NCBI GenBank assembly: GCA_964522165.1
Contig: CAZFVV010000005.1
Coordinates: forward strand, 1,684-65,683
Reading direction: 5' to 3'
From: an uncultured Calditrichaceae bacterium
GTDB lineage: Bacteria; Calditrichota; Calditrichia; RBG-13-44-9; J075
Length of the DNA stretch: 64,000 nt
In this document: positions 1 to 64,000 of the stretch, piece by piece
Position numbering within the stretch: the stretch's first letter is position 1
Layout of the letters: each line of letters starts with the position of its first letter
Notes under the pieces: generated by a model
The model's database searches: none
Told to the model about the DNA's origin: nothing
Seen by the model: the letters and a program-made list of their open reading frames with translations, nothing else
Made by a program: the position numbers and the translations under genes

Positions 1-1953
1 GTCGATATTCTTCGCGCCGTCGGTATTCAGCACATCAAAGCGCAGGTGCACCCGCTCCCCGAGGTTGATCCGCCCATCCTGCTTGCCGTTCTCCCAGCGA
101 ACCCGCCAGTTTTGCAAAACCGGCCGGCGGCGCAGGGCCAGGTAGGAATACAGGCGCGGAAAGTCGATTTGTCCCCCGGGGGTGTAAATCGCCAGGTCGC
201 CGTTGAAAGGATACTGGCGGTTGGGCACGGTGATGCTCCCGCCCCAGGTGCGGTCTCCCGGCAGGCTGTCGTTGTGGGCGCCGTCGTCGAACAGCGGAAC
301 GGTGAAATCCGCCTCATTGCCGGTTTCCGGGGAAAAATACACTAACGCGCCGGTGGCCTCGGGGAAATCCCCTAAATCAATTTGCAGCGCTAAAGCGGTA
401 TGTTGGTCATCCGGCGCGTCGATTTGCGGCGGAAATGGCCGGGGAATCAATAAACCGTTCTCAAAACTCTGCTTGATCAGGCCGGCGTTGGTTTTTAGCT
501 CCGCAACCGAGGTCAGGTTGTCCCCGTTCAGGCGGTTGCCGCCCACAAAGGCGACGATCACCTCCTGGGTATCTCCCGGCTGCATGGTGAAGGGGCCGGA
601 GGACATCAGAAAACGACGGTCGGTAGGCGGGGGGTTGTTTCCCTTGCCGTCAACGTCTCCCGTATCCAGCACCGGATCCCCGGCAAGAGGAAATTTGGTA
701 GGCTGTCCGGCGGTGGGGCCGGCGCCGACAATGTAAGGAGGGGGATTCGCAATATTACTACTGCCTCGATATCCTCTAAGATAATTGAAGAACCAAAGAG
801 TTAATTCATACTCCCCGGGTTCCGGATAAAATGTGGAGTAGGCCAAATAAATGAAAGATGTCATGGATAAATTCATCGAGCTCGAAATACTGCTAAAATC
901 AAAGTTTCTTAAGAAATTTGATGAAGGCCCTGACGCTCCCCGGAGAAGTATATATCCCGCTGCGGAAGGGGGAAGACCGAATTGATCGAAATCAGAGTCA
1001 ACCGGATAGGCGCTATAGGCATAGCCTAAATCCAAAAGGGTATCGCATCCGGCAAAATCATCGGTGTACACGCCGATATCCGGGTCCGACCACTGCCCGA
1101 TAAACATGGAATCAATGGCAAAGCCGGATTTGTTGAGCAGCCGGTAGCGCTTGAAAACCGCCTGCCCCAGGGAAGAATTCGGCAGGTTATATCCCCACAC
1201 GGTTACCTGCAACTCCAGGCCGATAGGGGGAGAGCCGAACGACCAATAAGTATGATCTTCATCCAGATCATTGCAAACAAACCAGGCCGCCTGGTCGGCG
1301 TTGGCCAGGCCGGGGGTTTCTCCCTGCACCGGTTCGTAAAGGCCGTTCCCGTTCAGATCGTAAAACGGCGCTCCCCATTCTACCGGCCACTCGTTCCAAT
1401 CCGCACCATATTGGGCGCGAATGCCATCAATATCCACCTGGGTTACTTTGGAAATGTCGCCGTTGTAGAACTGCTCCGCGGCATCCCGGCGCAGCTCTTC
1501 ATCGGAAACGGTCTGGTAGTCCCGGCGGATGCGATAGATGCGCGCCGCGGGATCGTTGGGGTCCTGCGCCACGCCGGGAGAAATGATTCTTCCCGGCACG
1601 GTACCACTCAAGTACCTTTGCCCTCCCGCGCGTAATCTCGGTTTGGCAGGATTGGGATCCTGCACAAATCCAGCCCAGGTCAGACCGTCCTGGTAAATAA
1701 CCCGCGCCGTCCCCCGCGGATAAATTCCGCCGGCATCCCATGTTACCGGATGATGAGCAGAAATACCGTCATTGGCCAGCCAGTAAGAATAATTGCCGAT
1801 ATTCAATAAGGTGTAGGACGTGAAGCCGGCATTGGGTTTCGCTGCCGCGCCGGACTTTTGCAGAGCAGGATTTTCCCGGGCAGGCAGGGAAAAGCAGGCG
1901 AGTAAAACGCTAAACAGGGCCAGGAATACCGGCCTTCGGTAACAGCGTTCCAT
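1..1953 (-). CDS. Secreted hypothetical protein, partial (C-terminus lies beyond the window start). N-terminus MERCYRRPVFLALFSVLLACFSLPA looks like a signal peptide.
   Basis: Stop-free minus-strand frame from the ATG at 1953 to position 1 (651 codons). It is missing from the ORF track because no stop codon falls inside the window. The N-terminus is hydrophobic. An internal AT-rich segment (about 780-960) stays in frame. Confidence 0.55.
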   Translation of the reverse strand, partial: MERCYRRPVFLALFSVLLACFSLPARENPALQKSGAAAKPNAGFTSYTLLNIGNYSYWLANDGISAHHPVTWDAGGIYPRGTARVIYQDGLTWAGFVQDPNPAKPRLRAGGQRYLSGTVPGRIISPGVAQDPNDPAARIYRIRRDYQTVSDEELRRDAAEQFYNGDISKVTQVDIDGIRAQYGADWNEWPVEWGAPFYDLNGNGLYEPVQGETPGLANADQAAWFVCNDLDEDHTYWSFGSPPIGLELQVTVWGYNLPNSSLGQAVFKRYRLLNKSGFAIDSMFIGQWSDPDIGVYTDDFAGCDTLLDLGYAYSAYPVDSDFDQFGLPPSAAGYILLRGASGPSSNFLRNFDFSSISSSMNLSMTSFIYLAYSTFYPEPGEYELTLWFFNYLRGYRGSSNIANPPPYIVGAGPTAGQPTKFPLAGDPVLDTGDVDGKGNNPPPTDRRFLMSSGPFTMQPGDTQEVIVAFVGGNRLNGDNLTSVAELKTNAGLIKQSFENGLLIPRPFPPQIDAPDDQHTALALQIDLGDFPEATGALVYFSPETGNEADFTVPLFDDGAHNDSLPGDRTWGGSITVPNRQYPFNGDLAIYTPGGQIDFPRLYSYLALRRRPVLQNWRVRWENGKQDGRINLGERVHLRFDVLNTDGAKNID

Positions 1954-2158
1954 AAATCCTCCCGGTTAAGGCCTGAAAAAAGCCACTTCTTTTTACGCTT
2001 CAAACCAAAGAAGTATCTATCTGATCTCAATTGATGAACGATCCATTACCGCTTCCGCCGCCGCTTTTTCCCGCAAGGCTCCGAAAAATTACCGAATCAT
2101 TTTACCGAGTGGTAGGAAGTTACAAAAGCCGGGAGGAGATTTCAATAACCCGTTGGGG

Positions 2159-4126
2159 TCAAATCCGCACCGCGCCCCGGAGCATCACCGCGGGATAATT
2201 CTGCGGGTCGCTCAAGATGCCGTCCAACAAAACCCGCATGGTATAATAAGGCTGCATGTCAATTTCTTCCCCCTCCGCCAATTCAACGAAGTTAATCCCG
2301 GTGATCAGGCGATGATCGGCGCTGAGCAGGAATTCCACCGCGCCGTTTTTCCACAGGTAAACTTTGTTACCGGGGTTGAAGGCTAACAGGTATTCTTTGC
2401 CGGCGATGCGCCCCTTCAGGCTGTAGGGATCGGGAAAATAGAATCCGTCGCAGGTTTTGAATCGTTGGTAGCTTGCTTCGGAGAAGAAGAAGCGCGGTTT
2501 CTCGATGAAGGGGCCGCCGTGTTCCGGGCAGTAAGTGTCGCAGTCACCGCACTCGTTGCAGAAATCCGCTAAGTTGGCGATCTGGAATTTCTGCTTCAGC
2601 GTGAATTCCCCGCTCTCCACCGGCGCGAAATCTCCCTCGCCGGAATATTGGAAATTGGTTTTTGGGATTTGCATTTCCCCGGCGGGAATGGAAAAATTCG
2701 CCCCGTTGGGACACACCGGCAAACATTTGTTGCAGGTGATACAGTCGAACAGGGTGAGGCGGCTGTCGATTTTTTTGGGCGGTTTGCTGTTTTGCGAGTC
2801 GTGGTAGCGGGGATTCCCGCGGAGTTGGGGAACGATTCTCCGGGCGTTGGCGGCCCCGGCGGCGGAAATATCCTGCCGGAACCCTTCTTCCGCGTTTTGG
2901 AGGATGAATTCTGCGATGGTATGGGAACCGCTCCCTTCCATAGCGTTTTTCAGGTTTTCTAAGTAGTCGAACAGGCGGGTGTAACCGCCGGTTTTCAGCA
3001 GATCGGTGCAGGTGGTGACCGGTTTCATGTTGCAAAGCACCGCCTCGGCGAAGTTGTGCTTGCTGATGCCCGCGGAGAAGGAGACCGGGAAATCCTCGCC
3101 CATGGCGCTGCGAAAACGGTGCATGGCGTTCATGGAAATCACGTGCAGGGGCGCGCCGGAGAGGTACATCACCTCGTCTTTGAAAATGTTCTGGTTATTT
3201 TTGACTACCAGGGTATTTGTAAACTTAGCGCCTACGTTTTTGCCGCGCGCCCGGGCGAATTCCCGCAAGCGCTGCATCATCGCCGCGGCCTCGTCGAATT
3301 GCAGGTCGTTCTCGAACGCTTTGGGATCGAGTTCGACGTGGGTGTAGCCGAGGTCTTCGTGCAGGGTTTTGCGCACGAAATCGTACCCCGCCAGGGTGGG
3401 ATTCATCTTCACGATCACGTGCAGGCCGTGTTCGCTGATGAGGTGCTGCACGATCGCCTCGATCTCGTCGCGCGGGCAGCCGTGGAAGGTCGAAAGGGTG
3501 GCGGAGTTGGCGACATGGGGGTCGATGGGCAGTTTTTTTAAATGGGCGTATTCCGGCGGAAGGGTATCCAGAATGCTGGCGATGTCCTCCTCCGCGTTCA
3601 TGATCCGGCGCAGCCAGTCGCGCAGCGGCGGAGAAGAAATGCCTTTCAGATCGTAGCCCACGGAAATATCGAAGATCGTGTCATAAAACGGATCGCCCCC
3701 GGGGATGCCCAAAATTTCCATTTCTTCGATGATTTTCAAGAGCACCCAGGCGGTGAGGTATTCCCGCAGGGAATCCTCTAACCGCAGTTCCTGCGACCAC
3801 TCCACGTTGAAACCGATGTTGCGGGCGTCGATGCAGGGGCGAGGAATTTCCAATTGATCGAGTATCTGAACGGTTTTCAACTCCATGATCCGCCCCCCGC
3901 CGAGGAAGGCGAGGATGATGTTCTGCACCATCTGGGTATGGGGGCCGGAGGCCGGTCCCAGGGGGGTGGCGGCGGGCTTGCCGTGAAAATCCACCGAAAA
4001 ATCGTACTCCGGGAAACCGAGGTAGAATTTACGCTGCGGATAGCCGTAGATCGACTGCCGGGATTGGTATTCCGCCAGGATGCTTTGCAGATGTACGCCG
4101 AGGGATAAACCGATCAGTTCTGCCAT
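2159..4126 (-). CDS. ygfK: Putative selenate-reductase-like FeS subunit of the YgfK family (selenium-dependent molybdenum hydroxylase system). It has two 4Fe-4S ferredoxin motifs near the C-terminus.
   Basis: Motifs GPASGPHTQMVQNI and GGGRIMELKTVQ resemble the YgfK N-terminus. CxxCxxCxxxCP appears twice (CITCNKCLPVCP, CNECGDCDTYCP). The gene is a neighbour of ssnA and xdh genes. The start is placed at the second Met because AGGGAG lies 6 nt upstream. Confidence 0.7.
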   Translation of the reverse strand: MAELIGLSLGVHLQSILAEYQSRQSIYGYPQRKFYLGFPEYDFSVDFHGKPAATPLGPASGPHTQMVQNIILAFLGGGRIMELKTVQILDQLEIPRPCIDARNIGFNVEWSQELRLEDSLREYLTAWVLLKIIEEMEILGIPGGDPFYDTIFDISVGYDLKGISSPPLRDWLRRIMNAEEDIASILDTLPPEYAHLKKLPIDPHVANSATLSTFHGCPRDEIEAIVQHLISEHGLHVIVKMNPTLAGYDFVRKTLHEDLGYTHVELDPKAFENDLQFDEAAAMMQRLREFARARGKNVGAKFTNTLVVKNNQNIFKDEVMYLSGAPLHVISMNAMHRFRSAMGEDFPVSFSAGISKHNFAEAVLCNMKPVTTCTDLLKTGGYTRLFDYLENLKNAMEGSGSHTIAEFILQNAEEGFRQDISAAGAANARRIVPQLRGNPRYHDSQNSKPPKKIDSRLTLFDCITCNKCLPVCPNGANFSIPAGEMQIPKTNFQYSGEGDFAPVESGEFTLKQKFQIANLADFCNECGDCDTYCPEHGGPFIEKPRFFFSEASYQRFKTCDGFYFPDPYSLKGRIAGKEYLLAFNPGNKVYLWKNGAVEFLLSADHRLITGINFVELAEGEEIDMQPYYTMRVLLDGILSDPQNYPAVMLRGAVRI

Positions 4127-4210
4127 GGTAATCTCCCTAAAGAATGGGAACGTGGATGACACGGATACGGCGGATTCTCGCTGATTTTGAAAAAATTATC
4201 CGCATAAATC

Positions 4211-4226
4211 TGCAGAATCCGTGCCA
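4211..4226 (-). promoter_or_regulatory. Candidate sigma54 (-24/-12) promoter upstream of ygfK.
   Basis: The minus strand reads TGGCACggattcTGCA, which matches TGGCAC-N5-TTGC at the GG and GC positions. It sits about 85 nt upstream of the ygfK ATG. Confidence 0.25.
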
Positions 4227-4241
4227 TCCGCGTTCCTATTT

Positions 4242-5588
4242 CTAACTCTGAAACCGCTTCCACACCCGTTCCGCCGCCTTGCGCGATTCCGCGGCAATCT
4301 CTGTCTCGTCGATGCCGGGCAATTCCCCGTTTTGCATCACGATTCTGCCGTTGATCATGGTCATAACCACCGCGGCGTCGGCGACGCCGAAGAGAAAGTG
4401 CCCCCAGAAATTTTCCGCGGTCATGGGCGTGGGCGGGTAATAATCAATCAAAACCAGGTCGGCCAAGTAGCCCGGGGCAATTTTTCCGACCGGCTGGCCG
4501 CTGATGCGGCGATACATCTCCGGGTTGTTTTTGAGCGTCATCTGCTGAATTTCCTGCCAGCCGATGGTGGAATTTTTTAGATCGTGTTTATGGAGCAGGT
4601 GGGCAGTGCGAACATCCGGGCGCAGGTCTGCGCTCATCCCGTCGCTGCCGATGCCCGCCAGCACGCCGCGCTGCAGCAATCCGAAAATATCCGTGCGCCC
4701 GACCGCGTTGTTCATGTTGGATTGGGGATTGTGCGCGACCATCGCGCCGGTTTGGGCGAGAATATCTTTCCCGCTCTCGCTGAGGTGAATTCCGTGCGCG
4801 GCGATGCTTTGCGGCCCCCAAATCCCGTATTCGCATAAGCGATCCATGAGGCCGGCGTGATACTTTTGCCGGGTTAGCTGCGCATCCACCGCATCTTCTA
4901 ACAGGTGGATGTGGCAGCCGCGCTGAAGCGAACGGCTGATTTCCCCGGCCTGCTGTAAACTATCATCGTCAAGCGTAAAGGAGGCGTGCAATCCCACCAT
5001 CGCATCAAACAGGTGGTCGGGATTCTTCTGCTTTTCGGATTGGCATTTTCGGATGTAGCGCTCATTCTCCTGTAATCCCTTGCGGGAAATTTCTTTGCCG
5101 TCGCGGTCGGAGACCTCATAGCAGAGAATTCCCCGCAGACCCACCAGCCCCAGGGCATCTTCGATGCGGTCGAGGCTGCCCTCCACCGCGTTGGGACTGG
5201 CGTGGTGGTCGATCACCGCGGTAACGCCCCTCTTGAGCGCGGTAATCGCCGGTGCCAGGGCGCTGTAATAAACCGCTTCCGCATCCAGCGCGGAATCCAA
5301 CTTCCACCAGAGCACTTGCAGGATTTCATGGAAATTTTTCGGCGTTCCTTTCAGCGCCAGGCCGCGCGCGTAGGTTCCGTAGAAGTGCATGTGCGCGTTG
5401 ATGAGGCCGGGCATCAGCAGCCGCCCGCGACCGTCGAGGACTTCGGCTTCGGGATATTTTTTTCGCATTGCGGATGCATCGCCGATCTCGATGATGCGGG
5501 AACCTTCGATCACCGCCGCCTGGCCGGTCAGGAGGGTATTTTTTTCATCGTTGGTGAAAATCTCGGCGTTATGGATCAGGAGATTCAT
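4242..5588 (-). CDS. ssnA: Amidohydrolase / chlorohydrolase, SsnA family (selenium-dependent Mo hydroxylase system).
   Basis: Metal-dependent hydrolase motifs are present (GLINAHMHFYGT, HASF, DAVDAQ). It lies between ygfK and the XdhC-like gene. Confidence 0.75.
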   Translation of the reverse strand: MNLLIHNAEIFTNDEKNTLLTGQAAVIEGSRIIEIGDASAMRKKYPEAEVLDGRGRLLMPGLINAHMHFYGTYARGLALKGTPKNFHEILQVLWWKLDSALDAEAVYYSALAPAITALKRGVTAVIDHHASPNAVEGSLDRIEDALGLVGLRGILCYEVSDRDGKEISRKGLQENERYIRKCQSEKQKNPDHLFDAMVGLHASFTLDDDSLQQAGEISRSLQRGCHIHLLEDAVDAQLTRQKYHAGLMDRLCEYGIWGPQSIAAHGIHLSESGKDILAQTGAMVAHNPQSNMNNAVGRTDIFGLLQRGVLAGIGSDGMSADLRPDVRTAHLLHKHDLKNSTIGWQEIQQMTLKNNPEMYRRISGQPVGKIAPGYLADLVLIDYYPPTPMTAENFWGHFLFGVADAAVVMTMINGRIVMQNGELPGIDETEIAAESRKAAERVWKRFQS

Positions 5589-5627
5589 GGCAACCTTCGT
5601 TCGATAAACTCACTATTTCAAGTTGTT

Positions 5628-6731
5628 TTAGGAGACCAGGTTTTGAAAGGCATTTAAATCCAGCTTCATAAACCCGCCTTCCCCTCCCCTGCGCACGGCG
5701 ATGATCTCGCCCATGATGCTCACCGCAATCTCTTCCGGGGTTAGCGCCCCGATGTTCAGGCCCACCGGCGCGTGAATTTCCCGGATTCGATGCAGGGGAA
5801 TTCCCTTTTCATACAGATTTTTATAAATCAGCAGGCTTTTTCGCTTGCTGCCCAGCAGGCCGATGTAGCGCGCCGGGGTGCGCAGGGCCGCTTGCAGGGT
5901 AACGTCATCGTGGCGGTGCCCCCGGGTGGCGATCACGATAAAGGTGTTGAGTTTTACGGTTGCTTGCCCCAATCCCTCCTCGTAATCCGCTGCGATGGTT
6001 TGGAAGGCTTCCGGGAAACGTTCCGGGTTGGCAAAATCTTCCCGGTCGTCGATAATGATAATCCGATACCCCAGGGTTGCCGCCAGCGAGGAAACCGCCT
6101 TGCCCACGTGCCCCCCGCCCATGATGATCAGGGTGGGCGGGGTGGTAAAACCTTCCACAAAAATTTCTGCGCCGGCGATTTGCAAATACTCATTCTCTCC
6201 CAACGATGCCAGCCGCCGCCCGGTTTTGAGCACTTCCGCCTTGATTTCCCCCTTTCCCGGGGAACCAAAGATTTCTCCGTCTTCATACACTAACAATTTG
6301 CTGCCTGCTGGCGGTTTACCATCCGAACCGGCTTTGACCACGGTTGCCAGCGCGAGCGGCTTCCCGCCTGCGAGGGCTTCATGAATGGGGGTAATGAAAG
6401 GAAGAACCGCATCGCCGGAATACACCGGCTCGATCCAGAAATACATGGTGCCGCCGCATACCAGCCCGTCTTCCGCGGCCAGTTCCTCGTTCAGAGTGTA
6501 ACTACGAAATTGGGGCGGTTCTTTCTTGCGCAGCATCTCCATGGCGATGGACCAGATATCCCCTTCCACGCAGCCGCCGCCCAGGGTGCCGATGGCGCTG
6601 CCGTCGGCGCGAATGAGCATTTTAGCGCCCGGCTTTTGGGGGGTGGAGCCTTGGCAGCGCACCACTGTGGCGAGCACGAAGGGGTGGTTGTGTACGACTA
6701 AGTTTATAGATTCTTGAAAAATTTCTTGCAT
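5628..6731 (-). CDS. XdhC/CoxI-family molybdenum-cofactor insertion/maturation protein (YqeB-like).
   Basis: An XdhC_CoxI N-terminal region (LATVVRCQGSTPQKPGAKM) and a Rossmann-like XdhC C-terminal region (IIMGGGHVGKA) are present. It sits inside the xdh cluster. Confidence 0.75.
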   Translation of the reverse strand: MQEIFQESINLVVHNHPFVLATVVRCQGSTPQKPGAKMLIRADGSAIGTLGGGCVEGDIWSIAMEMLRKKEPPQFRSYTLNEELAAEDGLVCGGTMYFWIEPVYSGDAVLPFITPIHEALAGGKPLALATVVKAGSDGKPPAGSKLLVYEDGEIFGSPGKGEIKAEVLKTGRRLASLGENEYLQIAGAEIFVEGFTTPPTLIIMGGGHVGKAVSSLAATLGYRIIIIDDREDFANPERFPEAFQTIAADYEEGLGQATVKLNTFIVIATRGHRHDDVTLQAALRTPARYIGLLGSKRKSLLIYKNLYEKGIPLHRIREIHAPVGLNIGALTPEEIAVSIMGEIIAVRRGGEGGFMKLDLNAFQNLVS

Positions 6732-6743
6732 GGGTCGAAGGGG

Positions 6744-8630
6744 TTAGAAAAGTTCCAATTGAAGCTCGCTTTTTGCGGCAGTAGCCAGCGAAAGCAGAAA
6801 AGCATTCCATTTTTCTTCATCAATTTTATCGATCAAATGATCGGAAAGCGCCCTTACTCCATTGGCGATTTCCTCAAAACTTAAATCGTTCGCCAGGCGA
6901 TGCAACGCTAAGCGCATCAAAATATCTTTGGTAAAGGGGCGTTTCGAGTCTAAAAAAGTAATTGAAGAAAGTAATTCACGGGTATGGCAGTGGTTTAGCA
7001 GCGCCCAGACAAAAACCGCCTCGGAAAGTTCTTCAAAGCTCAGCAAATAGCAGGTATCATCAACCATGACCGGCTTTTTATCTTCGGGAAGAAGTAACGC
7101 AAACCTCGGTTCTTTATATAAACCGGATACGGCAATCTTATAAGGTTTGAAGGAATAATCCCCAATCCCGAAAATTGAAAACGGGGGCGCATTTTTATAG
7201 ATCGAGGATTTTCTGCGCTGCAGCAGGTGTTGATACCTTGTCAAATACGCGTATAACTTTGGATATTTTATCCTGATATAAGAAGTATTTTCGCCAATTC
7301 TGGTCTGGGGGATGATGACCGATTTAGTGGGTCTGGAAATCACCCATTTTTTAATATCCGAGCTTTTTACCAGGCCATATACCAGCTCTTCTTCAATGTC
7401 TAACTCTTCGCTAAACCCGTTTATCAGTTTCCCTGTTTCCCGTTTGAGTTCAAATACTTTAGCGCAATCGTGTTTTACCCCCTGGCGCCACTCATAAGGC
7501 GAAAGCCCGTCATAGCGGTAATTTTCTTCATAATCGCGAATGTGGGAAATGAATTTATCGGCAACCCAGCCGAAGTCTTTTTCAATGGCGTCGGGATTCT
7601 GGAAATTGGATGCCCGGCAATGAAATCGAGATTCCCTTTCATTTAATTTGCAAGTAAATAAGGAGGCTTCTACGGCGGCATTGAAGTGTTTTTTGGCATC
7701 AATTTGCAGCGCTCGCAAGCCGGAAATTCGGTATTTCTTTTTGGGAAGCTCATAAACGATGTTTTTGATTACCGAATTTTTTGCCAGCATTGCCAGCCAG
7801 CCATCACAATTTGAAAACTCCTCTAACATCATTAAAATGATATATTCGCAAATATCGAAATTGCCTTTGCCGGTAATGGCGTCTAATCCTTTATGGTTTT
7901 TGAAATTTGATTTATCCGGCAGATTATTGGAATCTAAGGCGCTTAGTTCCGAATTCGTTACCCAGGGCGGATTGCCCAGGATCAATAAATTTTTATCTTT
8001 TATGAACGGCGCTATGGTTCGGAAATCGAATTTAAAAATATCCGCCTGGTAGAGAAGGACGGAAGGCTTATTTGCTGATGGATAATCCAGAAAAAATTCC
8101 AGGATTTTAAATTTTGTCTCCCAGTAGTATGGGGGATAAATCTCGATACCCATGATCAATTCGCACTGGGGAAAAGATTTCAGAGAAGAAATCAAGAAAG
8201 AGCCTTTACCAAAAGTGGGCTCGAGTATAACCGCCGGTTGGATATTCCGGGTTTTTAGCCAATAACAAATCAGATCCGTAAGCTCATTGGGGGTTTGGAA
8301 ATCGCCATACTCTCTCCTGCTGATGGCTTCCTGAATCGAATACACCGGTTTCATACATTCCTTAAAATCAGAAAATTCCTCCGGGGTTCTGAAAAAATCA
8401 TTTATCCCGGATAATTCCAATAAAATTTGATTCGCTTTTACCCAGTTATCAACGGGAATCATTCTATCTTTCAGGAATTCTAAGTCCTTCGGTTTTAATT
8501 TTTCGGTATAGGTTCCCACCGCCTTGCCATCGATGATCCCATATAAATCCGGGTTATCATAATTGGATTCCTGAATACAGAAATTTTCCGCTTCGCTAAT
8601 CAGCAAATCAATCGTAAGTCTTGCTTTCAT
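6744..8630 (-). CDS. N6-adenine DNA methyltransferase (gamma-class, Eco57I/TaqI-like) with a large C-terminal target-recognition region.
   Basis: Motif I is ILEPTFGKGSFL and motif IV is NPPW. The gene is AT-rich relative to its surroundings. It is the last gene of a vapB-vapC-NTase-MTase operon. Confidence 0.8.
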   Translation of the reverse strand: MKARLTIDLLISEAENFCIQESNYDNPDLYGIIDGKAVGTYTEKLKPKDLEFLKDRMIPVDNWVKANQILLELSGINDFFRTPEEFSDFKECMKPVYSIQEAISRREYGDFQTPNELTDLICYWLKTRNIQPAVILEPTFGKGSFLISSLKSFPQCELIMGIEIYPPYYWETKFKILEFFLDYPSANKPSVLLYQADIFKFDFRTIAPFIKDKNLLILGNPPWVTNSELSALDSNNLPDKSNFKNHKGLDAITGKGNFDICEYIILMMLEEFSNCDGWLAMLAKNSVIKNIVYELPKKKYRISGLRALQIDAKKHFNAAVEASLFTCKLNERESRFHCRASNFQNPDAIEKDFGWVADKFISHIRDYEENYRYDGLSPYEWRQGVKHDCAKVFELKRETGKLINGFSEELDIEEELVYGLVKSSDIKKWVISRPTKSVIIPQTRIGENTSYIRIKYPKLYAYLTRYQHLLQRRKSSIYKNAPPFSIFGIGDYSFKPYKIAVSGLYKEPRFALLLPEDKKPVMVDDTCYLLSFEELSEAVFVWALLNHCHTRELLSSITFLDSKRPFTKDILMRLALHRLANDLSFEEIANGVRALSDHLIDKIDEEKWNAFLLSLATAAKSELQLELF

Positions 8631-8651
8631 CTCTTTGTTTTGCTCACCTTC

Positions 8652-9170
8652 TTACAACTGTTCTTTGATCTCTTCCGGTAAGAGCGTTTCCAGGTGCGGA
8701 TAGGCTTCTACCAGGCGAAATATATCCGCCAAATCTTTCTGGCGCTTGCTTTTGCGCCGCTGGGAGTCCAGGTAGGCCCAGATTTTGCCCTGTAAAACAT
8801 CTTCCAACGCGGCAACCCTCATCTCATAGCCAATAATTTCTTTATTCACCGCCCGGCCGATAAAAGCTTGATACCGCGCATCGGTTTGGAGTTGAATCCG
8901 CAGGCTGGATTGGGAATGGGTCAAATTCAGGCTGTGGGAAAACTCCTTGACGGTGAATATTTTTGCCGCGGCTTTCTTTAGCTTTGCCAGCGAATCCGCC
9001 GCAACAATCAAGTCCAGGTCTAAACTGACCACCGGTTCGACGTAGGCATTTACCGCTAATCCACCAACAACGCAATAAGAAATTCCCATTTCATGCAGCA
9101 GATTCAGAAACTGCTGCACAACATCGGTTTGCCCATTGGCCAGGCGGTTTAAAAATTGTTTGGGGGTCAT
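8652..9170 (-). CDS. Minimal nucleotidyltransferase (pol-beta fold) family protein.
   Basis: VVGGLAVNAY...DLDLIV resembles the GS...DxD NTase signature. It is AT-rich and sits between vapC and the methyltransferase. Confidence 0.5.
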   Translation of the reverse strand: MTPKQFLNRLANGQTDVVQQFLNLLHEMGISYCVVGGLAVNAYVEPVVSLDLDLIVAADSLAKLKKAAAKIFTVKEFSHSLNLTHSQSSLRIQLQTDARYQAFIGRAVNKEIIGYEMRVAALEDVLQGKIWAYLDSQRRKSKRQKDLADIFRLVEAYPHLETLLPEEIKEQL

Positions 9171-9185
9171 GATATATTTTTTTGA

Positions 9186-9587
9186 TTACAGAAAAGGATC
9201 AATAATGGTCAATGAGTTCTCAATCAACTGGTTATGCTGCAAATCTTCACTGTAGATTTTGACACAGTTGCTTTCCAATGCAGAAGCCAGTATAAGGCTG
9301 TCAAAATACGAATAACTGTATTTCCGGGCAAGATTAAGAGCTGATGCAACCATAGAGATATTGACGATTTTGATTTCACACGTTTGCTTCAAAAGATTGA
9401 ATAAACCATCAATGTCATCATACGATAGTCCAAGCTTGCGAAGGCAAACATTAATAACCTCATTAATTACCTGGGTGGAAATGATGGGGTGTATTCTCAA
9501 CAGTGACTTTGCTATATCTTTTTTGCGTTTGTCATTTCCAAACGCATAAATAAGAATGTTTGAATCTAAAAATGTTTTATCGCTCAT
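9186..9587 (-). CDS. vapC: PIN-domain toxin, VapC family.
   Basis: An N-terminal FLDSNILIY acidic motif and a C-terminal DSLILASAL region are present. It overlaps the upstream small antitoxin ORF. Confidence 0.75.
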   Translation of the reverse strand: MSDKTFLDSNILIYAFGNDKRKKDIAKSLLRIHPIISTQVINEVINVCLRKLGLSYDDIDGLFNLLKQTCEIKIVNISMVASALNLARKYSYSYFDSLILASALESNCVKIYSEDLQHNQLIENSLTIIDPFL

Positions 9588-9777
9588 TAGCCTCCTCTCT
9601 GTCGAATTTGAGTTGGCTTAAGTTAAAATTAAAACGAGCAAAAAATTGATCGATCTCGTCAATAATTTGATCAATTATCTCAATCTCTAAAATAATTTTC
9701 TCTTCCTCTATATTTTTAAGTTTCCCTACCCTGGGAATTAAAAATCCATCTTTAACTTTTGTTGCTTCTATCTTCAT
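9577..9777 (-). CDS. vapB: Putative VapB-type antitoxin (small DNA-binding protein).
   Basis: A 66-aa ORF (MKIEATKVKDGFLIPR...) overlaps the vapC start by 11 nt. The internal Met is chosen as the start because the longer track ORF would overlap the xdh Mo-subunit gene. Confidence 0.45.
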   Translation of the reverse strand: MKIEATKVKDGFLIPRVGKLKNIEEEKIILEIEIIDQIIDEIDQFFARFNFNLSQLKFDREEANER

Positions 9778-9799
9778 GGTTGGCTCCGTAATTTGGCTA

Positions 9800-12130
9800 T
9801 TACTCGATTGAAACACTCTCTTGTTCTTTAATTTTTTCTTTTTCATATTTTCTATCTCCTAAAATAGCCAGTTCTTCCCCGGAATACAACTTCATCAACA
9901 CCCGCTCCGGGGTCATGGGGGCGTGAAAACCGAATTCCTTCTGGGGGCGGAATGCTTTCATGGCCTCCCGGATGGCGAAGAAGACCCCGATGCCGTACAT
10001 CAACGGCGGCTCGCCCACCGCTTTGGAGCCGTAAGGCCCCCAGGGATTTTCCGCGTCTTCCAACAGCGTTACTTGCAAATCGTCGGGCATGAAATAGACT
10101 TCCGGCGTTTTGTAGCTGGCCAGGGCGTTGGAGAGCAGCCGGCCTTTTTCATCGAACTGTAAATCTTCCATGGTCATCCAGCCCAGCCCCTGCGCCAGCC
10201 CGCCTTCGATCTGCCCCAAATCCACTAAGCGGTTGACCGGGCGGCAGAGATCATGTACCAGTTTCACCGCGTCGATCTCGTAAGCGCCGCGCAGGCAATC
10301 CACCGTGACTTCGATAATCGCCGCGCCGTACACGTGATAGGCGAAGGGATGTCCCTTCTCTTTGGTTTTGTCGAAACTGATTTTGGGCGTGGCGTAAAAG
10401 GCGTGGGCGGAAAGAGCGGTGCGGGAAAAGTATGCCGCTTGCACCAGGCGGTTCCAGTCCCAGCCGGTTTCCTTTCCATTATATAATATCTTTTCGCCTA
10501 CCATGGCGATCTGGCCGGTATCTTCCAGTTTCAGTTCCCGGGCTGCCACCTCTTTCAAACGCTCTAAAATTTGAGTGACCGCGCTCATGGTCGCCTTGCC
10601 GTACAAATCGGTAGAGGCGCTGGCGGCGGTAGGGGACATATTGGCGATCCGGGTGGTATTGGTGCTCTCGATCTTGATGCGCTCTTCCCCGATGCCGAAG
10701 CTTCGCGCCGCAATATTGGCAATCTTGGTATTGATCCCCTGGCCCATCTCCACCCCGCCGGTGGTGACGCTCACGCTGCCGTCGGTGTACACGTGCACTA
10801 ATGCGCTGCCCTGGTTCATGAACGTGGCGGTAAAGGAGATGCCGAAACAGATCGGCATGACCGCGAACCCTTTTTTGATCTCGAAATGCTCGCGGTTGAA
10901 CTGCTCGATCCGGCTGCGGATTTCCGGAAGGCGGTATTTCCCTTGCGCGGTCTGCCAGGTGATTTGCGCCCGGGCCTGTTCGGCAATTTGCCCGTAGGGA
11001 AACATATCGCCGTCTTTCAACAAATTTTTCTGCTGAATTTCCTCCCGCGGCATTCCTGACGCTTCCGCCGCTTTGGCGATGGCGCTTTCGATAACGAACA
11101 TCGCCTGCGGGCCGCCGAATCCCCGGAAGGCGGTGAAAGGGGGCAGGTTGGTGCGGCAGGAGGCGGCAAAGATGCGCACGTTGGGAATGAAATAAGCGTT
11201 GGCGCTGTGGAAAAGAGTGCGTTCTAAAATCGCGGGAGACAAATCCGCGGTCGCCCCGGCGTTTTGATAGTGCTTCGCCTCGTAGGCCAGGATTTGGCCC
11301 TCCCTGCTCAGCCCGATCTTGAAATCCGAAGAATAGGGGTGGCGCTTGCCGGTCATTTTCAGGTCTTCGTGGCGGGAGAGCAGCAGCTCCGCCGGCTTTT
11401 GGGTATGCCAGGCGGCCAGCGCGGCCAGGCAGGCCCAGGCGGTGGCCTGGTCTTCTTTTCCGCCGAATCCCCCGCCTAACCGCTTCACTTCCACTTCGAT
11501 TTTATGGTTTGCTACCCCTAACACCTTGGCAGCGTGTTTCTGCACCGCGTAAGGGCTTTGGGTGGAAGAATAAATTTTGAGGATGCCGCCCTCCTGCGGC
11601 AGCGCCCGCGCCGCCTGGGTTTCCAGGTAGAGGTGTTCCTGCCCGCCGACGTCGCAGCGGCCTTCCACTACCAGGTCGCATTTCTCCCAGGCCGCGTCGA
11701 TGTCGCCGAGGGAAAAGGTGCGGGCAGCGCCGATGATTTCCCCGCGCGCGAACGCTTCCCGGGGATCGGTGATGGGCGGGAGTTCCTCTATTTCTAAGGA
11801 GATTCCCTCCAGCGCCTTGCGCACGATGGCCGGGTCTTTCCCCACCACCAGCGCCACCGGCTGGCCGATGTAGCTTACCTTCCCCGCCGCTAACAGCGGC
11901 TCGTCCTGGATCAGGGGGCCGATCTGGTTTTCCCCGGGAATATCCACCGCGCTCAGCACCGCGACAACTCCTTCCATTGCCAGCGCGTTGGCGGGATCAA
12001 TGCGGAGTATCTTTCCGTGCGCCACCGGGGAGGAAAACACCGCGGCGTGCAGCATGTCCGCCGGCTGGGGCAAATCGCCCAGGTATTGGGATTCGCCCCG
12101 GGTGTGCAGGGCAGCGTCGATGTGTTTCAT
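9800..12130 (-). CDS. xdhB: Xanthine dehydrogenase / aldehyde oxidase family molybdopterin-binding subunit.
   Basis: Mo-cofactor-binding motifs are present (GGGFGGK, FRGFGGPQ). It is 776 aa. Confidence 0.85.
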   Translation of the reverse strand: MKHIDAALHTRGESQYLGDLPQPADMLHAAVFSSPVAHGKILRIDPANALAMEGVVAVLSAVDIPGENQIGPLIQDEPLLAAGKVSYIGQPVALVVGKDPAIVRKALEGISLEIEELPPITDPREAFARGEIIGAARTFSLGDIDAAWEKCDLVVEGRCDVGGQEHLYLETQAARALPQEGGILKIYSSTQSPYAVQKHAAKVLGVANHKIEVEVKRLGGGFGGKEDQATAWACLAALAAWHTQKPAELLLSRHEDLKMTGKRHPYSSDFKIGLSREGQILAYEAKHYQNAGATADLSPAILERTLFHSANAYFIPNVRIFAASCRTNLPPFTAFRGFGGPQAMFVIESAIAKAAEASGMPREEIQQKNLLKDGDMFPYGQIAEQARAQITWQTAQGKYRLPEIRSRIEQFNREHFEIKKGFAVMPICFGISFTATFMNQGSALVHVYTDGSVSVTTGGVEMGQGINTKIANIAARSFGIGEERIKIESTNTTRIANMSPTAASASTDLYGKATMSAVTQILERLKEVAARELKLEDTGQIAMVGEKILYNGKETGWDWNRLVQAAYFSRTALSAHAFYATPKISFDKTKEKGHPFAYHVYGAAIIEVTVDCLRGAYEIDAVKLVHDLCRPVNRLVDLGQIEGGLAQGLGWMTMEDLQFDEKGRLLSNALASYKTPEVYFMPDDLQVTLLEDAENPWGPYGSKAVGEPPLMYGIGVFFAIREAMKAFRPQKEFGFHAPMTPERVLMKLYSGEELAILGDRKYEKEKIKEQESVSIE

Positions 12131-12169
12131 GGCCGGGTTCCTTAACTTAGAATTTCAACTTAAGCCCTA

Positions 12170-12390
12170 ATGTTACGCAAGTTCATTACGCAGGGATAAA
12201 TCCCTACAAAATTAGGGCAGGATTGATATCTCCAATAAATCCCCGATCTAAAGATCGGGGCTATTAAAGCCTTGCATAAACATTGAATAGCCCTGCGATT
12301 CATCGCGGGGAGGGCTGTGAATGCTCCTCAAAATTGTGAGGGGATTTATCCCCGAGCCATGACCAGTGCGTAACATCAGTTAAGTCTTTA
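12170..12390. repeat. MITE-like / structured intergenic element with TGTTACGCA ... TGCGTAACATCAG termini and internal inverted repeats.
   Basis: Termini are inverted complements of each other. The same terminal 13-mer, GCGTAACATCAGT, occurs at 16203. Internal palindromes include CCCCGATCTAAAGATCGGGG and GGGATAAATCCC...GGGATTTATCCC. Confidence 0.4.
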
Positions 12391-12631
12391 TTTCAAGGGG
12401 GCTATCTGACCCAAAGGTTGATAATTTCTGGCTTTTTCCCATAAATCATTCAATTCATCCTGATGCAAAGAAGCCTATTCCATAACCATTCCAAATGCCC
12501 CTGGCGGCAATTTCCCGGAAATAATTGCCAGGTTTATTAATGCTTCAGCATCTCCATACTCAGCATGGAAATGAGGCGGAGGATGATCTTTAAAATACAT
12601 TCTGATCACAATCCCGTGAAATCGGCTGATC

Positions 12632-12916
12632 TCAGGCATTAGCTGTCTCAATTTTCAGATTTCCAAAAACTTCTTCAGGCGTCTTCCCGGTTATTTCCAT
12701 ATAAACTGCATCAGGGCATATCTCGATCTCTTCACTCCAGGCGATCTGCCCGCTACTGCCGATATACACCATTTGAAAGTTCTTATAATCATTCCACAAA
12801 GAGAAAACTCCCTTTCCTGCCAGGGCAGAAAGATCGACTTCTCCTTCCACTCCGTCGGAGTATTTCACCCATAGTTTATAGTTTTCTAAGGGTTTCACTT
12901 GAATTGGTTTAAACAT
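12632..12916 (-). CDS. DUF2442 domain protein.
   Basis: It is a small AT-rich ORF (MFKPIQVKPLENYKLWVKYSDGVEGEVDLS...) inserted between the two xdh subunit genes. Confidence 0.55.
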   Translation of the reverse strand: MFKPIQVKPLENYKLWVKYSDGVEGEVDLSALAGKGVFSLWNDYKNFQMVYIGSSGQIAWSEEIEICPDAVYMEITGKTPEEVFGNLKIETANA

Positions 12917-12944
12917 TAGATTTACTCCTCTCAGGTTACTTTTC

Positions 12945-14393
12945 TCAAGTAATGAAGCCACTTTCCAGTAACTCCCTTACTGTTACGTACCCCGGAAACA
13001 ACTTCACAAAATGCGCGAAGAGCAACTGCCGGGCGAGCAGGCGCTTGTATTCCGCGGAGCCGCGAACGTCGCTGATGGGGGAAATCTCCTGTTGGGCAAT
13101 CACTGCCGCCTGTGCGACAGTTTCCGGAGTGATTTCTTTTTCAGCTAAGAATTCGCAAGTGCAGCGCATAAACAAGGGAATGGGCGCCACCCCACCCACG
13201 CTCAAATTCACTTTTTGAATGACCCGGTCCCGGGTGGTAATCTTGATGGCGCTGTTCACGCTGGCAATGTCGAGGCACTTGCGTTTGGAGACTTTCTCGA
13301 AGTTGATCCGCGCTGCGGGAGAAGGTTTCGGGAAAACGATTTCGCTGACCATTTCCGCAGGCTTCTTGGCGAGCTGTTTGTATCCTTTGTAGAATTCCGT
13401 AAGGGGAAGCTTGCGCGATTTTTGCCCGTTTTGCAGTATCAACGTAGTATCCAGCGCCAGCAGCAAAATGGTCATATCCCCGATGGGCGAGGCGTTGACG
13501 ATATTGCCCCCTAAGGTGGCGCGGTTGCGGATTTGCCAGGAAGCGTTCCGGTGCATGTAGGATTGGATGCCCGGTATCGCCTGTCGGACCAGCGGATGGG
13601 CGGCAAATTCTTCAAAAGTGGTCAACGCGCCCAGCCGGATTTCGCCATCCTTTGCGGAAATTCCCTTCATTTCCGGGTGCAGGTTCAGTACCGCTACCCG
13701 CATATCCGGCAGCGCCTCGCCGCGCTGCACGTACAGATCCGTTCCCCCGGCGATGAAGACTTCCGGCTTCTGCCGGCCGTTTGCAGAGGGAGGGGATTGG
13801 ATTGCCCGCAATCTCTCCGCAATCTCCCGAAAATATTCCGGCAGCATCCCCTTCGCAATCATCTGTGCGATGTTTTCCGATTTGCTGCCGCTGCTCCCCA
13901 GTTTTGCAGCATCCTTGATGATCAATTCCCCGGCGCGTTTCAGCGAGGCATACCCGGTGCAGCGGCAGAGGTGGCCGCTGAGCGCGTATTTAACATCTTC
14001 AGCGCTGAGCGAGGCGCCCTTTTCCATCAGTCGGGCGGTAAGGGAGACCACGATGCCCGGGGTGCAGAATCCGCACTGGGTGGCGCCTTCGGCGACAATC
14101 GCATCCTGCACCGGGGAGAGGTGTTGCATGTTCAATCCCTCCACGGTTACCAAATGCTTGCCGGCCAACTCGCCCAGGGGCACTAAGCAGGAAGTTACCG
14201 GGGTATAGCTAACCCCGTTGCCGCGCAATTCCCCGATCAGCGCCGCGCAGGCCCCGCAATCGCCTTCTTTGCAGCCTTCCTTGGTTCCCATGAGCATGGC
14301 CCGGCGGCGCAGGAAATCCAGAACCAACATGCCCGGCGGCTCCGCGGCCGCTATTTCCTGCCGGTTCAACACAAAACGGATGGGAGAAAACAT
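12945..14393 (-). CDS. xdhA: Xanthine dehydrogenase family small subunit with 2Fe-2S and FAD-binding domains.
   Basis: 2Fe-2S motifs are CKEGDCGACA, CGFCTPG and CRCTGY. An FAD-binding CO-dehydrogenase-flavoprotein-like region (FIAGGTDLYV) follows. The start is trimmed to MFSPIRF, which has an AGGAAG-like RBS. Confidence 0.85.
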   Translation of the reverse strand: MFSPIRFVLNRQEIAAAEPPGMLVLDFLRRRAMLMGTKEGCKEGDCGACAALIGELRGNGVSYTPVTSCLVPLGELAGKHLVTVEGLNMQHLSPVQDAIVAEGATQCGFCTPGIVVSLTARLMEKGASLSAEDVKYALSGHLCRCTGYASLKRAGELIIKDAAKLGSSGSKSENIAQMIAKGMLPEYFREIAERLRAIQSPPSANGRQKPEVFIAGGTDLYVQRGEALPDMRVAVLNLHPEMKGISAKDGEIRLGALTTFEEFAAHPLVRQAIPGIQSYMHRNASWQIRNRATLGGNIVNASPIGDMTILLLALDTTLILQNGQKSRKLPLTEFYKGYKQLAKKPAEMVSEIVFPKPSPAARINFEKVSKRKCLDIASVNSAIKITTRDRVIQKVNLSVGGVAPIPLFMRCTCEFLAEKEITPETVAQAAVIAQQEISPISDVRGSAEYKRLLARQLLFAHFVKLFPGYVTVRELLESGFIT

Positions 14394-14648
14394 ATCTGCT
14401 TCCTTTCCGGTTCTAAGCTTAAGCAGAGTATAAATGAGCAGGCCCCTAAATGCAATAGAAAAGTAGGGGCGCAAGGGGCGTTCAGGGGCAGGGGAGCCAA
14501 CACCTCCCAGCCATTGATCCCGCGGGCGCATCACAAAAAATAGAGGTATGGCCAGCTTTTAAATTTTTTATCCAGAAAAAAGTTAACTTTGCATTGCAAA
14601 GTATTTTCTGATAGCATAAATTGTTCCCCCATTCATAAGGAGATGTAC

Positions 14649-15308
14649 ATGATTGCCAATCACGTCCACCATGCGCTGGCCCAGGTTCGGGAGTTGCAGC
14701 AGAAGATTTTGGAAAACCAACGTTTCAAAGGCTACTCCGGAAGGGCGCGGGCGATATGCGGTTGCGTCGCGCTTCTGGCCGCTTTCATTATGAACTCTTC
14801 GTTTTTTCCCCAGAATCCCCGCTCCCACGTGCTGGGATGGGGCGTGGTGGCGTTGTTCGGAATCCTGCTGAATTTCGGCGCCTTGATCCACTGGTTCTTG
14901 TTCGATCCCCAGGTGAAGCGGAATATTCGCAAGCTAAAACCCACCCTGGATGCCTTGCCGGCCATCCTGGTGGGAGCGGTGATGACCGTTACCATGCTGC
15001 ACAGCGGCCTCCCCCAATACCTCTTCGGCATCTGGATGAGCCTGTTCGGGCTGGCCAACCTTGCCTCCCGCCACGTACTGCCGAAAAGAATCTGGATGGT
15101 CGGCGCTTACTACATTGTGTGCGGCTCCATTTTCCTCTTATTTCCCAGCGTCTCATTCCCTAATCCCTGGCCGATTGGCATCGTCTTTTTCGTGGGGGAA
15201 TGGGCGGGAGGAATTATCCTCCATTTCGACGACCTCCAGAATCTTTCCGCCAGTGATATTTTAACCATTTTCAACGCGAAGGAGAATAAGCATGTCCAGC
15301 ATATATGA
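14649..15308 (+). CDS. Hypothetical integral membrane protein (4-5 TM helices).
   Basis: Hydrophobic segments are present. AAGGAG lies 7 nt before the chosen ATG. Its end overlaps the downstream wHTH regulator gene. Confidence 0.5.
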   Translation: MIANHVHHALAQVRELQQKILENQRFKGYSGRARAICGCVALLAAFIMNSSFFPQNPRSHVLGWGVVALFGILLNFGALIHWFLFDPQVKRNIRKLKPTLDALPAILVGAVMTVTMLHSGLPQYLFGIWMSLFGLANLASRHVLPKRIWMVGAYYIVCGSIFLLFPSVSFPNPWPIGIVFFVGEWAGGIILHFDDLQNLSASDILTIFNAKENKHVQHI

Positions 15309-15675
15309 TAATCCCTACACCGCGCTGAAGACGATCTTCCACGAACCCAACCGCCTGGCGATCATGTCCGCGTTATGCAGCTCCGCCGATGGGCTGGCGT
15401 TCAAGGAGTTGAAAGAATCCTGCGAGCTTACCGACGGCAACCTGAGCCGCCACCTGAAAGCCTTAGAAGAAGCGCAGGTGATCTTGATCGAGAAGAAATT
15501 TATCGGCGCCAAGCCCCGCACCACGGTGGTATTGACCGATATAGGGAGGGAAAGTTTTGTCGATTATCTGAAGGCCCTGGAAGAGGTGCTGAAAAAGGCC
15601 GCCGAGGCCGTGGCCGCCGGCGCCGAGGAAGGAATTTCCCTGCCCCTGGCCTGGATCAAACCGGCAAACGCCTGA
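15292..15675 (+). CDS. Winged-helix transcriptional regulator (ArsR/MarR-like).
   Basis: The HTH region ELTDGNLSRHLKALEEAQVI is present. The gene overlaps the end of the membrane-protein gene. Confidence 0.55.
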   Translation: MSSIYDNPYTALKTIFHEPNRLAIMSALCSSADGLAFKELKESCELTDGNLSRHLKALEEAQVILIEKKFIGAKPRTTVVLTDIGRESFVDYLKALEEVLKKAAEAVAAGAEEGISLPLAWIKPANA

Positions 15676-16045
15676 AATGCACCGGGGCCGATTTTGAAAA
15701 CACAACCGCAGCGTTTTGGGGTAAATATCCCCGGGGGAAATTTAGTATTTCCTGATGGCGGATATTTTTTTAGATTTGGCGCTTTGTAATACAAAGCTCT
15801 TTGTTTTTTAAATATATTTTTGGGCAAAGAGTACCCCTGATCAAGATGGAATACAGATTGATGTGCGATTTTTAGCCGCTTTTAGCAGTCAAAAAACGGT
15901 TTTGGGGAAACGCGGGGGAACGGCGGCGCAGAGTTGCCGAGAAAATGGCAAAAAAGATTTTCTCGATAATGTGAGCCTGACAATCAAATCGCTTGAGGAG
16001 CGCATTTAATTGTTTCGCTCTATGAGCGTAATTTCAAATATCATT

Positions 16046-16216
16046 AAGCGGTGTTACGCACTTGTTACTTGTTCCCACGCTCTGCGGGGGAACATTACGC
16101 TTAACACTCTGTGTCCTGGTTTGAGGCAGTGTCACTATTCGACGCTGAGCATCGAAAAGCGGCGTTTACCCCGACCCGTCGGGGTGAACGAGGTGTAAAT
16201 GCGTAACATCAGTCAC
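16046..16216. repeat. Second MITE-like element sharing the TGTTACGCA / TGCGTAACATCAG termini.
   Basis: It shares its terminal motifs with the element at 12170-12390. An internal palindrome CCCCGACCCGTCGGGG is present. Confidence 0.35.
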
Positions 16217-16322
16217 TAAGTGTAACCTAATGCTGTATGGATAGAAAATCAAAGGCGTCCGCCTGGCAGGGGAGCGCTCAATATAATTCGGAATTTACCA
16301 ACGTTTAACGCAGAGGTTCGGC

Positions 16323-17117
16323 ATGATAGGTATGATGAAAAAGCCTTCTTCCAGGCTGGATGAATTGCAGAGACTACTGGATCGGGGACATGAACTGCCG
16401 CAACACGTGGCGATCATTATGGACGGAAACGGAAGATGGGCAAAACGCCGCGCCCTGCCCCGCGCCGCCGGCCATCGGGAAGGGGTCAAATCGGTGCGCA
16501 GCGTGGTAGAAGCGGCCGGGGAACTGGGAATCGAATTTTTGACCCTTTATACGTTTTCAAAAGAAAACTGGCAGCGCCCCATGGATGAGGTTTCGCTGCT
16601 GATGAAGCTGTTAGTGACCTCGCTCAAAAGTGAAATCGACGAGCTTGCGGCAAGAAACGTTCATTTGAACGTGCTGGGAGACCTTGACGATTTGCCGCGC
16701 TTTGCCCGCGCCGAGCTGATAGAGGCGATGGAGCGCACCCAACACAACACCGGCCTGAAGCTGAACCTGGCCTTGAGTTATGGGGGACGCGCGGAAATTG
16801 TTGCATCGGTGAAGGATATTGCCCGCCGGGTGCGCGATGGGGAATTGTACCTGGAAGATATCGACGAATACACCATCGGCGACAGCCTCTATACCCGCAA
16901 TATGCCCGACCCGGATTTACTCATCCGCACCAGCGGGGAGCAACGTATCAGTAATTTCCTGCTCTGGCAGGTCGCTTATGCGGAGATCTATCTCACCCGC
17001 ACCTTGTGGCCGGATTTTCGCAAAACAGAGTTTTATGAAGCATTGATCAATTACCTGCGCCGGGAACGGCGTTTCGGAATGGTCAGCGAACAACTTCAGA
17101 AAAAGGCGGTTTCCTGA
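16323..17117 (+). CDS. uppS: Isoprenyl transferase (undecaprenyl diphosphate synthase).
   Basis: The HVAIIMDGNGRWA motif is diagnostic of the family. Confidence 0.9.
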   Translation: MIGMMKKPSSRLDELQRLLDRGHELPQHVAIIMDGNGRWAKRRALPRAAGHREGVKSVRSVVEAAGELGIEFLTLYTFSKENWQRPMDEVSLLMKLLVTSLKSEIDELAARNVHLNVLGDLDDLPRFARAELIEAMERTQHNTGLKLNLALSYGGRAEIVASVKDIARRVRDGELYLEDIDEYTIGDSLYTRNMPDPDLLIRTSGEQRISNFLLWQVAYAEIYLTRTLWPDFRKTEFYEALINYLRRERRFGMVSEQLQKKAVS

Positions 17118-17132
17118 TTCCAATAAACTTTA

Positions 17133-18407
17133 ATGGCTAAAAACGATTACCGGGATACGCTCGACTACCTTTTCAGCCTGCAACGGGTGGGCATCAAGCT
17201 CGGCCTGGACAACATCCGCGCCCTGCTGGCCGCCGTGGGCGAACCCCAGACCCGCTGGCCGGCCATCCATATTGCCGGAACCAACGGAAAAGGGTCCAGC
17301 GCGGCCATGTTAGAATCTATTCTTCTGAGCGCCGGTTATACAGTCGGCCTTTACACCTCTCCGCATTTGATCGATTTCAGCGAAAGAATCCGCGTCAACC
17401 GCCAGACCATCTCCACCGACGTGGTGGTGAAATTTACCCGGAGACTGCGCCCACTCATCGATAAAATTGAGCCTTCTTTTTTTGAAGTAACCACCGCCCT
17501 GGCGTTCTGGCATTTTGCGCAGCACCCGGTGGAAGTGGCGGTGGTGGAAACCGGCATGGGCGGGCGGCTGGATTCCACCAATGTGCTGGCGCCCCTGGTT
17601 TCGCTGATCACCCCGGTCGATTACGACCATCAACAATACCTGGGAGATACCTTGAAGGAGATTGCCGCGGAGAAAGGGGGAATCATTAAAACCGGGGTTC
17701 CCTGCCTGACCAACAACCGCCATCCCGAGGTGCTGGCGGTGCTGGCGGAGATGTGCCGGAGCAGGAACGCGCCGTTCGGCAATGTTTTCGAGCAGGGTTC
17801 CTGGGAAATTCTGCACGCCGATTTGCTGGGCACCCGCTTCAATTTGGCCCTGGGCGGGCGCAACTGGCAAAACCTGGCCCTCAACCTGCCGGGAGATTAT
17901 CAAATGGAAAACGTTCTGTTGGTAATGGCAGCGCTGGAACCGCTAAAAGACTACCTTTCCATTCCCGATCAAGCGGTCGTAACCGGTTTGAATTCGGTTC
18001 TCTGGAAAGGGCGGTTGCATCTTGTTTCCACTGCCCCGCAGGTGATGATCGACGTCTCCCATAATCCCGCCGGTTTTGAGCGAACCCTGGGTTTTATCGG
18101 GCAATTTTTTCCCAAAAGCCGCGTCAACGCGATCACTTTTTTACAAGAAGATAAAGATTTTCGGAAAATCGGCGATTTATTAATATCGGGGGTGCAAGAG
18201 ATATTCATCATGGATTTGCCCCTGGGCAAACCGCTGAATCCGCAAATCTACCGGGATTATTTGCGGGAAAAAGGGGGGCAGGTGCGGATTATCGATTCCT
18301 TTGAAACCATGCGCGAAAGGATTTTTCGCTCTCCTTCTCCGGAACCGTTGTGGCTGGTCATCGGTTCCCACTACCTTGCCGGGGAAGCCTACCAAAAGCT
18401 GCTGTGA
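17133..18407 (+). CDS. folC: Folylpolyglutamate synthase / dihydrofolate synthase.
   Basis: A P-loop (GTNGKGS) is present and the length is typical of the Mur ligase family. Confidence 0.85.
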   Translation: MAKNDYRDTLDYLFSLQRVGIKLGLDNIRALLAAVGEPQTRWPAIHIAGTNGKGSSAAMLESILLSAGYTVGLYTSPHLIDFSERIRVNRQTISTDVVVKFTRRLRPLIDKIEPSFFEVTTALAFWHFAQHPVEVAVVETGMGGRLDSTNVLAPLVSLITPVDYDHQQYLGDTLKEIAAEKGGIIKTGVPCLTNNRHPEVLAVLAEMCRSRNAPFGNVFEQGSWEILHADLLGTRFNLALGGRNWQNLALNLPGDYQMENVLLVMAALEPLKDYLSIPDQAVVTGLNSVLWKGRLHLVSTAPQVMIDVSHNPAGFERTLGFIGQFFPKSRVNAITFLQEDKDFRKIGDLLISGVQEIFIMDLPLGKPLNPQIYRDYLREKGGQVRIIDSFETMRERIFRSPSPEPLWLVIGSHYLAGEAYQKLL

Positions 18408-18622
18408 ACCGCTCCCGTGTAATCCACCCCTATGGTTCTGTTCCTGAAACAATTATCTTGATTTTTATAAAAGGGAAATTTATATTTAGCCGCTCACTGT
18501 TAGCTTCAGAGAATTCCCAACCGCCTCTCCTTCCTGATGAACCGCGTGAGGCTTCTCTTGAAAAACAATCATGATACAATGGTCATTAATCTCAAGCCAA
18601 TCTAAAACGGAGTAATTTTGCT

Positions 18623-19873
18623 ATGTTAGACTTAGAATCGCTTAAGACATTGAAGATTTCCGAGTTGACCCAGATCGCCCAGGAGTTGGGAATTCAAGGA
18701 ACTTCCGGTCTTAAAAAACAAGAACTGATCTTTAAAATCCTGGAAGAGCAAACCGCCCAGGAAGGATTGATCTTTTCCGAAGGCGTGTTGGAAGTGCTGC
18801 CGGACGGGTACGGTTTTTTGCGCTCGCCCAAGTTCAACTACCTGCCCGGGCAGGACGACATTTACGTCTCTCCTTCCCAGATCAAGCGGTTTGACTTGCG
18901 CACCGGGGATACGGTTAACGGCCAGATTCGCCCCCCCAAAGACAACGAGCGGTTTTTTGCCCTGCTGCGGGTGGAAGCGGTCAACTACGAAACCCCGGAA
19001 AAAAAGCGCGAAATCAACCTGTTCGATAACCTCACCCCCATCTATCCCATCGAGCGGATGAACCTGGAGACCGATTCGAAGGAATATACTATGCGGATCA
19101 TGAACCTGCTGACGCCTATCGGGAAGGGGCAGCGCGGGTTGATCGTATCCCCGCCCCGGGCCGGCAAAACCGTGATCATGCAAAAAATCGCCAATTCCAT
19201 CACCAGCAATAACCCCGACGTGATTATGATCGTGCTGCTCATCGACGAGCGCCCGGAGGAAGTGACCGACATGGAGCGCAACGTTAAGGCGGAGGTAATC
19301 TCTTCTACCTTTGACGAACCACCCGAACGCCACGTGCAGGTGGCCGATATGGTGCTGGAAAAGGCCAAACGTTTAGTGGAATACGGGCGCGACGTGGTAA
19401 TCCTGCTCGACAGCATCACCCGGCTGGCGCGGGCGCACAACACCGTGGTGCCGCATAGCGGTAAAATTCTCTCCGGCGGGGTGGACTCCAACGCCCTGCG
19501 CCATCCCAAGCGCTTCTTCGGGGCCGCCCGTAACATCGAGGAAGGCGGCAGCCTGACCATCATCGCCACCGCGTTGGTGCAAACCGGCTCCCGGATGGAC
19601 GAAGTGATCTTCGAAGAATTCAAGGGAACCGGCAACATGGAAATCGTGCTGGATCGCCGCCTGGCCGACCGGCGCATCTTCCCGGCCATCGACATCAACA
19701 GTTCCGGAACCCGTAAAGAAGAGTTGCTGTTGAGCAAAAAAGAGATCTCCCGGGTCTGGGTGTTGCGCAAGCTGCTCAACGAAATGAACCCCATCGAAGC
19801 TATGGAATTCCTGCTGGGCAAAATGCGCAACACCCGCAACAACGACGCATTCATGGACAGCATGAGTTCCTGA
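18623..19873 (+). CDS. rho: Transcription termination factor Rho.
   Basis: N-terminal [15 protein letters not shown], an RNA-binding domain, and Walker A (GKT) and B motifs are present. Confidence 0.95.
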
Positions 19874-20046
19874 GAAACATCAAGAACCAGGGACCGAGAA
19901 CCAGAAGCCAATTAAGGGGGCCGGCAACCGGCTCCTGAAATCGAGTTCACAAACCCTGGATATTGAAAGTCTGGTTCTTGGTTCTTGCTTTCCGGGAGTT
20001 TTGTTTATATCTTTGCCCGGTTTTTAAGTCTGAAAGGAGTTTTACG

Positions 20047-20250
20047 ATGAAAAAAGACATTCATCCGAAATATCAAATGACCAAGGTAAGCTGCGCGTGC
20101 GGCAATACCTTCGAGACCCGTTCTACGGTAGAAACCCTGCACGTGGAAATTTGCTCGAATTGCCATCCCTTCTTCACCGGCAAACAAAAATTAGTGGACT
20201 CTGCCGGCCGGGTGGAAAAATTCCTGCGCAAATACGGCGACCGTCGTTAG
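20047..20250 (+). CDS. rpmE: 50S ribosomal protein L31.
   Basis: The protein begins MKKDIHPKY and carries a CxxC...CxxC zinc ribbon. GGAG lies upstream of the internal ATG. The track ORF is extended at the N-terminus. Confidence 0.9.
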
Positions 20251-20273
20251 AGCCACAGGCGTTCAAATTTTAA

Positions 20274-20311
20274 AAGCGGGATACCCGGGATGGGGTATTC
20301 CGCTTTTTATT
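20274..20311 (+). terminator. Rho-independent terminator after rpmE.
   Basis: The hairpin GCGGGATACCC/GGGTATTCCGC is followed by TTTTTATTT. Confidence 0.6.
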
Positions 20312-20499
20312 TCTAAGACTGTTCTAAAATTTGCCACGAGGTCTCTAAAGCACAAAGTTCCACAAAAAAATGTTTAAAAATTTTTTTTAGTGAAGCTTCG
20401 CGCCTTGGTGGCTTCGTGGCAGAAAAAAAAAGAGTTTTTTTAAACAGCTTTAAGCGCGGATTTCGCGCCAATTTCTTTCATAGAAAGGCAGTGAATCCA

Positions 20500-21609
20500 A
20501 TGCTCGAAAAACTTCGGGGGATTGAACAACGCTTCGAGAAGATCGCCGGGCAGATGGCCGACCCGCTGATCGCCTCGGACCACGAAAAATACAGCCGCCT
20601 GGCCAGGGAATATGCGGAACTGGAAGAAATCGCCCAAAAATCCCGCCAATATCGCCAGGTGCTGGACCGTATCAAAGATTCCCGCGCCATTCTTGAAGAC
20701 TCGGATGACGCGGAACTTCTGCAATTAGCCAGGGAAGAGTTAGAAATGCTGGAGGAGCAGGAAAAAAAGCTGGAGAAGGAAATCCAGCGCCTCCTGGTCC
20801 CGGCAGATCCCAATGATAACAAGAATACCATTGTGGAAATTCGCGCCGGCACCGGGGGGGATGAAGCGGGAATCTTTGCCGGCGATCTTTACCGGATGTA
20901 TTCCCGGTATTGCGAAAATAACCGTTGGAAAATCGAACCCATCAGCGCCAGCATCTCCGAGCGCGGCGGGTTCAAGGAAATCATTTTTTCCGTGAGCGGC
21001 AAGGGCGCGTACGGGCGCTTGAAATACGAGAGCGGGGTGCACCGGGTGCAGCGGGTTCCGGAAACCGAATCCCAGGGGCGCATCCATACTTCCGCGGCCT
21101 CGGTGGCGGTGCTGCCGGAAGCGGAAGGGGTGGAAATCGATATCAAGCCCAATGACATCCGGGTGGACGTTTTTCGCTCTTCCGGGCACGGCGGGCAGCA
21201 CGTGAACACCACGGACTCCGCGGTACGGATCGTCCATATCCCCACCGGGCTGATGGTCTCCTGCCAGGATGAAAAATCGCAGCTCAAGAACAAAGACAAG
21301 GCCATGAAAGTCCTCAAAGCGCGGCTATACGACCTGGAATTACGCAAACAGCAGGAGAGCATCTCCAGCCAGCGGCGGAATATGATCCGCAGCGGCGACC
21401 GCAGCGAAAAAATTCGCACCTATAATTTCCCCCAGGGGCGGGTGACCGAACATCGCATCCATCTCACCCTCTATCGCCTGGAGGAAATCATGCAGGGCGA
21501 TCTGGATATGATCATCGACGAGCTGCAACTGGCGGAACAGGCGGAACGGTTGGGAGAATCCCTGGCTACGAAACCGGAAGAAACCGCGCCGCAATACGCC
21601 AATGGCTGA
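20500..21609 (+). CDS. prfA: Peptide chain release factor 1.
   Basis: A GGQ motif ([11 protein letters not shown]) and a PxT-region are present. The start is trimmed to [14 protein letters not shown]. Confidence 0.95.
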
Positions 21610-21705
21610 GCGCGAAAGCTGACGGCTGAATCGCTATAGATTTGCGCTTTCATAATTCATTCGGAAGTTGGTCAACGTTGAAGATTCTGCTGGACATTTA
21701 GTTAC

Positions 21706-22578
21706 TTGGAAAAGTCTGAAATCTGGACCGTGCAAAAAGTCCTGAACTGGACCGTAGCATATTTTACCTCCAAACAGATTCCCGAACCCCGATTGAGCGC
21801 CGAGCTGCTGCTGGCGCACGCGCTGGATTGCAAGCGGATCGAATTATACCTGCAATTCGAGCGCACCCTTTCCCCCCGGGAACTGGCCGCTTACCGCGCC
21901 GGCATTCAACGCCGGGCGCAGCGGGAACCGGTGCAGTACATCCTGGGGAAGAGCGAATTCATGGGATTGCCCTTCAAAGTGAGCCCGGCGGTGCTGATTC
22001 CCCGCCCGGATACGGAAGTGCTGGTCGATTGCGCCATCGAATATCTGAAGCGCATGGAGCTTCCCGCGCCCCGGATCCTCGACGTCGGCGCCGGGAGCGG
22101 CTGTATCGCCGTCTCGCTGGCGAAATTTTTCCCCGCGGCGGAGGTTTGGGCAATAGAAAAAAGCGCCCCGGCGCTCCAAATCGCCCGGGAAAACGCCGCC
22201 GCGAATACGGTAGAAATTCGTTTTCTGGAAACGGATTTTTTTGCGGATTTTCCCGGCAGGGAGACCCAATTTCATCTGCTGGTAACAAACCCTCCCTATG
22301 TAGCCGATAGTGATTGGGAAACTTTGCAGCCGGAAGTGCGCCGTTTCGAGCCGGAAGAGGCTCTGCGGGGCGGGCCGGATGGCTTGGCGTTTTACCGCCG
22401 CCTGGCTCCCTTGCTGCCGGGGATGCTCGCGCCAGACGGTGCCGTAATCATGGAAACCGGTTACAACCAGGCCCGGGCAGTGGCGGAGCTGCTGGAAAAG
22501 CAGCAATTTGCAGCAGAAATTCGCAGGGATTATCAGCAGATCGAGCGGGTAGTGATTGGGAGAAGGGAGCGAAAATGA
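21706..22578 (+). CDS. prmC: Release factor glutamine N5-methyltransferase (HemK/PrmC).
   Basis: NPPY motif (LVTNPPY) and a SAM-binding DVGAGSG motif are present. It lies downstream of prfA. It apparently uses a TTG start. Confidence 0.85.
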   Translation: MEKSEIWTVQKVLNWTVAYFTSKQIPEPRLSAELLLAHALDCKRIELYLQFERTLSPRELAAYRAGIQRRAQREPVQYILGKSEFMGLPFKVSPAVLIPRPDTEVLVDCAIEYLKRMELPAPRILDVGAGSGCIAVSLAKFFPAAEVWAIEKSAPALQIARENAAANTVEIRFLETDFFADFPGRETQFHLLVTNPPYVADSDWETLQPEVRRFEPEEALRGGPDGLAFYRRLAPLLPGMLAPDGAVIMETGYNQARAVAELLEKQQFAAEIRRDYQQIERVVIGRRERK

Positions 22579-22715
22579 AAAATGCAAAACGAAAGCGCTT
22601 GCCTCGGAGTTTTCCTGGCCTTCAGGGGGCGTGTAATGCGGGGTGAGATGTGAGAAGTGAAAATTAAGATTCCGGCCCGGCCGGATGGTAGTTAAACATA
22701 ATCGAGAATTATACT

Positions 22716-24983
22716 ATGGCAAAAAAGAAATCTAAGCAATCTAAACAATCCAAAACCCCGTTCCGGCAAGAAATCATCGATTTTTTGCACCGAAAACGGG
22801 GAAAATCTTTTAAACGGAAAGAGATTTCCCACTCCCTGGGAGTGAATAAAACCAACTATCATTTATTCCATGAGGCCCTGGCGGAGCTGGCCCGCTCAGG
22901 GGAGATCGTGAAAGCAAAAGGGGGGCGCTACACCAGCGCTTCCAGCCTGCAAAAAATTCAAGGGTCGCTGCAAATGACCCGCAAGGGCTTTGCTTTCGTC
23001 GCCGACGAGCGCACCGGGGAGGAAATCTTCATCTCCGCCCAAAACCTCAACACCGCGCTGAATCAAGACCTCGTCGAGGTGCAGTTGTTCGGCGTTTCCC
23101 GGGGAAAGAACAAAGAGGGGCGGGTGGTGCAAATCATTTCCCGCGCCCGCACCACTTTCGTGGGAACTTATCACAAGAGCGAATACTACGGGTTCGTGGT
23201 TCCCGACGATCCCCGGGTGTACCGCGACTTCTACATCCACGAAAAAAAATCCCTTTCGGCTGCAAACGGCCAGAAAGTGGTGGTGGAACTGGAAAAATGG
23301 GATACATCGCAGCTCAACCCGGAAGGCAATATTATCGAAATTTTAGGCTATCCCGGCGACCCGGGAGTGGACGTATCTTCCGTGGCGATTGGCCACGGCC
23401 TGCAACTGGGTTTCAGTAAAAAGGTAGCGGAAGAAGCCCGGAAAATGCGCCTGCTGATCACTCCCGAGGAGCTTTCCCGGCGGCTGGATTTGCGGAAGGA
23501 ACAGACCTTCACCATCGACCCGCTCGATGCGAAAGATTTCGACGACGCGGTCTCGCTGGAAAAATTGGAAAACGGGCACTACCGCCTGGGGGTGCATATC
23601 GCCGACGTCAGCTTTTTCGTCAAAGAGGGCACCCCGCTGGATAAAGAAGCCTTGCAGCGCGGCACCAGCGTTTACTTAGTTGACCGGGTCATCCCCATGC
23701 TGCCGGAGCACCTTTCCAACGAAATGTGCAGCTTGCAGCCCCACCAGGACCGCCTGACCTTTAGCTGCATTATGGATATCACCCCCCGCGGCGAGGTGGT
23801 GGATTACCGGGTTCTCCCCTCGATTATCAACAGCAAACGGCGCTTTACCTACGAGGAAGTGCAGGCCATCGTCGATGATCCCCATTCTGGCGACCCCTTT
23901 GCAGAAGCGCTCAAAGAAATGCACCGCTTCAGCCGGATTTTGCGCGCCAGGCGCTTCCGGGAAGGCAGCATCGACTTCAATACCCCGGAAGTGAAATTCC
24001 GGTTGGACGCCCGGGGACGCCCCCTGGAAATTATCCCGGTGCAGCATTTAGAAAGCCACGAGTTAATCGAAGAGTTCATGCTGATGGCCAACCAGACCGT
24101 GGCGAAACACGTGTACCGGCTTTCCCGCCAGCTTGGCGGGGAAGGGACCGCCGGCGACGCAGAGACTCGCCCACAAACCGGCAAAGGCCGGGCTGCCCGG
24201 GGCAAATCTTCCAAAGTTGCTGCCGGCAAAGACGGCAAGCTGCTGCCTTATGTTTTCAGGATTCACGAGCGCCCGGATAAGGAGAAGCTGTTAAAATTCG
24301 GCGACTTTATGCACGCCCTGGGCTACCGGGTCAAGCTGAAGCAGAATCTCTCTCCCGGCGATTTCCAGGCGGTGTTGAAGCAGATCGAGGGCGGCAAAGA
24401 TGAAATCCTGATCAAAGAAGTAGCCCTGCGCACCATGATGAAAGCGGTTTATTCCACCAAAAACGTCGGGCATTTCGGGCTGGCGTTCCGGGATTATACC
24501 CACTTCACTTCGCCCATCCGCCGTTACCCGGATTTAATGGTGCACCGCCTGCTGAAGGAGTACCAGGCCCCGCCCGACCCCAAACGGCTGCAAGAGCTGC
24601 GCAGATTGTTGAAAGAAGTGTGCGAGATCTCTTCCCGGCAGGAGCGCCAGGCCATGGAGGCGGAGCGCGAGAGCGTGCGCATCAAACAGGTGGAGTGGTT
24701 GATGCAGCACCAGAACGAAGAGTTCGAGGGGTTGATTTCCGGGGTGATGTCCTACGGGATTTTCGTGGAAACCATTCCCTACCTCATCGAAGGGCTGGCG
24801 CGGATCGAAACCCTGGCGGATGATTTCTACATCTACGATGAAAAAACCTACTCCCTGATCGGAAAAGATACCGGCCGGGTGCTGCGCTTGGGCGACAGCG
24901 TGCGGGTGAAAGTGGCCCGCATCGACCGGGAGCATAACGAGGTGGATTTTCTGCTGGTAGAGGAGAGGGGGGAGAATACGTAA
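22716..24983 (+). CDS. rnr: Ribonuclease R (RNB-family 3'-5' exoribonuclease with S1 domain).
   Basis: A basic N-terminal region, RNB catalytic region motifs and a C-terminal S1 region are present. Confidence 0.9.
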   Translation: MAKKKSKQSKQSKTPFRQEIIDFLHRKRGKSFKRKEISHSLGVNKTNYHLFHEALAELARSGEIVKAKGGRYTSASSLQKIQGSLQMTRKGFAFVADERTGEEIFISAQNLNTALNQDLVEVQLFGVSRGKNKEGRVVQIISRARTTFVGTYHKSEYYGFVVPDDPRVYRDFYIHEKKSLSAANGQKVVVELEKWDTSQLNPEGNIIEILGYPGDPGVDVSSVAIGHGLQLGFSKKVAEEARKMRLLITPEELSRRLDLRKEQTFTIDPLDAKDFDDAVSLEKLENGHYRLGVHIADVSFFVKEGTPLDKEALQRGTSVYLVDRVIPMLPEHLSNEMCSLQPHQDRLTFSCIMDITPRGEVVDYRVLPSIINSKRRFTYEEVQAIVDDPHSGDPFAEALKEMHRFSRILRARRFREGSIDFNTPEVKFRLDARGRPLEIIPVQHLESHELIEEFMLMANQTVAKHVYRLSRQLGGEGTAGDAETRPQTGKGRAARGKSSKVAAGKDGKLLPYVFRIHERPDKEKLLKFGDFMHALGYRVKLKQNLSPGDFQAVLKQIEGGKDEILIKEVALRTMMKAVYSTKNVGHFGLAFRDYTHFTSPIRRYPDLMVHRLLKEYQAPPDPKRLQELRRLLKEVCEISSRQERQAMEAERESVRIKQVEWLMQHQNEEFEGLISGVMSYGIFVETIPYLIEGLARIETLADDFYIYDEKTYSLIGKDTGRVLRLGDSVRVKVARIDREHNEVDFLLVEERGENT

Positions 24984-25075
24984 GGCGTATTGCGTATTTC
25001 GTAACACGTAATGCGTAACACGTAATTTTTCTTACGCATTACGCATCACGTTTTACGTTTCACGCATCACGTTTC
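24984..25075. repeat. Member of the ATGCGTAACA / TTCACGC-rich intergenic repeat family (plus orientation).
   Basis: The sequence CGTATTGCGTATTTCGTAACACGTAATGCGTAACACG...CGTTTCACGCATCACGTTTCA is related to the repeats at 26462, 37169 and 38071. Confidence 0.5.
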
Positions 25076-25104
25076 ATTTGAATATCCCGTCCGGTCCCGC
25101 CATA

Positions 25105-26349
25105 TCACCGCATCAACATCATCTTGCGGGTTTCTACGAACGAACCGGCGCGCAGGCGGTAGAGGTACAGTCCGCTGGCAACCGCAGCGCCTTTTTCATT
25201 CCGGCCGTCCCATTTTACCTGGTAACGCCCGCCGGCCTGGGGCGCCTGCACCAGGGTGCGCACCGGCTGGCCCAGCAGGTTGAATACCGTCAACTCCACG
25301 TTCGCGGAAGCGGGAAGCTGGTAGCTGATCACCGTTTCCGGGTTGAAGGGGTTGGGAAAATTCTGGAACAGATCAAAGGTGGTGACCGGCGCGAGCGGTT
25401 CGTTGCCGATGCTCACGATGGGTTCCACGGTCACGTTGGCGTCGTTGACGGTCAAGAAAGGCAGTAAATTGACAAAAGTGAAGGCCGCGGCCATGGCGGT
25501 GTAATTCAAATCAATGGCGGTGGACGCGGTGGCGGTAATGTTAGCGGCGGTAAAGGTCAGTTCCAGCACCTCGAACGCGCCGGCCTGCCCCAGCGCCTTG
25601 GCGCCGTTGAAGATGATGGTGCCGTTAGCGGCGTTCAGGTCGTTCACAAACCCGGTAAATCCTGCCAAAATCCCGGAATTGCTTTCATATTGCAGCACCG
25701 CGGGGTTCCAGGCCAGGTTCCCGGTAAAACTGCCTAAGTTCTCATCGGGCGGGTTCACGCCGGTCATGTCGAAATGGATTCTCACCACCAGGGTTTCCCC
25801 GCTGTTGATGGTGGTATCGGGAGGCAACACCGAGGAAACGACCGAGTTGACCGGGTTCAAAACCGTAATCGTTGCGTCGTTAACCGTTAAAATGGGCAGC
25901 AGGTTCACGAAGGTAAAGGCCGCCGCCATGGCAGTATAATTCAGATCGATGACGGTAGCGCCAGGGTCCCCGGCAACGAATTTCAGCGTCAAAACGTCAA
26001 AAGTGCCGCCCTGGCCCAACGCCTTGGCCCCGTTGAAGATCATGGTGCCGTTAGCGGCGTTCAGGTCGTTCACAAACCCGGTAAATCCTGCCAAAATCCC
26101 GGAATTGCTGACATATTGCAGTCTCGCGGGATTCCAGTTCAAATTCCCGGTAAAGCTTCCCAACACCTCCGTGGTTCCGGTCATATCGAAATTGATCGCG
26201 ACCGTAAGGGTATCCCCGGGATTGAGGGTGTTGTCGGAGGGCACCACTGTTGAAACAACCGACTGGGAAAATCCCGCCGTGGCGGCCAGTAACACCGCGA
26301 ACACCAACATCCCAAATCCGTTTCGTAAATCGTAGAACAACTGTTTCAT
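25105..26349 (-). CDS. T9SS C-terminal-target-domain secreted protein with two tandem cohesin-like beta-sandwich repeats.
   Basis: A signal peptide is followed by two roughly 150-aa repeats (SFTGNLxWNPAxLQY...[15 protein letters not shown]). The C-terminal sorting domain reads [17 protein letters not shown]...LGQPV. Confidence 0.7.
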
Positions 26350-26461
26350 AGAAACCCCTTCGAGTTAGGTTGAATAAGACCTCATTAATTTAACTGATGA
26401 GGCGCAATATAAGACGCCCGGCGAAATTCTCAAAATGGAAATATGGAGATTTTGAATAATA

Positions 26462-26505
26462 ATCCGTGAAACGTGAAACGCAATGCGTAAAACGTGCGGT
26501 GCGCC
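26462..26505. repeat. Member of the same ATGCGTAACA / TTCACGC repeat family, in inverted orientation relative to 24984-25075.
   Basis: CGTGAAACGTGAAACGCAATGCGTAAAACG is the reverse complement of the CGTTTCACG / TACGCATTGCG motifs. Confidence 0.45.
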
Positions 26506-26644
26506 TGTCCGGACTTTGCCGCCGGGTTAAAGAAAAACCATTTTCTACCGAAATCTGTAATGGTAGCGAAGCGCAGCAGGAACGGCTGGTATCGGAAGCT
26601 TATCATTGAAATCAGAACAGCGGCTCAGGTCGCCGGAGTTTTTC

Positions 26645-27814
26645 ATGCCCGAATCCCTTCAAAATTGTGTGATCATCGACGCGGTGCGCAGCCCTATCGG
26701 CACCCGCGGGGGAATGCTGGCCGGTATTCGCCCGGATAATTTGATGGCCCAGGTGATCAGCGGATTGTTAACCCGCAACCCGGCGCTGCCGCTGGATCTC
26801 ATGGATGACGTGGTGTTGGGATGCGCCTTTCCCGAAGGCGCCCAGGGATTGTTGTTAGCGCGCTCCGCGGCGATTCTGGCGGGAATCCCGGTCTCTGCGC
26901 CCGCCAAAATCGTCAGCCGGCTGGGCGGCTCTTCCATGGATGCCGTTCACCAGGTAGATGCCGCGGTTCAATTGGAGGATTACCGGGCTGCGATTGCCGG
27001 GGGGATTGAAGATATGTTTTCAGTGCCGGAAGGAGGGTTCAATCCCAGCTATCACCCGGAGCTGGTGAAAAAAAATTATTACCTGCGCATGGGCGAAAGC
27101 GCGGAAATTCTGGCCCGGGAGGGCAAAATCGAACGGGAAGTGCAGGAAGAATTCGCCCTCGCTTCTCACTTCAAGGCGCTGGACGCCTGGGAAAAAGGAC
27201 GTTTCAACAACGAGGTCATCCCGGTCCAGCACCTCAACGCCATTATCGCCCGCGATGAAGGGCCGCGAAAGCCGGAAGAGCGGGATTTTGCCTCCCTGGC
27301 GCCGGAAATTTTTCCCGGCGGCACCATTACCGCAGCCACCCGCAGCCCCGCTTCCGTGGGCGCCGCGGCGCTGCTGATGATGGGCGAAACCCTGGCCGAG
27401 GAATTAGGATTGAAACCGCGCGCCCGGCTGCTCTCCCGGGCGGTTGCCGGGGTGGAATGGGAGCGCAGCGGGATGGGCGCGCTGGCCGCCGCGGAAAAAG
27501 CCCTGCACAAAGCCGGGTTGACTATCGAGGAGATCGACGCCATCGAACTGGATGAATCCTTTGCCGCCCAGGCGCTTTACGTGATCCTGAAAAGCGGCTG
27601 GCCGTTCCGTAAAATCAACCTGAACGGCGGCGCGCTGGCCCTGGGACACCCTCCCGGCTGCGCCGGCGCACGGATGTTAGTTACCCTGCTCAACGTGTTA
27701 GAGCAGCGCCGCAGCCGCTACGGGCTGGCCGCGCTGAGTATTGCCGGGGGGCAAGGAATCTCCACGGTGCTGGAGCGGATCCCCGGAGAAGGCTGGGATG
27801 GGAAGACCGATTGA
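26645..27814 (+). CDS. Thiolase-fold (acetyl-CoA C-acyltransferase-like) protein lacking both catalytic cysteines.
   Basis: The thiolase N-terminal motif (IIDAVRSPIGTRGG) and the C-terminal NLNGGALALGHP motif are present. The nucleophile position reads SRLGGSSMDA (G in place of C). The C-terminal CIGGG position reads LSIAGGQG (S in place of C). Confidence 0.75.
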   Translation: MPESLQNCVIIDAVRSPIGTRGGMLAGIRPDNLMAQVISGLLTRNPALPLDLMDDVVLGCAFPEGAQGLLLARSAAILAGIPVSAPAKIVSRLGGSSMDAVHQVDAAVQLEDYRAAIAGGIEDMFSVPEGGFNPSYHPELVKKNYYLRMGESAEILAREGKIEREVQEEFALASHFKALDAWEKGRFNNEVIPVQHLNAIIARDEGPRKPEERDFASLAPEIFPGGTITAATRSPASVGAAALLMMGETLAEELGLKPRARLLSRAVAGVEWERSGMGALAAAEKALHKAGLTIEEIDAIELDESFAAQALYVILKSGWPFRKINLNGGALALGHPPGCAGARMLVTLLNVLEQRRSRYGLAALSIAGGQGISTVLERIPGEGWDGKTD

Positions 27815-30182
27815 AAAAGCAGCGGTGCTGGGGGCAGGGCTGAGGGGAATACAGATCGCCGCCCAGTTTGCCAACGCCGGCGTTCCCACGCTGTTGTTCG
27901 ACGTCTCTCAACCCGCCGCGGAAAAGGCGATTGCCGCCCTGGCCCGCATCCGCCCCGCGCCGCTGTTCCACCCGGAAAACGCTTCACTGCTCGTCCCCTG
28001 CAATTATCGCGACCACCTCAACCGCCTGGATGAAGCCGACTGGGTGCTGGAAGCGATTGTGGAGCGCGCGGATGCGAAAGTGAAGTTGTTTACCGCCATT
28101 CTCCCTCACCTTAAACCGGAAACCATTGTCAGCTCCAGCGGGGCCGGTTTGTCATTAAGCGAAATGTCCCGCCGTCTCCCCCCGGAATTCACGGAATATT
28201 TTCTCATCACCCATTTCTTCCACTCTCCCCGCTACAATCGCCTCCTGGAGATGGTCGGCAGCGCATACAACCGCCCGGAGCTGCTGCGGAAAACCGCGGT
28301 ATTTTGTGAAAACACCCTGGGGAAGGGGGTCGTGCTCGCTAAAGACACCCCCGGGCTTCTGGCTTACCGGATCGGGGTATTTGCTATCCTGCTGGCATTG
28401 GCCCTGGCGCGCCGGATGAACCTGCCGTTGGAAGAGGCCGACCGCCTCGTCGCGGCCGTAACCGGCTGCCCGGGGGACGGTATCTTCGGGGTTGCGGATA
28501 TGCTGGGATTAGACCTGGTAGCGCGGCTGGCCCTGGCGATCCGGGAAAAGTGCCCCGGCGATGAAGCGCGGGAAATGTTCCGCGTTCCCGCGCTCTTGAA
28601 AACCATGCTGCAACGAAAATGGACCGGGAAAAAAAGCGGGCGCGGGTTTTACGACCGGGAAGGGGAAATTCCCCGCTGCCTGGACTGGCAATCCCTGGAA
28701 TATCGCCCCTGCCAGGCGGTAAGCCTCCCCGGCCTGGAGAACGCCGAACAGCAGCCCTCCCGCGACGAGAGAATCCGCGCGCTGGCCTTCTCCGCCGATT
28801 CCGCCGGTAAATTCGTTTGGGAATTTTTTTCCCGGCTCCTCATTTACGCCGCCAACCGCGTTCCGGAAGCCGCCGATGACCTCGCCGCCGTGGATAACGC
28901 CGTCAAGTGGGGTTTCGAGTGGGAAGCGGGGCCGTTCGAGATTTGGGATGCGCTCGGCCCGGAAAAATCCATCGCGCGGATGCGGGCGGAAGGCAAAAAA
29001 GCGCCGTTGTGGGTGCAGGCGATGATCCACGCCGGGCAGGGAACTTTCTACGCCTTTGAGAAAGGGACGGCCGGCTACTTTGACGTTCACAGCGGCAAAG
29101 TACGTTCCCTGCCGGAAGATTCCCGGGTGATCCCGCTGCTGTCAGAAAAAAGAAAAAGCGCGGCGATGCGGGAAGTTCCCGGCGCGAGCCTGTGGGACCT
29201 GGGCCAGGGGGTATTGTGCGCGGAGATTTTGAGCAACCGCCAGTGGGTACCCATGGCTTCGCCGCCGGAATTGAACTGGCTGGAGCCGCCCCTGCTCGAT
29301 CTTTTGGAAGAAACGCTGGAAATCATTCCTGCCGGGGGATACAAAGGATTGGTCATCGCCGCCCGGGGTCCCCATTTCTCAACCGGAACCGGCCTGGCGG
29401 CTCTTCTTACGCTGTGCGAAACACGGCAGTGGGGGAAAATCGAATGGATGTGCCGGAAATGGCAGGACGCCGGTCAGCGGCTGCGCTATGCCCCCTTTCC
29501 GGTGGTGAGCGTGCCGTTTCACCGCGCCCTGAACGCCGGGCTGGAGCTGGCCCTGGCGGCGGACCGGGTAGTCGCGGCGGCGGAATTCTACGGCGGGCTT
29601 ACCTGGGCAGAAGCCGGGCTGATACCTCTCTGCGGCGGGGTTTTGCGATTGCTGCGCAACCACTTCGAAGCAATGGAAGCGGAGCAGCCGGGGCCTTTTC
29701 CCCCGGTTCAGAAAACGTTCGAGACCCTTTTCTCCGCCCGGGTTTCCGCTTCCGCGGCTGAGGCGCTGGCGCTGGGGTATTTGAAAACGCAGGATCGCAT
29801 CGTGATGAACCGCGGTCACCTGATCTACCATGCCCGGCAGGCGGTGTTGGAGCTGGCGGAAAATTATCGCCCCCCGCAGCCGCCGGGCAACCTCGTTCTG
29901 CCCGGGGAAGGAGGGCGGCTGGTGTTGGAAACGCGCCTGGATAACCTCGTGAAAGCCGGCAACATCAGCCCTTACGATGGCCTGGTCGGCAAAAAATTGG
30001 CATACGTATTGACCGGCGGCAACCAGGCCGGGCCGCTGGCCGCGGTTTCCGAGCAAACCATATTGGATTTGGAGCGGGAAATGGCGGTAAGCCTGTGCAG
30101 AGAAGCGCCGGCGCGGGAACGCCTGGCGCATTTTCTGTCGAAGACTCCTTCGCAGAAGACCGGCGGCCGGCTGCGGAATTGA
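27798..30182 (+). CDS. Fused 3-hydroxyacyl-CoA dehydrogenase (N-terminal) / enoyl-CoA hydratase-isomerase (C-terminal) protein.
   Basis: The NAD-binding motif is GAGLRG. The HACD motif is HFFHSP. The crotonase motif is ALNAGLELALAAD. The start overlaps the upstream thiolase-like gene. Confidence 0.75.
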   Translation: MGRPIEKAAVLGAGLRGIQIAAQFANAGVPTLLFDVSQPAAEKAIAALARIRPAPLFHPENASLLVPCNYRDHLNRLDEADWVLEAIVERADAKVKLFTAILPHLKPETIVSSSGAGLSLSEMSRRLPPEFTEYFLITHFFHSPRYNRLLEMVGSAYNRPELLRKTAVFCENTLGKGVVLAKDTPGLLAYRIGVFAILLALALARRMNLPLEEADRLVAAVTGCPGDGIFGVADMLGLDLVARLALAIREKCPGDEAREMFRVPALLKTMLQRKWTGKKSGRGFYDREGEIPRCLDWQSLEYRPCQAVSLPGLENAEQQPSRDERIRALAFSADSAGKFVWEFFSRLLIYAANRVPEAADDLAAVDNAVKWGFEWEAGPFEIWDALGPEKSIARMRAEGKKAPLWVQAMIHAGQGTFYAFEKGTAGYFDVHSGKVRSLPEDSRVIPLLSEKRKSAAMREVPGASLWDLGQGVLCAEILSNRQWVPMASPPELNWLEPPLLDLLEETLEIIPAGGYKGLVIAARGPHFSTGTGLAALLTLCETRQWGKIEWMCRKWQDAGQRLRYAPFPVVSVPFHRALNAGLELALAADRVVAAAEFYGGLTWAEAGLIPLCGGVLRLLRNHFEAMEAEQPGPFPPVQKTFETLFSARVSASAAEALALGYLKTQDRIVMNRGHLIYHARQAVLELAENYRPPQPPGNLVLPGEGGRLVLETRLDNLVKAGNISPYDGLVGKKLAYVLTGGNQAGPLAAVSEQTILDLEREMAVSLCREAPARERLAHFLSKTPSQKTGGRLRN

Positions 30183-30636
30183 GTACCTATGAGACCTCAA
30201 AGATTTTTGGTAGTGCTAGTACTCCCCGGCAGAGAAAGTCCGTCGATCCTCGTGCCAAAGTTCAACTTCGGCAGGCAATTGGGTTGCGAAGTTGAACTTC
30301 GCAACCAGTAAGCCTGGCGGCGGACTAACTCTGCCGCGATGTACTAGAAAGGTAATGCTGGAGATTAATCAGGGGATTCCGGGTTAAAGCCGGAATGACA
30401 TGAACAACAGTAGTTTAGCTGTCATTCCTGCGAATGCAGGAATTTTATGCCAGCATTAACGATGTAGGACTACCAGATTTTTTGGCGCAGCCATCCCTGT
30501 CGGGAAAAACCTTTGAGGTTTAAATTGCTCCCCCAAAATACACGCCGGAATGCCTCGTTTGCGTTAACCTTCGCGTTTTAAGCGTGCAAAGCTGAAGCTT
30601 TGCACTCCACTCCGGCTGCCCTCCCGACAACTACAT

Positions 30637-31704
30637 TCACATCCCTGTGAATTTGCCGGGATTAAACCTTCCCGGTTCAACTGTCCCTGCCCCTGCTCCT
30701 GCCTTTTCCCCCTGCCACGCCCCGCGCCGCAGCATCTCTTCCTCGATGTGGCGCTGCACCGTGCTGGCGCGCACGCCCCAGACCGGCGCAATCAGGTTTC
30801 GAGGATGGGTTTCGCCTACCAGCCGCTGAAGGTAAATATCCGGGCGAAGGCGGCGGATGAATTCGATCACCAGCGATATGTACTCGCTGTAGCCGAACAC
30901 CGGGAAGGGCTGGCGCTGGTACTCCGCAGCCAGCACGGTCTTTTTGACGATGTGGAGGTGGTGGATTTTCAGGGAGTCGATGGGGTAGCGGGAAATTACC
31001 TGCGCGGTTTGCAGCACCTGCTCCCGGGTCTCGCCCGGCAGGCCTAAGATCACGTGGGCGCACACGTGAATGCCCCGCCCGGCGGTCATCTCCACCGCCT
31101 CGGCCCACTCCCGGAAATCATGCCCGCGGTTGATGCGCTCCAACGTGGCGTCGTGGATCGATTCCAGCCCGTACTCCAGGCTGATGTAATATTTTTTAGC
31201 CAGCTCCTCAAAGTAGGCGAGCTTGGCCGGGTCCACGCAGTCCGGGCGGGTTCCGATCACCAGTCCCAATACCCGGGGATGCGCCAGCGCCTGCGCGTAA
31301 ATCCCTTGCAAATATTCCAGAGGCGCATAGGTATTGCTGTAAGCCTGGAAATAGACCACAAATTTCTCGGCCTTGTAGCGGCGGCCGAGGTAATCCACCC
31401 CCGCCTCCACCTGCTGCGCGATGCTCATCCCCGGCTTGCAATAGGGAGGTACGAAGCTGGCGTTGTTGCAATAGGTGCATCCCCCGAAGGCCTTGCTGCC
31501 GTCGCGGTTGGGGCAGGTAAAACCGGCGTCAACGGAAACCTTTTGCAGCCGCCCCCCGAAACGGGATTTCAGGTAATCTTTGTAGGCGTTGTAGGGACGG
31601 GAGGTGCCCCAGGGGAATACCCGCGCCTTCGCTTTGGCGATTTGCAGAACATTATCTATCATCATCGAGAATTTCCATCTTTGCTGAACATATTTTTCAA
31701 ACAT
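30637..31704 (-). CDS. Radical SAM protein, TIGR01212 (YhcC-like) family.
   Basis: The CPNRDGSKAFGGCTYCN cysteine cluster is present. The true start may be the internal MIDNV about 13 codons downstream. Confidence 0.7.
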   Translation of the reverse strand: MFEKYVQQRWKFSMMIDNVLQIAKAKARVFPWGTSRPYNAYKDYLKSRFGGRLQKVSVDAGFTCPNRDGSKAFGGCTYCNNASFVPPYCKPGMSIAQQVEAGVDYLGRRYKAEKFVVYFQAYSNTYAPLEYLQGIYAQALAHPRVLGLVIGTRPDCVDPAKLAYFEELAKKYYISLEYGLESIHDATLERINRGHDFREWAEAVEMTAGRGIHVCAHVILGLPGETREQVLQTAQVISRYPIDSLKIHHLHIVKKTVLAAEYQRQPFPVFGYSEYISLVIEFIRRLRPDIYLQRLVGETHPRNLIAPVWGVRASTVQRHIEEEMLRRGAWQGEKAGAGAGTVEPGRFNPGKFTGM

Positions 31705-31981
31705 AGCCCGCTGAAAATATAGAAAATAATCCCCCCGCAGTCAATCCGCAGATTCGTTCCCGTCCGCCGACAGATACGCTCGTTAAGGACGTCTTATCAT
31801 GTGGTCTTTGACAATTTTTTCGCCAGGAAGCAGAGCTTCTCCCGGTGTGTGACGATGCGGAGCATCGTCACAAGTCGGAAAGCACAATACGCGTCATGAT
31901 GCTCCGCACCGTGACGCCAGGAACGGGAAGCTCTGCTTCCCGCTCTTCTATCCCTTATGAGATTCTGGCCGGCTAAGGTAA

Positions 31982-34900
31982 TTATTGCATCAGGAGCATT
32001 TTTCGCGCCTGCACGAACGCCGGTTTCCCCGGATTCGATCCCGCGGAAGCGGGTGCGCCGGGGGAGAGCGCGTGTATGATAATGCGGTAAATGTACACGC
32101 CGCTGGCGACCTTTTGCCCCCGGGCATCCCTGCCGTTCCAGGTTACCCGGTAGAACCCGGCCGGCTGGATTTCCGATACCAGGGTGGCGACTTTTTGCCC
32201 CAACAGGCCGTACACCGCCAATTCCACTTCCCCGGGCGCGGGAAGCTGATAGCGGATCGCGGTTTCCGGGTTAAAGGGATTGGGGTAATTCTGCGCCAGC
32301 GCGAAGGTTTCCGGCAGTTGCTGCTCCGCTTTGCTGAGCATTAGCCGCTTGACCCGGGGATCGCGGATCTGCACCGTCGCCCCATCGTTGAGCGTATGCT
32401 CCGCAAGCGCCTGCCCGTCGGCCATCTCTTTTAGGAGGTATTTCACCGCTTCGCTCCCCTCCCCGCGGCGGAAACGCAGGGTGAGGGGATAATTATCCGC
32501 TTGCAGCAGGATTTCCGCCTCGCCGGCGCTGCTCAGGCGGGTGTGGTCGCTGAAACGGGCGTCGAAAATTCCTGCGGGGGGAAGCGGGGGCAATTCAAAA
32601 GAATAACGCCCGCTTCCGGTTTGCGGATTTACTTCCACAAAAAGGGTTTGCCCGGCGCCCCTCGCGTCGCGAATCTCCAGAACGCTGAAGCCGGAGAGAT
32701 CCGGGGAAGCGAAGATATTCCCCGGGGAAACTTTTCCCTGCCCCGCCGCGCAGGAAATCGTGATGCTTCCCGGGGCGCTCGCTTTGATCCAATATCCTTT
32801 CCCCGTTTCCAGGGCCACGGCGGAGAAATACGCCCCGCTGAAGCCGAACAAGGTGTTGGGAACGATGATATTCCCGGGATCCAGCACCCCGGCCAGCGGC
32901 GCGTCGCAGGAAGGCCCGCTGATCAAATTCCAACCGGCGTTCAGGGCGATCTCGCAGCTTTCCAGGGCCCGGCCGGTAATGGCGGGAGAGGCCGCCGCGG
33001 GGAAGCGCAGCCAGTAGCCCTTGCCGGTATCCAGCGCGGTCTGCTGAATGTAGGTATTGTCGAACCAGAACAGGGTGCCGGGAATGTGGGTGGGGAACAG
33101 CGCGCCCACCGAAGGATCGCTCACCTGCGCCGGCAGGCCCAGGAGATTCCAGCCCTCCTGAACGTTCACCACGAACTGTTCCAGCAACACCCCCTGCACC
33201 CACACCGAATAGCTGCGCGGCGGCAGGGAGATTTCGACCTCTCCGTTGGCGTTTACCACCGCGTACAACGCGCCGGAATTGCCCAGCACGTCGGTGAGGG
33301 TATCGCCGGGGGCAAGATTCATGGAAGCGACGTTCACCCCGTGAGTCACCTGGAGCGGCTCCCCGGCGTAATTGATCGCCGCCAGCACGTCGCGCCCGCC
33401 GGGAGCGCCGCTGAGTTGATAGAGCAGGGTGGTGTGATCGTACCCGGAGGTAAAATTTTGTGTGTAGGGAGTGCCGAAACGGCTGAGATAATCCCGCGCA
33501 GTGGCGCCGAAGATATAATTTTTGTGCGTCTCTATCAACCGGTCGATGCGATATTGCAGTCCCTTGTGATAATAATCATCGTAAAAAACGCAGGGCAGGC
33601 CGGCCTGGTTGTTGGTGAGAATGTAGGCGTAGGCAAGAATGGGATCCACCTCCACCGGCTGGCCGGGATCGCGGAAATCGTGGTTGTTCACAAAAGTGAC
33701 CACGTTGAAGCCGCTGGCGCCCTGGGCGTCCACCATGCCGGCGTTGAAGACGTTGCGAACGTCGTAGCCGAACTGGTCCGAAGCGGCTTTGAGGGCAAAA
33801 CGCAGGGAGAAATCGAATATCCGGGGAGAAATCGCCGCTTTGGTGTCGGCGTCCATGTTCGCCAGCACGTTGTCCACCCACTGTTTGAGCAAAAAGGGAT
33901 TCCCGTCGAAGAATTCCCCTACCACCAGGCCGGGATCGATGTTCTGGTCGTGCAGAAAATCCAGCAAATCGCCCACAAAATCCGGCGGGAAGTGCTTCAC
34001 CGCATCCATGCGGAATCCCCGTATCCCCGCGTCTTCCCACAGCCAGCGGCTCCAGCCGAACAGCACGTCGCGGGTGCTCTGCACGTTCTGGTCGTAATCA
34101 TAGAAGAAATACATCGCGTCCCAGTCCCCCGCCAGTTGGGTAGGATTGCCGTTGGGCCTGAAATTCAAGTAATTCATGGCTCCCTGGCCGCTGGGAAGGT
34201 TCTGGAAATCGGTGTAGGTTTGATAGGCGATGCTGCTCTCGATATTTCCGGGGACGCCGGTATAATACAGCTCCGCCACGGTATGGTCGGAATAGTCTCC
34301 TAACCCGTTCACGTTGCGATTGTTCAAGTAGATGAAAATGGTATCTCCCGCGGGATCGAAGTCATCCGCGCCCAACGCCAGGGCGAATTCATCGATGCGG
34401 CAGCCCAGGGCATCGATGTTGGCGAGCATGTCCACTCCCAGGTGGATGCTGTCGGGAGGCTCGCCGCAACCCCCGCCGCCGTTCGGCTCGCTCTCCACCT
34501 CCGGCGGCAGCCCCTGGAAGCCCACGGTGTTGGTTTGTAGGTACACCTTGTAGGGTTTATCGAAGAAATTGGGATGCTCCGATTTGGAGGCGATCTTGAA
34601 ATAGTATGTTCCAGTTCCCCGGCCGCTGGCTCCCCCGATGGGGAGCGCCAGCCGGAAGCGGTCCGAGGGATAGGGCTGGTCGCCGTTCTGGATTTTGCTG
34701 AAGCTCATATTGCGAATCCAGCCCGCCACCGCGGGATTATCTTCGGCCCGGCCGCCGTTGCGGTGATTATAGACCACGTCCGCCACCGCTGCCAGGCCGA
34801 GATTGTTCAGTTCCGCGACCAGGGCGTCCACCGCCGCCCGGCTCCCGAAGCCGGTGGGACCCTGCCCGAATTCGCCTAAGTCGAACAGATCCTGGGGATC

Positions 34901-35146
34901 GTAGCCGTTGCTGAGAGCGCCGCCGCTGGCGCGGGAGAGCGGGGGCAGCCAGATATCGGTGAATCCCGCCTGCGCCAGTTCCGGCGCTTTCAGGCGCAGG
35001 GTATCGGCCCACACCGCTCCCTGGGCGGTTTTGGGGTAATCCCAGTACCAGCCCTGGAAGAGGAAATCCTGCCCTAAAGCGGTTGCCGGGAGAATCGAAC
35101 CAACGATCATAAGCGCTCGAATCGCCAGTTGAAAAGCCATGTTCAT
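31982..35146 (-). CDS. GH13 alpha-amylase family glycoside hydrolase with a T9SS C-terminal sorting domain.
   Basis: A signal peptide, FQGWYWDYP, GH13 catalytic-region motifs (VYNHRNGG, GFRMDAVKH) and a C-terminal [17 protein letters not shown]...LGQKV are present. The start is trimmed to MNMAFQ. Confidence 0.85.
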   Translation of the reverse strand: MNMAFQLAIRALMIVGSILPATALGQDFLFQGWYWDYPKTAQGAVWADTLRLKAPELAQAGFTDIWLPPLSRASGGALSNGYDPQDLFDLGEFGQGPTGFGSRAAVDALVAELNNLGLAAVADVVYNHRNGGRAEDNPAVAGWIRNMSFSKIQNGDQPYPSDRFRLALPIGGASGRGTGTYYFKIASKSEHPNFFDKPYKVYLQTNTVGFQGLPPEVESEPNGGGGCGEPPDSIHLGVDMLANIDALGCRIDEFALALGADDFDPAGDTIFIYLNNRNVNGLGDYSDHTVAELYYTGVPGNIESSIAYQTYTDFQNLPSGQGAMNYLNFRPNGNPTQLAGDWDAMYFFYDYDQNVQSTRDVLFGWSRWLWEDAGIRGFRMDAVKHFPPDFVGDLLDFLHDQNIDPGLVVGEFFDGNPFLLKQWVDNVLANMDADTKAAISPRIFDFSLRFALKAASDQFGYDVRNVFNAGMVDAQGASGFNVVTFVNNHDFRDPGQPVEVDPILAYAYILTNNQAGLPCVFYDDYYHKGLQYRIDRLIETHKNYIFGATARDYLSRFGTPYTQNFTSGYDHTTLLYQLSGAPGGRDVLAAINYAGEPLQVTHGVNVASMNLAPGDTLTDVLGNSGALYAVVNANGEVEISLPPRSYSVWVQGVLLEQFVVNVQEGWNLLGLPAQVSDPSVGALFPTHIPGTLFWFDNTYIQQTALDTGKGYWLRFPAAASPAITGRALESCEIALNAGWNLISGPSCDAPLAGVLDPGNIIVPNTLFGFSGAYFSAVALETGKGYWIKASAPGSITISCAAGQGKVSPGNIFASPDLSGFSVLEIRDARGAGQTLFVEVNPQTGSGRYSFELPPLPPAGIFDARFSDHTRLSSAGEAEILLQADNYPLTLRFRRGEGSEAVKYLLKEMADGQALAEHTLNDGATVQIRDPRVKRLMLSKAEQQLPETFALAQNYPNPFNPETAIRYQLPAPGEVELAVYGLLGQKVATLVSEIQPAGFYRVTWNGRDARGQKVASGVYIYRIIIHALSPGAPASAGSNPGKPAFVQARKMLLMQ

Positions 35147-35190
35147 GCCAGGTATCCTTATAGATCGGTTAAGAATAACTTTGTTAATTT

Positions 35191-35250
35191 CAAAACGGAG
35201 GAGTGCAAAATTTATTTTGCAAAACGGAGGAATGCAAAATTTATTTTGCA
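35191..35250. promoter_or_regulatory. Two tandem 29-bp direct repeats, each containing the perfect 18-bp palindrome TGCAAAATTTATTTTGCA. Likely a dimeric-regulator operator pair upstream of the amylase gene.
   Basis: Palindromes lie at 35204-35221 and 35233-35250 with 29-bp centre spacing. They sit 45-105 bp upstream of the amylase start codon. Confidence 0.4.
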
Positions 35251-35256
35251 CTGCCA

Positions 35257-37122
35257 TCACGCTTCAGTCCAATATATCCGCGCCGCGGGGGTGATGTTGG
35301 TGCTGGGAGAAAGCTCGTCGTAAGAGAGCACCGCCAGGCCCGGAAACTCCCGCTCCAGGAGATCGCGCACCCGTTTTCGAATGCAGGCGATGGTCAAAAT
35401 GGCCGGGAGGGGGTAGCCGGGCGTTTGAGGCAGCAGCGCCAGCTCAGAGCGGATCCCCTGGCGTAAATTTTCGATCTCCCCGTCGCTTAGCGGTTTCTTG
35501 CCGCGGTCGCCGTTCTCGAAAGCGAGGTGCTCCACCAGGCGCGTTTCCCACTGCGTATCCAGCAGATAGACGTTGAGGGTGCTTTGCCAGCGCCCGTAGG
35601 TGTATTTGTGGCTGAGGTACTGGCGCAGACCGGAGCGGGCGAACTGCGCCAACTGCTCCCGCCCCGGCGTTTTCCCAACTCCGATGTCCGGGTGCAGCGC
35701 CAGGGAATCGTCAAAAATGATGTATTTGGAAGGATCGGTTACCACGGCCTGGTAGTGCAGCAGGCGCTCCAAAATGCTGCGCAAATCCCGCACCGACAAC
35801 CCCTCCGCCAACAAATCCCGCACCACCCCGGCCAATTGGGCGGGGGAATAGCGCGCCAGCGCCGCGGAGATGATCTCCGGAAACGCCTGGTCGAGCAGGG
35901 CCAGGTCGTATTCCAGGGTTTCTTTGTCGATCAAACACGCGGCATGGCGGCGCACTTCCGCAGCCAGCGCCAACACGATGTAACCCACTTCGTCCCACAC
36001 CGTCAGGCCCTCTGCTTCCAATTTCTGGCGCTGGGAAGCATCGGCGAGGCTGTTTTCGCGCCGGTTGGCGGGGTTGACTGCCAGCGCCGCCCCGGGCAGG
36101 CCGTAATCCGCCAGGCGCGCGGGGGTTTCATTCACCAGGATTTGCCCCGGGTGAAGGCCGGGGCAGGGATGCGAGCGCAGGTGGTTGATGCGAATGGCAA
36201 AGGTTTTGGGCGGGAGAGTTTTGTCGGCCACGAAGCGCACCCCCGGCGAGCGCACCCCTAACTCGTAGAACATCCCGTCGGAAAAGAGGGTGAAGGTCTC
36301 CCGCAAACGGGAATCGGCCTCCTCGCTCCACACCGAGAGCGTTTCCGAGGCAGTTGTTTCGGCGGATTCAGGGGGCGCGGGAAGAATCTGCCGCAGGTAA
36401 TCGGGATGGATTTCAATATCTATTTTGAGCGGGCGCAAATGCGCAATCAGCGATTCGGCGATCTCTTCATCGGAAACCCGGTGTTGCAGCGATTCACACA
36501 GCCGGCTCAAAACCGTTTCCGTTTCGGCGATGGAAATCCGCAGCTTCAGGAGCGAGCGCAGGAGGTTGAGCAGGCGCTCCGCGCTGAATTTATCCAGTGC
36601 GGCGCAGAGCGTTTCCGGCAGCAACTGCCGGCCCAGGGCGCGGTAAGCCTGCGCGTTGGTTTTCGCCAGCAGCTTCTCCGGCTGCAAGCGGATGATTTCG
36701 GTTACCAACCCGGCTAAAAAATCCGCCAGCAGCGGGATTTCCACCGCGAAAACAGCGGTCGGTTCTCCCGCCGCTCCGGGAGGGGAGATGACCGCGCCCA
36801 GCCAGGCCTGCGCCCCGAAAGTTAGCGGCAATTTGCCCAATTCCCCCACCCCTAAGGCTTCCCATAACGGGCGAATCAGTTCCTCCGGGTACGGAAGCAG
36901 TTGGTTGTGCAGCCGGATTTGCAAGGGTTTCCCGGCCGAACCGCTTTTCAGGGTAATCGCCGGCTCCCCGGGGATGCCCAATTCCGCGGCCATCGCGCCC
37001 AGCTCCTCCTCTAAGCGGGAGAGAAACGGACCGGAAAAATTCGTTTCCTTTGCCAGCAGAGCGTTCAGCTCCTCGCAAAGCTCGATCTTCAAAGAAATTT
37101 TAGGGGGCGCTGAGTGGTTCAT
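35257..37122 (-). CDS. Cytoplasmic FlhA/FHIPEP C-terminal-domain (FlhA_C)-like protein with no transmembrane export-gate domain. Possibly two tandem FlhA_C-like repeats.
   Basis: Segments align to the Salmonella FlhA cytoplasmic domain. LSVRDLRSILERL resembles FlhA IRDMRTILETL. ILVNETPARLADYGLPGAALAVNP resembles WLAINPGTAAGTLPGE. The C-terminal LLEREFPGLAVLSYDEL resembles FlhA LPQLVVLSNLEL. This was recognised by eye from memory of the FlhA sequence. Confidence 0.6.
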   Translation of the reverse strand: MNHSAPPKISLKIELCEELNALLAKETNFSGPFLSRLEEELGAMAAELGIPGEPAITLKSGSAGKPLQIRLHNQLLPYPEELIRPLWEALGVGELGKLPLTFGAQAWLGAVISPPGAAGEPTAVFAVEIPLLADFLAGLVTEIIRLQPEKLLAKTNAQAYRALGRQLLPETLCAALDKFSAERLLNLLRSLLKLRISIAETETVLSRLCESLQHRVSDEEIAESLIAHLRPLKIDIEIHPDYLRQILPAPPESAETTASETLSVWSEEADSRLRETFTLFSDGMFYELGVRSPGVRFVADKTLPPKTFAIRINHLRSHPCPGLHPGQILVNETPARLADYGLPGAALAVNPANRRENSLADASQRQKLEAEGLTVWDEVGYIVLALAAEVRRHAACLIDKETLEYDLALLDQAFPEIISAALARYSPAQLAGVVRDLLAEGLSVRDLRSILERLLHYQAVVTDPSKYIIFDDSLALHPDIGVGKTPGREQLAQFARSGLRQYLSHKYTYGRWQSTLNVYLLDTQWETRLVEHLAFENGDRGKKPLSDGEIENLRQGIRSELALLPQTPGYPLPAILTIACIRKRVRDLLEREFPGLAVLSYDELSPSTNITPAARIYWTEA

Positions 37123-37168
37123 CTCTGGTGCGTTATTTTTATGTTAAACTTTGCGTGAAGCGTACTTC

Positions 37169-37270
37169 GTAATGCGTATTGCGTAACAAAAACGGAATAC
37201 GCAATACGTTTCACGCTTCACGTTTCACCCCAATCCTCCCCCCCGATGCGCTTGCGCCACTCCGGCTTCA
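37169..37270. repeat. Direct repeat copy A flanking the higBA cassette. It is a degenerate duplicate of the 3' end of the 38114-43498 gene plus a TTCACG-rich element.
   Basis: It is about 85% identical to 38071-38173. It contains CCCGATGCGCTTGCGCCACTCCGGCTTCAG. The higA stop codon lies at its edge. Confidence 0.6.
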
Positions 37271-37630
37271 GTTCACCTGCGGTTGAATCAAAATGGAGGC
37301 GGGAATATTCAAGCCCCGTTCAAGGTTGCGAATCATTCGCAGTGACAACGGCCGTTTGCCATTCAATACTTCCGAAACTTTGCCTTTGCTGCCTATGAAT
37401 TGTTGCAGGTCCTTCTGCTTCAACCCCAACTGTTCCATACGAAAACGAATCGCTTCGATCGGTGTCGGCTTGTCAATCGGCCATCGCTTCTCTTCGTAAG
37501 CATCCACAAGGGTCATCAAAATATCGAGCTTGTCTCCTTCCGGGGTGCCAACTTCAGCCCCCCAAAGACGCTCGATTTCCCCTAAGGCTTCTGTATGATC
37601 AGCGTCTGTCTTGATAGGCTTAATATTCAT
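37268..37630 (-). CDS. higA: HigA-family antitoxin (XRE-type HTH).
   Basis: An HTH region is present and the gene lies immediately downstream of higB with a 2-nt gap. Confidence 0.8.
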   Translation of the reverse strand: MNIKPIKTDADHTEALGEIERLWGAEVGTPEGDKLDILMTLVDAYEEKRWPIDKPTPIEAIRFRMEQLGLKQKDLQQFIGSKGKVSEVLNGKRPLSLRMIRNLERGLNIPASILIQPQVN

Positions 37631-37632
37631 AA

Positions 37633-37929
37633 TTAGATCTCCTTTGCGTCTATTTTGTCATACTCGGCATGTGTGCCTATGAAACGGATAAATACACCTT
37701 TTCGCCTATAGTCGATTGCACACACAAGCCTGTAAGCGTTGCCCTTTATATTGAAAACTATTCGATCATTGCTGATAATACTGGCATTGGGATATTGATT
37801 CTTTACCTCTTGTGGAGAATCCCAATCGGCTTTTTTGGTTTCATGATACCATGCCTCAAGCGGAGTCTTCGCCTCGGCGTGGCCGGCTTCCCAGAATTCT
37901 CTAAGTGTTTTTCTTGAAAATATACGCAT
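37633..37929 (-). CDS. higB: HigB-family type II toxin (RelE/ParE superfamily).
   Basis: The protein begins MRIFSRKTLREFWE and contains NAYRLVCAIDYRRKGVFIRFIGTHAEYDKIDA, typical of HigB. It is AT-rich. Confidence 0.8.
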   Translation of the reverse strand: MRIFSRKTLREFWEAGHAEAKTPLEAWYHETKKADWDSPQEVKNQYPNASIISNDRIVFNIKGNAYRLVCAIDYRRKGVFIRFIGTHAEYDKIDAKEI

Positions 37930-38070
37930 GTAACAATGTAAACAGTTCCCGAATCGGGAAAAAGGAGTTTAAATCGCGATTCGAACCGTTCTCGTGTAAT
38001 GGTCACCTTTTGAGGAATTTTCCATTAGAACCATACCCTTGATGGCGAGTGTGAAACATGAAGCGGAAAA

Positions 38071-38173
38071 CGTAATGCGTAACAAAAACGGAAAACGAAA
38101 CACGCAATACGCTTCACGCTTCACGCTTCAACTCAATCCTCCCCCCGATGCGCTTGCGCCACTCCGGCTTCAG
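38071..38173. repeat. Direct repeat copy B. It overlaps the 3' coding end of the giant TPR / FlhA_C gene.
   Basis: It encodes the terminal residues ...ELKPEWRKRIGGRIELKREA* of the giant protein. Its partner is 37169-37270. Confidence 0.6.
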
Positions 38174-41100
38174 CTCCGGGAAGGAGAGGACGCGCACCCG
38201 GGGGAATTCGATCTCTAAGAGCCGGTGCAGGTAGAAGCGAATTCCTTCGCTGCGGGCGATGATCACGGTTTTCCACTGCGGCTGCCCTTGCAGCGCTTCC
38301 CGAACCGCGCTGAGCAGGTTCTGGGTGGGCTGCGGTTCCAGGGCTAAAAAGGTTCTGCCGCCGGATTGGTGAAGGTTTTGTGTTATCTCTTGCTCGAATT
38401 CCGCGGAAAGCTCCCAATAACGGTTGCCCGCTTCATTGCCGGGCAATTTATCGCGCAGGGCCAGCCGCGCCGCTTCTACCGCGGGAACCAGGTCCTCACG
38501 GTTGGCAGCGTGGCGATGGAAAAGCTCCGACAACAGCGCCAGATCGGAGACCGGCGCGCCTTCCTTCACCAGCCAGTGCAGCATCTCCGTGAAGCGGTTT
38601 TTATCCTCCCGCTGCGGTAGGCGCTGCGTTATCAGCTCTCGCCGCTGGCCGGCTTCCCGGCCGTCTTCTTCCTGCCAGATCGCCAGCATGTCCCCGGTTT
38701 TTTGGGCGTCTAAAAAAGCGCCGATATGTTCATAAATAACCGCCTCCAGGTGGTAAGCCAGGTACTCGAAGCCGTCCCAGGTATCCGCGGCGGCAAGGCC
38801 GGTTTTTTCCAGGAGCGGTTCGGGAATCCAGGCGCCGCTCATCTCCCCGGTGAGGGGATCGTAGGCCGGCTGCACGGCCATTTTCTGCCCGCTCGCCAGC
38901 CCGGGAAAGCGCTGGTATTGCGGTAGAAAGCGTTTGCCCGCTTCTACCGCGCCTAACACAATGGGCACTTCCATGATCATGATAATGTAACTGTTGGGGG
39001 CCATGCCGGAGTTGCTCAGCCGCCCGCGCAATCCCGGCACTTTCAAACCAAGTTTTTCCTGAATGCGCTGCTGCGCGTTGGGGTAGTGGATTTTGAAGAG
39101 CGGGTGATCATCCCCATACGCCGGCGCGGGGGGAGAGAACAGCCCCGCTTCTACTTCGATGGCGATGGGGGTGACCACCGGGAGCAGCGAAGCGGAAGAA
39201 GCGGCGTTGGGAGCGGTACGGGGATGCCGGCGGATGAGAGGGTATTTTTCCCGCACCAGGGTGAGGCGGGCGGTTTTGGCGTCCGCAGCGGCGGTTTGAT
39301 CCCCGCGCCCGGCGAAGCAGGTTTCCCGGTTATTCAACCAGTCTTTCAGCAGATAGTAACTTTCCCCCTCGCTGGTATGCGGCAGAATTTCTTGCACGAT
39401 CCTGCCGAACGGCCCCGCGGCAGGATCCCCGCGCTCTTGCGCCATCTTTTCGAACTCCGCCAGCGCCTCCCGGCGCTCCCCCATGATCCAGAGCAGGCTG
39501 CCGCACTGCAGATGGTAATCCGCCCGGCTTTGCTCTGCGAACTTTTCATCGAGTTGCAAGGCCCGGCGATATAATTCCAGGCTTTCCGGCCAGCGCTCCA
39601 GGGATTTCAGGCTCCCGGCTAATTTCAGAAGCACCCGCGCGTCCGGGGTCTGCTTGCACAATTCCCAGGCTTGCAGGGCGTTCTCCTTCAGCCCCAGGCC
39701 GTTCAGTTTTTCCCCGATCCAGTAGTAAAAATACCCGGAGCGGTTGCGCTCCCGCGCCGCTTCGATCAAAAAATCCTTCGCTTCTTTGAACCTGACCCCG
39801 CGGTATTCCGGGAAGCCTTCCCGCCCCGCGGAAAAGGCCTCGTCATAGAGAACGTAATTCAAGGCCCAGTGAGGATAGAAATACTCCAGCGCCCAGTTTT
39901 CCCCTAAGTAGAAGATGGCGCGGTTGAAGCGCCGGTAATCCAGCAAATCGCGGTGGCGGGGATGGCGGAGCAATTCCCGGTAGGCGGGATTTTTGAGCAG
40001 TTCCCGGTACTCTTTGCTGCGAAAGCGCAATTCCCGGCGGCGATTGCCGCGCAGCAACGCGAAAAACTGCGGATTCTCCAACAGCCGGGCATAGAGGGGA
40101 GAATTCTTCAATTCTCCGTAGGCGGAATCTTTGAGCAGGGTGTCCTCCAGGGATTTCTTCAAATCGTCGCGCAGCTCGAACAGTTCCGTGGGCCAGAAGC
40201 GCCCCTGGATTTGGGAAAAGAGCCCCATCGCATCGGCCTGTTTCTGGGCGCGAAAAACCACTCCTAAGTAGTGCAAAGTATGGATGTGCAGATCCTTGAG
40301 CTCCTTTTCCCAGCGGATGGCCGGTTGCGCGGCCAGCCCGGCCAGGTTGAAACGCTGGCGGCCGTTTTCGCGAACCCACAGGAGACGATGGGGGAGCAAA
40401 CTTTCCAGCACTTCCAACGCCTCGCTCGCCAGCCCATCGCTTTCCCGGTGGCATTGCCCGGCGCTGGCCCGGTGCAGCTCCCGGGCTTCCCGGGCGCGGC
40501 GAATCTCTTCATCGCCGCTTTCGATCTGCTCTTCCAGGGTCTTGAGCAGTTTCTCTTCCGGGGTTTCGCCTTCCGGCAGGCTGGAAAATCCGCTCCCGGG
40601 GAAGCGCGGCGCGGGCGCCTGGGCAATGTTGGCGGAAACCGGCAGGCCTGAAGGCATGTTGGAGGAAGGCCGCACGTTCAGCAGCATGTCCACGCTTTGC
40701 TGCGGCTCCGGCTCCCCGGCCGTGGAAACCGCCCGCTCCGGGAGGCGCCTTTCCCGTCGCCGGGTGATTTTCTCCCGCAGCTGCCGCGCCTCCTGGCGCA
40801 GCTTCTCGGTTTCCCCCTGCAAGCGTTGGATTTCCTGCTCTTTTTCCCCGGCCAGGCGCTGCTGCTCCCCGGCGTCGTTCTCCTTTTTCTCGGCTAAGCG
40901 GGCGTTCACTTCCGCCAGGGCTAATTTGCCGTCCGGCCAGTGCGGTTCCAGCGCCCGCACTTGCAACAAGTGGGTTTTGGCGGCTTCGTAATCCCATTTC
41001 CACTTGTGGATCTGGTGCAGGTTGAAAAAGGAGATCACGAAGGCGGGATTCAATTGCACCGCCCGCTCGTAAGCGGCCCGGGCCTGCTCGAACATGCGCT

Positions 41101-43498
41101 CGTCTCCGTCGCGGCGGTAGTAATGGAAGCAGGCGTCCCCGAAATCGTTGTAAACGAAGGCCAGGATGGAATTGCGCACCCGCGGGTTGGCCTTGTTCTT
41201 CAACTGCTCGTTGATGAATCCGGCTAAAAAGGGATCGCCGATCAGCCCGCACACCGCTTGCACCTCCGCGGCCGGCGGATCGTCGGCCAGGATTTCTCCT
41301 AAGCGGCGGAAAAAATCGCCCGCGGAAACTGCTCCCCCCTCTTTCCATCGCGCGGAAGTCTTCCACCATAAGGGATGTTGGGCGGCCTGTGTGGAAATCC
41401 ATTCCCCCAGGGAAGCTTCTTCCGCCGCGCCGGTCTCCCCCGCCAGCGCGCTTAACAGCCGCCCCAATTGTTCGGCGGCGGATTTGGTGGAAACTCCTGC
41501 GGAGCGGTTCGCGTTCCCCGCCCGTTCCAGAGGAGTCTTCGACAAGGCCGCAGTTAGCTCCGCAAAATCCCGCTGCGGCTCGTCGAACGCTTCCCAGGCG
41601 CTCCAGCGCCGCAGCGCGGTATCCAAATAGCGTTGATAGCGCCGGAAGAGCGCCTCCCCGATGAGGTCGAAAAAATAGTCCACGTAATTGGTGATCGCCT
41701 GGGTGACGATGGCGGAGGCCGCGGCGGTGTAATGCTCGTAAGCGCCGACGAAATCCCCCTGCTCCGCGGCAATGCGCGCCAGGCCGTGGTCCAGCTCCGC
41801 CACGAAAGTCTCCCGCTTGATCTCTTTGTATTCCCGCCCGCTCAGGAAATTTTCCCGCGCTTCCCGCAGGTCTTCCGGGCCGCCCAACAGCCAGCGGATA
41901 TAGCCGCGGTTGGCCCAGGCCCCCACGTTGCCGGGATTGAGCTTCAACACCTCTTCATATTTTTTCAGCACCGACTCGGCGACGTTGCGCTCCAGCGTAG
42001 GGCGGGAGCGCCACAATTTTTCCGCTTTGATCGCCAGGGAAAACTGCGCTACCTCGAAGCGCGGCTCCAGCTCCACCACCCGCTGGAAGATTTGCATCTC
42101 CGTGCGCAGGTGCGCTTCCACCTCGGCGTACACGAAATTATAGTGGGCGTTGTCGCCGGCGCGGTTGGGGTCCAGCATCTCCGCTTTCTTCAGCCAGTCC
42201 CAGGCGTCCGGCACGGAGCCGAGGTACATCCAGGCCAGCGCGGTGGTTACGCAGGCTTCGAAGAGATACTCTTTTCGACCGGGAACGTCATCGGGCAGAT
42301 TTTCCAGGCGCTCCACCGCCCGCTCCGCGATGGGGCGGGTTTCGAAAACCGGGTAGAGCTTCTGCCCCAGGATGCCGGCCAGAATCCGGCGATACAACAG
42401 CATCCGGGCGTAGCCTAATTCCGCCCGCGCCAGCAAGACCTCCCGCACCCCTAAGCGCGGGAACAGAAACGCGGCCAGCCGGCGGAGCCAGCGGCGCAGG
42501 CGCAGCAGCATTCGCAGCCCCTGCTGAAACAGTTTTTTGCCCCGGGTGGAAGAGAGCGGCTGCAAGGCGGAATCGAAATTCTCGATGGCCTGCTGGTAGA
42601 GCTTGCGGGCTTCGTCGTACGCTTCTAAGGTGTTGGAACGGGCGTAGTCCTCCGCCTCGTAGAACAGCGCCACGGCGCGGAAATAGTCCGAGGGGAGCAG
42701 CTCGATCTTCTGCTGTACGTTTAGTTGGATTTGCTTGTAGATTTCCGTGGCCACCGTAAAGTAGAGCCGCTCCAGGATTTGCTCGTATTTCTCGGCGTCG
42801 CTGTTGAGGGGAACCGCGGGCGGCTGGCCGGGCGCACCGCCGGCTTCGGTTTCCAGGGGGTAGCGGATGGGGTAGGCCAGGGTTTCCGGGCTGCCGGGAG
42901 GCCCGATGCGCACCCGGGGCATGATCTCCAACATCCACTGGCCGTGGCGGTCTTTGCGCCGGGTATAGTGCCCGCGGATGTGAATGTGCGACTGGTAGGT
43001 CTCCTTGTTCTCCCCTTCCAGAAATTGATCGTCCAACAGCAGCAGCCGCCCGATGCGCTCGTTGATCTTCTCGCACAAATGATGCGAGAGCAGCGCCAGG
43101 TTGGGGTCCGCCTCCGCACTCTCCCCGGCTACCGGCTGGAAGGTTTCCAGGGAGAAGGTGTAGCGGAAGGGCTGGTTGGACTCCTTCAGCCAGAAGCGTT
43201 TCCAGACCAGCAGCGCCCCGAAAACGGCCCCGGAGATTACCGGAATCAGCAGCAGTTGGCCGGCGGAAAGCTGCTGCCACCAGGCCGGGTCGAGCAGGTT
43301 GGCCCAGGGGAAATTGCGGATGGTTTCCCAATCCAACTCGCCCCACCAGCGGGAGATCTCTACAAGAATCGGCGCTAAGGAGATGAGGAAGCCGATCCAG
43401 CCGATCTTCCCGAGGCGCTTATTCTGCCGCAGCCCCTGGTCGATGCCCCGGATTTGCTGCAAGAGGTCCTGGGGAGGGATGAATTTGATCCAATTCAT
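38114..43498 (-). CDS. Giant (1794 aa) membrane-anchored protein with two N-terminal TM helices, an extended TPR-like/helical repeat region with a coiled coil, and a C-terminal FlhA_C-like domain.
   Basis: Hydrophobic helices lie at about residues 35-55 and 95-112. Helical repeats with YRELL-type periodicity are present. The coiled coil reads EQQRLAGEKEQEIQRLQGETEKLRQEARQLREK. The C-terminus (IAIEVEAGLFSP..., ...VIIARSEGIRFYLHRLLEIEFPRVRVLSFPEL) parallels FlhA_C. Confidence 0.7.
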   Translation of the reverse strand: MNWIKFIPPQDLLQQIRGIDQGLRQNKRLGKIGWIGFLISLAPILVEISRWWGELDWETIRNFPWANLLDPAWWQQLSAGQLLLIPVISGAVFGALLVWKRFWLKESNQPFRYTFSLETFQPVAGESAEADPNLALLSHHLCEKINERIGRLLLLDDQFLEGENKETYQSHIHIRGHYTRRKDRHGQWMLEIMPRVRIGPPGSPETLAYPIRYPLETEAGGAPGQPPAVPLNSDAEKYEQILERLYFTVATEIYKQIQLNVQQKIELLPSDYFRAVALFYEAEDYARSNTLEAYDEARKLYQQAIENFDSALQPLSSTRGKKLFQQGLRMLLRLRRWLRRLAAFLFPRLGVREVLLARAELGYARMLLYRRILAGILGQKLYPVFETRPIAERAVERLENLPDDVPGRKEYLFEACVTTALAWMYLGSVPDAWDWLKKAEMLDPNRAGDNAHYNFVYAEVEAHLRTEMQIFQRVVELEPRFEVAQFSLAIKAEKLWRSRPTLERNVAESVLKKYEEVLKLNPGNVGAWANRGYIRWLLGGPEDLREARENFLSGREYKEIKRETFVAELDHGLARIAAEQGDFVGAYEHYTAAASAIVTQAITNYVDYFFDLIGEALFRRYQRYLDTALRRWSAWEAFDEPQRDFAELTAALSKTPLERAGNANRSAGVSTKSAAEQLGRLLSALAGETGAAEEASLGEWISTQAAQHPLWWKTSARWKEGGAVSAGDFFRRLGEILADDPPAAEVQAVCGLIGDPFLAGFINEQLKNKANPRVRNSILAFVYNDFGDACFHYYRRDGDERMFEQARAAYERAVQLNPAFVISFFNLHQIHKWKWDYEAAKTHLLQVRALEPHWPDGKLALAEVNARLAEKKENDAGEQQRLAGEKEQEIQRLQGETEKLRQEARQLREKITRRRERRLPERAVSTAGEPEPQQSVDMLLNVRPSSNMPSGLPVSANIAQAPAPRFPGSGFSSLPEGETPEEKLLKTLEEQIESGDEEIRRAREARELHRASAGQCHRESDGLASEALEVLESLLPHRLLWVRENGRQRFNLAGLAAQPAIRWEKELKDLHIHTLHYLGVVFRAQKQADAMGLFSQIQGRFWPTELFELRDDLKKSLEDTLLKDSAYGELKNSPLYARLLENPQFFALLRGNRRRELRFRSKEYRELLKNPAYRELLRHPRHRDLLDYRRFNRAIFYLGENWALEYFYPHWALNYVLYDEAFSAGREGFPEYRGVRFKEAKDFLIEAARERNRSGYFYYWIGEKLNGLGLKENALQAWELCKQTPDARVLLKLAGSLKSLERWPESLELYRRALQLDEKFAEQSRADYHLQCGSLLWIMGERREALAEFEKMAQERGDPAAGPFGRIVQEILPHTSEGESYYLLKDWLNNRETCFAGRGDQTAAADAKTARLTLVREKYPLIRRHPRTAPNAASSASLLPVVTPIAIEVEAGLFSPPAPAYGDDHPLFKIHYPNAQQRIQEKLGLKVPGLRGRLSNSGMAPNSYIIMIMEVPIVLGAVEAGKRFLPQYQRFPGLASGQKMAVQPAYDPLTGEMSGAWIPEPLLEKTGLAAADTWDGFEYLAYHLEAVIYEHIGAFLDAQKTGDMLAIWQEEDGREAGQRRELITQRLPQREDKNRFTEMLHWLVKEGAPVSDLALLSELFHRHAANREDLVPAVEAARLALRDKLPGNEAGNRYWELSAEFEQEITQNLHQSGGRTFLALEPQPTQNLLSAVREALQGQPQWKTVIIARSEGIRFYLHRLLEIEFPRVRVLSFPELKPEWRKRIGGRIELKREA

Positions 43499-43711
43499 GG
43501 GAGCTCGCTCAAAACTTCGAGGTTGATCCGTTCGGAAACCGCCCGGTAACAGTTGGCAGGGTATAACTTAAGCAGGGCCGGGCGGTTTTACAACAGGAAC
43601 GTTAAACGCGAAGCGGCGGTTATTCTGGAATCCGCCTTGTTTTCCGGCAAACTTGCCTTAAATTTGGCTGATTTTGAAATGGCCGGCCTGGGGGCGGGCG
43701 AGGAATGAATA

Positions 43712-45124
43712 TTGATGATCCGTTTGGAAATAAAATCGGGCAGGCAAATACTCCGGCAGGTTTTTGAAGCGGCGCAAGCCTTCGGCGCGGAGGTGTACGC
43801 CGTGGGCGGGTTCGTGCGCGACCTCTACCTGGGCAAAGAGGGAACCGACATCGACTTCGTGGTCCTCGGCGACGCAGTGGCGTTCGCGCGCTTCTTTCGC
43901 AAGCAGTTCCGCAGCGGCAAGGTGGTCACTTACGACCGCTTCGGTACCGCCATGGTCGCCTACCGGAACTGGAAGTTAGAATTCGTAACCGCCCGGGCGG
44001 AGCATTACCGGAAAGATTCCCGCAAGCCGGAGGTGCGCCAGGCGGATTTGCGCTCCGACCTCTCCCGCCGCGATTTCACCATCAACTGCTTAGCCCTGCG
44101 CCTCGACCCGGATCGGCTGGGGGAGCTGATCGATATCTTTGACGGCGTTGGGGACGTCGAGCGGAAAATCATTCGCACTCCCCTGGACCCGGCCCTCACC
44201 TTCAGCGACGATCCCCTGCGAATCCTGCGCGCCATCCGTTTTGCCCCGGTCTTGCAGTTCAGCATCGAAGAAAAAACCTTTCAGGCGATTTTCGAGACCC
44301 GGGAGCGGCTGAAAATCATCTCCCAGGAGCGCATCACCGAGGAGTTCCGCAAAATGATGCTGGCGGCGCGCCCTTCCACCGGGTTGAACCTGCTGAAGCA
44401 GACCGGGGTGGCGGAGATTATTTTCCCGGAGCTGGTGGAGCTGGCCGGGGTGGAGCAGCGCCAGGATTATCACCACAAGGACGTTTTCGACCACACCCTC
44501 CAGGTGGTGGACAACATCAGCGAGAAAACCGACAATTTCGATTTGCGACTGGTCGCGTTGCTGCACGACATCGCCAAGCCGCAAACCAAGCGATTTGTGG
44601 AGGGAAGCGGGTGGACCTTTCACGGGCACGAGGAGTTGGGCGCCCACATGGTGGAGCGAATCGGGAGGCGCCTGCGCCTGCCCCTGCATACCATCAAATA
44701 CGTGCAGAAGCTGGTGCGCCTGCACATGCGCCCCACCCAATTAGTGGACCAGGAAGTGACCGACAGCGCCATCCGGCGCATGATGGTGGAAGCCGGGGAG
44801 GACATCGACGACCTGATGCTGATGTGCCGGGCGGACATCACCTCCAAAAATCCCCGCAAAGTGCAGCAGTTCCTGGACAATTTCGACCGGGTGGAAACCC
44901 GCATCCGCGAAGTGGAAGAAAAAGACAATCTTCGCCGCTTCAAGCCGGCTTTCAGCGGGGACGATATTATGAAGCTGATGAATATTTCCCCCGGCCCCCG
45001 GGTGGGAAAAATCAAACAGGCGATTGTCGATGCCATCTTAGACGGTAAAATTCCCAACGACTACCAGGCCTGTTATGATTATTTTATGAAGATCAAGGAT
45101 GATTTTATCGAAGAGAAAGAGTAG
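43712..45124 (+). CDS. cca: CCA-adding enzyme / poly(A) polymerase family tRNA nucleotidyltransferase with HD domain.
   Basis: The NTase motif (VGGFVRDLYLG...DIDFVV) and the HD motif (HHKDVFDHT...LHDIAKP) are present. Confidence 0.85.
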   Translation: MMIRLEIKSGRQILRQVFEAAQAFGAEVYAVGGFVRDLYLGKEGTDIDFVVLGDAVAFARFFRKQFRSGKVVTYDRFGTAMVAYRNWKLEFVTARAEHYRKDSRKPEVRQADLRSDLSRRDFTINCLALRLDPDRLGELIDIFDGVGDVERKIIRTPLDPALTFSDDPLRILRAIRFAPVLQFSIEEKTFQAIFETRERLKIISQERITEEFRKMMLAARPSTGLNLLKQTGVAEIIFPELVELAGVEQRQDYHHKDVFDHTLQVVDNISEKTDNFDLRLVALLHDIAKPQTKRFVEGSGWTFHGHEELGAHMVERIGRRLRLPLHTIKYVQKLVRLHMRPTQLVDQEVTDSAIRRMMVEAGEDIDDLMLMCRADITSKNPRKVQQFLDNFDRVETRIREVEEKDNLRRFKPAFSGDDIMKLMNISPGPRVGKIKQAIVDAILDGKIPNDYQACYDYFMKIKDDFIEEKE

Positions 45125-45130
45125 TGCTCA

Positions 45131-45175
45131 AGTGTTTTAGTGTTTCCATAGCGGGCAACTGCACACTAAAACACT
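45131..45175 (+). terminator. Hairpin downstream of cca (13-bp stem AGTGTTTTAGTGT/ACACTAAAACACT, loop containing GCGGGCAAC).
   Basis: A perfect inverted repeat lies 7 nt after the stop codon. No clear U-tract follows. Confidence 0.3.
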
Positions 45176-45254
45176 CGAATCCCTGAACCCAATTAGGCTG
45201 AAACAATTAAAATGAATCAACGTCAATTGTCAACACAAGAAAAGGAGGAGTCTG

Positions 45255-45560
45255 GTGGCGGATAAGCGAAAGGACCGGACGCAAAACCAGGAGAAAGAGG
45301 CCAAAACTTCAAAGACGAGTGCAGACCAGGAGGAATTGAAAGGCATTTTGGAGCAGATTTCCGAAACTTCCGAAACGCGCAAAGATGCCCCTCCCGCCAA
45401 AACAGAGGCCGCGGCGGTCCTCAAAAAGCCCGAAGGCCCGGCAAACCAGGCGAACGAGCTTGAGGACATTTTAGAGAAAATTGCCGAAAAACCCGCCGGG
45501 AAGGCGCAAGGCGGAATGGGTTTCTTCCGGCGGCTCCTCAACTTTTTCAAGAGATCCTGA
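45255..45560 (+). CDS. Small highly charged hypothetical protein with an amphipathic C-terminus (GMGFFRRLLNFFKRS).
   Basis: AAGGAGGAG lies upstream of a GTG start. Internal repeats ELKGILEQISE and ELEDILEKIAE are present. A hairpin plus T-tract lies downstream, near 45738-45790. Confidence 0.4.
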   Translation: MADKRKDRTQNQEKEAKTSKTSADQEELKGILEQISETSETRKDAPPAKTEAAAVLKKPEGPANQANELEDILEKIAEKPAGKAQGGMGFFRRLLNFFKRS

Positions 45561-45856
45561 GCGATGTGAAACTCGAGCCACCCCTGCGCCACGCCAGCGC
45601 TTGCCCGGCGCGGGGCCTCGAAACCTGCGGGGAAAGCTGAAAATCTGCTGGTCAAGATTCCCTCAACTTGTTTTTAGCGGGATTTTTTGCGGAACGATAG
45701 CTCATTTTCGAATCGTTCACTAATCTTTAAAGTCGCCGGGCAGGCGCAAAAGCGCCCCGGGCGACAAAGGGAATTTTTTTTGCTTTTCGTTGTCAAAATT
45801 GCTGGAAAGTATTTCATGTTTGGAAACATCGGACTATTTAAAAATTGGAGGAATCC

Positions 45857-47230
45857 ATGAAATTGAAATGGTGCATGACTCTACTATTGTTCTCTCTCCT
45901 GGCCTTGCCGGCATGGAGCCAGGAAGCGGGGCCGGCGTTGACCCTGCGGGATTGCGTTCGCATCGCGTTGGAGAGTAATACGGACGTTCAAACTTATGCA
46001 AATCTTGCCCGGAGCGCGGGTAACAATGTGCGCGCTTCCTATAGCGGCATATTACCAACGGTAGGCATTAATTATCAAGGCGGCCGCAGCCGGACCGGGG
46101 ATGCTACCTCCATTACCGAAGTCCAAACCCAGGATCCGGTTACCGGCGACACTATCTTCGTTAACCGGGAGGCATCGACCCCGGGATACACCAGGGATTT
46201 TTACTCGGTTAGCCTGAACGTCAACCAGAATATATTTGATGGGGGAAACTGGTGGAACGCCATCAAGCAAAGCAAGGCGGATCGCGCCGCGGCGGATTAT
46301 TCTTACGAGAGCCAAATCAACGAGGTGATCAGGCTGGTATCGCAGGAGTTTTTCGACCTGCTGAAACATGAAAAACTGTATGAAGTCTATGATCTGGCGG
46401 TTCAACGGAGCCAGGACAACCTGGATAAAAGCCAGAAGATGTTCGAGATCGGGTCGGTGGCCAAGGTGGATGTTTTTCGCGCCCAGGTGAACCTGGGTAA
46501 TGACCGCATTGCCCTGATTCAACAACGGAATACCGTTCAGCAAGCCCGCCAGACCCTCAATATCGCTATGGGGCGGGACCCCCATACCCCCATTAGTATC
46601 CGCAGGGAATTTGCGTATGAATATACCGTGCCTACTTTGGATGAATTGACCCAAACCGCGAATGAAAACCAGCCGGAGATTCGCCGCCTGGAAATGGATG
46701 CGCGCTCCAACGAATTGTCAGCAGGTCTGGCAAAGAGTAGTTTCTGGCCGACCCTGGGGGCCTTTTTTTCCTATCAACGCAACAACAGCCAATTCGACCA
46801 GATTTATACCGACGTTGGGAAAAACTGGAACATCTCCCTGGGGTTGAGCGGAAGGTGGAACCTCTTCAACGGGTTTGCCGACCAGGTGCGGGTGCAGAAT
46901 GCCAAAATCGCCCATAAAAACGCCCAACTCGCCCTGGAAAATTACAAGCGCAATCTTAAATCCGCTATCACCAACAACTATAACGCCTACAAGAATCTCG
47001 AAGAGATTGTAGAAATCAACAAAGAAAATTTAAAAGCGGCGCAGGAAGAATACCGCCTGGCCACGGAGCGCTACCGCTTAGGATCGGGCACTTCCTTAGA
47101 TGTTCGCGAATCGCAGGTGAACCTGACCGACGCGGAGCGCATCCTGGTGGCCGCGGAATATGATTTGATCATCACCTACGCCCAACTGCTGGAGTCCCTG
47201 GGTACGATTCAAGCTCTGTTTAAGGAGTAG
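45857..47230 (+). CDS. TolC-family outer membrane efflux protein.
   Basis: A signal peptide (MKLKWCMTLLLFSLLALPAWSQE) is present. Duplicated alpha-helical/beta-barrel OEP repeats follow. GGAGGA lies 4 nt upstream of the ATG. Confidence 0.8.
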   Translation: MKLKWCMTLLLFSLLALPAWSQEAGPALTLRDCVRIALESNTDVQTYANLARSAGNNVRASYSGILPTVGINYQGGRSRTGDATSITEVQTQDPVTGDTIFVNREASTPGYTRDFYSVSLNVNQNIFDGGNWWNAIKQSKADRAAADYSYESQINEVIRLVSQEFFDLLKHEKLYEVYDLAVQRSQDNLDKSQKMFEIGSVAKVDVFRAQVNLGNDRIALIQQRNTVQQARQTLNIAMGRDPHTPISIRREFAYEYTVPTLDELTQTANENQPEIRRLEMDARSNELSAGLAKSSFWPTLGAFFSYQRNNSQFDQIYTDVGKNWNISLGLSGRWNLFNGFADQVRVQNAKIAHKNAQLALENYKRNLKSAITNNYNAYKNLEEIVEINKENLKAAQEEYRLATERYRLGSGTSLDVRESQVNLTDAERILVAAEYDLIITYAQLLESLGTIQALFKE

Positions 47231-47291
47231 GATTCGTAACTATCGCTATTAGCACCCGGAATCGCACTATATACTCCCTGTGAGGATCAAG

Positions 47292-47336
47292 GTTTGTGTT
47301 CAAGTGTGCGGGTAACCTGAACACTTGAACACAAAC
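47292..47336 (+). terminator. Hairpin downstream of the tolC-like gene (16-bp stem, loop containing GCGGGTAAC).
   Basis: GTTTGTGTTCAAGTGT...ACACTTGAACACAAAC is a perfect inverted repeat. The loop motif is shared with the hairpin at 45131-45175. Confidence 0.3.
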
Positions 47337-47834
47337 ACGACGTACCCGGCGCAGCCGTATGGTGGCTGAATATGCCAATGCCTGTTACAACCCCTGTGGG
47401 ATAAACGAAGACATACCTATTGATCAACGACCCATGACCCCTGGAGTAGTTCCGCTTTTTCAGGAAATCTCCATACCTCGGAATTCCCATCAAGAACTCG
47501 CCTCCCGCCGAAAAAATTCTGTTTCCGATAACAGCTTTGTGCAACATCGCGCACAATAGTATTGTCCCCGGTTGCCTATTCTATGCCCCTTCGCTATTTG
47601 ACCCGCTTATGAATTAACGCGCCTGCGGAAAAGCGCCTGTAGGCGGAAAACCTCCTCAGGCTTCCGGCATGTTAAAAGCGATTTTATTTGTCTTGCCAAA
47701 GCCGGGGGGCGTGAATAAATTGCGACCCTCTGAATATCGAGCAAACGGTGAAACGTTGCGAAGGGGGTTTTTCAAAGCGGTTTTATATTCGATTGGATAG
47801 TTGAACGAAGGCATGGACAATCGTAAGAGGTATT

Positions 47835-49004
47835 ATGAAGAGATTTGAATCTCCGGATTATTTTCAAATAGATGATTTGTTAACCGAAGACGAGAGGATG
47901 ATCCGCTCCGCGGTGCGCGAGTGGGTCGATGGCGCGGTTCTCCCTATTATCGAAGACCATTACCAGAAAGCCCAATTCCCCCGGGATCTGATTTCCCAAA
48001 TGGCGGAATTGGGGCTGTTCGGCCCCAATTTGCCGGAAAAATACGGCTGCGCCGGGGTCAATAACGTGGCCTACGGGATTATGATGCAGGAGCTGGAGCG
48101 GGGCGACAGCGGGGTGCGCAGTTGCGCCTCGGTGCAGGGTTCGCTGGTGATGTATCCCATCTTCGCCTTCGGAAACGAAAAACAGCGCCAGCGCTGGCTG
48201 CCCCAATTAGCCAGGGGAGAGGCCATCGGCTGCTTCGGCCTCACCGAGCCGGATCACGGCTCCGATCCCGGGGGCATGAAGACCAAAGCAGTGAAGGACG
48301 GGAATTGGTATATCCTCAATGGCGCTAAAATGTGGATCACCAACGGCACCATCGCCGACGTGGCGGTAGTGTGGGCGAAATTAGACGGAACCGTGCGCGG
48401 TTTCCTGGTCGAAAAGGGCACTCCCGGCTTCTCCGCCCCGGAAATGATGAAAAAGCACTCCCTGCGCGCCTCGATCACCTCGGAGCTGATCTTCCAGGAC
48501 TGCCGCATCCCCGCGGAAAATCTTCTGCCCGAATCCCACGGGCTGGCATCCCCGCTTTCCTGCCTCACCCAGGCGCGTTACGGCATTGCCTGGGGGGTCA
48601 TCGGCGCGGCCATGGCCTGCTACGACGAGGCCCTGAATTACGCCAAAACCCGCATTCAATTCGACAAACCGATCGCTTCTTTTCAACTGGTGCAGCAAAA
48701 GTTGGTGTACATGATCACCGAGATCACCAAAATGCAGCTATTGGCGCTGCAATTGGGGCGGCTGAAAGATCAAAATCGCTATAAATTCACCCAGGTGTCG
48801 ATGGCCAAGCGCAATAACGTGTTCCACGCGTTGGAAATCGCCCGGCTGGCGCGCGACGTTTTAGGCGCCAACGGGATCACCGCGGAATATCAAAGCATGC
48901 GGCACATGTGCAACCTGGAAACCGTGAAAACCTACGAGGGCACACACGACATTCATACCCTGATCGTCGGGGGAGACATCACCGGCATACCGGCATTTAC
49001 CTAA
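47835..49004 (+). CDS. gcdH: Glutaryl-CoA dehydrogenase-like acyl-CoA dehydrogenase.
   Basis: ACAD N-terminal, middle and C-terminal domains are present (GCFGLTEPDHGSDP, YEGTHDIH). Confidence 0.85.
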   Translation: MKRFESPDYFQIDDLLTEDERMIRSAVREWVDGAVLPIIEDHYQKAQFPRDLISQMAELGLFGPNLPEKYGCAGVNNVAYGIMMQELERGDSGVRSCASVQGSLVMYPIFAFGNEKQRQRWLPQLARGEAIGCFGLTEPDHGSDPGGMKTKAVKDGNWYILNGAKMWITNGTIADVAVVWAKLDGTVRGFLVEKGTPGFSAPEMMKKHSLRASITSELIFQDCRIPAENLLPESHGLASPLSCLTQARYGIAWGVIGAAMACYDEALNYAKTRIQFDKPIASFQLVQQKLVYMITEITKMQLLALQLGRLKDQNRYKFTQVSMAKRNNVFHALEIARLARDVLGANGITAEYQSMRHMCNLETVKTYEGTHDIHTLIVGGDITGIPAFT

Positions 49005-49021
49005 TCGGAAAGGATGATGGC

Positions 49022-50065
49022 ATGGAAAAACCGAAGACGGTTCTGATCATTGAAGAGGATATTCGATACGGAGAAATGCTGCAGGATGCACTGGGAGAAT
49101 TCGGCTACAACGCTTATTTGGCGTATTCCGCCACGGGGGGTATGGACATTGTGCGGCAGAAAAAACTGGATATTATCATCAGCGACATCAACATGCCCAG
49201 CGTGAACGGAATTCAACTGGCGGAAAAGCTGATGAAGATGTACCTGGATATTCCGATCATCCTGATCACCAACACCCATGATTTGAACCTGATCCGCCAT
49301 GCCCTGAAATTGGGGATCATCGATTACCTGATCAAGCCGATCAACTTGCAGGAGCTTCCCCTGGTAGTGGATAAAAACTTAGAACGGAAGCGGTTGGAAT
49401 CGCAGCGGGTGCAAGAGAACAAGGCGGAAATTCTGCTCAAAGCCCTCAAAGCGCTCATGCGCGCCTTAGACGCCAAAGACGCTTACACCTGCGGCCATTC
49501 CCAGCGGGTGGCGGCGCTGGCCATGCTCATGGCGCGGGAGTTGAAACTAAGCCCGGAAGAACAATACACCCTGCAATTAGCCGCGTTGATGCACGACATC
49601 GGAAAGATCGGGATACCGGACAGCATATTGAATAAAACCGCCAGCCTGCAGGATTATGAATTCGACATCGCCAAAGACCACCCGGTGGTGGGCAGCCAGA
49701 TTTTAGGTGAAATCGAAGAGCTTTCCGAAGTCGCCTCCGCGGTGCGCCACCATCACGAACGCTACGACGGCAGCGGCTACCCGGACGGGCTGCGCGGGGA
49801 AGCGATTCCTTTTTTCGCGCGAATTTTGTCGATTATCGATACCTTCGAGGCGCTGGTCTCCAACCGGGTATATCGCAAAGGAACCGACAAAGCCCACGCC
49901 CTGGAGGAGATTCAGCGCAACGCCGGGGTGCAGTTCGATCCGGAACTGGTAAAAGTTTTCGCCAACGTCATCAAAAACGTGGCGGTTGACAACGGTAATA
50001 CCACGGATGAAAGGGCTTTTGAATTTGCGGTCGATCTTCCCGGGAGAGCCAAAGAAGCAATTTGA
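49022..50065 (+). CDS. Response regulator with a receiver domain and an HD-GYP phosphodiesterase domain.
   Basis: The receiver region reads KTVLIIEED...DIIISDINMP. The HD-GYP region reads HSQRVAALA...HHHERYDGSGYP. The start is trimmed to MEKPKTV, which removes a spurious overlap with gcdH. Confidence 0.85.
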   Translation: MEKPKTVLIIEEDIRYGEMLQDALGEFGYNAYLAYSATGGMDIVRQKKLDIIISDINMPSVNGIQLAEKLMKMYLDIPIILITNTHDLNLIRHALKLGIIDYLIKPINLQELPLVVDKNLERKRLESQRVQENKAEILLKALKALMRALDAKDAYTCGHSQRVAALAMLMARELKLSPEEQYTLQLAALMHDIGKIGIPDSILNKTASLQDYEFDIAKDHPVVGSQILGEIEELSEVASAVRHHHERYDGSGYPDGLRGEAIPFFARILSIIDTFEALVSNRVYRKGTDKAHALEEIQRNAGVQFDPELVKVFANVIKNVAVDNGNTTDERAFEFAVDLPGRAKEAI

Positions 50066-50100
50066 GGCAATGCGGAGGCAACGCGACAAAATATTAGAGA

Positions 50101-50131
50101 TTGACATCTCTGATGAGTGATATTATATTGT
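50101..50131 (+). promoter_or_regulatory. Candidate sigma70-type promoter (TTGACA - 17 nt - TATATT) upstream of tRNA-Ala.
   Basis: The hexamers and their spacing match the consensus. It lies about 80 nt upstream of the tRNA. Confidence 0.3.
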
Positions 50132-50166
50132 GCGCCGCAAGTAAGAAACGTTCGGACACCTATAAA

Positions 50167-50203
50167 TTGCCAATTGGCAATTATCAATTGGCAATTGCCA
50201 ATT
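50167..50203. repeat. Palindromic TTGCCAATTGGCAA / AATTGGCAATTGCCAATT element.
   Basis: Perfect palindromes are present. A related copy lies at 61426-61449. Confidence 0.4.
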
Positions 50204-50208
50204 CAGAA

Positions 50209-50281
<73 letters not shown>

Positions 50282-50332
50282 CAGTAAAAAATGAAAAATG
50301 CAAAGTGAAAATTTATAATTTGCATTGAGACT

Positions 50333-50405
50333 GGCGCCGTACCCAAGTGGCTAAGGGAAAGGTCTGCAAAACCTTCATTCGGCGGTTCGAATCCGCCCGG
50401 CGCCT
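50333..50405 (+). tRNA. tRNA-Cys (anticodon GCA).
   Basis: The acceptor stem is GGCGCCG/CGGCGCC. The anticodon loop reads CUGCAAA. The discriminator is U73. The T-arm is GGCGGTTCGAATCCGCC. Confidence 0.8.
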
Positions 50406-50467
50406 CGAAAGATTTTTTCCTTCTTTCCGTTTCAAACCATCTTGCTCTTATTCCCGGAAATTTTTGG

Positions 50468-50520
50468 CGTAAACAAGAAAGACCTCAAAGGTCTTAAAGA
50501 CCTTTGAGGTCTTTCTCGGT
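50468..50520. terminator. Bidirectional Rho-independent terminator (17-bp perfect stem GAAAGACCTCAAAGGTC / GACCTTTGAGGTCTTTC, TTAA loop).
   Basis: T-rich runs flank the hairpin on both strands. It lies between tRNA-Cys (+) and the small Cys-rich gene (-). Confidence 0.65.
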
Positions 50521-50546
50521 CTATTTCGGGATCAAGCAAAGCGAAC

Positions 50547-50696
50547 CTACTTCTTTCCCGTGCCTTTGCACACCGTACAGTTCCCGCTGCCGCCGCACTT
50601 GGGGCACTTGCTGCTGCCTAAAATGCTGCCCACTTTGCCCGATCCGTGGCAGCGGCTGCACTTGCCGTTTCCGTTACAGCCGGGACAGGTTGCCAT
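50547..50696 (-). CDS. 49-aa cysteine-rich protein with four CxxCxGxG repeats (DnaJ-type zinc-finger-like). It is absent from the ORF track.
   Basis: It encodes MATCPGCNGNGKCSRCHGSGKVGSILGSSKCPKCGGSGNCTVCKGTGKK. GGAGG lies 5 nt upstream of the ATG. A strong terminator follows. Confidence 0.5.
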   Translation of the reverse strand: MATCPGCNGNGKCSRCHGSGKVGSILGSSKCPKCGGSGNCTVCKGTGKK

Positions 50697-50731
50697 TAGA
50701 GCCTCCTATATACTTTGATAAGATTTATGAA

Positions 50732-50977
50732 TTATTTATTCTTCCGAAAAGTCACCACATAATACATCACATATTCCGCTTTTCTGCCAAATAATGACCC
50801 CAGGCAGCCCGGGGTTGCTAAAACGCCAATCTCATCCACCCGATAGAATTCCCAGCCTTCTGCTGTCTGGCTATTTGCAATCGATTCCAGATAAGCTGCC
50901 GCTTCATTTCCACGTTTCTCTTTCATTTTCACCGTAACGTCGGGAGGGATTTGAAGCATTTTGTATTCATATGCCAT
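50732..50977 (-). CDS. DUF4177-like small protein.
   Basis: It is an 81-aa ORF reading MAYEYKMLQIPPDVTV...EGWEFYRVDEIGV. Confidence 0.5.
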   Translation of the reverse strand: MAYEYKMLQIPPDVTVKMKEKRGNEAAAYLESIANSQTAEGWEFYRVDEIGVLATPGCLGSLFGRKAEYVMYYVVTFRKNK

Positions 50978-51053
50978 TTGTGGATCCTCCAGTTGTTTTA
51001 GTGGGTTGCGCTGATAGGTTCAGAAAATGGAATTCGGATCATTCCTCACTTCA

Positions 51054-51305
51054 TCAATAGTAAGAATAGCTGAATAATCCGGAGGACTCGCAGGTAATTA
51101 ACTCGCGTCGAGAAAGCGAGCGTTCCCTCACAACTTCCTGGCCGTCGCAATAAATAGTGCCGCTACCAGGGCCATAATCGAAATAGGCTTCGCCGTTCTG
51201 ATCAGAATAAACCTCTTTATTCCCTTGTCCCTCGATCCATACAAGAACTCTCGTGCCACTGCACGGCTTGCCGTTTTCCCATTGAATCTTTACAATCATT
51301 GACAT
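51054..51305 (-). CDS. Small hypothetical protein (about 83 aa).
   Basis: It reads MSMIVKIQWENGKPCSGTRVLVWIEGQ... GGAAG lies 5 nt upstream of the internal ATG. The track ORF is extended at the N-terminus. Confidence 0.35.
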   Translation of the reverse strand: MSMIVKIQWENGKPCSGTRVLVWIEGQGNKEVYSDQNGEAYFDYGPGSGTIYCDGQEVVRERSLSRRELITCESSGLFSYSYY

Positions 51306-52397
51306 AGTGACTTCCTTTGATGTGATAACTTCGTAGAAATTGGAGAACTGCAAAACCGCTTTAATACCCCGCCTCCCAACCCCTGGCGGCTCTCTCCTAA
51401 AGGCCTGCCTTCCCACCAAATTTATCTTCTCAAAACGAGAATTTTTACCTTAACAACGTTGTCAACCTTTCTCCTCTCCACAATTCTTTTCCATTATTAT
51501 ATATATTCCCCACTCCCGCCAAAATATTGACAAAAAATAAAATTTTTCGACTGAAACGCCCAAACCACCCCTCCTTCCCCCCTCAATGACCACTAATGAC
51601 CACTAATGACTACGAATGACTATAAATGACGCCGCTCCGAAGGAGCCCCTTCGGGGCCGGAAAATAACAATTCTTTACCCCTTTGCCGAATGGCCCTCCC
51701 GCACTTCCCGCTCTTCTATCTCTAACAGCAGCAAATGCCCCAACAGCACCTGGATAAACCCGATCGGGCAGAGCACAATGGTGGCGATCAATATATATCC
51801 CACGACGTTATTGATGCGAATCAGCAACTTCAAGTATTCCATGATCCCGTCCCCCGCTACAACGGGTGGCTTTTGCACATTCGCGCTTCCCGGCGCCTAG
51901 CGCGCGGGCGTCGGATGCCTGGCCTTCCGAATCGTTTACGGATAAGAACCAACCCCCTGGTTGCATCACAACGCCCGCGCACCGGTTCACCGGCTCTCCT
52001 CGCATAGCCCCCCTCAAGTCTATTGTTGTCTGCCCGCAAGTTCTTGCTTCAATAACAGTGCCGATTTTCCCGGCTTGCCGTAACTTCCTGTTCTTAAACG
52101 GCTAAGCGTGAAATAGCCGAAAAGCGGATTCGGCTCTTTGTCAACTCCAGTTGGCAGAAAGCCCGCCTTATAAGGGCTTGATGAGGCGTTTGGGGAAGGT
52201 TATTCGTTGAGAATAATGAGGTTGGGGGGAGCGCCAACTGCGGTTGGCATTCAAAAGAACCGGCAAATTACGCGCTCAGAAAAAGAGCGAGGGGAAAGAT
52301 TGTTTACGCCTGAGAACAAATTCACTGTGATTTTCTATCGGTTTGTTTATAATGAGATAGCTTTAAAACAAAAAAATATCCACCAGGGGAGCAAGCT

Positions 52398-52640
52398 ATG
52401 GAAGTAGTCAATATCTCCGAATTCAAAAAGAGATATTTAACCATTCTTGAAAGAGTCGAGAAGACCAGGCAACCGATCTTAATTACCCGGCGAGGAAAAA
52501 CAATTGCCAAAATAATGGCCGTTTCCGGATGCATTGAAAAAACATCGTGGTTGGGAAGTATGTCCTCTACCGGCGTTATTGTTGGTGACATTGTCAAGCC
52601 GGTATTGGAGGAGACAACGTGGGAGATTTTCAGAAATTGA
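52398..52640 (+). CDS. Phd/YefM/VapB-type antitoxin.
   Basis: It begins MEVVNISEFKKRYLTILERVEKTRQPILITRRGK. It overlaps the downstream PIN gene. Confidence 0.6.
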   Translation: MEVVNISEFKKRYLTILERVEKTRQPILITRRGKTIAKIMAVSGCIEKTSWLGSMSSTGVIVGDIVKPVLEETTWEIFRN

Positions 52641-53028
52641 AATTTCTTTTGGACACCCATATCTGGATTTGGGGATTAATGAACCCGGAGAAATTTTCCG
52701 GTAAAGTTATTTCCGAGATAGAGAACAGCAATAACGAAATTTGGCTCTCCTCAATATCGGTCTGGGAAGCACTGATTTTAATTGAAAAACGACGACTGGT
52801 CTTAAATATACCGGCAGAAGAGTGGATTCGGAGAGCCGTAACCCAATTACCGATCCATGAAGCGCCCTTGACCATCGAAGTTGCGCTCAAAAGCAGGGCG
52901 ATGCAACTGCCGCATCAAGACCCGGCGGACCGATTTATGCCGCCACCGCGCTGGTTCATGGCTTTACTTTGATAACCAGCGATGAGCGAATTGCTCGCTC
53001 GAGTGAGATTTCGATCCTGTTTAACTAA
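52619..53028 (+). pseudogene. vapC: VapC-family PIN toxin gene disrupted by a 1-nt frameshift near 52937.
   Basis: The N-terminal PIN motif is LLDTHIWIW. After ...HQDPADRF the frame breaks. The -1 frame continues as AATALVHGFTLITSDERIARSSEISILFN*, a typical VapC C-terminus. Confidence 0.55.
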
Positions 53029-53081
53029 ACACCGGCCTTACGGTTTCTATCGCACTCAAACACTTGCGCACTCTCTTTTTT

Positions 53082-54428
53082 TTATTCACCCACATCCAGG
53101 CTTAACTCCTTTAACATCTTCTGCAACCCCTGGCGGCTGATTCCCGCTTCCGCGGCGACCGCGGAGAGGTTGCCGTCATGCCGTACGATAGCCGGCTTCA
53201 AATATTCGCGCTGGAAACGGCGCAGCGCCTTTTCTTTGGCGGCTTCGTAGGGTTGAACCGGGGGAGCAGCGCGATCCAGCGGCAGGCTGAGGTCGGGCGG
53301 GCGAATCTCCGCCCGCCCGAAACTGTGAACTACCCCGCGGTTGACGATATGGCGTAGCTGCCGCACGTTTCCCGGCCAGCGGTAGTTCTTCAACACCAGC
53401 AAGGTTTGTTGAGCAAAGATTTTCTTGCCGCAGTTTTCCCGCTCCTGCGCCCGGCGCAAAAAGTGGTAACAAAGCGGCAGAATATCCGCCTCCCGCTCCC
53501 GCAGCGGCGGAACGGCGATCTCCTCCTCGGTGAGGCGGTAAAACAGGTCTTCCCGGAACAGTTTTTTCTCCATCCGCTCCTTCAAATCCGCATTCGTGGC
53601 GGAAATGACCCGGATATCCAGGGGAATGGTGCGCGTGCCCCCTAACCGCTCGATGGTATGGTCTTCTAAAACGCGCAGCAGCACCGCCTGTTTGGGCGGG
53701 GAAATTTCCGCCACTTCGTCGAGAAACAGCACCCCTCCCCGGGCGCTTTCCAATTTGCCGATACGGGTTTCCCTGGCATCGGTGTAAGCCCCGCGTTCAT
53801 GGCCGAACATCTCATTTTCAAACAAATTTTCCGGGATGGCGGCGCAGTTTACCGCCACAAACGGCTGATCCTTTCTGCGGCTGTGCTCATGAATGTAACG
53901 CGCCACCACCTCTTTTCCCACCCCGGTTTCCCCGCTGATCAACACCGAACACTCGCTGGCGGCGATCTTCCGCGAGAGGGCAAAGATTTGCTGCATCCGC
54001 GGCGACCTCACCACCGCCTCCGTTCCGGCAAAAGAGAATCGTTCTTCGTCCTCGCCTTCCCCGGCTTCTGCTAACAGGTTTTCTAATATCAGGCGCAGGG
54101 TGTGCAGTTTTTCCGATTTGATGAAATACTCGTGCGCCCCGTTGGCCAGGGCTTCTTTGTAAACCGAGTGCGAATCTGTATTGGTTACCATCACGATCAG
54201 CAACGCCGGGAATTGCTGGCGCAGTTGCAGCAGCGCTTCTAACCCCTCGCGCTCGCGCTGCATGGCGACGTCGAGCAATAAAAAACGCGGCTGCAGGTCT
54301 TCGATCAGCTTCAAACCGGAGGCCATATCGAGCGCGCCGGAAACCTCGTAGCGATCTTGCAGCAACATCCGGTAGTGCTCCAGGAATTTGGGATCGTCAT
54401 CGATCATTACGATTTTATGCTTAGACAT
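53082..54428 (-). CDS. Sigma54-dependent response regulator (NtrC family: receiver, AAA+ and Fis-type HTH domains).
   Basis: The receiver reads IVMIDDD...LLLDVAM. The AAA+ region contains GETGVGKE and GHERGAYTDA (a GAFTGA variant). A C-terminal HTH is present. Confidence 0.9.
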   Translation of the reverse strand: MSKHKIVMIDDDPKFLEHYRMLLQDRYEVSGALDMASGLKLIEDLQPRFLLLDVAMQREREGLEALLQLRQQFPALLIVMVTNTDSHSVYKEALANGAHEYFIKSEKLHTLRLILENLLAEAGEGEDEERFSFAGTEAVVRSPRMQQIFALSRKIAASECSVLISGETGVGKEVVARYIHEHSRRKDQPFVAVNCAAIPENLFENEMFGHERGAYTDARETRIGKLESARGGVLFLDEVAEISPPKQAVLLRVLEDHTIERLGGTRTIPLDIRVISATNADLKERMEKKLFREDLFYRLTEEEIAVPPLREREADILPLCYHFLRRAQERENCGKKIFAQQTLLVLKNYRWPGNVRQLRHIVNRGVVHSFGRAEIRPPDLSLPLDRAAPPVQPYEAAKEKALRRFQREYLKPAIVRHDGNLSAVAAEAGISRQGLQKMLKELSLDVGE

Positions 54429-54486
54429 GTATTAGCCCCCTGGCTTATGATATATAGCACACGGATGACACGGATTAAACGGATGT

Positions 54487-57400
54487 TCACAGATTTTTTG
54501 CCTGAATTTGGTTGAAATTATCCGTGACATCCGTCGCATCCGTGTTCCATTTTCCCCCCTGATCCGCGCTGCGGAGGGTGATGTGAAACTGCGCGCCTGC
54601 TCCCTCCTTCGATTCGCCTACTTCCACCTCGCCGCCATAGCGCCGCAGCAATTTGCGGGCGTGGTACAGGCCCAACCCGCTGGAAGCTTTGGTAGAATAA
54701 GTCTCATCGAAAATGCGCCCGGCGTGCTCCGGCGCAATTCCGTTGCCAAAATCCCGCAACGTCAGGAGCGTTTTTCCATCCTTCGGCTCATGAATGGTCA
54801 GGTGGATTTTCTTTTCCGGCAAATCCTGCATCGCTTCCAGGGAATTTTGCAGCAGGTTGGAGAGCGCCTGGCTGAAATCTTCCTTGCGGATAACCACCGG
54901 CAGGGTGAGCCGGGCGGGTTCCCGGGAAATCTTGACTTCGCTGAAGCGAGGGAAGCGGGCCGCCGCCTCGCTTACCATCTGGAACAGGTCGTTGGTGTGC
55001 AAGGCATCGACGCCGGCCTGAATTTCCCTTAATTCCCGTTTGATCTCCGAAAGCTCGCGCTGCAACGCTTCGAGCGTGCCGGGTATCCATTTTTTCGGGA
55101 TCGCGCCGCTGGTTTTCCCGCTGAGCAATTTTTGGATTTGCTGCTGAAGACGGTTAAAACGGCGGCGAATTTTAAGCGCCGGTAAAGAAGACGCCTGCAA
55201 ATGCCAGCTTTGCAGATAGATATCTCTCAACACCGGCAGAGCATGCTCCTTAAAGTAAGCGAGTTCTTGCAGGAAATCTTTCCACAAAGCGGAGCGATCC
55301 GGCGCGCGGGTATCCATCCCTCCGGGGCCGGTGGGCGTCCCTCCCTCCGGCACAAGGTTGTTGCAAAAAAAGATCAGGTGATCGATCCGGTTCATCCCCA
55401 CCTGGCTGTGGCGGAACTGGCGCAGCAGGTCGAACAACTCGAAACTCTGCCCCGCCTCCCGGTAGCGAATCCGGCTGATGCGTTGAAACAATAAAACCAG
55501 CCCGCCGCCGCCGATCAGCAGCGCATAAACGGGTATTCCCAGGGAGACGAAGTCGATTCCCCAGCCTGCCCAAAAAGACGCCAGCCCATAAAGCGCTAAC
55601 AAGGTGAGTAAAAACAGCGCCGCCAGGGAAGGCGGCCAGAAATAGCGATACCGCTGCAAAGCCCAGAAACCGCCGGCGATGGCGAGAAACAGCAGCGCCC
55701 GGATGAGCAGATCCCGCCGCTGTTGCCGGTAAATAAAGGATAACAGGAAATTCGCCGCGGCCTGCACTTGTTGGCCCGTTTTTTCCGTTTCGGGCACGGT
55801 TAGAACCTGCCCCGGCGTTACCCCGGCTAACTCCCGCCGTTCTCCGGAAGGGAATTGCACCACCACGTCGTAGCGTTCGGCTGTTCCGGGAGAGTTCCCC
55901 GGCGGCAGGCCGAAGTGCGCTTCCGGCAGGCCGGAACTGGCGTAACCGGCCTGGGTGGTGGTCTGCCGGTATCCGCGCAGGAACGCGGGATCGCCGCCAT
56001 GCCCGCTTTCGTAAACCCACACCTGCGTGCCGATCCCCGGGGCGTTGCTGCGCTTTCCTTCCGGGCGGATCATCAGAAAATTGGGTTGATTCAGATAGTT
56101 TCTCCACACCCGGCTGTAAGAAATCTCTCCGTTAGCGACGATAATGTCCAGATCCCCGTCTTCATCCACATCCGCCAGTGCTGAGCCGGTGGTATAACTG
56201 AAGTCGTTTTCACCCAGATAAAACGAATCCCGTTCAAAATACTGCCCGGCGCGGTTCCAATAGACATACTCCACCCCGAGGGTGGCCAAAAACAAATCCT
56301 GGTAGCCATCCTGGTCCAGGTCGCCCCAGTTGCCGCCGTAAGCTAACAGCGATTGATTGAACCCTTTGACGGCGCTGACATCGCGGAAATTGCCCTTTCC
56401 ATCGTTCTCGAACAATTTGCAGGGAGAGATCCGGTTGGCCAGGAAGAGATCCACGTCCCCGTCGTTATCATAATCGCCCAAAGCAATGCTCTGGGTAAAA
56501 AAATCGAAGCGGGTGGTCAGCTCCGGGGAAGAGGCGCTGCGGTCCGCCCAGGTTGGCAAACCGGTTTCCGGGGAGATGCCGCGGTTCTCCAGGTAAATCA
56601 ATGGATGATGTAGAGTATAAATCAACAGATCGAAATCGCCGTCTCCCTCGGTATCGGCGATGGCCGGAAGGGCGCCCTCGGGCAGGGACGGCAGTCCCGC
56701 CCGGGCAGGGGCCTCCTCAAACCGCAGAAAATTCCGGTTGCGAAATACCCGCAGCGGGCCCAATTCGTCGCCCACAATGAAATCCAACAGCCCGTCATCA
56801 TCCAGATCCAGCCAGCACAGGTTGGAAATCCGCCCTTCCAGTTCCAGGCGGTGTTCGCCGGTAATATCACGGAAACGGTCCTTGCCGAGGTTTTCATAGA
56901 GGCGGGATTGGCCCTGCAGGGCGGCGAAGAGAGCGTCCATGTCCCCATCGTTGTCGGCGTCGGCAAAAAAGGCCCCGTTGTCATAGGTATCCGCGTCTTG
57001 AGAACGGCTGATCCCCAACAAGCCGCGCTCTATCATAGCATTTTTACCATAGCGGCCCAACCGGGTGGGCGCTTCATCATCGGTGAAAAACTCGTTGGCG
57101 TCTTTCGGATTGGAAAAATACAAGTCAATATGCTGATGGGAATTACGGTACAGGGCAATGCCCAAATGGCTGCTGCCGGCGTCGGGGCCGAAGATGGCTG
57201 ATAAACGGAACCCCGGGGAAGGCTTTCTGAAGAACGGTTTTCCAACCTTTCGGTTTCCCAGGTAAAGAAGATTGTCGCTACCGGAGGTCATCAACCATTC
57301 GTTAGCGGAAAGACGAGTAAGGGAGTATAAAGAGGGGCTCACCGGAAGCGGCGCAATTTCCCCGAGGGTATCGCCGTTCCATTGCCATAAGGATCGGTCT

Positions 57401-58224
57401 TTGAAAGCGTACAATTCGCCACCTGCCCAGCCTAAATAGCATTGCGGGGTCCACCCCGGCAGGGTTCCGGAGGGGATAAATTCCCCGGCGCTATAGCGGA
57501 ATACTTGCCCATCCTGCGTTTGAATAATGATCCCGGAATCAGGGCTGTAAAAATGAATGACGGCCAAATTGATAGAAGTATCCCAGAGCTTCAACCAGCG
57601 GCCCCGGCGGTATTCAAACAAAAAATGTTGGTCGTCATCGGTGTCAGTTTTCAGGTCGGCATAAAAATGATCGGGAGAGAAGGCGAAAACCTGCCAGATT
57701 TTTTGCGAGGCGCGGGAGGGCAGGTTGACGGCTTCCCGGCCGTCGACGTAAATCAAACTGCCCCAGCCGCCCCCGGCGATGAAGCGGGTAGAATCCAAAA
57801 AACTAACGTCCCGGATGGTATAAGGTTGGGGGGCGGGCAATTGATGCCAGGTTTTCCCGTTAAAATGATAGATTTCGGTGTAGTAAATGCTACTTTGCTG
57901 CTCGTAAAGCACCCAGATGTTGGCGGGAGAAAAGGCTTTCACTCTTTGAATACCGGAGACGGTGCGGGGAAAGGGAGGATTGAACACCCGCCACTCCTCG
58001 CCGTTCCATACCCACAAATCGCTCCTCGTGCTGAGGATGGTAAAGTAAGGGCTGGCAAAGCTGATGTCGCGGATTTGAGAGTTCTCCAATTCCGGAAAAA
58101 CCCGCACCTGCAAGCTGTCCGCAACCGCCCACTCCCACCCGCAGATCAACAACAAGCATAACGCCGGGAGAGGATACCGCTTCGGGAAGGATCTTTCCCC
58201 GAATAAAGTAGTTTTCAGTTCCAT
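54487..58224 (-). CDS. Hybrid-architecture sensor histidine kinase. It has a large extracytoplasmic beta-propeller / FG-GAP (VCBS-like) repeat sensor region, TM helices, a HisKA-like region and an HATPase_c domain.
   Basis: Six D-x-D-x-D-G-type loops are present (DADNDGDMD, DLDDDGLLD, DTEGDGDFD, DYDNDGDVD, DLDQDGYQD, DVDEDGDLD). The C-terminal ATPase region contains NLLQNSLEAM and GLGLYHARKLL. The start is uncertain: the track ORF extends to 58332 with a GTG, and the chosen start is the Met preceding a signal-like segment. Confidence 0.75.
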   Translation of the reverse strand: MELKTTLFGERSFPKRYPLPALCLLLICGWEWAVADSLQVRVFPELENSQIRDISFASPYFTILSTRSDLWVWNGEEWRVFNPPFPRTVSGIQRVKAFSPANIWVLYEQQSSIYYTEIYHFNGKTWHQLPAPQPYTIRDVSFLDSTRFIAGGGWGSLIYVDGREAVNLPSRASQKIWQVFAFSPDHFYADLKTDTDDDQHFLFEYRRGRWLKLWDTSINLAVIHFYSPDSGIIIQTQDGQVFRYSAGEFIPSGTLPGWTPQCYLGWAGGELYAFKDRSLWQWNGDTLGEIAPLPVSPSLYSLTRLSANEWLMTSGSDNLLYLGNRKVGKPFFRKPSPGFRLSAIFGPDAGSSHLGIALYRNSHQHIDLYFSNPKDANEFFTDDEAPTRLGRYGKNAMIERGLLGISRSQDADTYDNGAFFADADNDGDMDALFAALQGQSRLYENLGKDRFRDITGEHRLELEGRISNLCWLDLDDDGLLDFIVGDELGPLRVFRNRNFLRFEEAPARAGLPSLPEGALPAIADTEGDGDFDLLIYTLHHPLIYLENRGISPETGLPTWADRSASSPELTTRFDFFTQSIALGDYDNDGDVDLFLANRISPCKLFENDGKGNFRDVSAVKGFNQSLLAYGGNWGDLDQDGYQDLFLATLGVEYVYWNRAGQYFERDSFYLGENDFSYTTGSALADVDEDGDLDIIVANGEISYSRVWRNYLNQPNFLMIRPEGKRSNAPGIGTQVWVYESGHGGDPAFLRGYRQTTTQAGYASSGLPEAHFGLPPGNSPGTAERYDVVVQFPSGERRELAGVTPGQVLTVPETEKTGQQVQAAANFLLSFIYRQQRRDLLIRALLFLAIAGGFWALQRYRYFWPPSLAALFLLTLLALYGLASFWAGWGIDFVSLGIPVYALLIGGGGLVLLFQRISRIRYREAGQSFELFDLLRQFRHSQVGMNRIDHLIFFCNNLVPEGGTPTGPGGMDTRAPDRSALWKDFLQELAYFKEHALPVLRDIYLQSWHLQASSLPALKIRRRFNRLQQQIQKLLSGKTSGAIPKKWIPGTLEALQRELSEIKRELREIQAGVDALHTNDLFQMVSEAAARFPRFSEVKISREPARLTLPVVIRKEDFSQALSNLLQNSLEAMQDLPEKKIHLTIHEPKDGKTLLTLRDFGNGIAPEHAGRIFDETYSTKASSGLGLYHARKLLRRYGGEVEVGESKEGAGAQFHITLRSADQGGKWNTDATDVTDNFNQIQAKNL

Positions 58225-58539
58225 CGCCAAAGAATTTACCATACCCACCAGACCGTTAACTGCCGCCGCCGGAAACCGGGCGCCATGCTCGCGCAACTGC
58301 TGCAATATAAGAAAAACAGCCGGAAAAAACACCGGATCGTCAAACTTTCGCCTGTTTTTGTCCGGGTCGAACTTTTATAGCGCCATAAAACAGGGTTAGG
58401 GCAGGCTGTTAGTTTCGCTGCTTCCCTGAATTATATCTTGCATTTAAGCCTGCTGTAGTGGTATCTTTTTGCCGCCATATCCTGAATGGGCGCGAATAAG
58501 TTCATCGGAAATGACGGTTTAGAAACGGAAATTAATTTG

Positions 58540-59175
58540 ATGGAAAAAAAAGGCATTCTGATCGGCATGGCCGGGGCCAGCGGTTCCGGCAAAACATTGG
58601 TGGCGCAAACACTTTATAATACCCTCGGCTCCAAACGGGTGGTCATCATCCAGGAGGATTCTTATTACAAAGACCTCGCCCACCTGCCCCTTCAAGAGCG
58701 TACCAGGATCAACTTCGACCATCCCGACGCCTTCGACCACGACCTCCTGGTCACCCACTTGAAGAAACTGGTAAACGGCGAGGTAATTGAACATCCGGTT
58801 TATGACTACAGCATTCATTCGCGCAAACCGGAGACCCGCCAGGTGGGGCCGCACCGGATCATTATCTTAGAAGGCATCCTGGTGCTGGCCATTCCGGAAA
58901 TCCGGGAATTGATGGACATTAAGATCTACATCGATACCGACCCGGATATTTGCCTGATCCGCCGGCTGCGGCGCGACATTCACGAGCGGGGCCGGGAGGT
59001 GGACTCGGTGCTGCGGCAATACGAGGAAACCGTGCGCCCGATGTACCTGCAATTCGTGGAGCCTTCCAAGCGTTACGCCCATATCATCATTCCCCATGGC
59101 GGGAAAAACGTCATCGCCATCGACATTGTCAAATCTAAAATCGAAAAACTGCTCAGGGAAATAGAAGCATCTTGA
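58540..59175 (+). CDS. udk: Uridine kinase.
   Basis: The P-loop is GASGSGKT. The start is trimmed to MEKKGILIG. Confidence 0.85.
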   Translation: MEKKGILIGMAGASGSGKTLVAQTLYNTLGSKRVVIIQEDSYYKDLAHLPLQERTRINFDHPDAFDHDLLVTHLKKLVNGEVIEHPVYDYSIHSRKPETRQVGPHRIIILEGILVLAIPEIRELMDIKIYIDTDPDICLIRRLRRDIHERGREVDSVLRQYEETVRPMYLQFVEPSKRYAHIIIPHGGKNVIAIDIVKSKIEKLLREIEAS

Positions 59176-59355
59176 TTGGGGATCGCAGAATGCGGATAGG
59201 GAAATGTAGTAAGTCCGCAATCGCATTCCGACAAAACATAAACATCCCTGTTTATATGTCGGAATGAAATCGTCCCGGATTTCAAATCCGCAACCCGCAA
59301 TCCCCAATTTCATAAACGGTTTATAATACTTGAAGCATTACCCGAGGAATAAAGG

Positions 59356-59994
59356 ATGGTTCCGATAATTCAACGCAACGTGGGATGGATCGAGGTCATC
59401 TGCGGCTGCATGTTCTGCGGAAAATCGGAGGAATTGATCCGCCGTTTGAAACGCGCCCTGATCGGCCGCCAGAAAGTCTCCATTTTCAAGCCTAAAATTG
59501 ATAACCGCTACAGTAAAGACCACATCGTTTCCCATTCGGAATTGAAAATTCATTCCGAAGTGGTCGAAAACGCCCGGGAAATCCTGGAACGCTCCCTGGA
59601 GAGTCAGGTCGTGGGAATCGACGAAGCGCAATTTTTCGATAACGATCTGGTGGAAGTGTGCCAGAAACTTGCCAATATGGGCAAGCGGGTGATCGTCGCC
59701 GGGCTGGATATGGATTACCGGGGCATTCCTTTCGATCCCATGCCGCAGTTGCTGGCAGTGGCGGAGTATATTTACAAGCTCCAGGCCATTTGCGTCATCT
59801 GCGGCAATCCCGCCACCTTTACTTACCGCACCATCGAGGATCCCAACCGGGTGGTCGTAGGGGCCAACAACATTTATGAAGCGCGCTGCCGGAACTGCTT
59901 CCAGGCGCCCCCGGAGGGCAGGAAAGAGAAACAGGCTCCCGCCGCGCAAGCGGAAAAAGTTACCCCGGAGACCCCGCCGGTCGAGGAATCATGA
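59356..59994 (+). CDS. tdk: Thymidine kinase.
   Basis: The P-loop reads [13 protein letters not shown] and a C-terminal CxxC zinc ribbon is present. The protein has a low-complexity C-terminal extension. Confidence 0.9.
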
Positions 59995-60067
59995 AAAACC
60001 TTCCGGACGGCCGGATAATATTCACCCTTCACTTACTGCGGATCAACCAAAGGAGGCCGTGAATTAG

Positions 60068-61423
60068 ATGGCGAGAGATATTCTATTCGGAATTATGGGG
60101 CTGGCGGTGCTGGTCGGAATCGCATTTCTGTTCTCCAATAATAAGCGGAAGATCAACTGGCGGTTAGTGCTTACCGGCATGGGTTTACAACTTTTCTTTG
60201 CCTTGCTGGTGCTCAAGGGCAAGGAGATGTCGAGCAGTTTTTCCCCCCTGGGCTGGCCCACCATCTTGTTTGAATGGATCAGCCGCGCGTTTGTGAAAGT
60301 GCTGGCCTTCACCACCGAAGGCGCTCAATTTGTCTTCGGAAACCTGGCCCTGGGGCCGGGCATGGAGGGCAGCGTGGGTTTTTATTTCGCTTTCCAGGTG
60401 CTTCCCACCATTATTTTCTTTTCCTCCCTGATGTCGGTGCTCTACTACCTGGGGGTGATGCAGAAGGTGGTGCAGGGGATGGCCTGGGTAATGGCGCGCC
60501 TGATGGGCACCAGCGGGGCGGAATCGCTCTCCAACACCGCCAATATTTTCGTCGGCCAGACCGAAGCGCCCCTGATGATCCGCCCTTATATCAAAGGCAT
60601 GACCCAGTCAGAATTGCTGACCATCATGGTGGGGGGGATGGCGACGATTGCCGGGGGGGTTTTAGCGGCGTATGTGCAAATGTTAGGCTATTCTTATGCC
60701 CAGGCGCACGGCCTGGATATTATCACCGGTCAGGAAAAATTCGCCCTGCAACTGTTAGGGGCCAGCATCATGGCCGCGCCGGCTTCGTTAGCCATTTCCA
60801 AAGTTCTCTTTCCGGAAACCGGGGAGCCGGAGACGAAAGGGGTGGTGAAGGTCAAGGTCGAAAAAACCGCTTCGAATGTGATCGAAGCTGCGGCCGCGGG
60901 GGCCTCGGACGGCCTGCAACTGGCTTTGAACGTGGCGGCCATGCTCCTGGCGTTTATCGCCCTCATCGCCATGATCAACTGGGTGCTGACCGGAGTGGGC
61001 GATATAACCGGGTTGAACGAATATTGCCAGGCCAATTACGGCCAGCCCTTGCGCCTGCAACTGCTCTTCGGATTGGTGCTGCGCTATTTGGCATTTTTGA
61101 TTGGAGTGCCCTGGCAGGACGCCCTGAGCTTCGGGAGCTTGCTGGGAACCAAAGTGGTGGTCAACGAATTCGTCGCCTACTTAGATATGGCGAAACTGCT
61201 CGCCGAGAACCCGAACGTGAGCGAGAAGGCGGTGACCATGATGACCTTTGCCCTGTGCGGGTTTGCGAACTTCTCTTCGATTGCCATTCAAATCGGGGGG
61301 ATTAGCCCGCTGGCCCCGGGGCGGCGAAAAGACCTGGCCGGCTTAGGGCTGCGGGCGGTGTTGGGCGGCACCCTGGCGACCATGATGACCGCGACCATTG
61401 CCGGGGTGCTTACCTCTCTATAA
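60068..61423 (+). CDS. nupC: NupC/CNT-family concentrative nucleoside transporter.
   Basis: It is a multi-TM protein with CNT family motifs. Confidence 0.8.
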   Translation: MARDILFGIMGLAVLVGIAFLFSNNKRKINWRLVLTGMGLQLFFALLVLKGKEMSSSFSPLGWPTILFEWISRAFVKVLAFTTEGAQFVFGNLALGPGMEGSVGFYFAFQVLPTIIFFSSLMSVLYYLGVMQKVVQGMAWVMARLMGTSGAESLSNTANIFVGQTEAPLMIRPYIKGMTQSELLTIMVGGMATIAGGVLAAYVQMLGYSYAQAHGLDIITGQEKFALQLLGASIMAAPASLAISKVLFPETGEPETKGVVKVKVEKTASNVIEAAAAGASDGLQLALNVAAMLLAFIALIAMINWVLTGVGDITGLNEYCQANYGQPLRLQLLFGLVLRYLAFLIGVPWQDALSFGSLLGTKVVVNEFVAYLDMAKLLAENPNVSEKAVTMMTFALCGFANFSSIAIQIGGISPLAPGRRKDLAGLGLRAVLGGTLATMMTATIAGVLTSL

Positions 61424-61425
61424 TT

Positions 61426-61449
61426 GGTAATTGCCAATTGGCAATTACC
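61426..61449. repeat. 24-bp perfect palindrome GGTAATTGCCAATTGGCAATTACC between the convergent nupC and GT2 genes. Probable bidirectional terminator or REP-like element.
   Basis: It starts 3 nt after the nupC stop. It shares the TTGCCAATTGGCAA core with 50167-50203. Confidence 0.45.
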
Positions 61450-61479
61450 AATTGCTAATTAACAATTAACGGATGCCAA

Positions 61480-62409
61480 TTAAACCGCTTTCCGCTGCAA
61501 GCGTGACTTGCCGAATTCCCAGAACCCGGCCCACAGCCCTTTCAGGATTTCCGGATTCCTGTTTTGACAGGAGCGGATGGCGGCCCGCAGGAGCAGATAG
61601 GGCGCCGAGAGAAAGGGGAAAAGCAGTTTTTGCCACAACGGCGCGTGCCTTTCCATCAACAATAACCAATGTTTCGACCACTGGGCGGTCAACAGCCGGG
61701 AAGTCTCTTCGCGGTTGAACACAAACCCGGGCACCGGCTCGTGAAAAACCTTTGCCCGGGGCACGTACAAACCATAGTAGCCGGCCTTTTTCGCTCTCAA
61801 ACCGAAATCCAGGTCTTCCGAGCCGTAAGGATCGAAGGTGGCGTCAAAACCGTGAAGTTTTTGATACACCTCGGTGCGCACCAACATGCAGCCGCCGCTA
61901 GGGTAACACTTGCGGGGCTTATCATATTGCCCCTGGTCGGTCTCGCGGTAACCGATATGCTTGGTATCCCCGCGCCAGAAGCGGATTCTGTATCCCCCGG
62001 CCCCGTACAGGCGCGAAGCATTACTCAATTCACAAATTTTTCCGGTAGTTTGCGCCAGGGAGGTGCGGTTCTCGAAGGGCGCCAGCAGGGCGTCTAAAAA
62101 CTCGGGCGTAACGGTCATATCATTGTCGAGAAACAGCAAATAGGGAGGGCTGAACTCCCGTATCGCGACTTTCGCCGCCTCGTTGCGCCCCGAAGCCACC
62201 CCCAGGTTCCGGGGATGCTCTACCACCATCACCTCCGGAAAAGTTTCCCGAATTGCCCCTGCGGTTCCATCCCGGGAACCGTTGTCCCATAAAACGATTT
62301 TGAATGCCGGACTTTTAAGCGCCTGGAAGCTTTCCAGGCAGCGGAGCGTCTTCTCGCGCTGGTTCAGGGTCAAAATAATGACCGCCACTTTGATTGATTT
62401 TCCCCTCAT
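61480..62409 (-). CDS. Family 2 glycosyltransferase.
   Basis: GT2 motifs are present (VAVIILTLNQ, DNGSRDGT, DxD region). Confidence 0.8.
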   Translation of the reverse strand: MRGKSIKVAVIILTLNQREKTLRCLESFQALKSPAFKIVLWDNGSRDGTAGAIRETFPEVMVVEHPRNLGVASGRNEAAKVAIREFSPPYLLFLDNDMTVTPEFLDALLAPFENRTSLAQTTGKICELSNASRLYGAGGYRIRFWRGDTKHIGYRETDQGQYDKPRKCYPSGGCMLVRTEVYQKLHGFDATFDPYGSEDLDFGLRAKKAGYYGLYVPRAKVFHEPVPGFVFNREETSRLLTAQWSKHWLLLMERHAPLWQKLLFPFLSAPYLLLRAAIRSCQNRNPEILKGLWAGFWEFGKSRLQRKAV

Positions 62410-63001
62410 GACAGCCTGTTCCTATCATTCATTTGACCTGTCAAACTGATCTGAAATTACGCGCTGCTCCATCAGGTAGTGTTACCGTTCGCACAGGATT
62501 AAATAAGCAAAATTTTTGAGAAGTGTGCGATTTTTTCATTTTAGAACCTTTACTGTATATTTATTGCACAAGAAACGCATCCAACATCACCCTGTCAATT
62601 AATGTTTTTACGCGAATGCGTCGCTTAATTTTCCTTGTAGAATTAGACTTAACAAAAGCGCAACCAATTTATGGCACAATGGTTGCGTGAAAACATCGGC
62701 GATGGATTAAAATTCGTTTTTAGAGAAATTTAATAGCTTTATGGACATTTTTTATTAAACAAATGAATAATAACAAAGTAAACTCGCCCCCGTACTTCGC
62801 ACGCCTTGCTTTAGCCGTGCAATGAAATTCCCCCCCCTTTGGTGGAGGTGGCTTTCGACCACCCTGGCGGTAAAGGGAAGTTCCCCCTTTAACCCCCTAA
62901 CATAAGCTTCCCGGTACTTGAAGTAGGGCAGAAAATAATTAACTGTTTATCAATAACAAATTTTGAAAAACACCAAAAATGTTTCAATACGGAGCAGTGA
63001 A

Positions 63002-63640
63002 ATGAAAAGAATAAATGGTTCCATATTACCATGCTTCCTTTATTTTATTATTTTATGGATATTTCCGACTTTTACTTTTGCTCAACAGGGGTTCATCCAA
63101 TTGGGGTGGATACCCAATGTTGAACCGGATCTCTCCCATTATAAGATGTATAGAGATATTGCACCCGGCACAATGGTTTATCTCGATTCAATCTCTTCCA
63201 GCGATACCATTTATACCGATACCCAGACAGTTCCCGGCAATACTTATTATTATAAGTTAACCGCGGTTGATTTCTCCGGTAATGAGAGCGACCCCTCCAA
63301 CGAAGTTTTTGCGACATCAGGAATACTGACGATTGTGAACGATGATGGAAAGAATACCATTAAAAATTTCGACCTGAAACAAAACTATCCCAATCCCTTT
63401 AATCCCACCACTACGATTGAGTACAGCATTCCCCAACGGAGTAGTGTCTCCATCACGATTTATAATATCTCCGGGCAGGAAGTGAGAAAATTGCTCAGCG
63501 AATTTAAAGAATCGGGAACTTATAAAGTAGAGTGGGATGGAAAAGATAATAATGGGAGGGCCGTATCATCCGGTGTATATTTTTACCAGATGATAGCGGG
63601 AGGTTATAAAGGGGTGAAGAGGTCGGTTTTTCGGAAATAG
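63002..63640 (+). CDS. T9SS C-terminal-target-domain protein with an FN3-like domain.
   Basis: A signal peptide, YYYKLTAVDFSGNESDPS (an FN3-like strand) and a C-terminal NYPNPFNPTTTIEYSIP...GQEV sorting domain are present. The region is AT-rich. Confidence 0.7.
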   Translation: MKRINGSILPCFLYFIILWIFPTFTFAQQGFIQLGWIPNVEPDLSHYKMYRDIAPGTMVYLDSISSSDTIYTDTQTVPGNTYYYKLTAVDFSGNESDPSNEVFATSGILTIVNDDGKNTIKNFDLKQNYPNPFNPTTTIEYSIPQRSSVSITIYNISGQEVRKLLSEFKESGTYKVEWDGKDNNGRAVSSGVYFYQMIAGGYKGVKRSVFRK

Positions 63641-63769
63641 AGAGGATATTGTTATGTTTGGTGGAGAGGCGTATTAATTTTTTCGCTCATAGGTTTATTG
63701 TGAAATATGTTAAATTATCTATAAATGGAAATATGCCTGATGACAAAGGTACAAATAAGGAATGATGCC

Positions 63770-64000
63770 ATGCTTCGACACTTTCTTTGGATCAAAATTA
63801 TTGGGGGGTATTTGCTGATGCTATCGTTTAATCTTGGGGGTGGAACTTTTTACGTTGATCCCGGTGGCAATGATATTTCAGGGGATGGCAGCCAGGCTAA
63901 TCCCTGGAAAACTCTAAGCCATGCCTGTAGTCAAGTGACTACTTACGGAGATGTAATTCATTTAAATGCTGGAACTTATAATGAAACTTCTCAATCTGTA
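63770..64000 (+). CDS. Secreted protein with the N-terminus of a DUF1565-type right-handed beta-helix, partial (runs off the window end).
   Basis: A signal-like N-terminus is followed by GTFYVDPGGNDISGDGSQANPWKTLSHA. The reading frame stays open to position 64000. Confidence 0.45.
   Translation, partial: MLRHFLWIKIIGGYLLMLSFNLGGGTFYVDPGGNDISGDGSQANPWKTLSHACSQVTTYGDVIHLNAGTYNETSQSV

Follow-up and report, generated by a model that had tools for sequence, protein, structure and literature searches.

An eroding defence islet with an orphaned m6A methyltransferase between xdhB and xdhC

An AT-rich islet between xdhB and xdhC

A gene for an XdhB-type molybdenum subunit and a gene for an XdhC-family maturation factor flank a 3.1-kb islet at positions 6732–9874 of the window (the whole 64-kb stretch of DNA analysed here). 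The islet has a GC content of 40.9%, compared with 55.4% in the remaining window, and is the lowest-GC stretch of this length in the 64 kb (window median, 54.9%). Its limits were set by comparison with the relative L016, in which blastn aligns window 12165–9875 with L016 5589–7878 and window 6731–4214 with L016 8001–10521. Four open reading frames (ORFs), all on the minus strand (9577–9846, 9186–9587, 8652–9170 and 6744–8630), are tightly spaced: vapB overlaps the PIN gene by 11 nt, and gaps of 15, 21 and 12 nt separate PIN from the nucleotidyltransferase (NTase), the NTase from the methyltransferase (MTase) and the MTase from xdhC. Farther downstream are SsnA, which scores above the NCBIfam cut-offs, and a protein that matches the N-terminal ~400 of 1012 positions of the YgfK model. 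An earlier note on this DNA had described an AT-rich, co-directional four-gene insertion within xdh genes, and this description is borne out. The features, from upstream to downstream, are as follows.

6732..9874, minus strand: whole AT-rich islet, between xdhB and xdhC, replacing the 122-nt spacer of the near-empty L016
9800..9874, minus strand: non-native XdhB C-terminal tail, coded by islet DNA and ending EELAILGDRKYEKEKIKEQESVSIE*
9577..9777, minus strand: vapB-like antitoxin, 66 aa, with its ATG at 9777
9186..9587, minus strand: VapC-type PIN-domain toxin, 133 aa (Pfam PIN, 54.3 bits, E 2.6e-14)
8652..9170, minus strand: minimal NTase of the DUF1814/AbiEii superfamily, MenT1-like, stand-alone type, 172 aa, full length (Pfam AbiEii and fold)
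8503..8630, minus strand: NspV-family Type II restriction endonuclease (REase) stub, codons 1 to ~43, at which the fused ORF now starts
8502..8503, minus strand: junction of a 567-nt in-frame deletion (lost: REase codons ~44–223, a 6-nt spacer and MTase codons 1–6)
6744..8502, minus strand: body of a gamma-class N6-adenine DNA MTase, codons 7–591, now an orphan (PADLOC MTase_II PDLC03310)
5628..6731, minus strand: xdhC-family maturation factor, the downstream flank (Pfam XdhC_CoxI and XdhC_C; 89% identity to L015 and L016)

Base composition differs among the genes (vapB, 30.8% GC; PIN, 35.6%; NTase, 48.9%; REase stub plus MTase, 41%). At the upstream border, homology of xdhB with L004 and L016 ends at window 9874/9875, the TIGR02965 match of XdhB stops at residue 747 of 776, and the tail beyond is different in each relative compared. 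A search of the islet for a sigma-70-like minus-strand promoter found none, and there is no convincing minus-strand terminator between the islet genes; these genes are probably co-transcribed, also with the xdh operon.

A restriction–modification pair fused by deletion

The 628-aa ORF is not a simple MTase, because its N terminus is the start of a REase fused to MTase codon 7. Residues 4/5–45 match the REase models NF052465.1, PADLOC REase_II PDLC03454 and Pfam PF27258 NspV (a precomputed match), and MTase homologues (~590–600 aa) start at window residue ~38. The match to NF052465.1 covers positions 1–41 of 209 (38 bits; cut-off, 290), and the stub has 87.5% nucleotide identity to the 5′ end of an intact REase gene in the relative L004. 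The alignment with L004 places the junction: window 8684–8503 corresponds to L004 2422–2602, and window 8502–4214 to L004 3170–7460. The junction in L176 is identical (GTYIEKLKP).

In L004 (~89% nucleotide identity), the same site holds xdhB, a 223-aa REase, a 591-aa MTase and xdhC. This REase clears the NF052465.1 cut-off of 290 with 339.9 bits, and the adjoining MTase has 88% amino acid identity to that of the window. The order of REase followed by MTase is kept as far away as plasmids of Nostoc and Aeromonas, and also in L006. Given these pairs and the full-length NF052465.1 match, it is implausible that the L004 REase ORF is a recent insertion into a fused gene. The locus therefore resembles NspV-family Type IIP restriction–modification (R–M) systems (NF052465.1, PF27258, with a gamma-class N6-adenine MTase) in its MTase and gene order, but differs in that its REase is reduced to ~43 codons fused in frame to an MTase that has no start codon of its own. 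Members of the MTase clade of the window are also longer (~590 aa) than the homologues on plasmids and the PADLOC model (~470–480 aa).

The MTase body matches PADLOC MTase_II PDLC03310 over residues 105–579 (E 7.5e-127). Only MTase_II-type and REase-type PADLOC models match this ORF, the weakest of them being a generic orphan-MTase model. The FGKGSF (residues 140–145; AdoMet-binding motif I) and NPPW (220–223; catalytic motif IV, (N/D)PP(Y/F/W)) motifs, from which the earlier note had recognized a gamma-class MTase, are present and invariant in the family, and every other family-invariant residue is also kept. Identical copies of the protein turn up on several contigs, which come from different sequencing runs.

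The same note had stated that the MTase lacks a recognizable endonuclease. This is correct in that no functional REase is encoded: the window has no intact cognate REase gene beside the MTase, and tblastn over the 64 kb found no second copy. It is incorrect in that a remnant can be recognized at the N terminus of the fused ORF. The note had said that a match of the MTase to a classic Type II system with its REase elsewhere would count against its own reading; the result comes close to this, in that the Type II match is there but the REase has been deleted rather than relocated. TTCGAA can be guessed as the cognate site only from the name of the Pfam family. This hexamer is observed 11 times against 25–29 expected (observed/expected, 0.37–0.44), but it ranks 19th of 64 palindromes and palindromes are avoided genome-wide, so that the depletion is not specific.

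Decay series at the same site

Relatives carry further states of this locus. L176–178 share the fusion junction, retain only 17 codons of the NTase and have an MTase frameshifted by a 476-nt deletion. L175 has the 3′ end of the NTase, then an independent 12-codon REase stub and an intact MTase. In L005 the REase is broken into two ORFs, and L016 has been reduced to a 14-codon REase stub and an NTase-like tail on XdhB.

The native C terminus of the NTase family reads ..YPHLxxLLPESIK.., and XdhB of L004 ends in ..ALLPEEIKEQL*. The L004 end is the scar of a deleted NTase, and an NTase linked to the R–M pair was thus ancestral at the site. The 3′ end of the NTase gene immediately precedes the REase start in L175 and in the L004 and L016 scars, and what stood before the NTase gene cannot be recovered from these alleles. 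Trees of the MTase region differ slightly from those of the flanks, which points to recombination having exchanged alleles and not to a plain vertical succession of deletions.

A VapBC-type pair

The first gene of the islet had been read as an 89-aa ORF from 9846, which is an over-extension into xdhB. Its homologue in L180 is a 66-aa ORF (58% identity, E 9e-27) that likewise overlaps a PIN gene (62% identity) by 11 nt, and the pair occurs there on its own. The acidic residues D8, E43, D96 and E114/D115 of the PIN protein are invariant across 13 homologues. Together with the Pfam PIN match, these observations uphold the reading of the two genes as a PIN toxin–antitoxin pair and, from sequence, indicate a conserved two-gene VapBC type II module. 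The pair is like known VapBC systems in its PIN toxin with four conserved acidic residues and in a small, overlapping upstream antitoxin gene that is kept as a unit with it in L180. It is unlike them in that the 66-aa antitoxin has no Pfam or NCBIfam match at E 0.1 or better, including to the DNA-binding families AbrB, RHH, Phd/YefM and HTH. Among the alleles of this site, only those of the window and L176 contain vapBC, which may be either an ancestral part of the islet or a later arrival.

A MenT1-like nucleotidyltransferase

The 172-aa protein, noted earlier as a pol-beta-fold NTase, is indeed one. Pfam AbiEii matches it over motif IV (28.2 bits; cut-off, 22.5), PADLOC AbiEii models match weakly, and neither NTP_transf_2 nor Polbeta of Pfam matches. 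Its AlphaFold2 model is of high confidence (pLDDT 91.5), and the top Foldseek match of this model is MenT1 (8an4/8an5; E 8e-8, TM 0.64–0.67). The motif GG..S49-L-D51-L-D53 aligns with that of MenT1, with S49-x-D51 over T39-x-D41 in the family profile, and the catalytic residues of MenT1 have conserved counterparts in S49, D51, K129 and D146 or D149. The family is very large, with over 7,600 homologues of about this length (~172 aa) and 60–74% identity across phyla.

Like MenT1 (Rv0078A) and the AbiEii DUF1814 toxins (PMC10435456, PMC7450476), the protein has a minimal NTase fold of ~170–190 aa and AbiEii motif IV, and counterparts of MenT1 T39, D41, K137 and D152 are invariant in its family. 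Unlike these toxins, it has no MenA/AbiEi antitoxin gene upstream; a PIN toxin gene is there instead, and PADLOC AbiEi has no match. Its identity to MenT1 is only 18%. The NTase stands alone in all of 80 other loci, with no homologue of vapB, PIN, MTase or REase close by. The neighbours in these loci are heterogeneous, with mostly unrelated genes upstream, upstream gaps of 50–200 nt and housekeeping genes adjoining.

By analogy with MenT1, the NTase would extend the 3′ ends of tRNAs with nucleotides. The small-molecule NTases LnuA and ANT(2″)-Ia have structural scores similar to those of MenT1, so that the substrate may also be another one. We rejected an MNT–HEPN pair, since the only Pfam match is AbiEii, the neighbours are a PIN gene and the R–M fusion, and the closest folds are MenT1, LnuA and ANT(2″), not MNT. 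The NTase is thus not the commonplace MNT antitoxin that the earlier note had considered; it belongs to an AbiEii/MenT1-like family that normally stands alone. Its sole CD-NTase-related fold match is Cap10–CdnD (E 0.08).

Origin and fate of the islet

Taken together, these results very probably describe a horizontally acquired, eroding islet at a variable xdhB/xdhC hotspot of an uncultured Calditrichaceae-like bacterium, in which three independent modules have come to lie side by side: a predicted VapBC pair, a MenT1/AbiEii-like NTase and what is left of a Type IIP R–M system of the NspV family after deletion of its nuclease gene. The 567-nt in-frame deletion removed most of the REase and the first codons of the MTase, so that translation of the m6A MTase now begins at the start codon of the REase and adds a leader of ~43 REase residues. 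Restriction has been lost and methylation of the cognate site presumably kept; the MTase could be crippled by lacking its first 6 codons and carrying a foreign leader of 43 residues. We infer the enzymatic activities of all islet genes.

A class of orphan MTases beside degraded REases has been described, in which R decays first and M later (Seshasayee et al. 2012, PMC3424554). The order of decay in the lineage of the window is the same, and the islet is a textbook intermediate of R–M decay. Selection for losing R before M may follow the post-segregational-killing logic of that study. The MTase dS (0.39) is close to that of the flanks (0.36–0.38), indicating that the islet is old and was inherited along with them. 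Purifying selection acts on the MTase, PIN and vapB: dN/dS versus L176 is 0.06 for vapB and 0.11 for PIN, and the MTase dN/dS (0.14–0.16) equals that of the housekeeping flanks, although such pairwise values average over the period before R was lost and are blind to recent relaxation.

It is possible, if rather unlikely, that the orphan MTase has been domesticated and is kept for a role in the host, such as epigenetic regulation or immunity to re-invasion by an R–M system of the same type. The constraint on the MTase, its intact 628-codon frame and invariant residues, the recurrence of the identical protein across sequencing runs and a deletion that keeps both the exact frame and a start codon are all consistent with such a role. 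However, L176 has the same R deletion and a frameshifted MTase, which is therefore dispensable; the gene has gone entirely from L016; and the dN/dS values include the time before R was lost.

The NTase family might consist of antitoxin-independent tRNA-modifying effectors (controlled, for example, by auto-phosphorylation), coupled in this lineage to R–M as a second layer of defence, since a linkage between the NTase and R–M can be traced in at least four alleles. The linkage could reflect function instead of shared ancestry, but we consider this coupling improbable. Also improbable is a three-gene toxin–antitoxin unit in which VapB or PIN restrains the NTase as a toxin. The MenT1 toxin fold with its catalytic counterparts, the position 15 nt behind PIN, the lack of a dedicated antitoxin and the NYN (PIN-like) genes upstream of the NTase homologues of L014 and L098 would fit such a unit. 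Against it, the islet's vapB or PIN accompanies none of the 80 homologues, which mostly stand alone behind gaps of 50–200 nt among housekeeping genes; L176 has lost the NTase and retains an intact, constrained vapBC; and the NTase abuts the REase start in L175 and in the L004 and L016 scars, in which the part upstream is irrecoverable.

The proposal that vapB, PIN, NTase and MTase form one co-evolved, novel type of defence or addiction system is largely refuted and scarcely credible: close co-directional packing (gaps of at most 21 nt), the linkage of NTase and R–M in several alleles of the lineage and the fact that no PADLOC system model spans the four genes speak for it, but the MTase represents one half of a classic R–M pair, the modules fall into three GC classes, L004 has R–M without vapBC or NTase, L176 has constrained vapBC without NTase or a working MTase, neither an NTase nor a PIN gene adjoins the MTase homologues of L005, L006 and the plasmids, and no PIN, MTase or REase homologue accompanies the NTase in the 80 loci. 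The islet is an ordinary eroding defence islet with an orphaned m6A MTase and not a new system. PADLOC reports only MTase_II/REase-type and weak AbiEii matches, with none of the signature proteins of BREX (PglX/PglZ/BrxC), DISARM (DrmA/B/C) or CBASS (CD-NTase plus effector), in agreement with the view that the layout is neither BREX nor DISARM, and 'addiction or defence island' is a fair generic label for the locus.

A composite islet in the xdh operon

The AT-rich block between xdhB and xdhC is a composite, eroding islet built of known kinds of elements. With the nearest 'empty' relative as reference, its limits are positions 6732–9874, and it is the 3.1-kb stretch with the lowest GC content in the 64 kb (40.9%, versus 55.4% in the remaining window). 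The block and its four minus-strand open reading frames (ORFs) are present where an earlier note had placed them, and its account of the surroundings as molybdenum hydroxylase genes was essentially right:

9577–9846, minus strand: vapB antitoxin ORF, as first called
9186–9587, minus strand: PIN (VapC-type) ORF
8652–9170, minus strand: nucleotidyltransferase (NTase) ORF
6744–8630, minus strand: 628-amino-acid ORF labelled as a methyltransferase (MTase)
Upstream of the islet: XdhB-type molybdopterin subunit
Downstream of the islet: XdhC-family factor
Downstream: SsnA, scoring above both NCBIfam cut-offs
Downstream: YgfK-like protein, whose match to the YgfK model covers ~400 positions at the N terminus

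The vapB and PIN ORFs overlap by 11 nt and the remaining gaps are 15, 21 and 12 nt. All islet genes point the same way as xdhB and xdhC, and none of the intervals between these genes shows a convincing terminator, so the islet is likely to be read through from the xdh genes. The modules fall into three GC classes (vapBC, 31–36%; NTase, 49%; endonuclease stub plus MTase, 41%), which suggests three separate origins. The cassette ends were considered as a possible target duplication of 19 nt, but the agreement by eye (15 of 19 positions) is too weak given the purine-rich sequence. An Rfam scan of positions 1–20000, run to look for a riboswitch in the AT-rich patch of non-coding DNA that lies upstream of xdhB, returned zero matches.

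A methyltransferase fused to an endonuclease stub

The 628-amino-acid protein is a fusion of an NspV-family Type II restriction endonuclease (REase) stub to a gamma-class N6-adenine MTase, and should be annotated as such. The PADLOC Type II MTase model PDLC03310 spans residues 105–579 (E = 7.5e-127), whereas residues 4–45 match restriction endonuclease models: the N terminus covers positions 1–41 of the 209 in NCBIfam NF052465.1 and also matches PADLOC REase_II PDLC03454. The protein's precomputed Pfam assignment is to PF27258, NspV, an enzyme included in a listing of Type II enzymes (Orlowski & Bujnicki 2008, PMC2441816). MTase homologues are ~590–600 amino acids long, and their start falls at about residue 38 of the window protein.

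At exactly the same site, a relative with ~89% nucleotide identity (Logan contig L004) carries xdhB, a 223-amino-acid REase, a 591-amino-acid MTase (88% amino acid identity to that of the window) and xdhC. Its REase, assigned with NF052465.1, is a full-length match (339.9 bits; cut-off, 290). The blastn breakpoints (L004 2422–2602 to window 8684–8503, and L004 3170–7460 to window 8502–4214) place L004 2603–3169 as missing from the window, an in-frame loss of 567 nt (189 codons). REase codons ~44–223, the 6-nt spacer and MTase codons 1–6 disappeared with it, and the start codon of the window MTase is now that of the REase. No second REase copy was found when the 64-kb window was searched by tblastn with the intact REase. 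The same order, REase then MTase, occurs in locus L006 and on plasmids of Nostoc and Aeromonas.

Stages of decay at one chromosomal site

Relatives show the locus to be a tidy natural example of restriction–modification (R–M) decay and small-gene turnover inside an operon. Their states are as follows (nucleotide identity to the window in brackets):

L176–178 (~90%): xdhB-vapB-PIN retained; 487 nt of the NTase lost, with 17 codons left at its start; REase::MTase junction GTYIEKLKP, as in the window; an internal deletion of 476 nt has put the MTase out of frame, leaving a 433-amino-acid ORF
L175 (~76%): genuine NTase 3′ end, REase stub, MTase and xdhC in that order; the stub, of 12 codons and independent origin, runs into the MTase's own ATG
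L016, Calditrichaceae MAG_33 (~89%): 68 nt separate xdhB and xdhC, and the first 14 codons of a REase, VKPRLTIELLIYEN, survive in them; the C-terminal tail of XdhB is NTase-like
L015 (~89%): additional DUF4160 (86 amino acids) and DUF2442 (95 amino acids) pair at L015 684–1241, lying between the MTase stop and the xdhC start; the window lacks this pair
L005 (unrelated genome): two ORFs from a split REase

L016 might be taken for a true empty site, but the REase start in its spacer and the NTase-like tail of its XdhB rule this out. The intact pair in L004 could instead represent the ancestral state, with vapBC and the NTase as later insertions in xdhB, at its 3′ end. However, L004 XdhB terminates in ..ALLPEEIKEQL*, and the family alignment shows that LLPExIK is native to the NTase C terminus (..YPHLxxLLPESIK..), which excludes that order of events and identifies the L004 and L016 tails as NTase scars. 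An NTase–REase–MTase arrangement is thus the ancestral state at the xdhB–xdhC site.

Synonymous divergence between the window and L004 is the same for the MTase (dS = 0.39) as for xdhB and xdhC (0.36–0.38), indicating that the islet is old and diverged alongside its flanks. Trees of the MTase region and the flanks nevertheless disagree slightly: the nearest relative of the window is L176 in the MTase, and L004 and L016 in the flanks. L004 and L016 are 97.5% identical in their flanks (xdhB and xdhC) and differ in locus state, the former with an intact R–M pair and the latter with scars only and a differently sequenced NTase-like tail. Alleles are thus exchanged by recombination as well, and the L004–L016 contrast implies that one allele has recently replaced another at the hotspot in this way.

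The final 20–30 residues of XdhB are unlike in every relative (window 9800–9874; L004 2375–2454; L016 7879–7932) and derive from islet DNA or from the 3′ end of a deleted NTase gene. XdhB evidently tolerates arbitrary C-terminal tails. Small selfish genes can thereby nest within a metabolic operon, rewriting the 3′ end of a neighbour without breaking it.

Independent modules beside the methyltransferase

The earlier note had read the vapB, PIN, NTase and MTase genes as a possible uncharacterised defence or addiction island. This reading of a new four-gene system is unsupported: the MTase is the fused half of an R–M pair, the vapB–PIN pair occurs in L180, and a vapB, PIN, MTase or REase homologue lies near the NTase at 0 of 80 metagenomic loci. 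As a matter of annotation, the locus should be kept out of counts of new defence systems, and the field-wide consequence is small.

The PIN protein (54.3-bit match) has invariant D8, E43, D96 and E114/D115. Its antitoxin is 66 amino acids long, starting at ATG 9777; L180 has a 66-amino-acid ORF with 58% identity, overlapping by the same 11 nt a PIN gene of 62% identity. Both genes are under purifying selection (dN/dS versus L176 of 0.06 for vapB and 0.11 for PIN), and VapBC is presumably a stress or addiction module of the usual sort.

The part with broader interest is the NTase, a member of a very large, well-conserved family of stand-alone NTases resembling MenT1, a nucleotidyltransferase toxin with an AbiEii/DUF1814-type fold. 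There are >7,600 homologues, nearly all ~172 amino acids long, with 60–74% identity across phyla, which is unusually high. The Pfam AbiEii match over motif IV is above threshold. MenT1 was reached by family profile and fold search only; a direct sequence search of the PDB with the MTase and NTase gave nothing useful. The AF2 model (pLDDT 91.5) has MenT1 (8an4/8an5) as its top PDB matches (E = 8e-8; TM 0.64–0.67), followed by LnuA, ANT(2'')-Ia and TM1012, and the family profile aligns S49-L-D51 with T39-R-D41 of MenT1, in which T39 and D41 are catalytic (PMC10435456). The NTase has no antitoxin. By analogy with MenT1, it may nucleotidylate tRNA 3′ ends. Neighbours at the 80 loci are heterogeneous and mostly housekeeping genes, with gaps of 50–200 nt. 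Family members (window 8652–9170; L007–L014 and L095–L174) are almost always lone genes, with DUF2283, NYN or another pol-beta NTase occasionally upstream.

Fate and specificity of the methyltransferase

The MTase keeps all family-invariant residues and has a dN/dS of 0.14–0.16; methylation of its site probably continues, with restriction gone. Loss of the REase before the MTase is the order expected from the logic of post-segregational killing, and orphan MTases arise by this published route (PMC3424554). L176 and L016 display its later steps. The accepted path from R–M system to orphan methyltransferase, pseudogene and scar is illustrated here with each stage of decay kept in close relatives at a single chromosomal site.

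The NspV site, TTCGAA, occurs 11 times versus 25–29 expected (observed/expected, 0.37–0.44), but this depletion ranks only 19th of 64 palindromes, so specificity stays a guess. Many 6-bp palindromes are strongly avoided across the whole window: GTATAC and the full set of four hexamers that contain CTAG are absent, and there are 2 copies of GGGCCC (~50 expected) and 4 of CGATCG (~26 expected). Such avoidance suggests past exposure to many R–M systems.

A second hotspot

The junction between xdhA (FeS/FAD subunit) and xdhB is a second small-gene hotspot of the same operon. Another AT-rich patch lies there, with ~470 nt of non-coding DNA beside a lone gene:

12166–12961: AT-rich patch
12632–12961, minus strand: lone DUF2442 gene (GC 0.415)
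12260–12241, minus strand: strong terminator-like hairpin

At the same junction, L176 has a 44-amino-acid ORF and an 81-amino-acid MqsA-like ORF instead.

Follow-up and report, generated by a model that had tools for sequence, protein, structure and literature searches.

A gate-less, paired form of the SctV/FlhA cytoplasmic ring domain in a Calditrichaceae bacterium: possible subunits of an oligomerisation hub

In type III secretion system (T3SS) biology, the C-terminal ring of SctV/FlhA is regarded as a component devoted to the export gate. FlhA_C forms the nonameric docking ring for chaperone–substrate complexes in type III export, and SctV_C likewise provides a docking surface for chaperone and substrate. 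The SctV_C structures that best match the proteins described here (PDB 6wa6, 7qij and 7alw) contain 18 chains each, and we take them to be stacked double nonamers. A 64-kb stretch of a Calditrichaceae contig, referred to as the window, encodes two proteins that carry homologues of this cytoplasmic domain outside any export gate; the larger one bears a G-type domain and the smaller one an S-type domain.

Both genes are intact and lie on the minus strand, at the positions assigned to them in a sequence-only reading of this DNA (35257-37122, 621 aa; 38114-43498, 1794 aa). That reading also described them as adjacent, which holds in so far as they are neighbours and fails in the strict sense, as a higB/higA cassette sits between them. 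Its claim that the 64 kb contain no other flagellar or injectisome gene was upheld by a Pfam sweep, which detected no component of either system among window ORFs of at least 150 aa. Moreover, sctRSTU, fliPQR-flhB and export ATPase genes were found neither within the 64-kb window nor at pair loci of other organisms. The pair is flanked by housekeeping genes and not by a defence island, and the same is true of other loci of its type, in which the large subunit has a transmembrane (TM) hairpin, including L005-L007. No effector domain (CHAT, caspase, TIR, EAD, trypsin, patatin or nuclease) was detected by Pfam in the pair or its neighbours. Matches to promoter and terminator consensus sequences between 34.9 and 43.9 kb were not above the shuffled expectation, and the consensus is uninformative for this phylum. 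The locus contains the following features:

35257..37122, minus strand: gene of the small subunit (621 aa), in which a degenerate N-terminal domain, SD3-like or possibly SD1+SD3-like, precedes a complete S-type SctV_C-like domain
35269..36339, minus strand: S-type SctV/FlhA cytoplasmic-domain homologue, residues 262-618
36373..37122, minus strand: small subunit N-terminal domain, residues 1-250; β-α-β-β unit and helical bundle in the AF2 secondary structure
37155..37274, no strand: right copy of a direct repeat, with a duplicated large-gene 3' end and a palindromic spacer element (repeat search, L009 alignment)
37268..37630, minus strand: higA-like HTH antitoxin gene, 120 aa (Pfam HTH_3, E 1.5e-6; PADLOC PD-Lambda-2_B N-terminal region, E 1e-44)
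37633..37929, minus strand: higB-like toxin gene, 98 aa (Pfam HigB_toxin, E 5.8e-35)
38051..38176, no strand: left member of the pair of ~120-nt direct repeats around higBA, containing the authentic large-gene 3' end (repeat search, families D1 and D2; L009 alignment)
38114..43498, minus strand: gene of the large subunit (1794 aa), which runs from a TM hairpin and an α/β domain through a TPR solenoid, a variable segment, a coiled coil and a linker to helical repeats and a G-type SctV_C-like domain
38126..39202, minus strand: G-type SctV/FlhA cytoplasmic-domain homologue, residues 1433-1791 (Pfam FHIPEP, PDB CdsV_C, clade)
39209..40408, minus strand: second helical-repeat/TPR region, residues 1031-1430, partly variable at 1100-1250 (TPR_2/TPR_12 matches)
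40409..41578, minus strand: middle region, residues 641-1030, made up of a variable stretch (641-760), TPRs, a coiled coil rich in charged residues (~866-920) and a Pro/Ser-rich linker (~925-985)
41579..42796, minus strand: N-terminal TPR-like solenoid, residues 235-640 (AF2 pLDDT mostly above 88)
42854..43171, minus strand: highly conserved juxtamembrane α/β domain, residues ~110-215 (AF2 strands 113-117, 171-182, 188-198 and 205-214; helix 132-148)
43178..43444, minus strand: N-terminal TM hairpin, residues ~19-107, with a Trp-rich loop between the helices (Kyte-Doolittle, AF2)

Homology of both proteins to FlhA_C had been proposed by eye, and the profile searches bear it out. Pfam FHIPEP (PF00771) matches the 621-aa protein with E=1e-34 (120.5 bits; residues 262-464 aligned to profile positions 342-541, plus further stretches) and the 1794-aa protein with E=7.6e-29 (101.1 bits; residues 1433-1779 aligned to positions 322-655 of 657). 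In both cases only the cytoplasmic C-terminal half is matched, while the membrane half (profile 1-320) is not. The best PDB match of each is Chlamydia CdsV_C (6wa6), with phmmer E values of 1.7e-23 for the small and 2e-18 for the large subunit, and the alignment spans the whole domain in both. The motifs picked out by eye are all present: SVRDLRSILERL at 443-454, LAVNPANRR at 346-354 and PGLAVLSYDEL at 594-604 of the 621-aa protein, and PRVRVLSFPEL in the 1794-aa protein, the terminal ...FP.l.VLSy.EL motif lying within the CdsV_C alignment of both. A C-terminal cytoplasmic domain with subdomains SD1-SD4 is found in the window proteins, and the canonical domain of about eight TM segments with its FHIPEP loop is absent: the large subunit has two hydrophobic segments, both N-terminal, against 7-9 in canonical SctV analysed in parallel, and the 621-aa protein lacks any credible TM segment. 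Judged by their sequences, both domains are complete SctV_C homologues without an export gate. The NCBIfam equivalog cut-offs are 690-770 bits and the window proteins score about 59-95 bits (TIGR01398, FlhA: 94.6 and 59.4 against 772; TIGR01399, SctV: about 90 against 692); neither protein is therefore an orthologue of FlhA or SctV.

The 1794-aa protein had been described as having two N-terminal TM helices, long TPR-like repeats and a coiled coil, and hydrophobicity, AF2, Pfam and composition agree on this layout. Kyte-Doolittle peaks at 30-48 (1.62) and 80-98 (2.10) coincide with AF2 helices at 19-51 and 79-107, and the hairpin is kept in nearly all of 120 homologues checked. The juxtamembrane α/β domain (110-215) has nearly invariant FRYT...RVRIGP motifs; it has no Pfam match, and no family was found for it. 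Pfam TPR matches fall at 514-534, 803-831 (TPR_11) and 1287-1351 (TPR_2/TPR_12), and residues 866-920 have an E/R/Q-rich, coiled-coil-like composition. The N-terminal 630 residues are unusually conserved, with 45-51% identity across phyla, and conservation within the protein peaks in the N-terminal TPR-like solenoid (dN/dS 0.07), which AF2 models at residues 235-636; a Foldseek search of the PDB with the N-terminal module returned generic TPR superhelices only. Homologue coverage falls to 0.24 at residues 651-750. Compared with Calditrichaceae MAG_33, the gene as a whole is under purifying selection (dN/dS 0.17), and codon-aligned values are 0.59 for residues 641-760, which is relaxed, 0.11 for 761-930 and 0.33 for 931-1030. 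A signal of diversifying selection in the middle of the protein (dN/dS 1.09 at 641-1030 in an ungapped comparison) was rejected as an artefact of two compensating 5-aa indels. At least 145 homologues of the large subunit were found, typically of 1000-2086 aa.

The small subunit is modelled by AF2 with pLDDT 74 and pTM 0.77. Its residues 134-211 align with its own SD3 region at 380-457 (hhalign Prob 93%, E 2.9e-7), so that, on this alignment, a degenerate SD3-like module is present in addition to the complete domain. The idea that the N-terminus is a second, full copy of SctV_C was rejected, the SD3-like bundle alone being supported (Prob 93%); an SD1-like part lies in the expected register and is suggestive, not significant (E 0.009, Prob 4.6%). 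At E<1e-86, relatives of the small subunit comprise at least 150 cluster representatives, mostly of 545-640 aa, and the gene is also under purifying selection (dN/dS 0.21).

The 902-nt cassette that separates the two genes carries its own genes at 37268-37929, 2 nt apart, in the type II HigBA arrangement, with the RelE-like HigB toxin gene first and the HTH antitoxin gene second. It is a recent insertion and lies outside the module. The ~120-nt direct repeats flank it, and higBA is missing from the orthologous spacer in Calditrichaceae MAG_33.

The gate-less FHIPEP_C domain is found in hundreds of sequence clusters from many phyla, and more than 100 homologues have the identical gate-less architecture. 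Co-occurrence of the pair, which the sequence-only reading had proposed to survey, is conserved: the two genes form a unit in at least nine phyla, both in FCB-group bacteria and in Planctomycetota (Brocadia), Acidobacteriota, Chloroflexota, Verrucomicrobiota, Desulfobacterota, Pseudomonadota and Bipolaricaulota. G and S always occur together and in the order G then S, their genes usually overlap by 4 nt, and the flanks are unrelated between phyla. Each locus has one copy of the module. Complete genomes with the pair include that of Pelagihabitans pacificus TP-CH-4 and the chromosomes OY970345 and OZ252000, and operons linked to a protease are found in Pelagihabitans, Roseibium and Ferruginibacter, among others. 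Single-polypeptide fusions of a G copy followed by S (L024, L027, L105, L121, L134, L137 and L142; 1320-1423 aa), giant-plus-short fusions (P0023, P0024) and a three-gene fission form (L088) also occur. The distribution is patchy, as a few tens of species among 185,579 matched two search motifs. No family member was found on plasmids, phages or viral contigs by tblastn of plasmid and phage records and a motif scan of IMG/VR; the plasmid matches are canonical FlhA/SctV at less than 28% identity, and the single weak match to a phage record is 22% identical and covers the C-domain only. In databases, relatives carry the label 'FHIPEP family type III secretion protein'. A full-text search of the openly accessible literature found no publication on gate-less FHIPEP_C proteins, and no curated family was found for them.

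In an NJ tree with weak deep nodes, the S clade has a bootstrap of 100% and the G clade 77%, and both group, weakly, with Myxococcota-type injectisome SctV. Mean identity is 33.5% between S and SctV, 26% between G and SctV and 19.7% between G and S, while identity to FlhA is 22.5% (S) and 21% (G); the closest canonical relatives are SctV of Myxococcota and Bdellovibrionota (~35%). As placed by these comparisons, G and S are distinct paralogue clades, each nearer to injectisome SctV than to one another. Type-A partners group together in both clades, which indicates co-inheritance.

The genes beside the relatives give some indication of the role of the pair. In 24 of 30 loci without a TM hairpin, the immediate upstream gene encodes a CHAT protein, a caspase (with or without TIR or EAD2) or a trypsin-like protease, and in the other six it has no family assignment. 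An upstream protease in this position is found in none of 11 TM-hairpin loci as against those 24 of 30 (Fisher p=4e-6; phylogenetically, the loci tallied are not independent of one another); among TM-type loci, L001 carries a trypsin-like gene at the second position upstream. The matches have E values of 1e-16 to 1e-24 for CHAT and of 1e-15 to 1e-21 for Peptidase_C14, the latter sometimes accompanied by EAD2 (E 7e-12) or TIR_2 (E 1e-12). A trypsin-like, LmuA/Avs2-like protease beside relatives matches PADLOC LmuA (E 3e-35), and a patatin was also detected (E 3e-25). A conserved companion of CHAT, of about 355 aa, has no match in Pfam, PDB or PADLOC. In L043, nSTAND1/AAA_16 is fused to the FHIPEP_C domain, the sole relative with such a fusion, while Pfam and NCBIfam detect no NTPase domain in either window protein.

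The reading we favour from these observations, tentatively, is that the pair are two subunits of a T3SS-independent oligomerisation hub that serves conflict or signalling and whose output in this lineage would be directed at the membrane. Homology, gene coupling and the fusions suggest that the G and S domains would co-assemble, like SctV_C and FlhA_C, as a hetero-oligomeric ring or as stacked rings. The 1:1 genetic coupling of two paralogues argues against a simple homo-nonamer, and the 18-chain SctV_C entries, if double nonamers, make a two-layer G/S assembly structurally plausible. Oligomerisation and activation of a sensor–effector system would centre on the G+S ring, and the large subunit would bind a trigger or partner protein through its long TPR and coiled-coil arms. 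In sister lineages the hub would be coupled to a caspase-fold protease (CHAT or C14, sometimes with TIR or EAD2), a Lamassu/Avs-like trypsin protease or a patatin and, once, to a STAND NTPase, and such a constant core with swappable effectors would match the layout of prokaryotic conflict and abortive-infection systems. In the window lineage, the trans-encoded protease appears to be replaced by a conserved module of TM hairpin, α/β domain and TPRs fused to the large subunit, so the output would most likely be membrane-directed, through perturbation or signalling on assembly. A further-reaching version, which we regard as possible and rather doubtful, is that the SctV/FlhA ring domain was exapted as the NTPase-free core of widespread immune or cell-death systems; apoptosome-like G+S rings would then activate caspase-fold, TIR or patatin effectors, the Calditrichota type would drive its fused membrane hairpin, and the ring might keep chaperone–substrate-like ligand recognition and hence serve as the sensor.

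Part of the evidence points away from a conflict role. The position of TM-type loci among housekeeping genes, the lack of carriage on the phages and plasmids searched and the lack of a PADLOC model match (PADLOC v2 returned no match for the 621-aa protein and noise at E~0.09 for the large subunit) all argue against a conflict hub, and the conservation of the N-terminal 630 aa would be explained by a conserved cellular partner no less well than by an effector. The TM-anchored TPR giant and its partner might instead be a constitutive platform at the inner membrane, used for instance in protein quality control, in organising the envelope or the pole, or to dock a particular client, with a docking ring like that of SctV_C and no role in conflict or cell death. 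Such a housekeeping scaffold would suit the flanking genes in the window and in L005-L007, the strong conservation of the N-terminal 630 aa across phyla (dN/dS 0.07), the single copy per locus with none on the plasmids, phages and viral contigs searched, and the chaperone–substrate docking known for SctV_C. We nevertheless consider it somewhat unlikely, as sister G+S loci carry caspase, CHAT, TIR, trypsin, patatin and STAND components, the phyletic spread is patchy (a few tens of 185,579 species), and no conserved client gene adjoins the pair.

The remaining readings stay close to secretion. The sequence-only reading had proposed a repurposed sorting or docking platform in an organism that uses type IX secretion (T9SS). 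Of this, SctV/FlhA modules outside any gate and a pair that is apparently one functional unit are retained, while the link to T9SS or cargo sorting is not supported and is rejected on the phyletic distribution and the lack of a linked T9SS gene. The window does encode T9SS sorting domains, namely a Por_Secre_tail (32.3 bits) at 62963-63640 and FlgD_ig-type C-terminal domains at 31982-35260 and 25105-26349; these 'FlgD_ig' matches are Ig-type C-terminal domains of T9SS cargo, and an amylase bearing one is encoded immediately downstream of the small subunit, an arrangement kept in L009. However, this amylase is not kept beyond the closest relatives, about 40 loci of the module show no linked T9SS gene, and at least seven of the phyla that have the module lie beyond the FCB group, to which T9SS is, to our knowledge, essentially confined, so that most module-bearing phyla should lack it. 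It is Sec that carries T9SS cargo across the inner membrane, which leaves a cytoplasmic docking ring without an obvious role. A gate-less platform for cargo of T9SS or of another secretion route is thus highly improbable. We give just as little credence to the view that the genes have no function of their own and are decaying remains, or plain paralogues, of a flagellar or injectisome gate; the database label of the relatives and the ~35% identity to Myxococcota and Bdellovibrionota SctV would agree with it, whereas the ORFs (5.4 kb and 1.9 kb) are intact and under purifying selection, more than 100 homologues share the gate-less architecture, the G and S clades stand apart from canonical SctV and FlhA, and no T3SS neighbour occurs at any of the ~40 pair loci examined. 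A T3SS locus elsewhere in the genome would leave this conclusion unchanged, because architecture and clade are both distinct from those of canonical SctV/FlhA.

The SctV/FlhA ring domain is thus found gate-less and duplicated into an obligate pair across many phyla, repeatedly near caspase-like, TIR, patatin and STAND components. If the hub reading is right, bacterial conflict or signalling systems would have an oligomeric hub of a new type, one that possibly works without any NTPase, and the pair would offer a natural experiment on how the SctV_C ring by itself assembles, docks ligands and switches conformation. A systematic database mis-annotation that can inflate T3SS counts in metagenome surveys would be corrected as well. 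The weak grouping of both paralogues with Myxococcota-type injectisome SctV gives the pair a bearing on the evolution of the T3SS gate as well.

Among described proteins, LapB/YciM and FimV/HubP-type scaffolds have an N-terminal anchor and long cytoplasmic TPR arrays as in the large subunit, a likeness of architecture only: the matches are generic to TPRs, no sequence kinship was found, and these scaffolds lack an SctV_C domain and a paired partner. Both window domains are nearer to SctV (YscV/LcrD/CdsV/InvA/MxiA/EscV) than to FlhA (33.5% and 26% against 22.5% and 21%). SctV has an 8-TM domain, an FHIPEP loop and T3SS neighbours, all missing from the window pair, and it is a single homo-nonamer subunit, whereas the window encodes two obligately paired paralogues. 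Unlike in SctV, the G domain is fused to a TM hairpin and TPR arrays, and the S domain is preceded by an SD3-like module. The pair differs from FlhA in the same ways, and it has no flagellar context. The TPR/STAND-caspase conflict systems (PMC7159879) and Avs/Lamassu have an NTPase core or an effector that the window locus does not reproduce: the core of the pair consists of SctV_C-like domains, most of its loci encode no NTPase, and the window locus has only its N-terminal TM module and no protease, TIR or EAD. The paper by Kaur, Burroughs, Iyer and Aravind 2020 (PMC7159879) makes no mention of FlhA, FHIPEP or T3SS. In their overall layout, the relatives of the pair nevertheless resemble these systems, as they likewise place a large TPR protein beside swappable effectors.

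The two genes form a T3SS-independent, co-inherited pair of SctV_C paralogues (cytoplasmic domains of the type III export protein SctV/FlhA), for which Rosetta-stone fusions and effector-type neighbours in sister lineages were observed. Both open reading frames lie on the minus strand as claimed, at 35257-37122 (small protein, 621 aa) and 38114-43498 (giant, 1794 aa), and the FlhA cytoplasmic-domain homology proposed in the sequence-only reading was confirmed with Pfam FHIPEP (PF00771), matched by both above the gathering score of 29.1 bits (small protein, E 1e-34; giant, E 7.6e-29, residues 1433-1779 on profile positions 322-655 of 657). In each protein the alignment was confined to the profile's cytoplasmic half, in keeping with the claimed lack of an export gate. 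The best PDB-sequence match of both is the Chlamydia CdsV cytoplasmic domain (6wa6; E 1.7e-23 and 2e-18), with alignments spanning SD1 through the C-terminal 'EFPxhxVLSyxEL' strand. Scores against the FlhA/SctV NCBIfam equivalogs are ~59-95 bits versus cut-offs near 700, and the window proteins are, therefore, homologues rather than orthologues of FlhA/SctV. The C-domains of the giant and the small protein share an identity of only 22% (E 2e-7).

The two N-terminal TM helices, TPR-like repeats, coiled coil and C-terminal FlhA_C-like module ascribed to the giant could all be located, and the small protein was divided likewise:

Giant residues 30-48 and 80-98: two hydrophobic helices
Giant residues 110-215: conserved α/β domain
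Giant residues 235-640: TPR solenoid (model pLDDT mostly >88; fold matches to generic TPR only)
Giant residues 641-760: variable stretch
Giant residues ~866-920: charged coiled coil
Giant residues ~925-985: Pro/Ser-rich linker
Giant residues 1031-1430: further helical repeats (TPR matches at 1287-1351)
Giant residues 1433-1791: SctV_C-like domain
Small protein residues 134-211: degenerate SD3 helical-bundle copy (hhalign Prob 93%, E 2.9e-7)
Small protein residues 262-618: complete SctV_C domain

In addition, both the model and an alignment that keeps the expected register but is not significant hint at an SD1-like β-α-β-β unit at small-protein residues 8-71. The best-conserved part of the giant is its N-terminal 630 aa (45-51% identity across phyla). 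A 2065-aa protein on a 722-kb metagenome contig (L089, 8001-14198) carries the same TM hairpin, α/β and TPR N-terminal module with neither an FHIPEP_C domain nor an FHIPEP_C neighbour, and so this module exists independently of the pair too.

A Pfam sweep of every window ORF of at least 150 aa found no flagellar or injectisome component, upholding their reported absence from the 64 kb. Several proteins with T9SS-type CTDs were recovered alongside housekeeping genes (Rho, RF1, PrmC, UppS, RNase R, a xanthine dehydrogenase set, FadA/B, CCA-adding enzyme, TolC-like). Three proteins (31982-35260, 25105-26349 and 62963-63640) carry at their C-terminus a T9SS sorting signal, in the form of a domain of the FlgD_ig or Por_Secre_tail type; one is an alpha-amylase of ~1050 aa directly downstream of the small FHIPEP_C gene. 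Its GTG start listed at 35260 is probably too far upstream; the signal-peptide-like MNMAFQLAIRALMIVGSILPATALG starts ~38 codons later. Between xdhC and the genes for xanthine dehydrogenase, GC content drops to 41-48% (~56% elsewhere) in an islet at 6744-9170. It contains a 628-aa ORF that matches N6_Mtase only weakly (E 8e-4) and a fragment of 172 aa resembling the AbiEii toxin (E 2e-6); the islet may be what is left of an inserted restriction or abortive-infection system. Moreover, the ~2.6 kb that come after two tRNA genes (50209-50281 and 50333-50405) are devoid of ORFs of at least 150 aa. GC skew there is strongly negative (-0.17), short tandem repeats of 10 nt occur at 51585-51630, and the region (50209-53080) may be non-coding or the decayed remains of an integration site.

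The description of the pair as adjacent genes holds for the recent past rather than for the present window, where 991 nt carrying a higB (HigB_toxin, E 5.8e-35) and higA (HTH_3, Pfam) toxin-antitoxin cassette, in the orientation of the pair, lie between them. Closest to the window are the genomes of Calditrichaceae MAG_33 (93% identity) and of a MAG labelled 'Deltaproteobacteria PRO9' (95%), which place it most probably in Calditrichota. In MAG_33 the orthologous spacer is 103 nt and cassette-free, and the 902-nt insertion in the window is flanked on both sides by copies of a direct repeat of ~120 nt (37155-37274 and 38051-38176), which duplicates the giant gene's 3' end and a palindromic GTGAAGCG-rich spacer element; the pair was therefore contiguous until recently. 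The HigA-like antitoxin (37268-37630) matches the first 121 of 402 positions of the PADLOC model PD-Lambda-2_B (E 1e-44), and the N-terminal part of that defence-system protein is therefore the same HTH antitoxin module.

Homologues of the giant number at least 145 in a word-indexed search, nearly all with the N-terminal TM hairpin. Of 1.84 billion cluster representatives, 4194 matched the small-protein profile at E<1e-3; the best 150 of these (E<1e-86) are almost all 545-640 aa with full-length coverage. The proposed co-occurrence was found in every locus with enough sequence, as a large X-FHIPEP_C gene with, directly after it, an FHIPEP_C gene encoding 460-650 aa; the two commonly overlap by 4 nt, and their flanking genes differ and are unrelated between loci. 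Carriers belong to Calditrichota, Desulfobacterota, Planctomycetota (Brocadia), Acidobacteriota, Chloroflexota, Verrucomicrobiota, Bacteroidota (including cultured Pelagihabitans pacificus), Pseudomonadota and Bipolaricaulota. At one locus (L088) the giant is split, its C-domain being a separate gene. In a neighbour-joining tree of 43 C-domains, the domains of the small (S-type) and large (G-type) subunits form clades with 100% and 77% bootstrap, respectively, and the partners of TM-hairpin loci group together in both. Both domains are fused in G-then-S order at L024, L027, L105, L121, L134, L137, L142 and in proteins P0023/P0024, copy 1 of the fused proteins falling in G and copy 2 in S. Mean identities are 33.5% (S-SctV), 26% (G-SctV), 22.5% (S-FlhA), 21% (G-FlhA) and 19.7% (G-S); S groups with SctV of Myxococcota/Bdellovibrionota, though with weak support.

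Large genes lacking the TM hairpin have a protease gene immediately upstream. The protease is CHAT in 11 genome loci that form one BLAST cluster and in further metagenome loci; elsewhere it is a Peptidase_C14 caspase, which in one case has an N-terminal EAD2 and in another is fused to TIR, or a trypsin-like enzyme that matches PADLOC LmuA (E 3e-35) as well as the protease domain of Avs2. Patatin recurs near the pairs, as does p355, a conserved protein of ~355 aa for which Pfam, PDB sequences and PADLOC gave no match and whose gene sits upstream of CHAT at L013, L014, L020, L069, L072, L080, L099, L105, L107, L115 and L140. At L126 (1807-3852), p355 and a G-type FHIPEP_C domain are directly joined in one protein. 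In a Candidatus Thiodiazotropha MAG (L043), an nSTAND1/AAA_16 NTPase is fused to a very divergent, long-branched FHIPEP_C domain next to a G+S pair:

L043, 1912-12514: four-gene array with three FHIPEP_C domains (1493-aa STAND NTPase-FHIPEP_C, 879-aa protein of no family, 654-aa G-type, 494-aa S-type)

A protease gene abuts the large gene in 24/30 non-TM loci versus 0/11 TM-hairpin loci (Fisher p 4e-6, over scorable loci that are not independent); the G+S pair is therefore the constant core, accompanied either by the trans protease or, alternatively, by the fused N-terminal TM module. A complete p355, CHAT, TPR-FHIPEP_C and FHIPEP_C operon (L069, 3899-10969) lies on a contig of a MAG labelled Candidatus Heimdallarchaeota, an Asgard archaeon, and could have arrived there by horizontal transfer or through an artefact of binning. 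MT835847.1, an unannotated record of 16.5 kb that originates from human faeces and is named 'Bacteriophage sp.', has a weak SctV_C match at 4812-5705 (22% identity, E 4e-8), probably a mis-binned bacterial FlhA or SctV fragment.

As a tentative best reading, the pair might be an oligomerisation or activation hub, in which G and S domains would co-assemble into a ring or double ring, the TPR arms would sense a ligand, and the conserved membrane-hairpin module would give the output in the window's lineage. The best-matching solved SctV_C entries have 18 chains each, which are stacked nonamers. A housekeeping membrane scaffold is the main rival and, though somewhat less probable, is favoured by the neighbourhood of housekeeping genes, by the very high conservation of the giant's N-terminal module (dN/dS 0.07) and by the absence of the pair from the plasmid, phage and viral collections searched. 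That the two are ordinary paralogues or remnants of an export gate is highly improbable, given dN/dS values between the window and MAG_33 of 0.17 (giant) and 0.21 (small protein); they are functional genes, not decaying gate remnants. Equally little credence is given to the suggested platform for handling T9SS cargo.

No curated model for the pair exists in the collections compared: NCBIfam gives far-sub-threshold FlhA/SctV matches, PADLOC none, and Pfam generic FHIPEP and TPR. Relatives bear automatic names such as 'FHIPEP family type III secretion protein', 'TPR protein' or 'hypothetical'. Gate-less FHIPEP, FlhA-like or SctV-like proteins, also with TPR, CHAT or caspase, were found described neither in full-text literature, mostly that outside subscription journals, nor, on targeted reading, in a paper on EAD and conflict systems (PMC7159879). 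The module is rated as a novel type of system whose building block is an already known domain, with the function proposed for it being putative.
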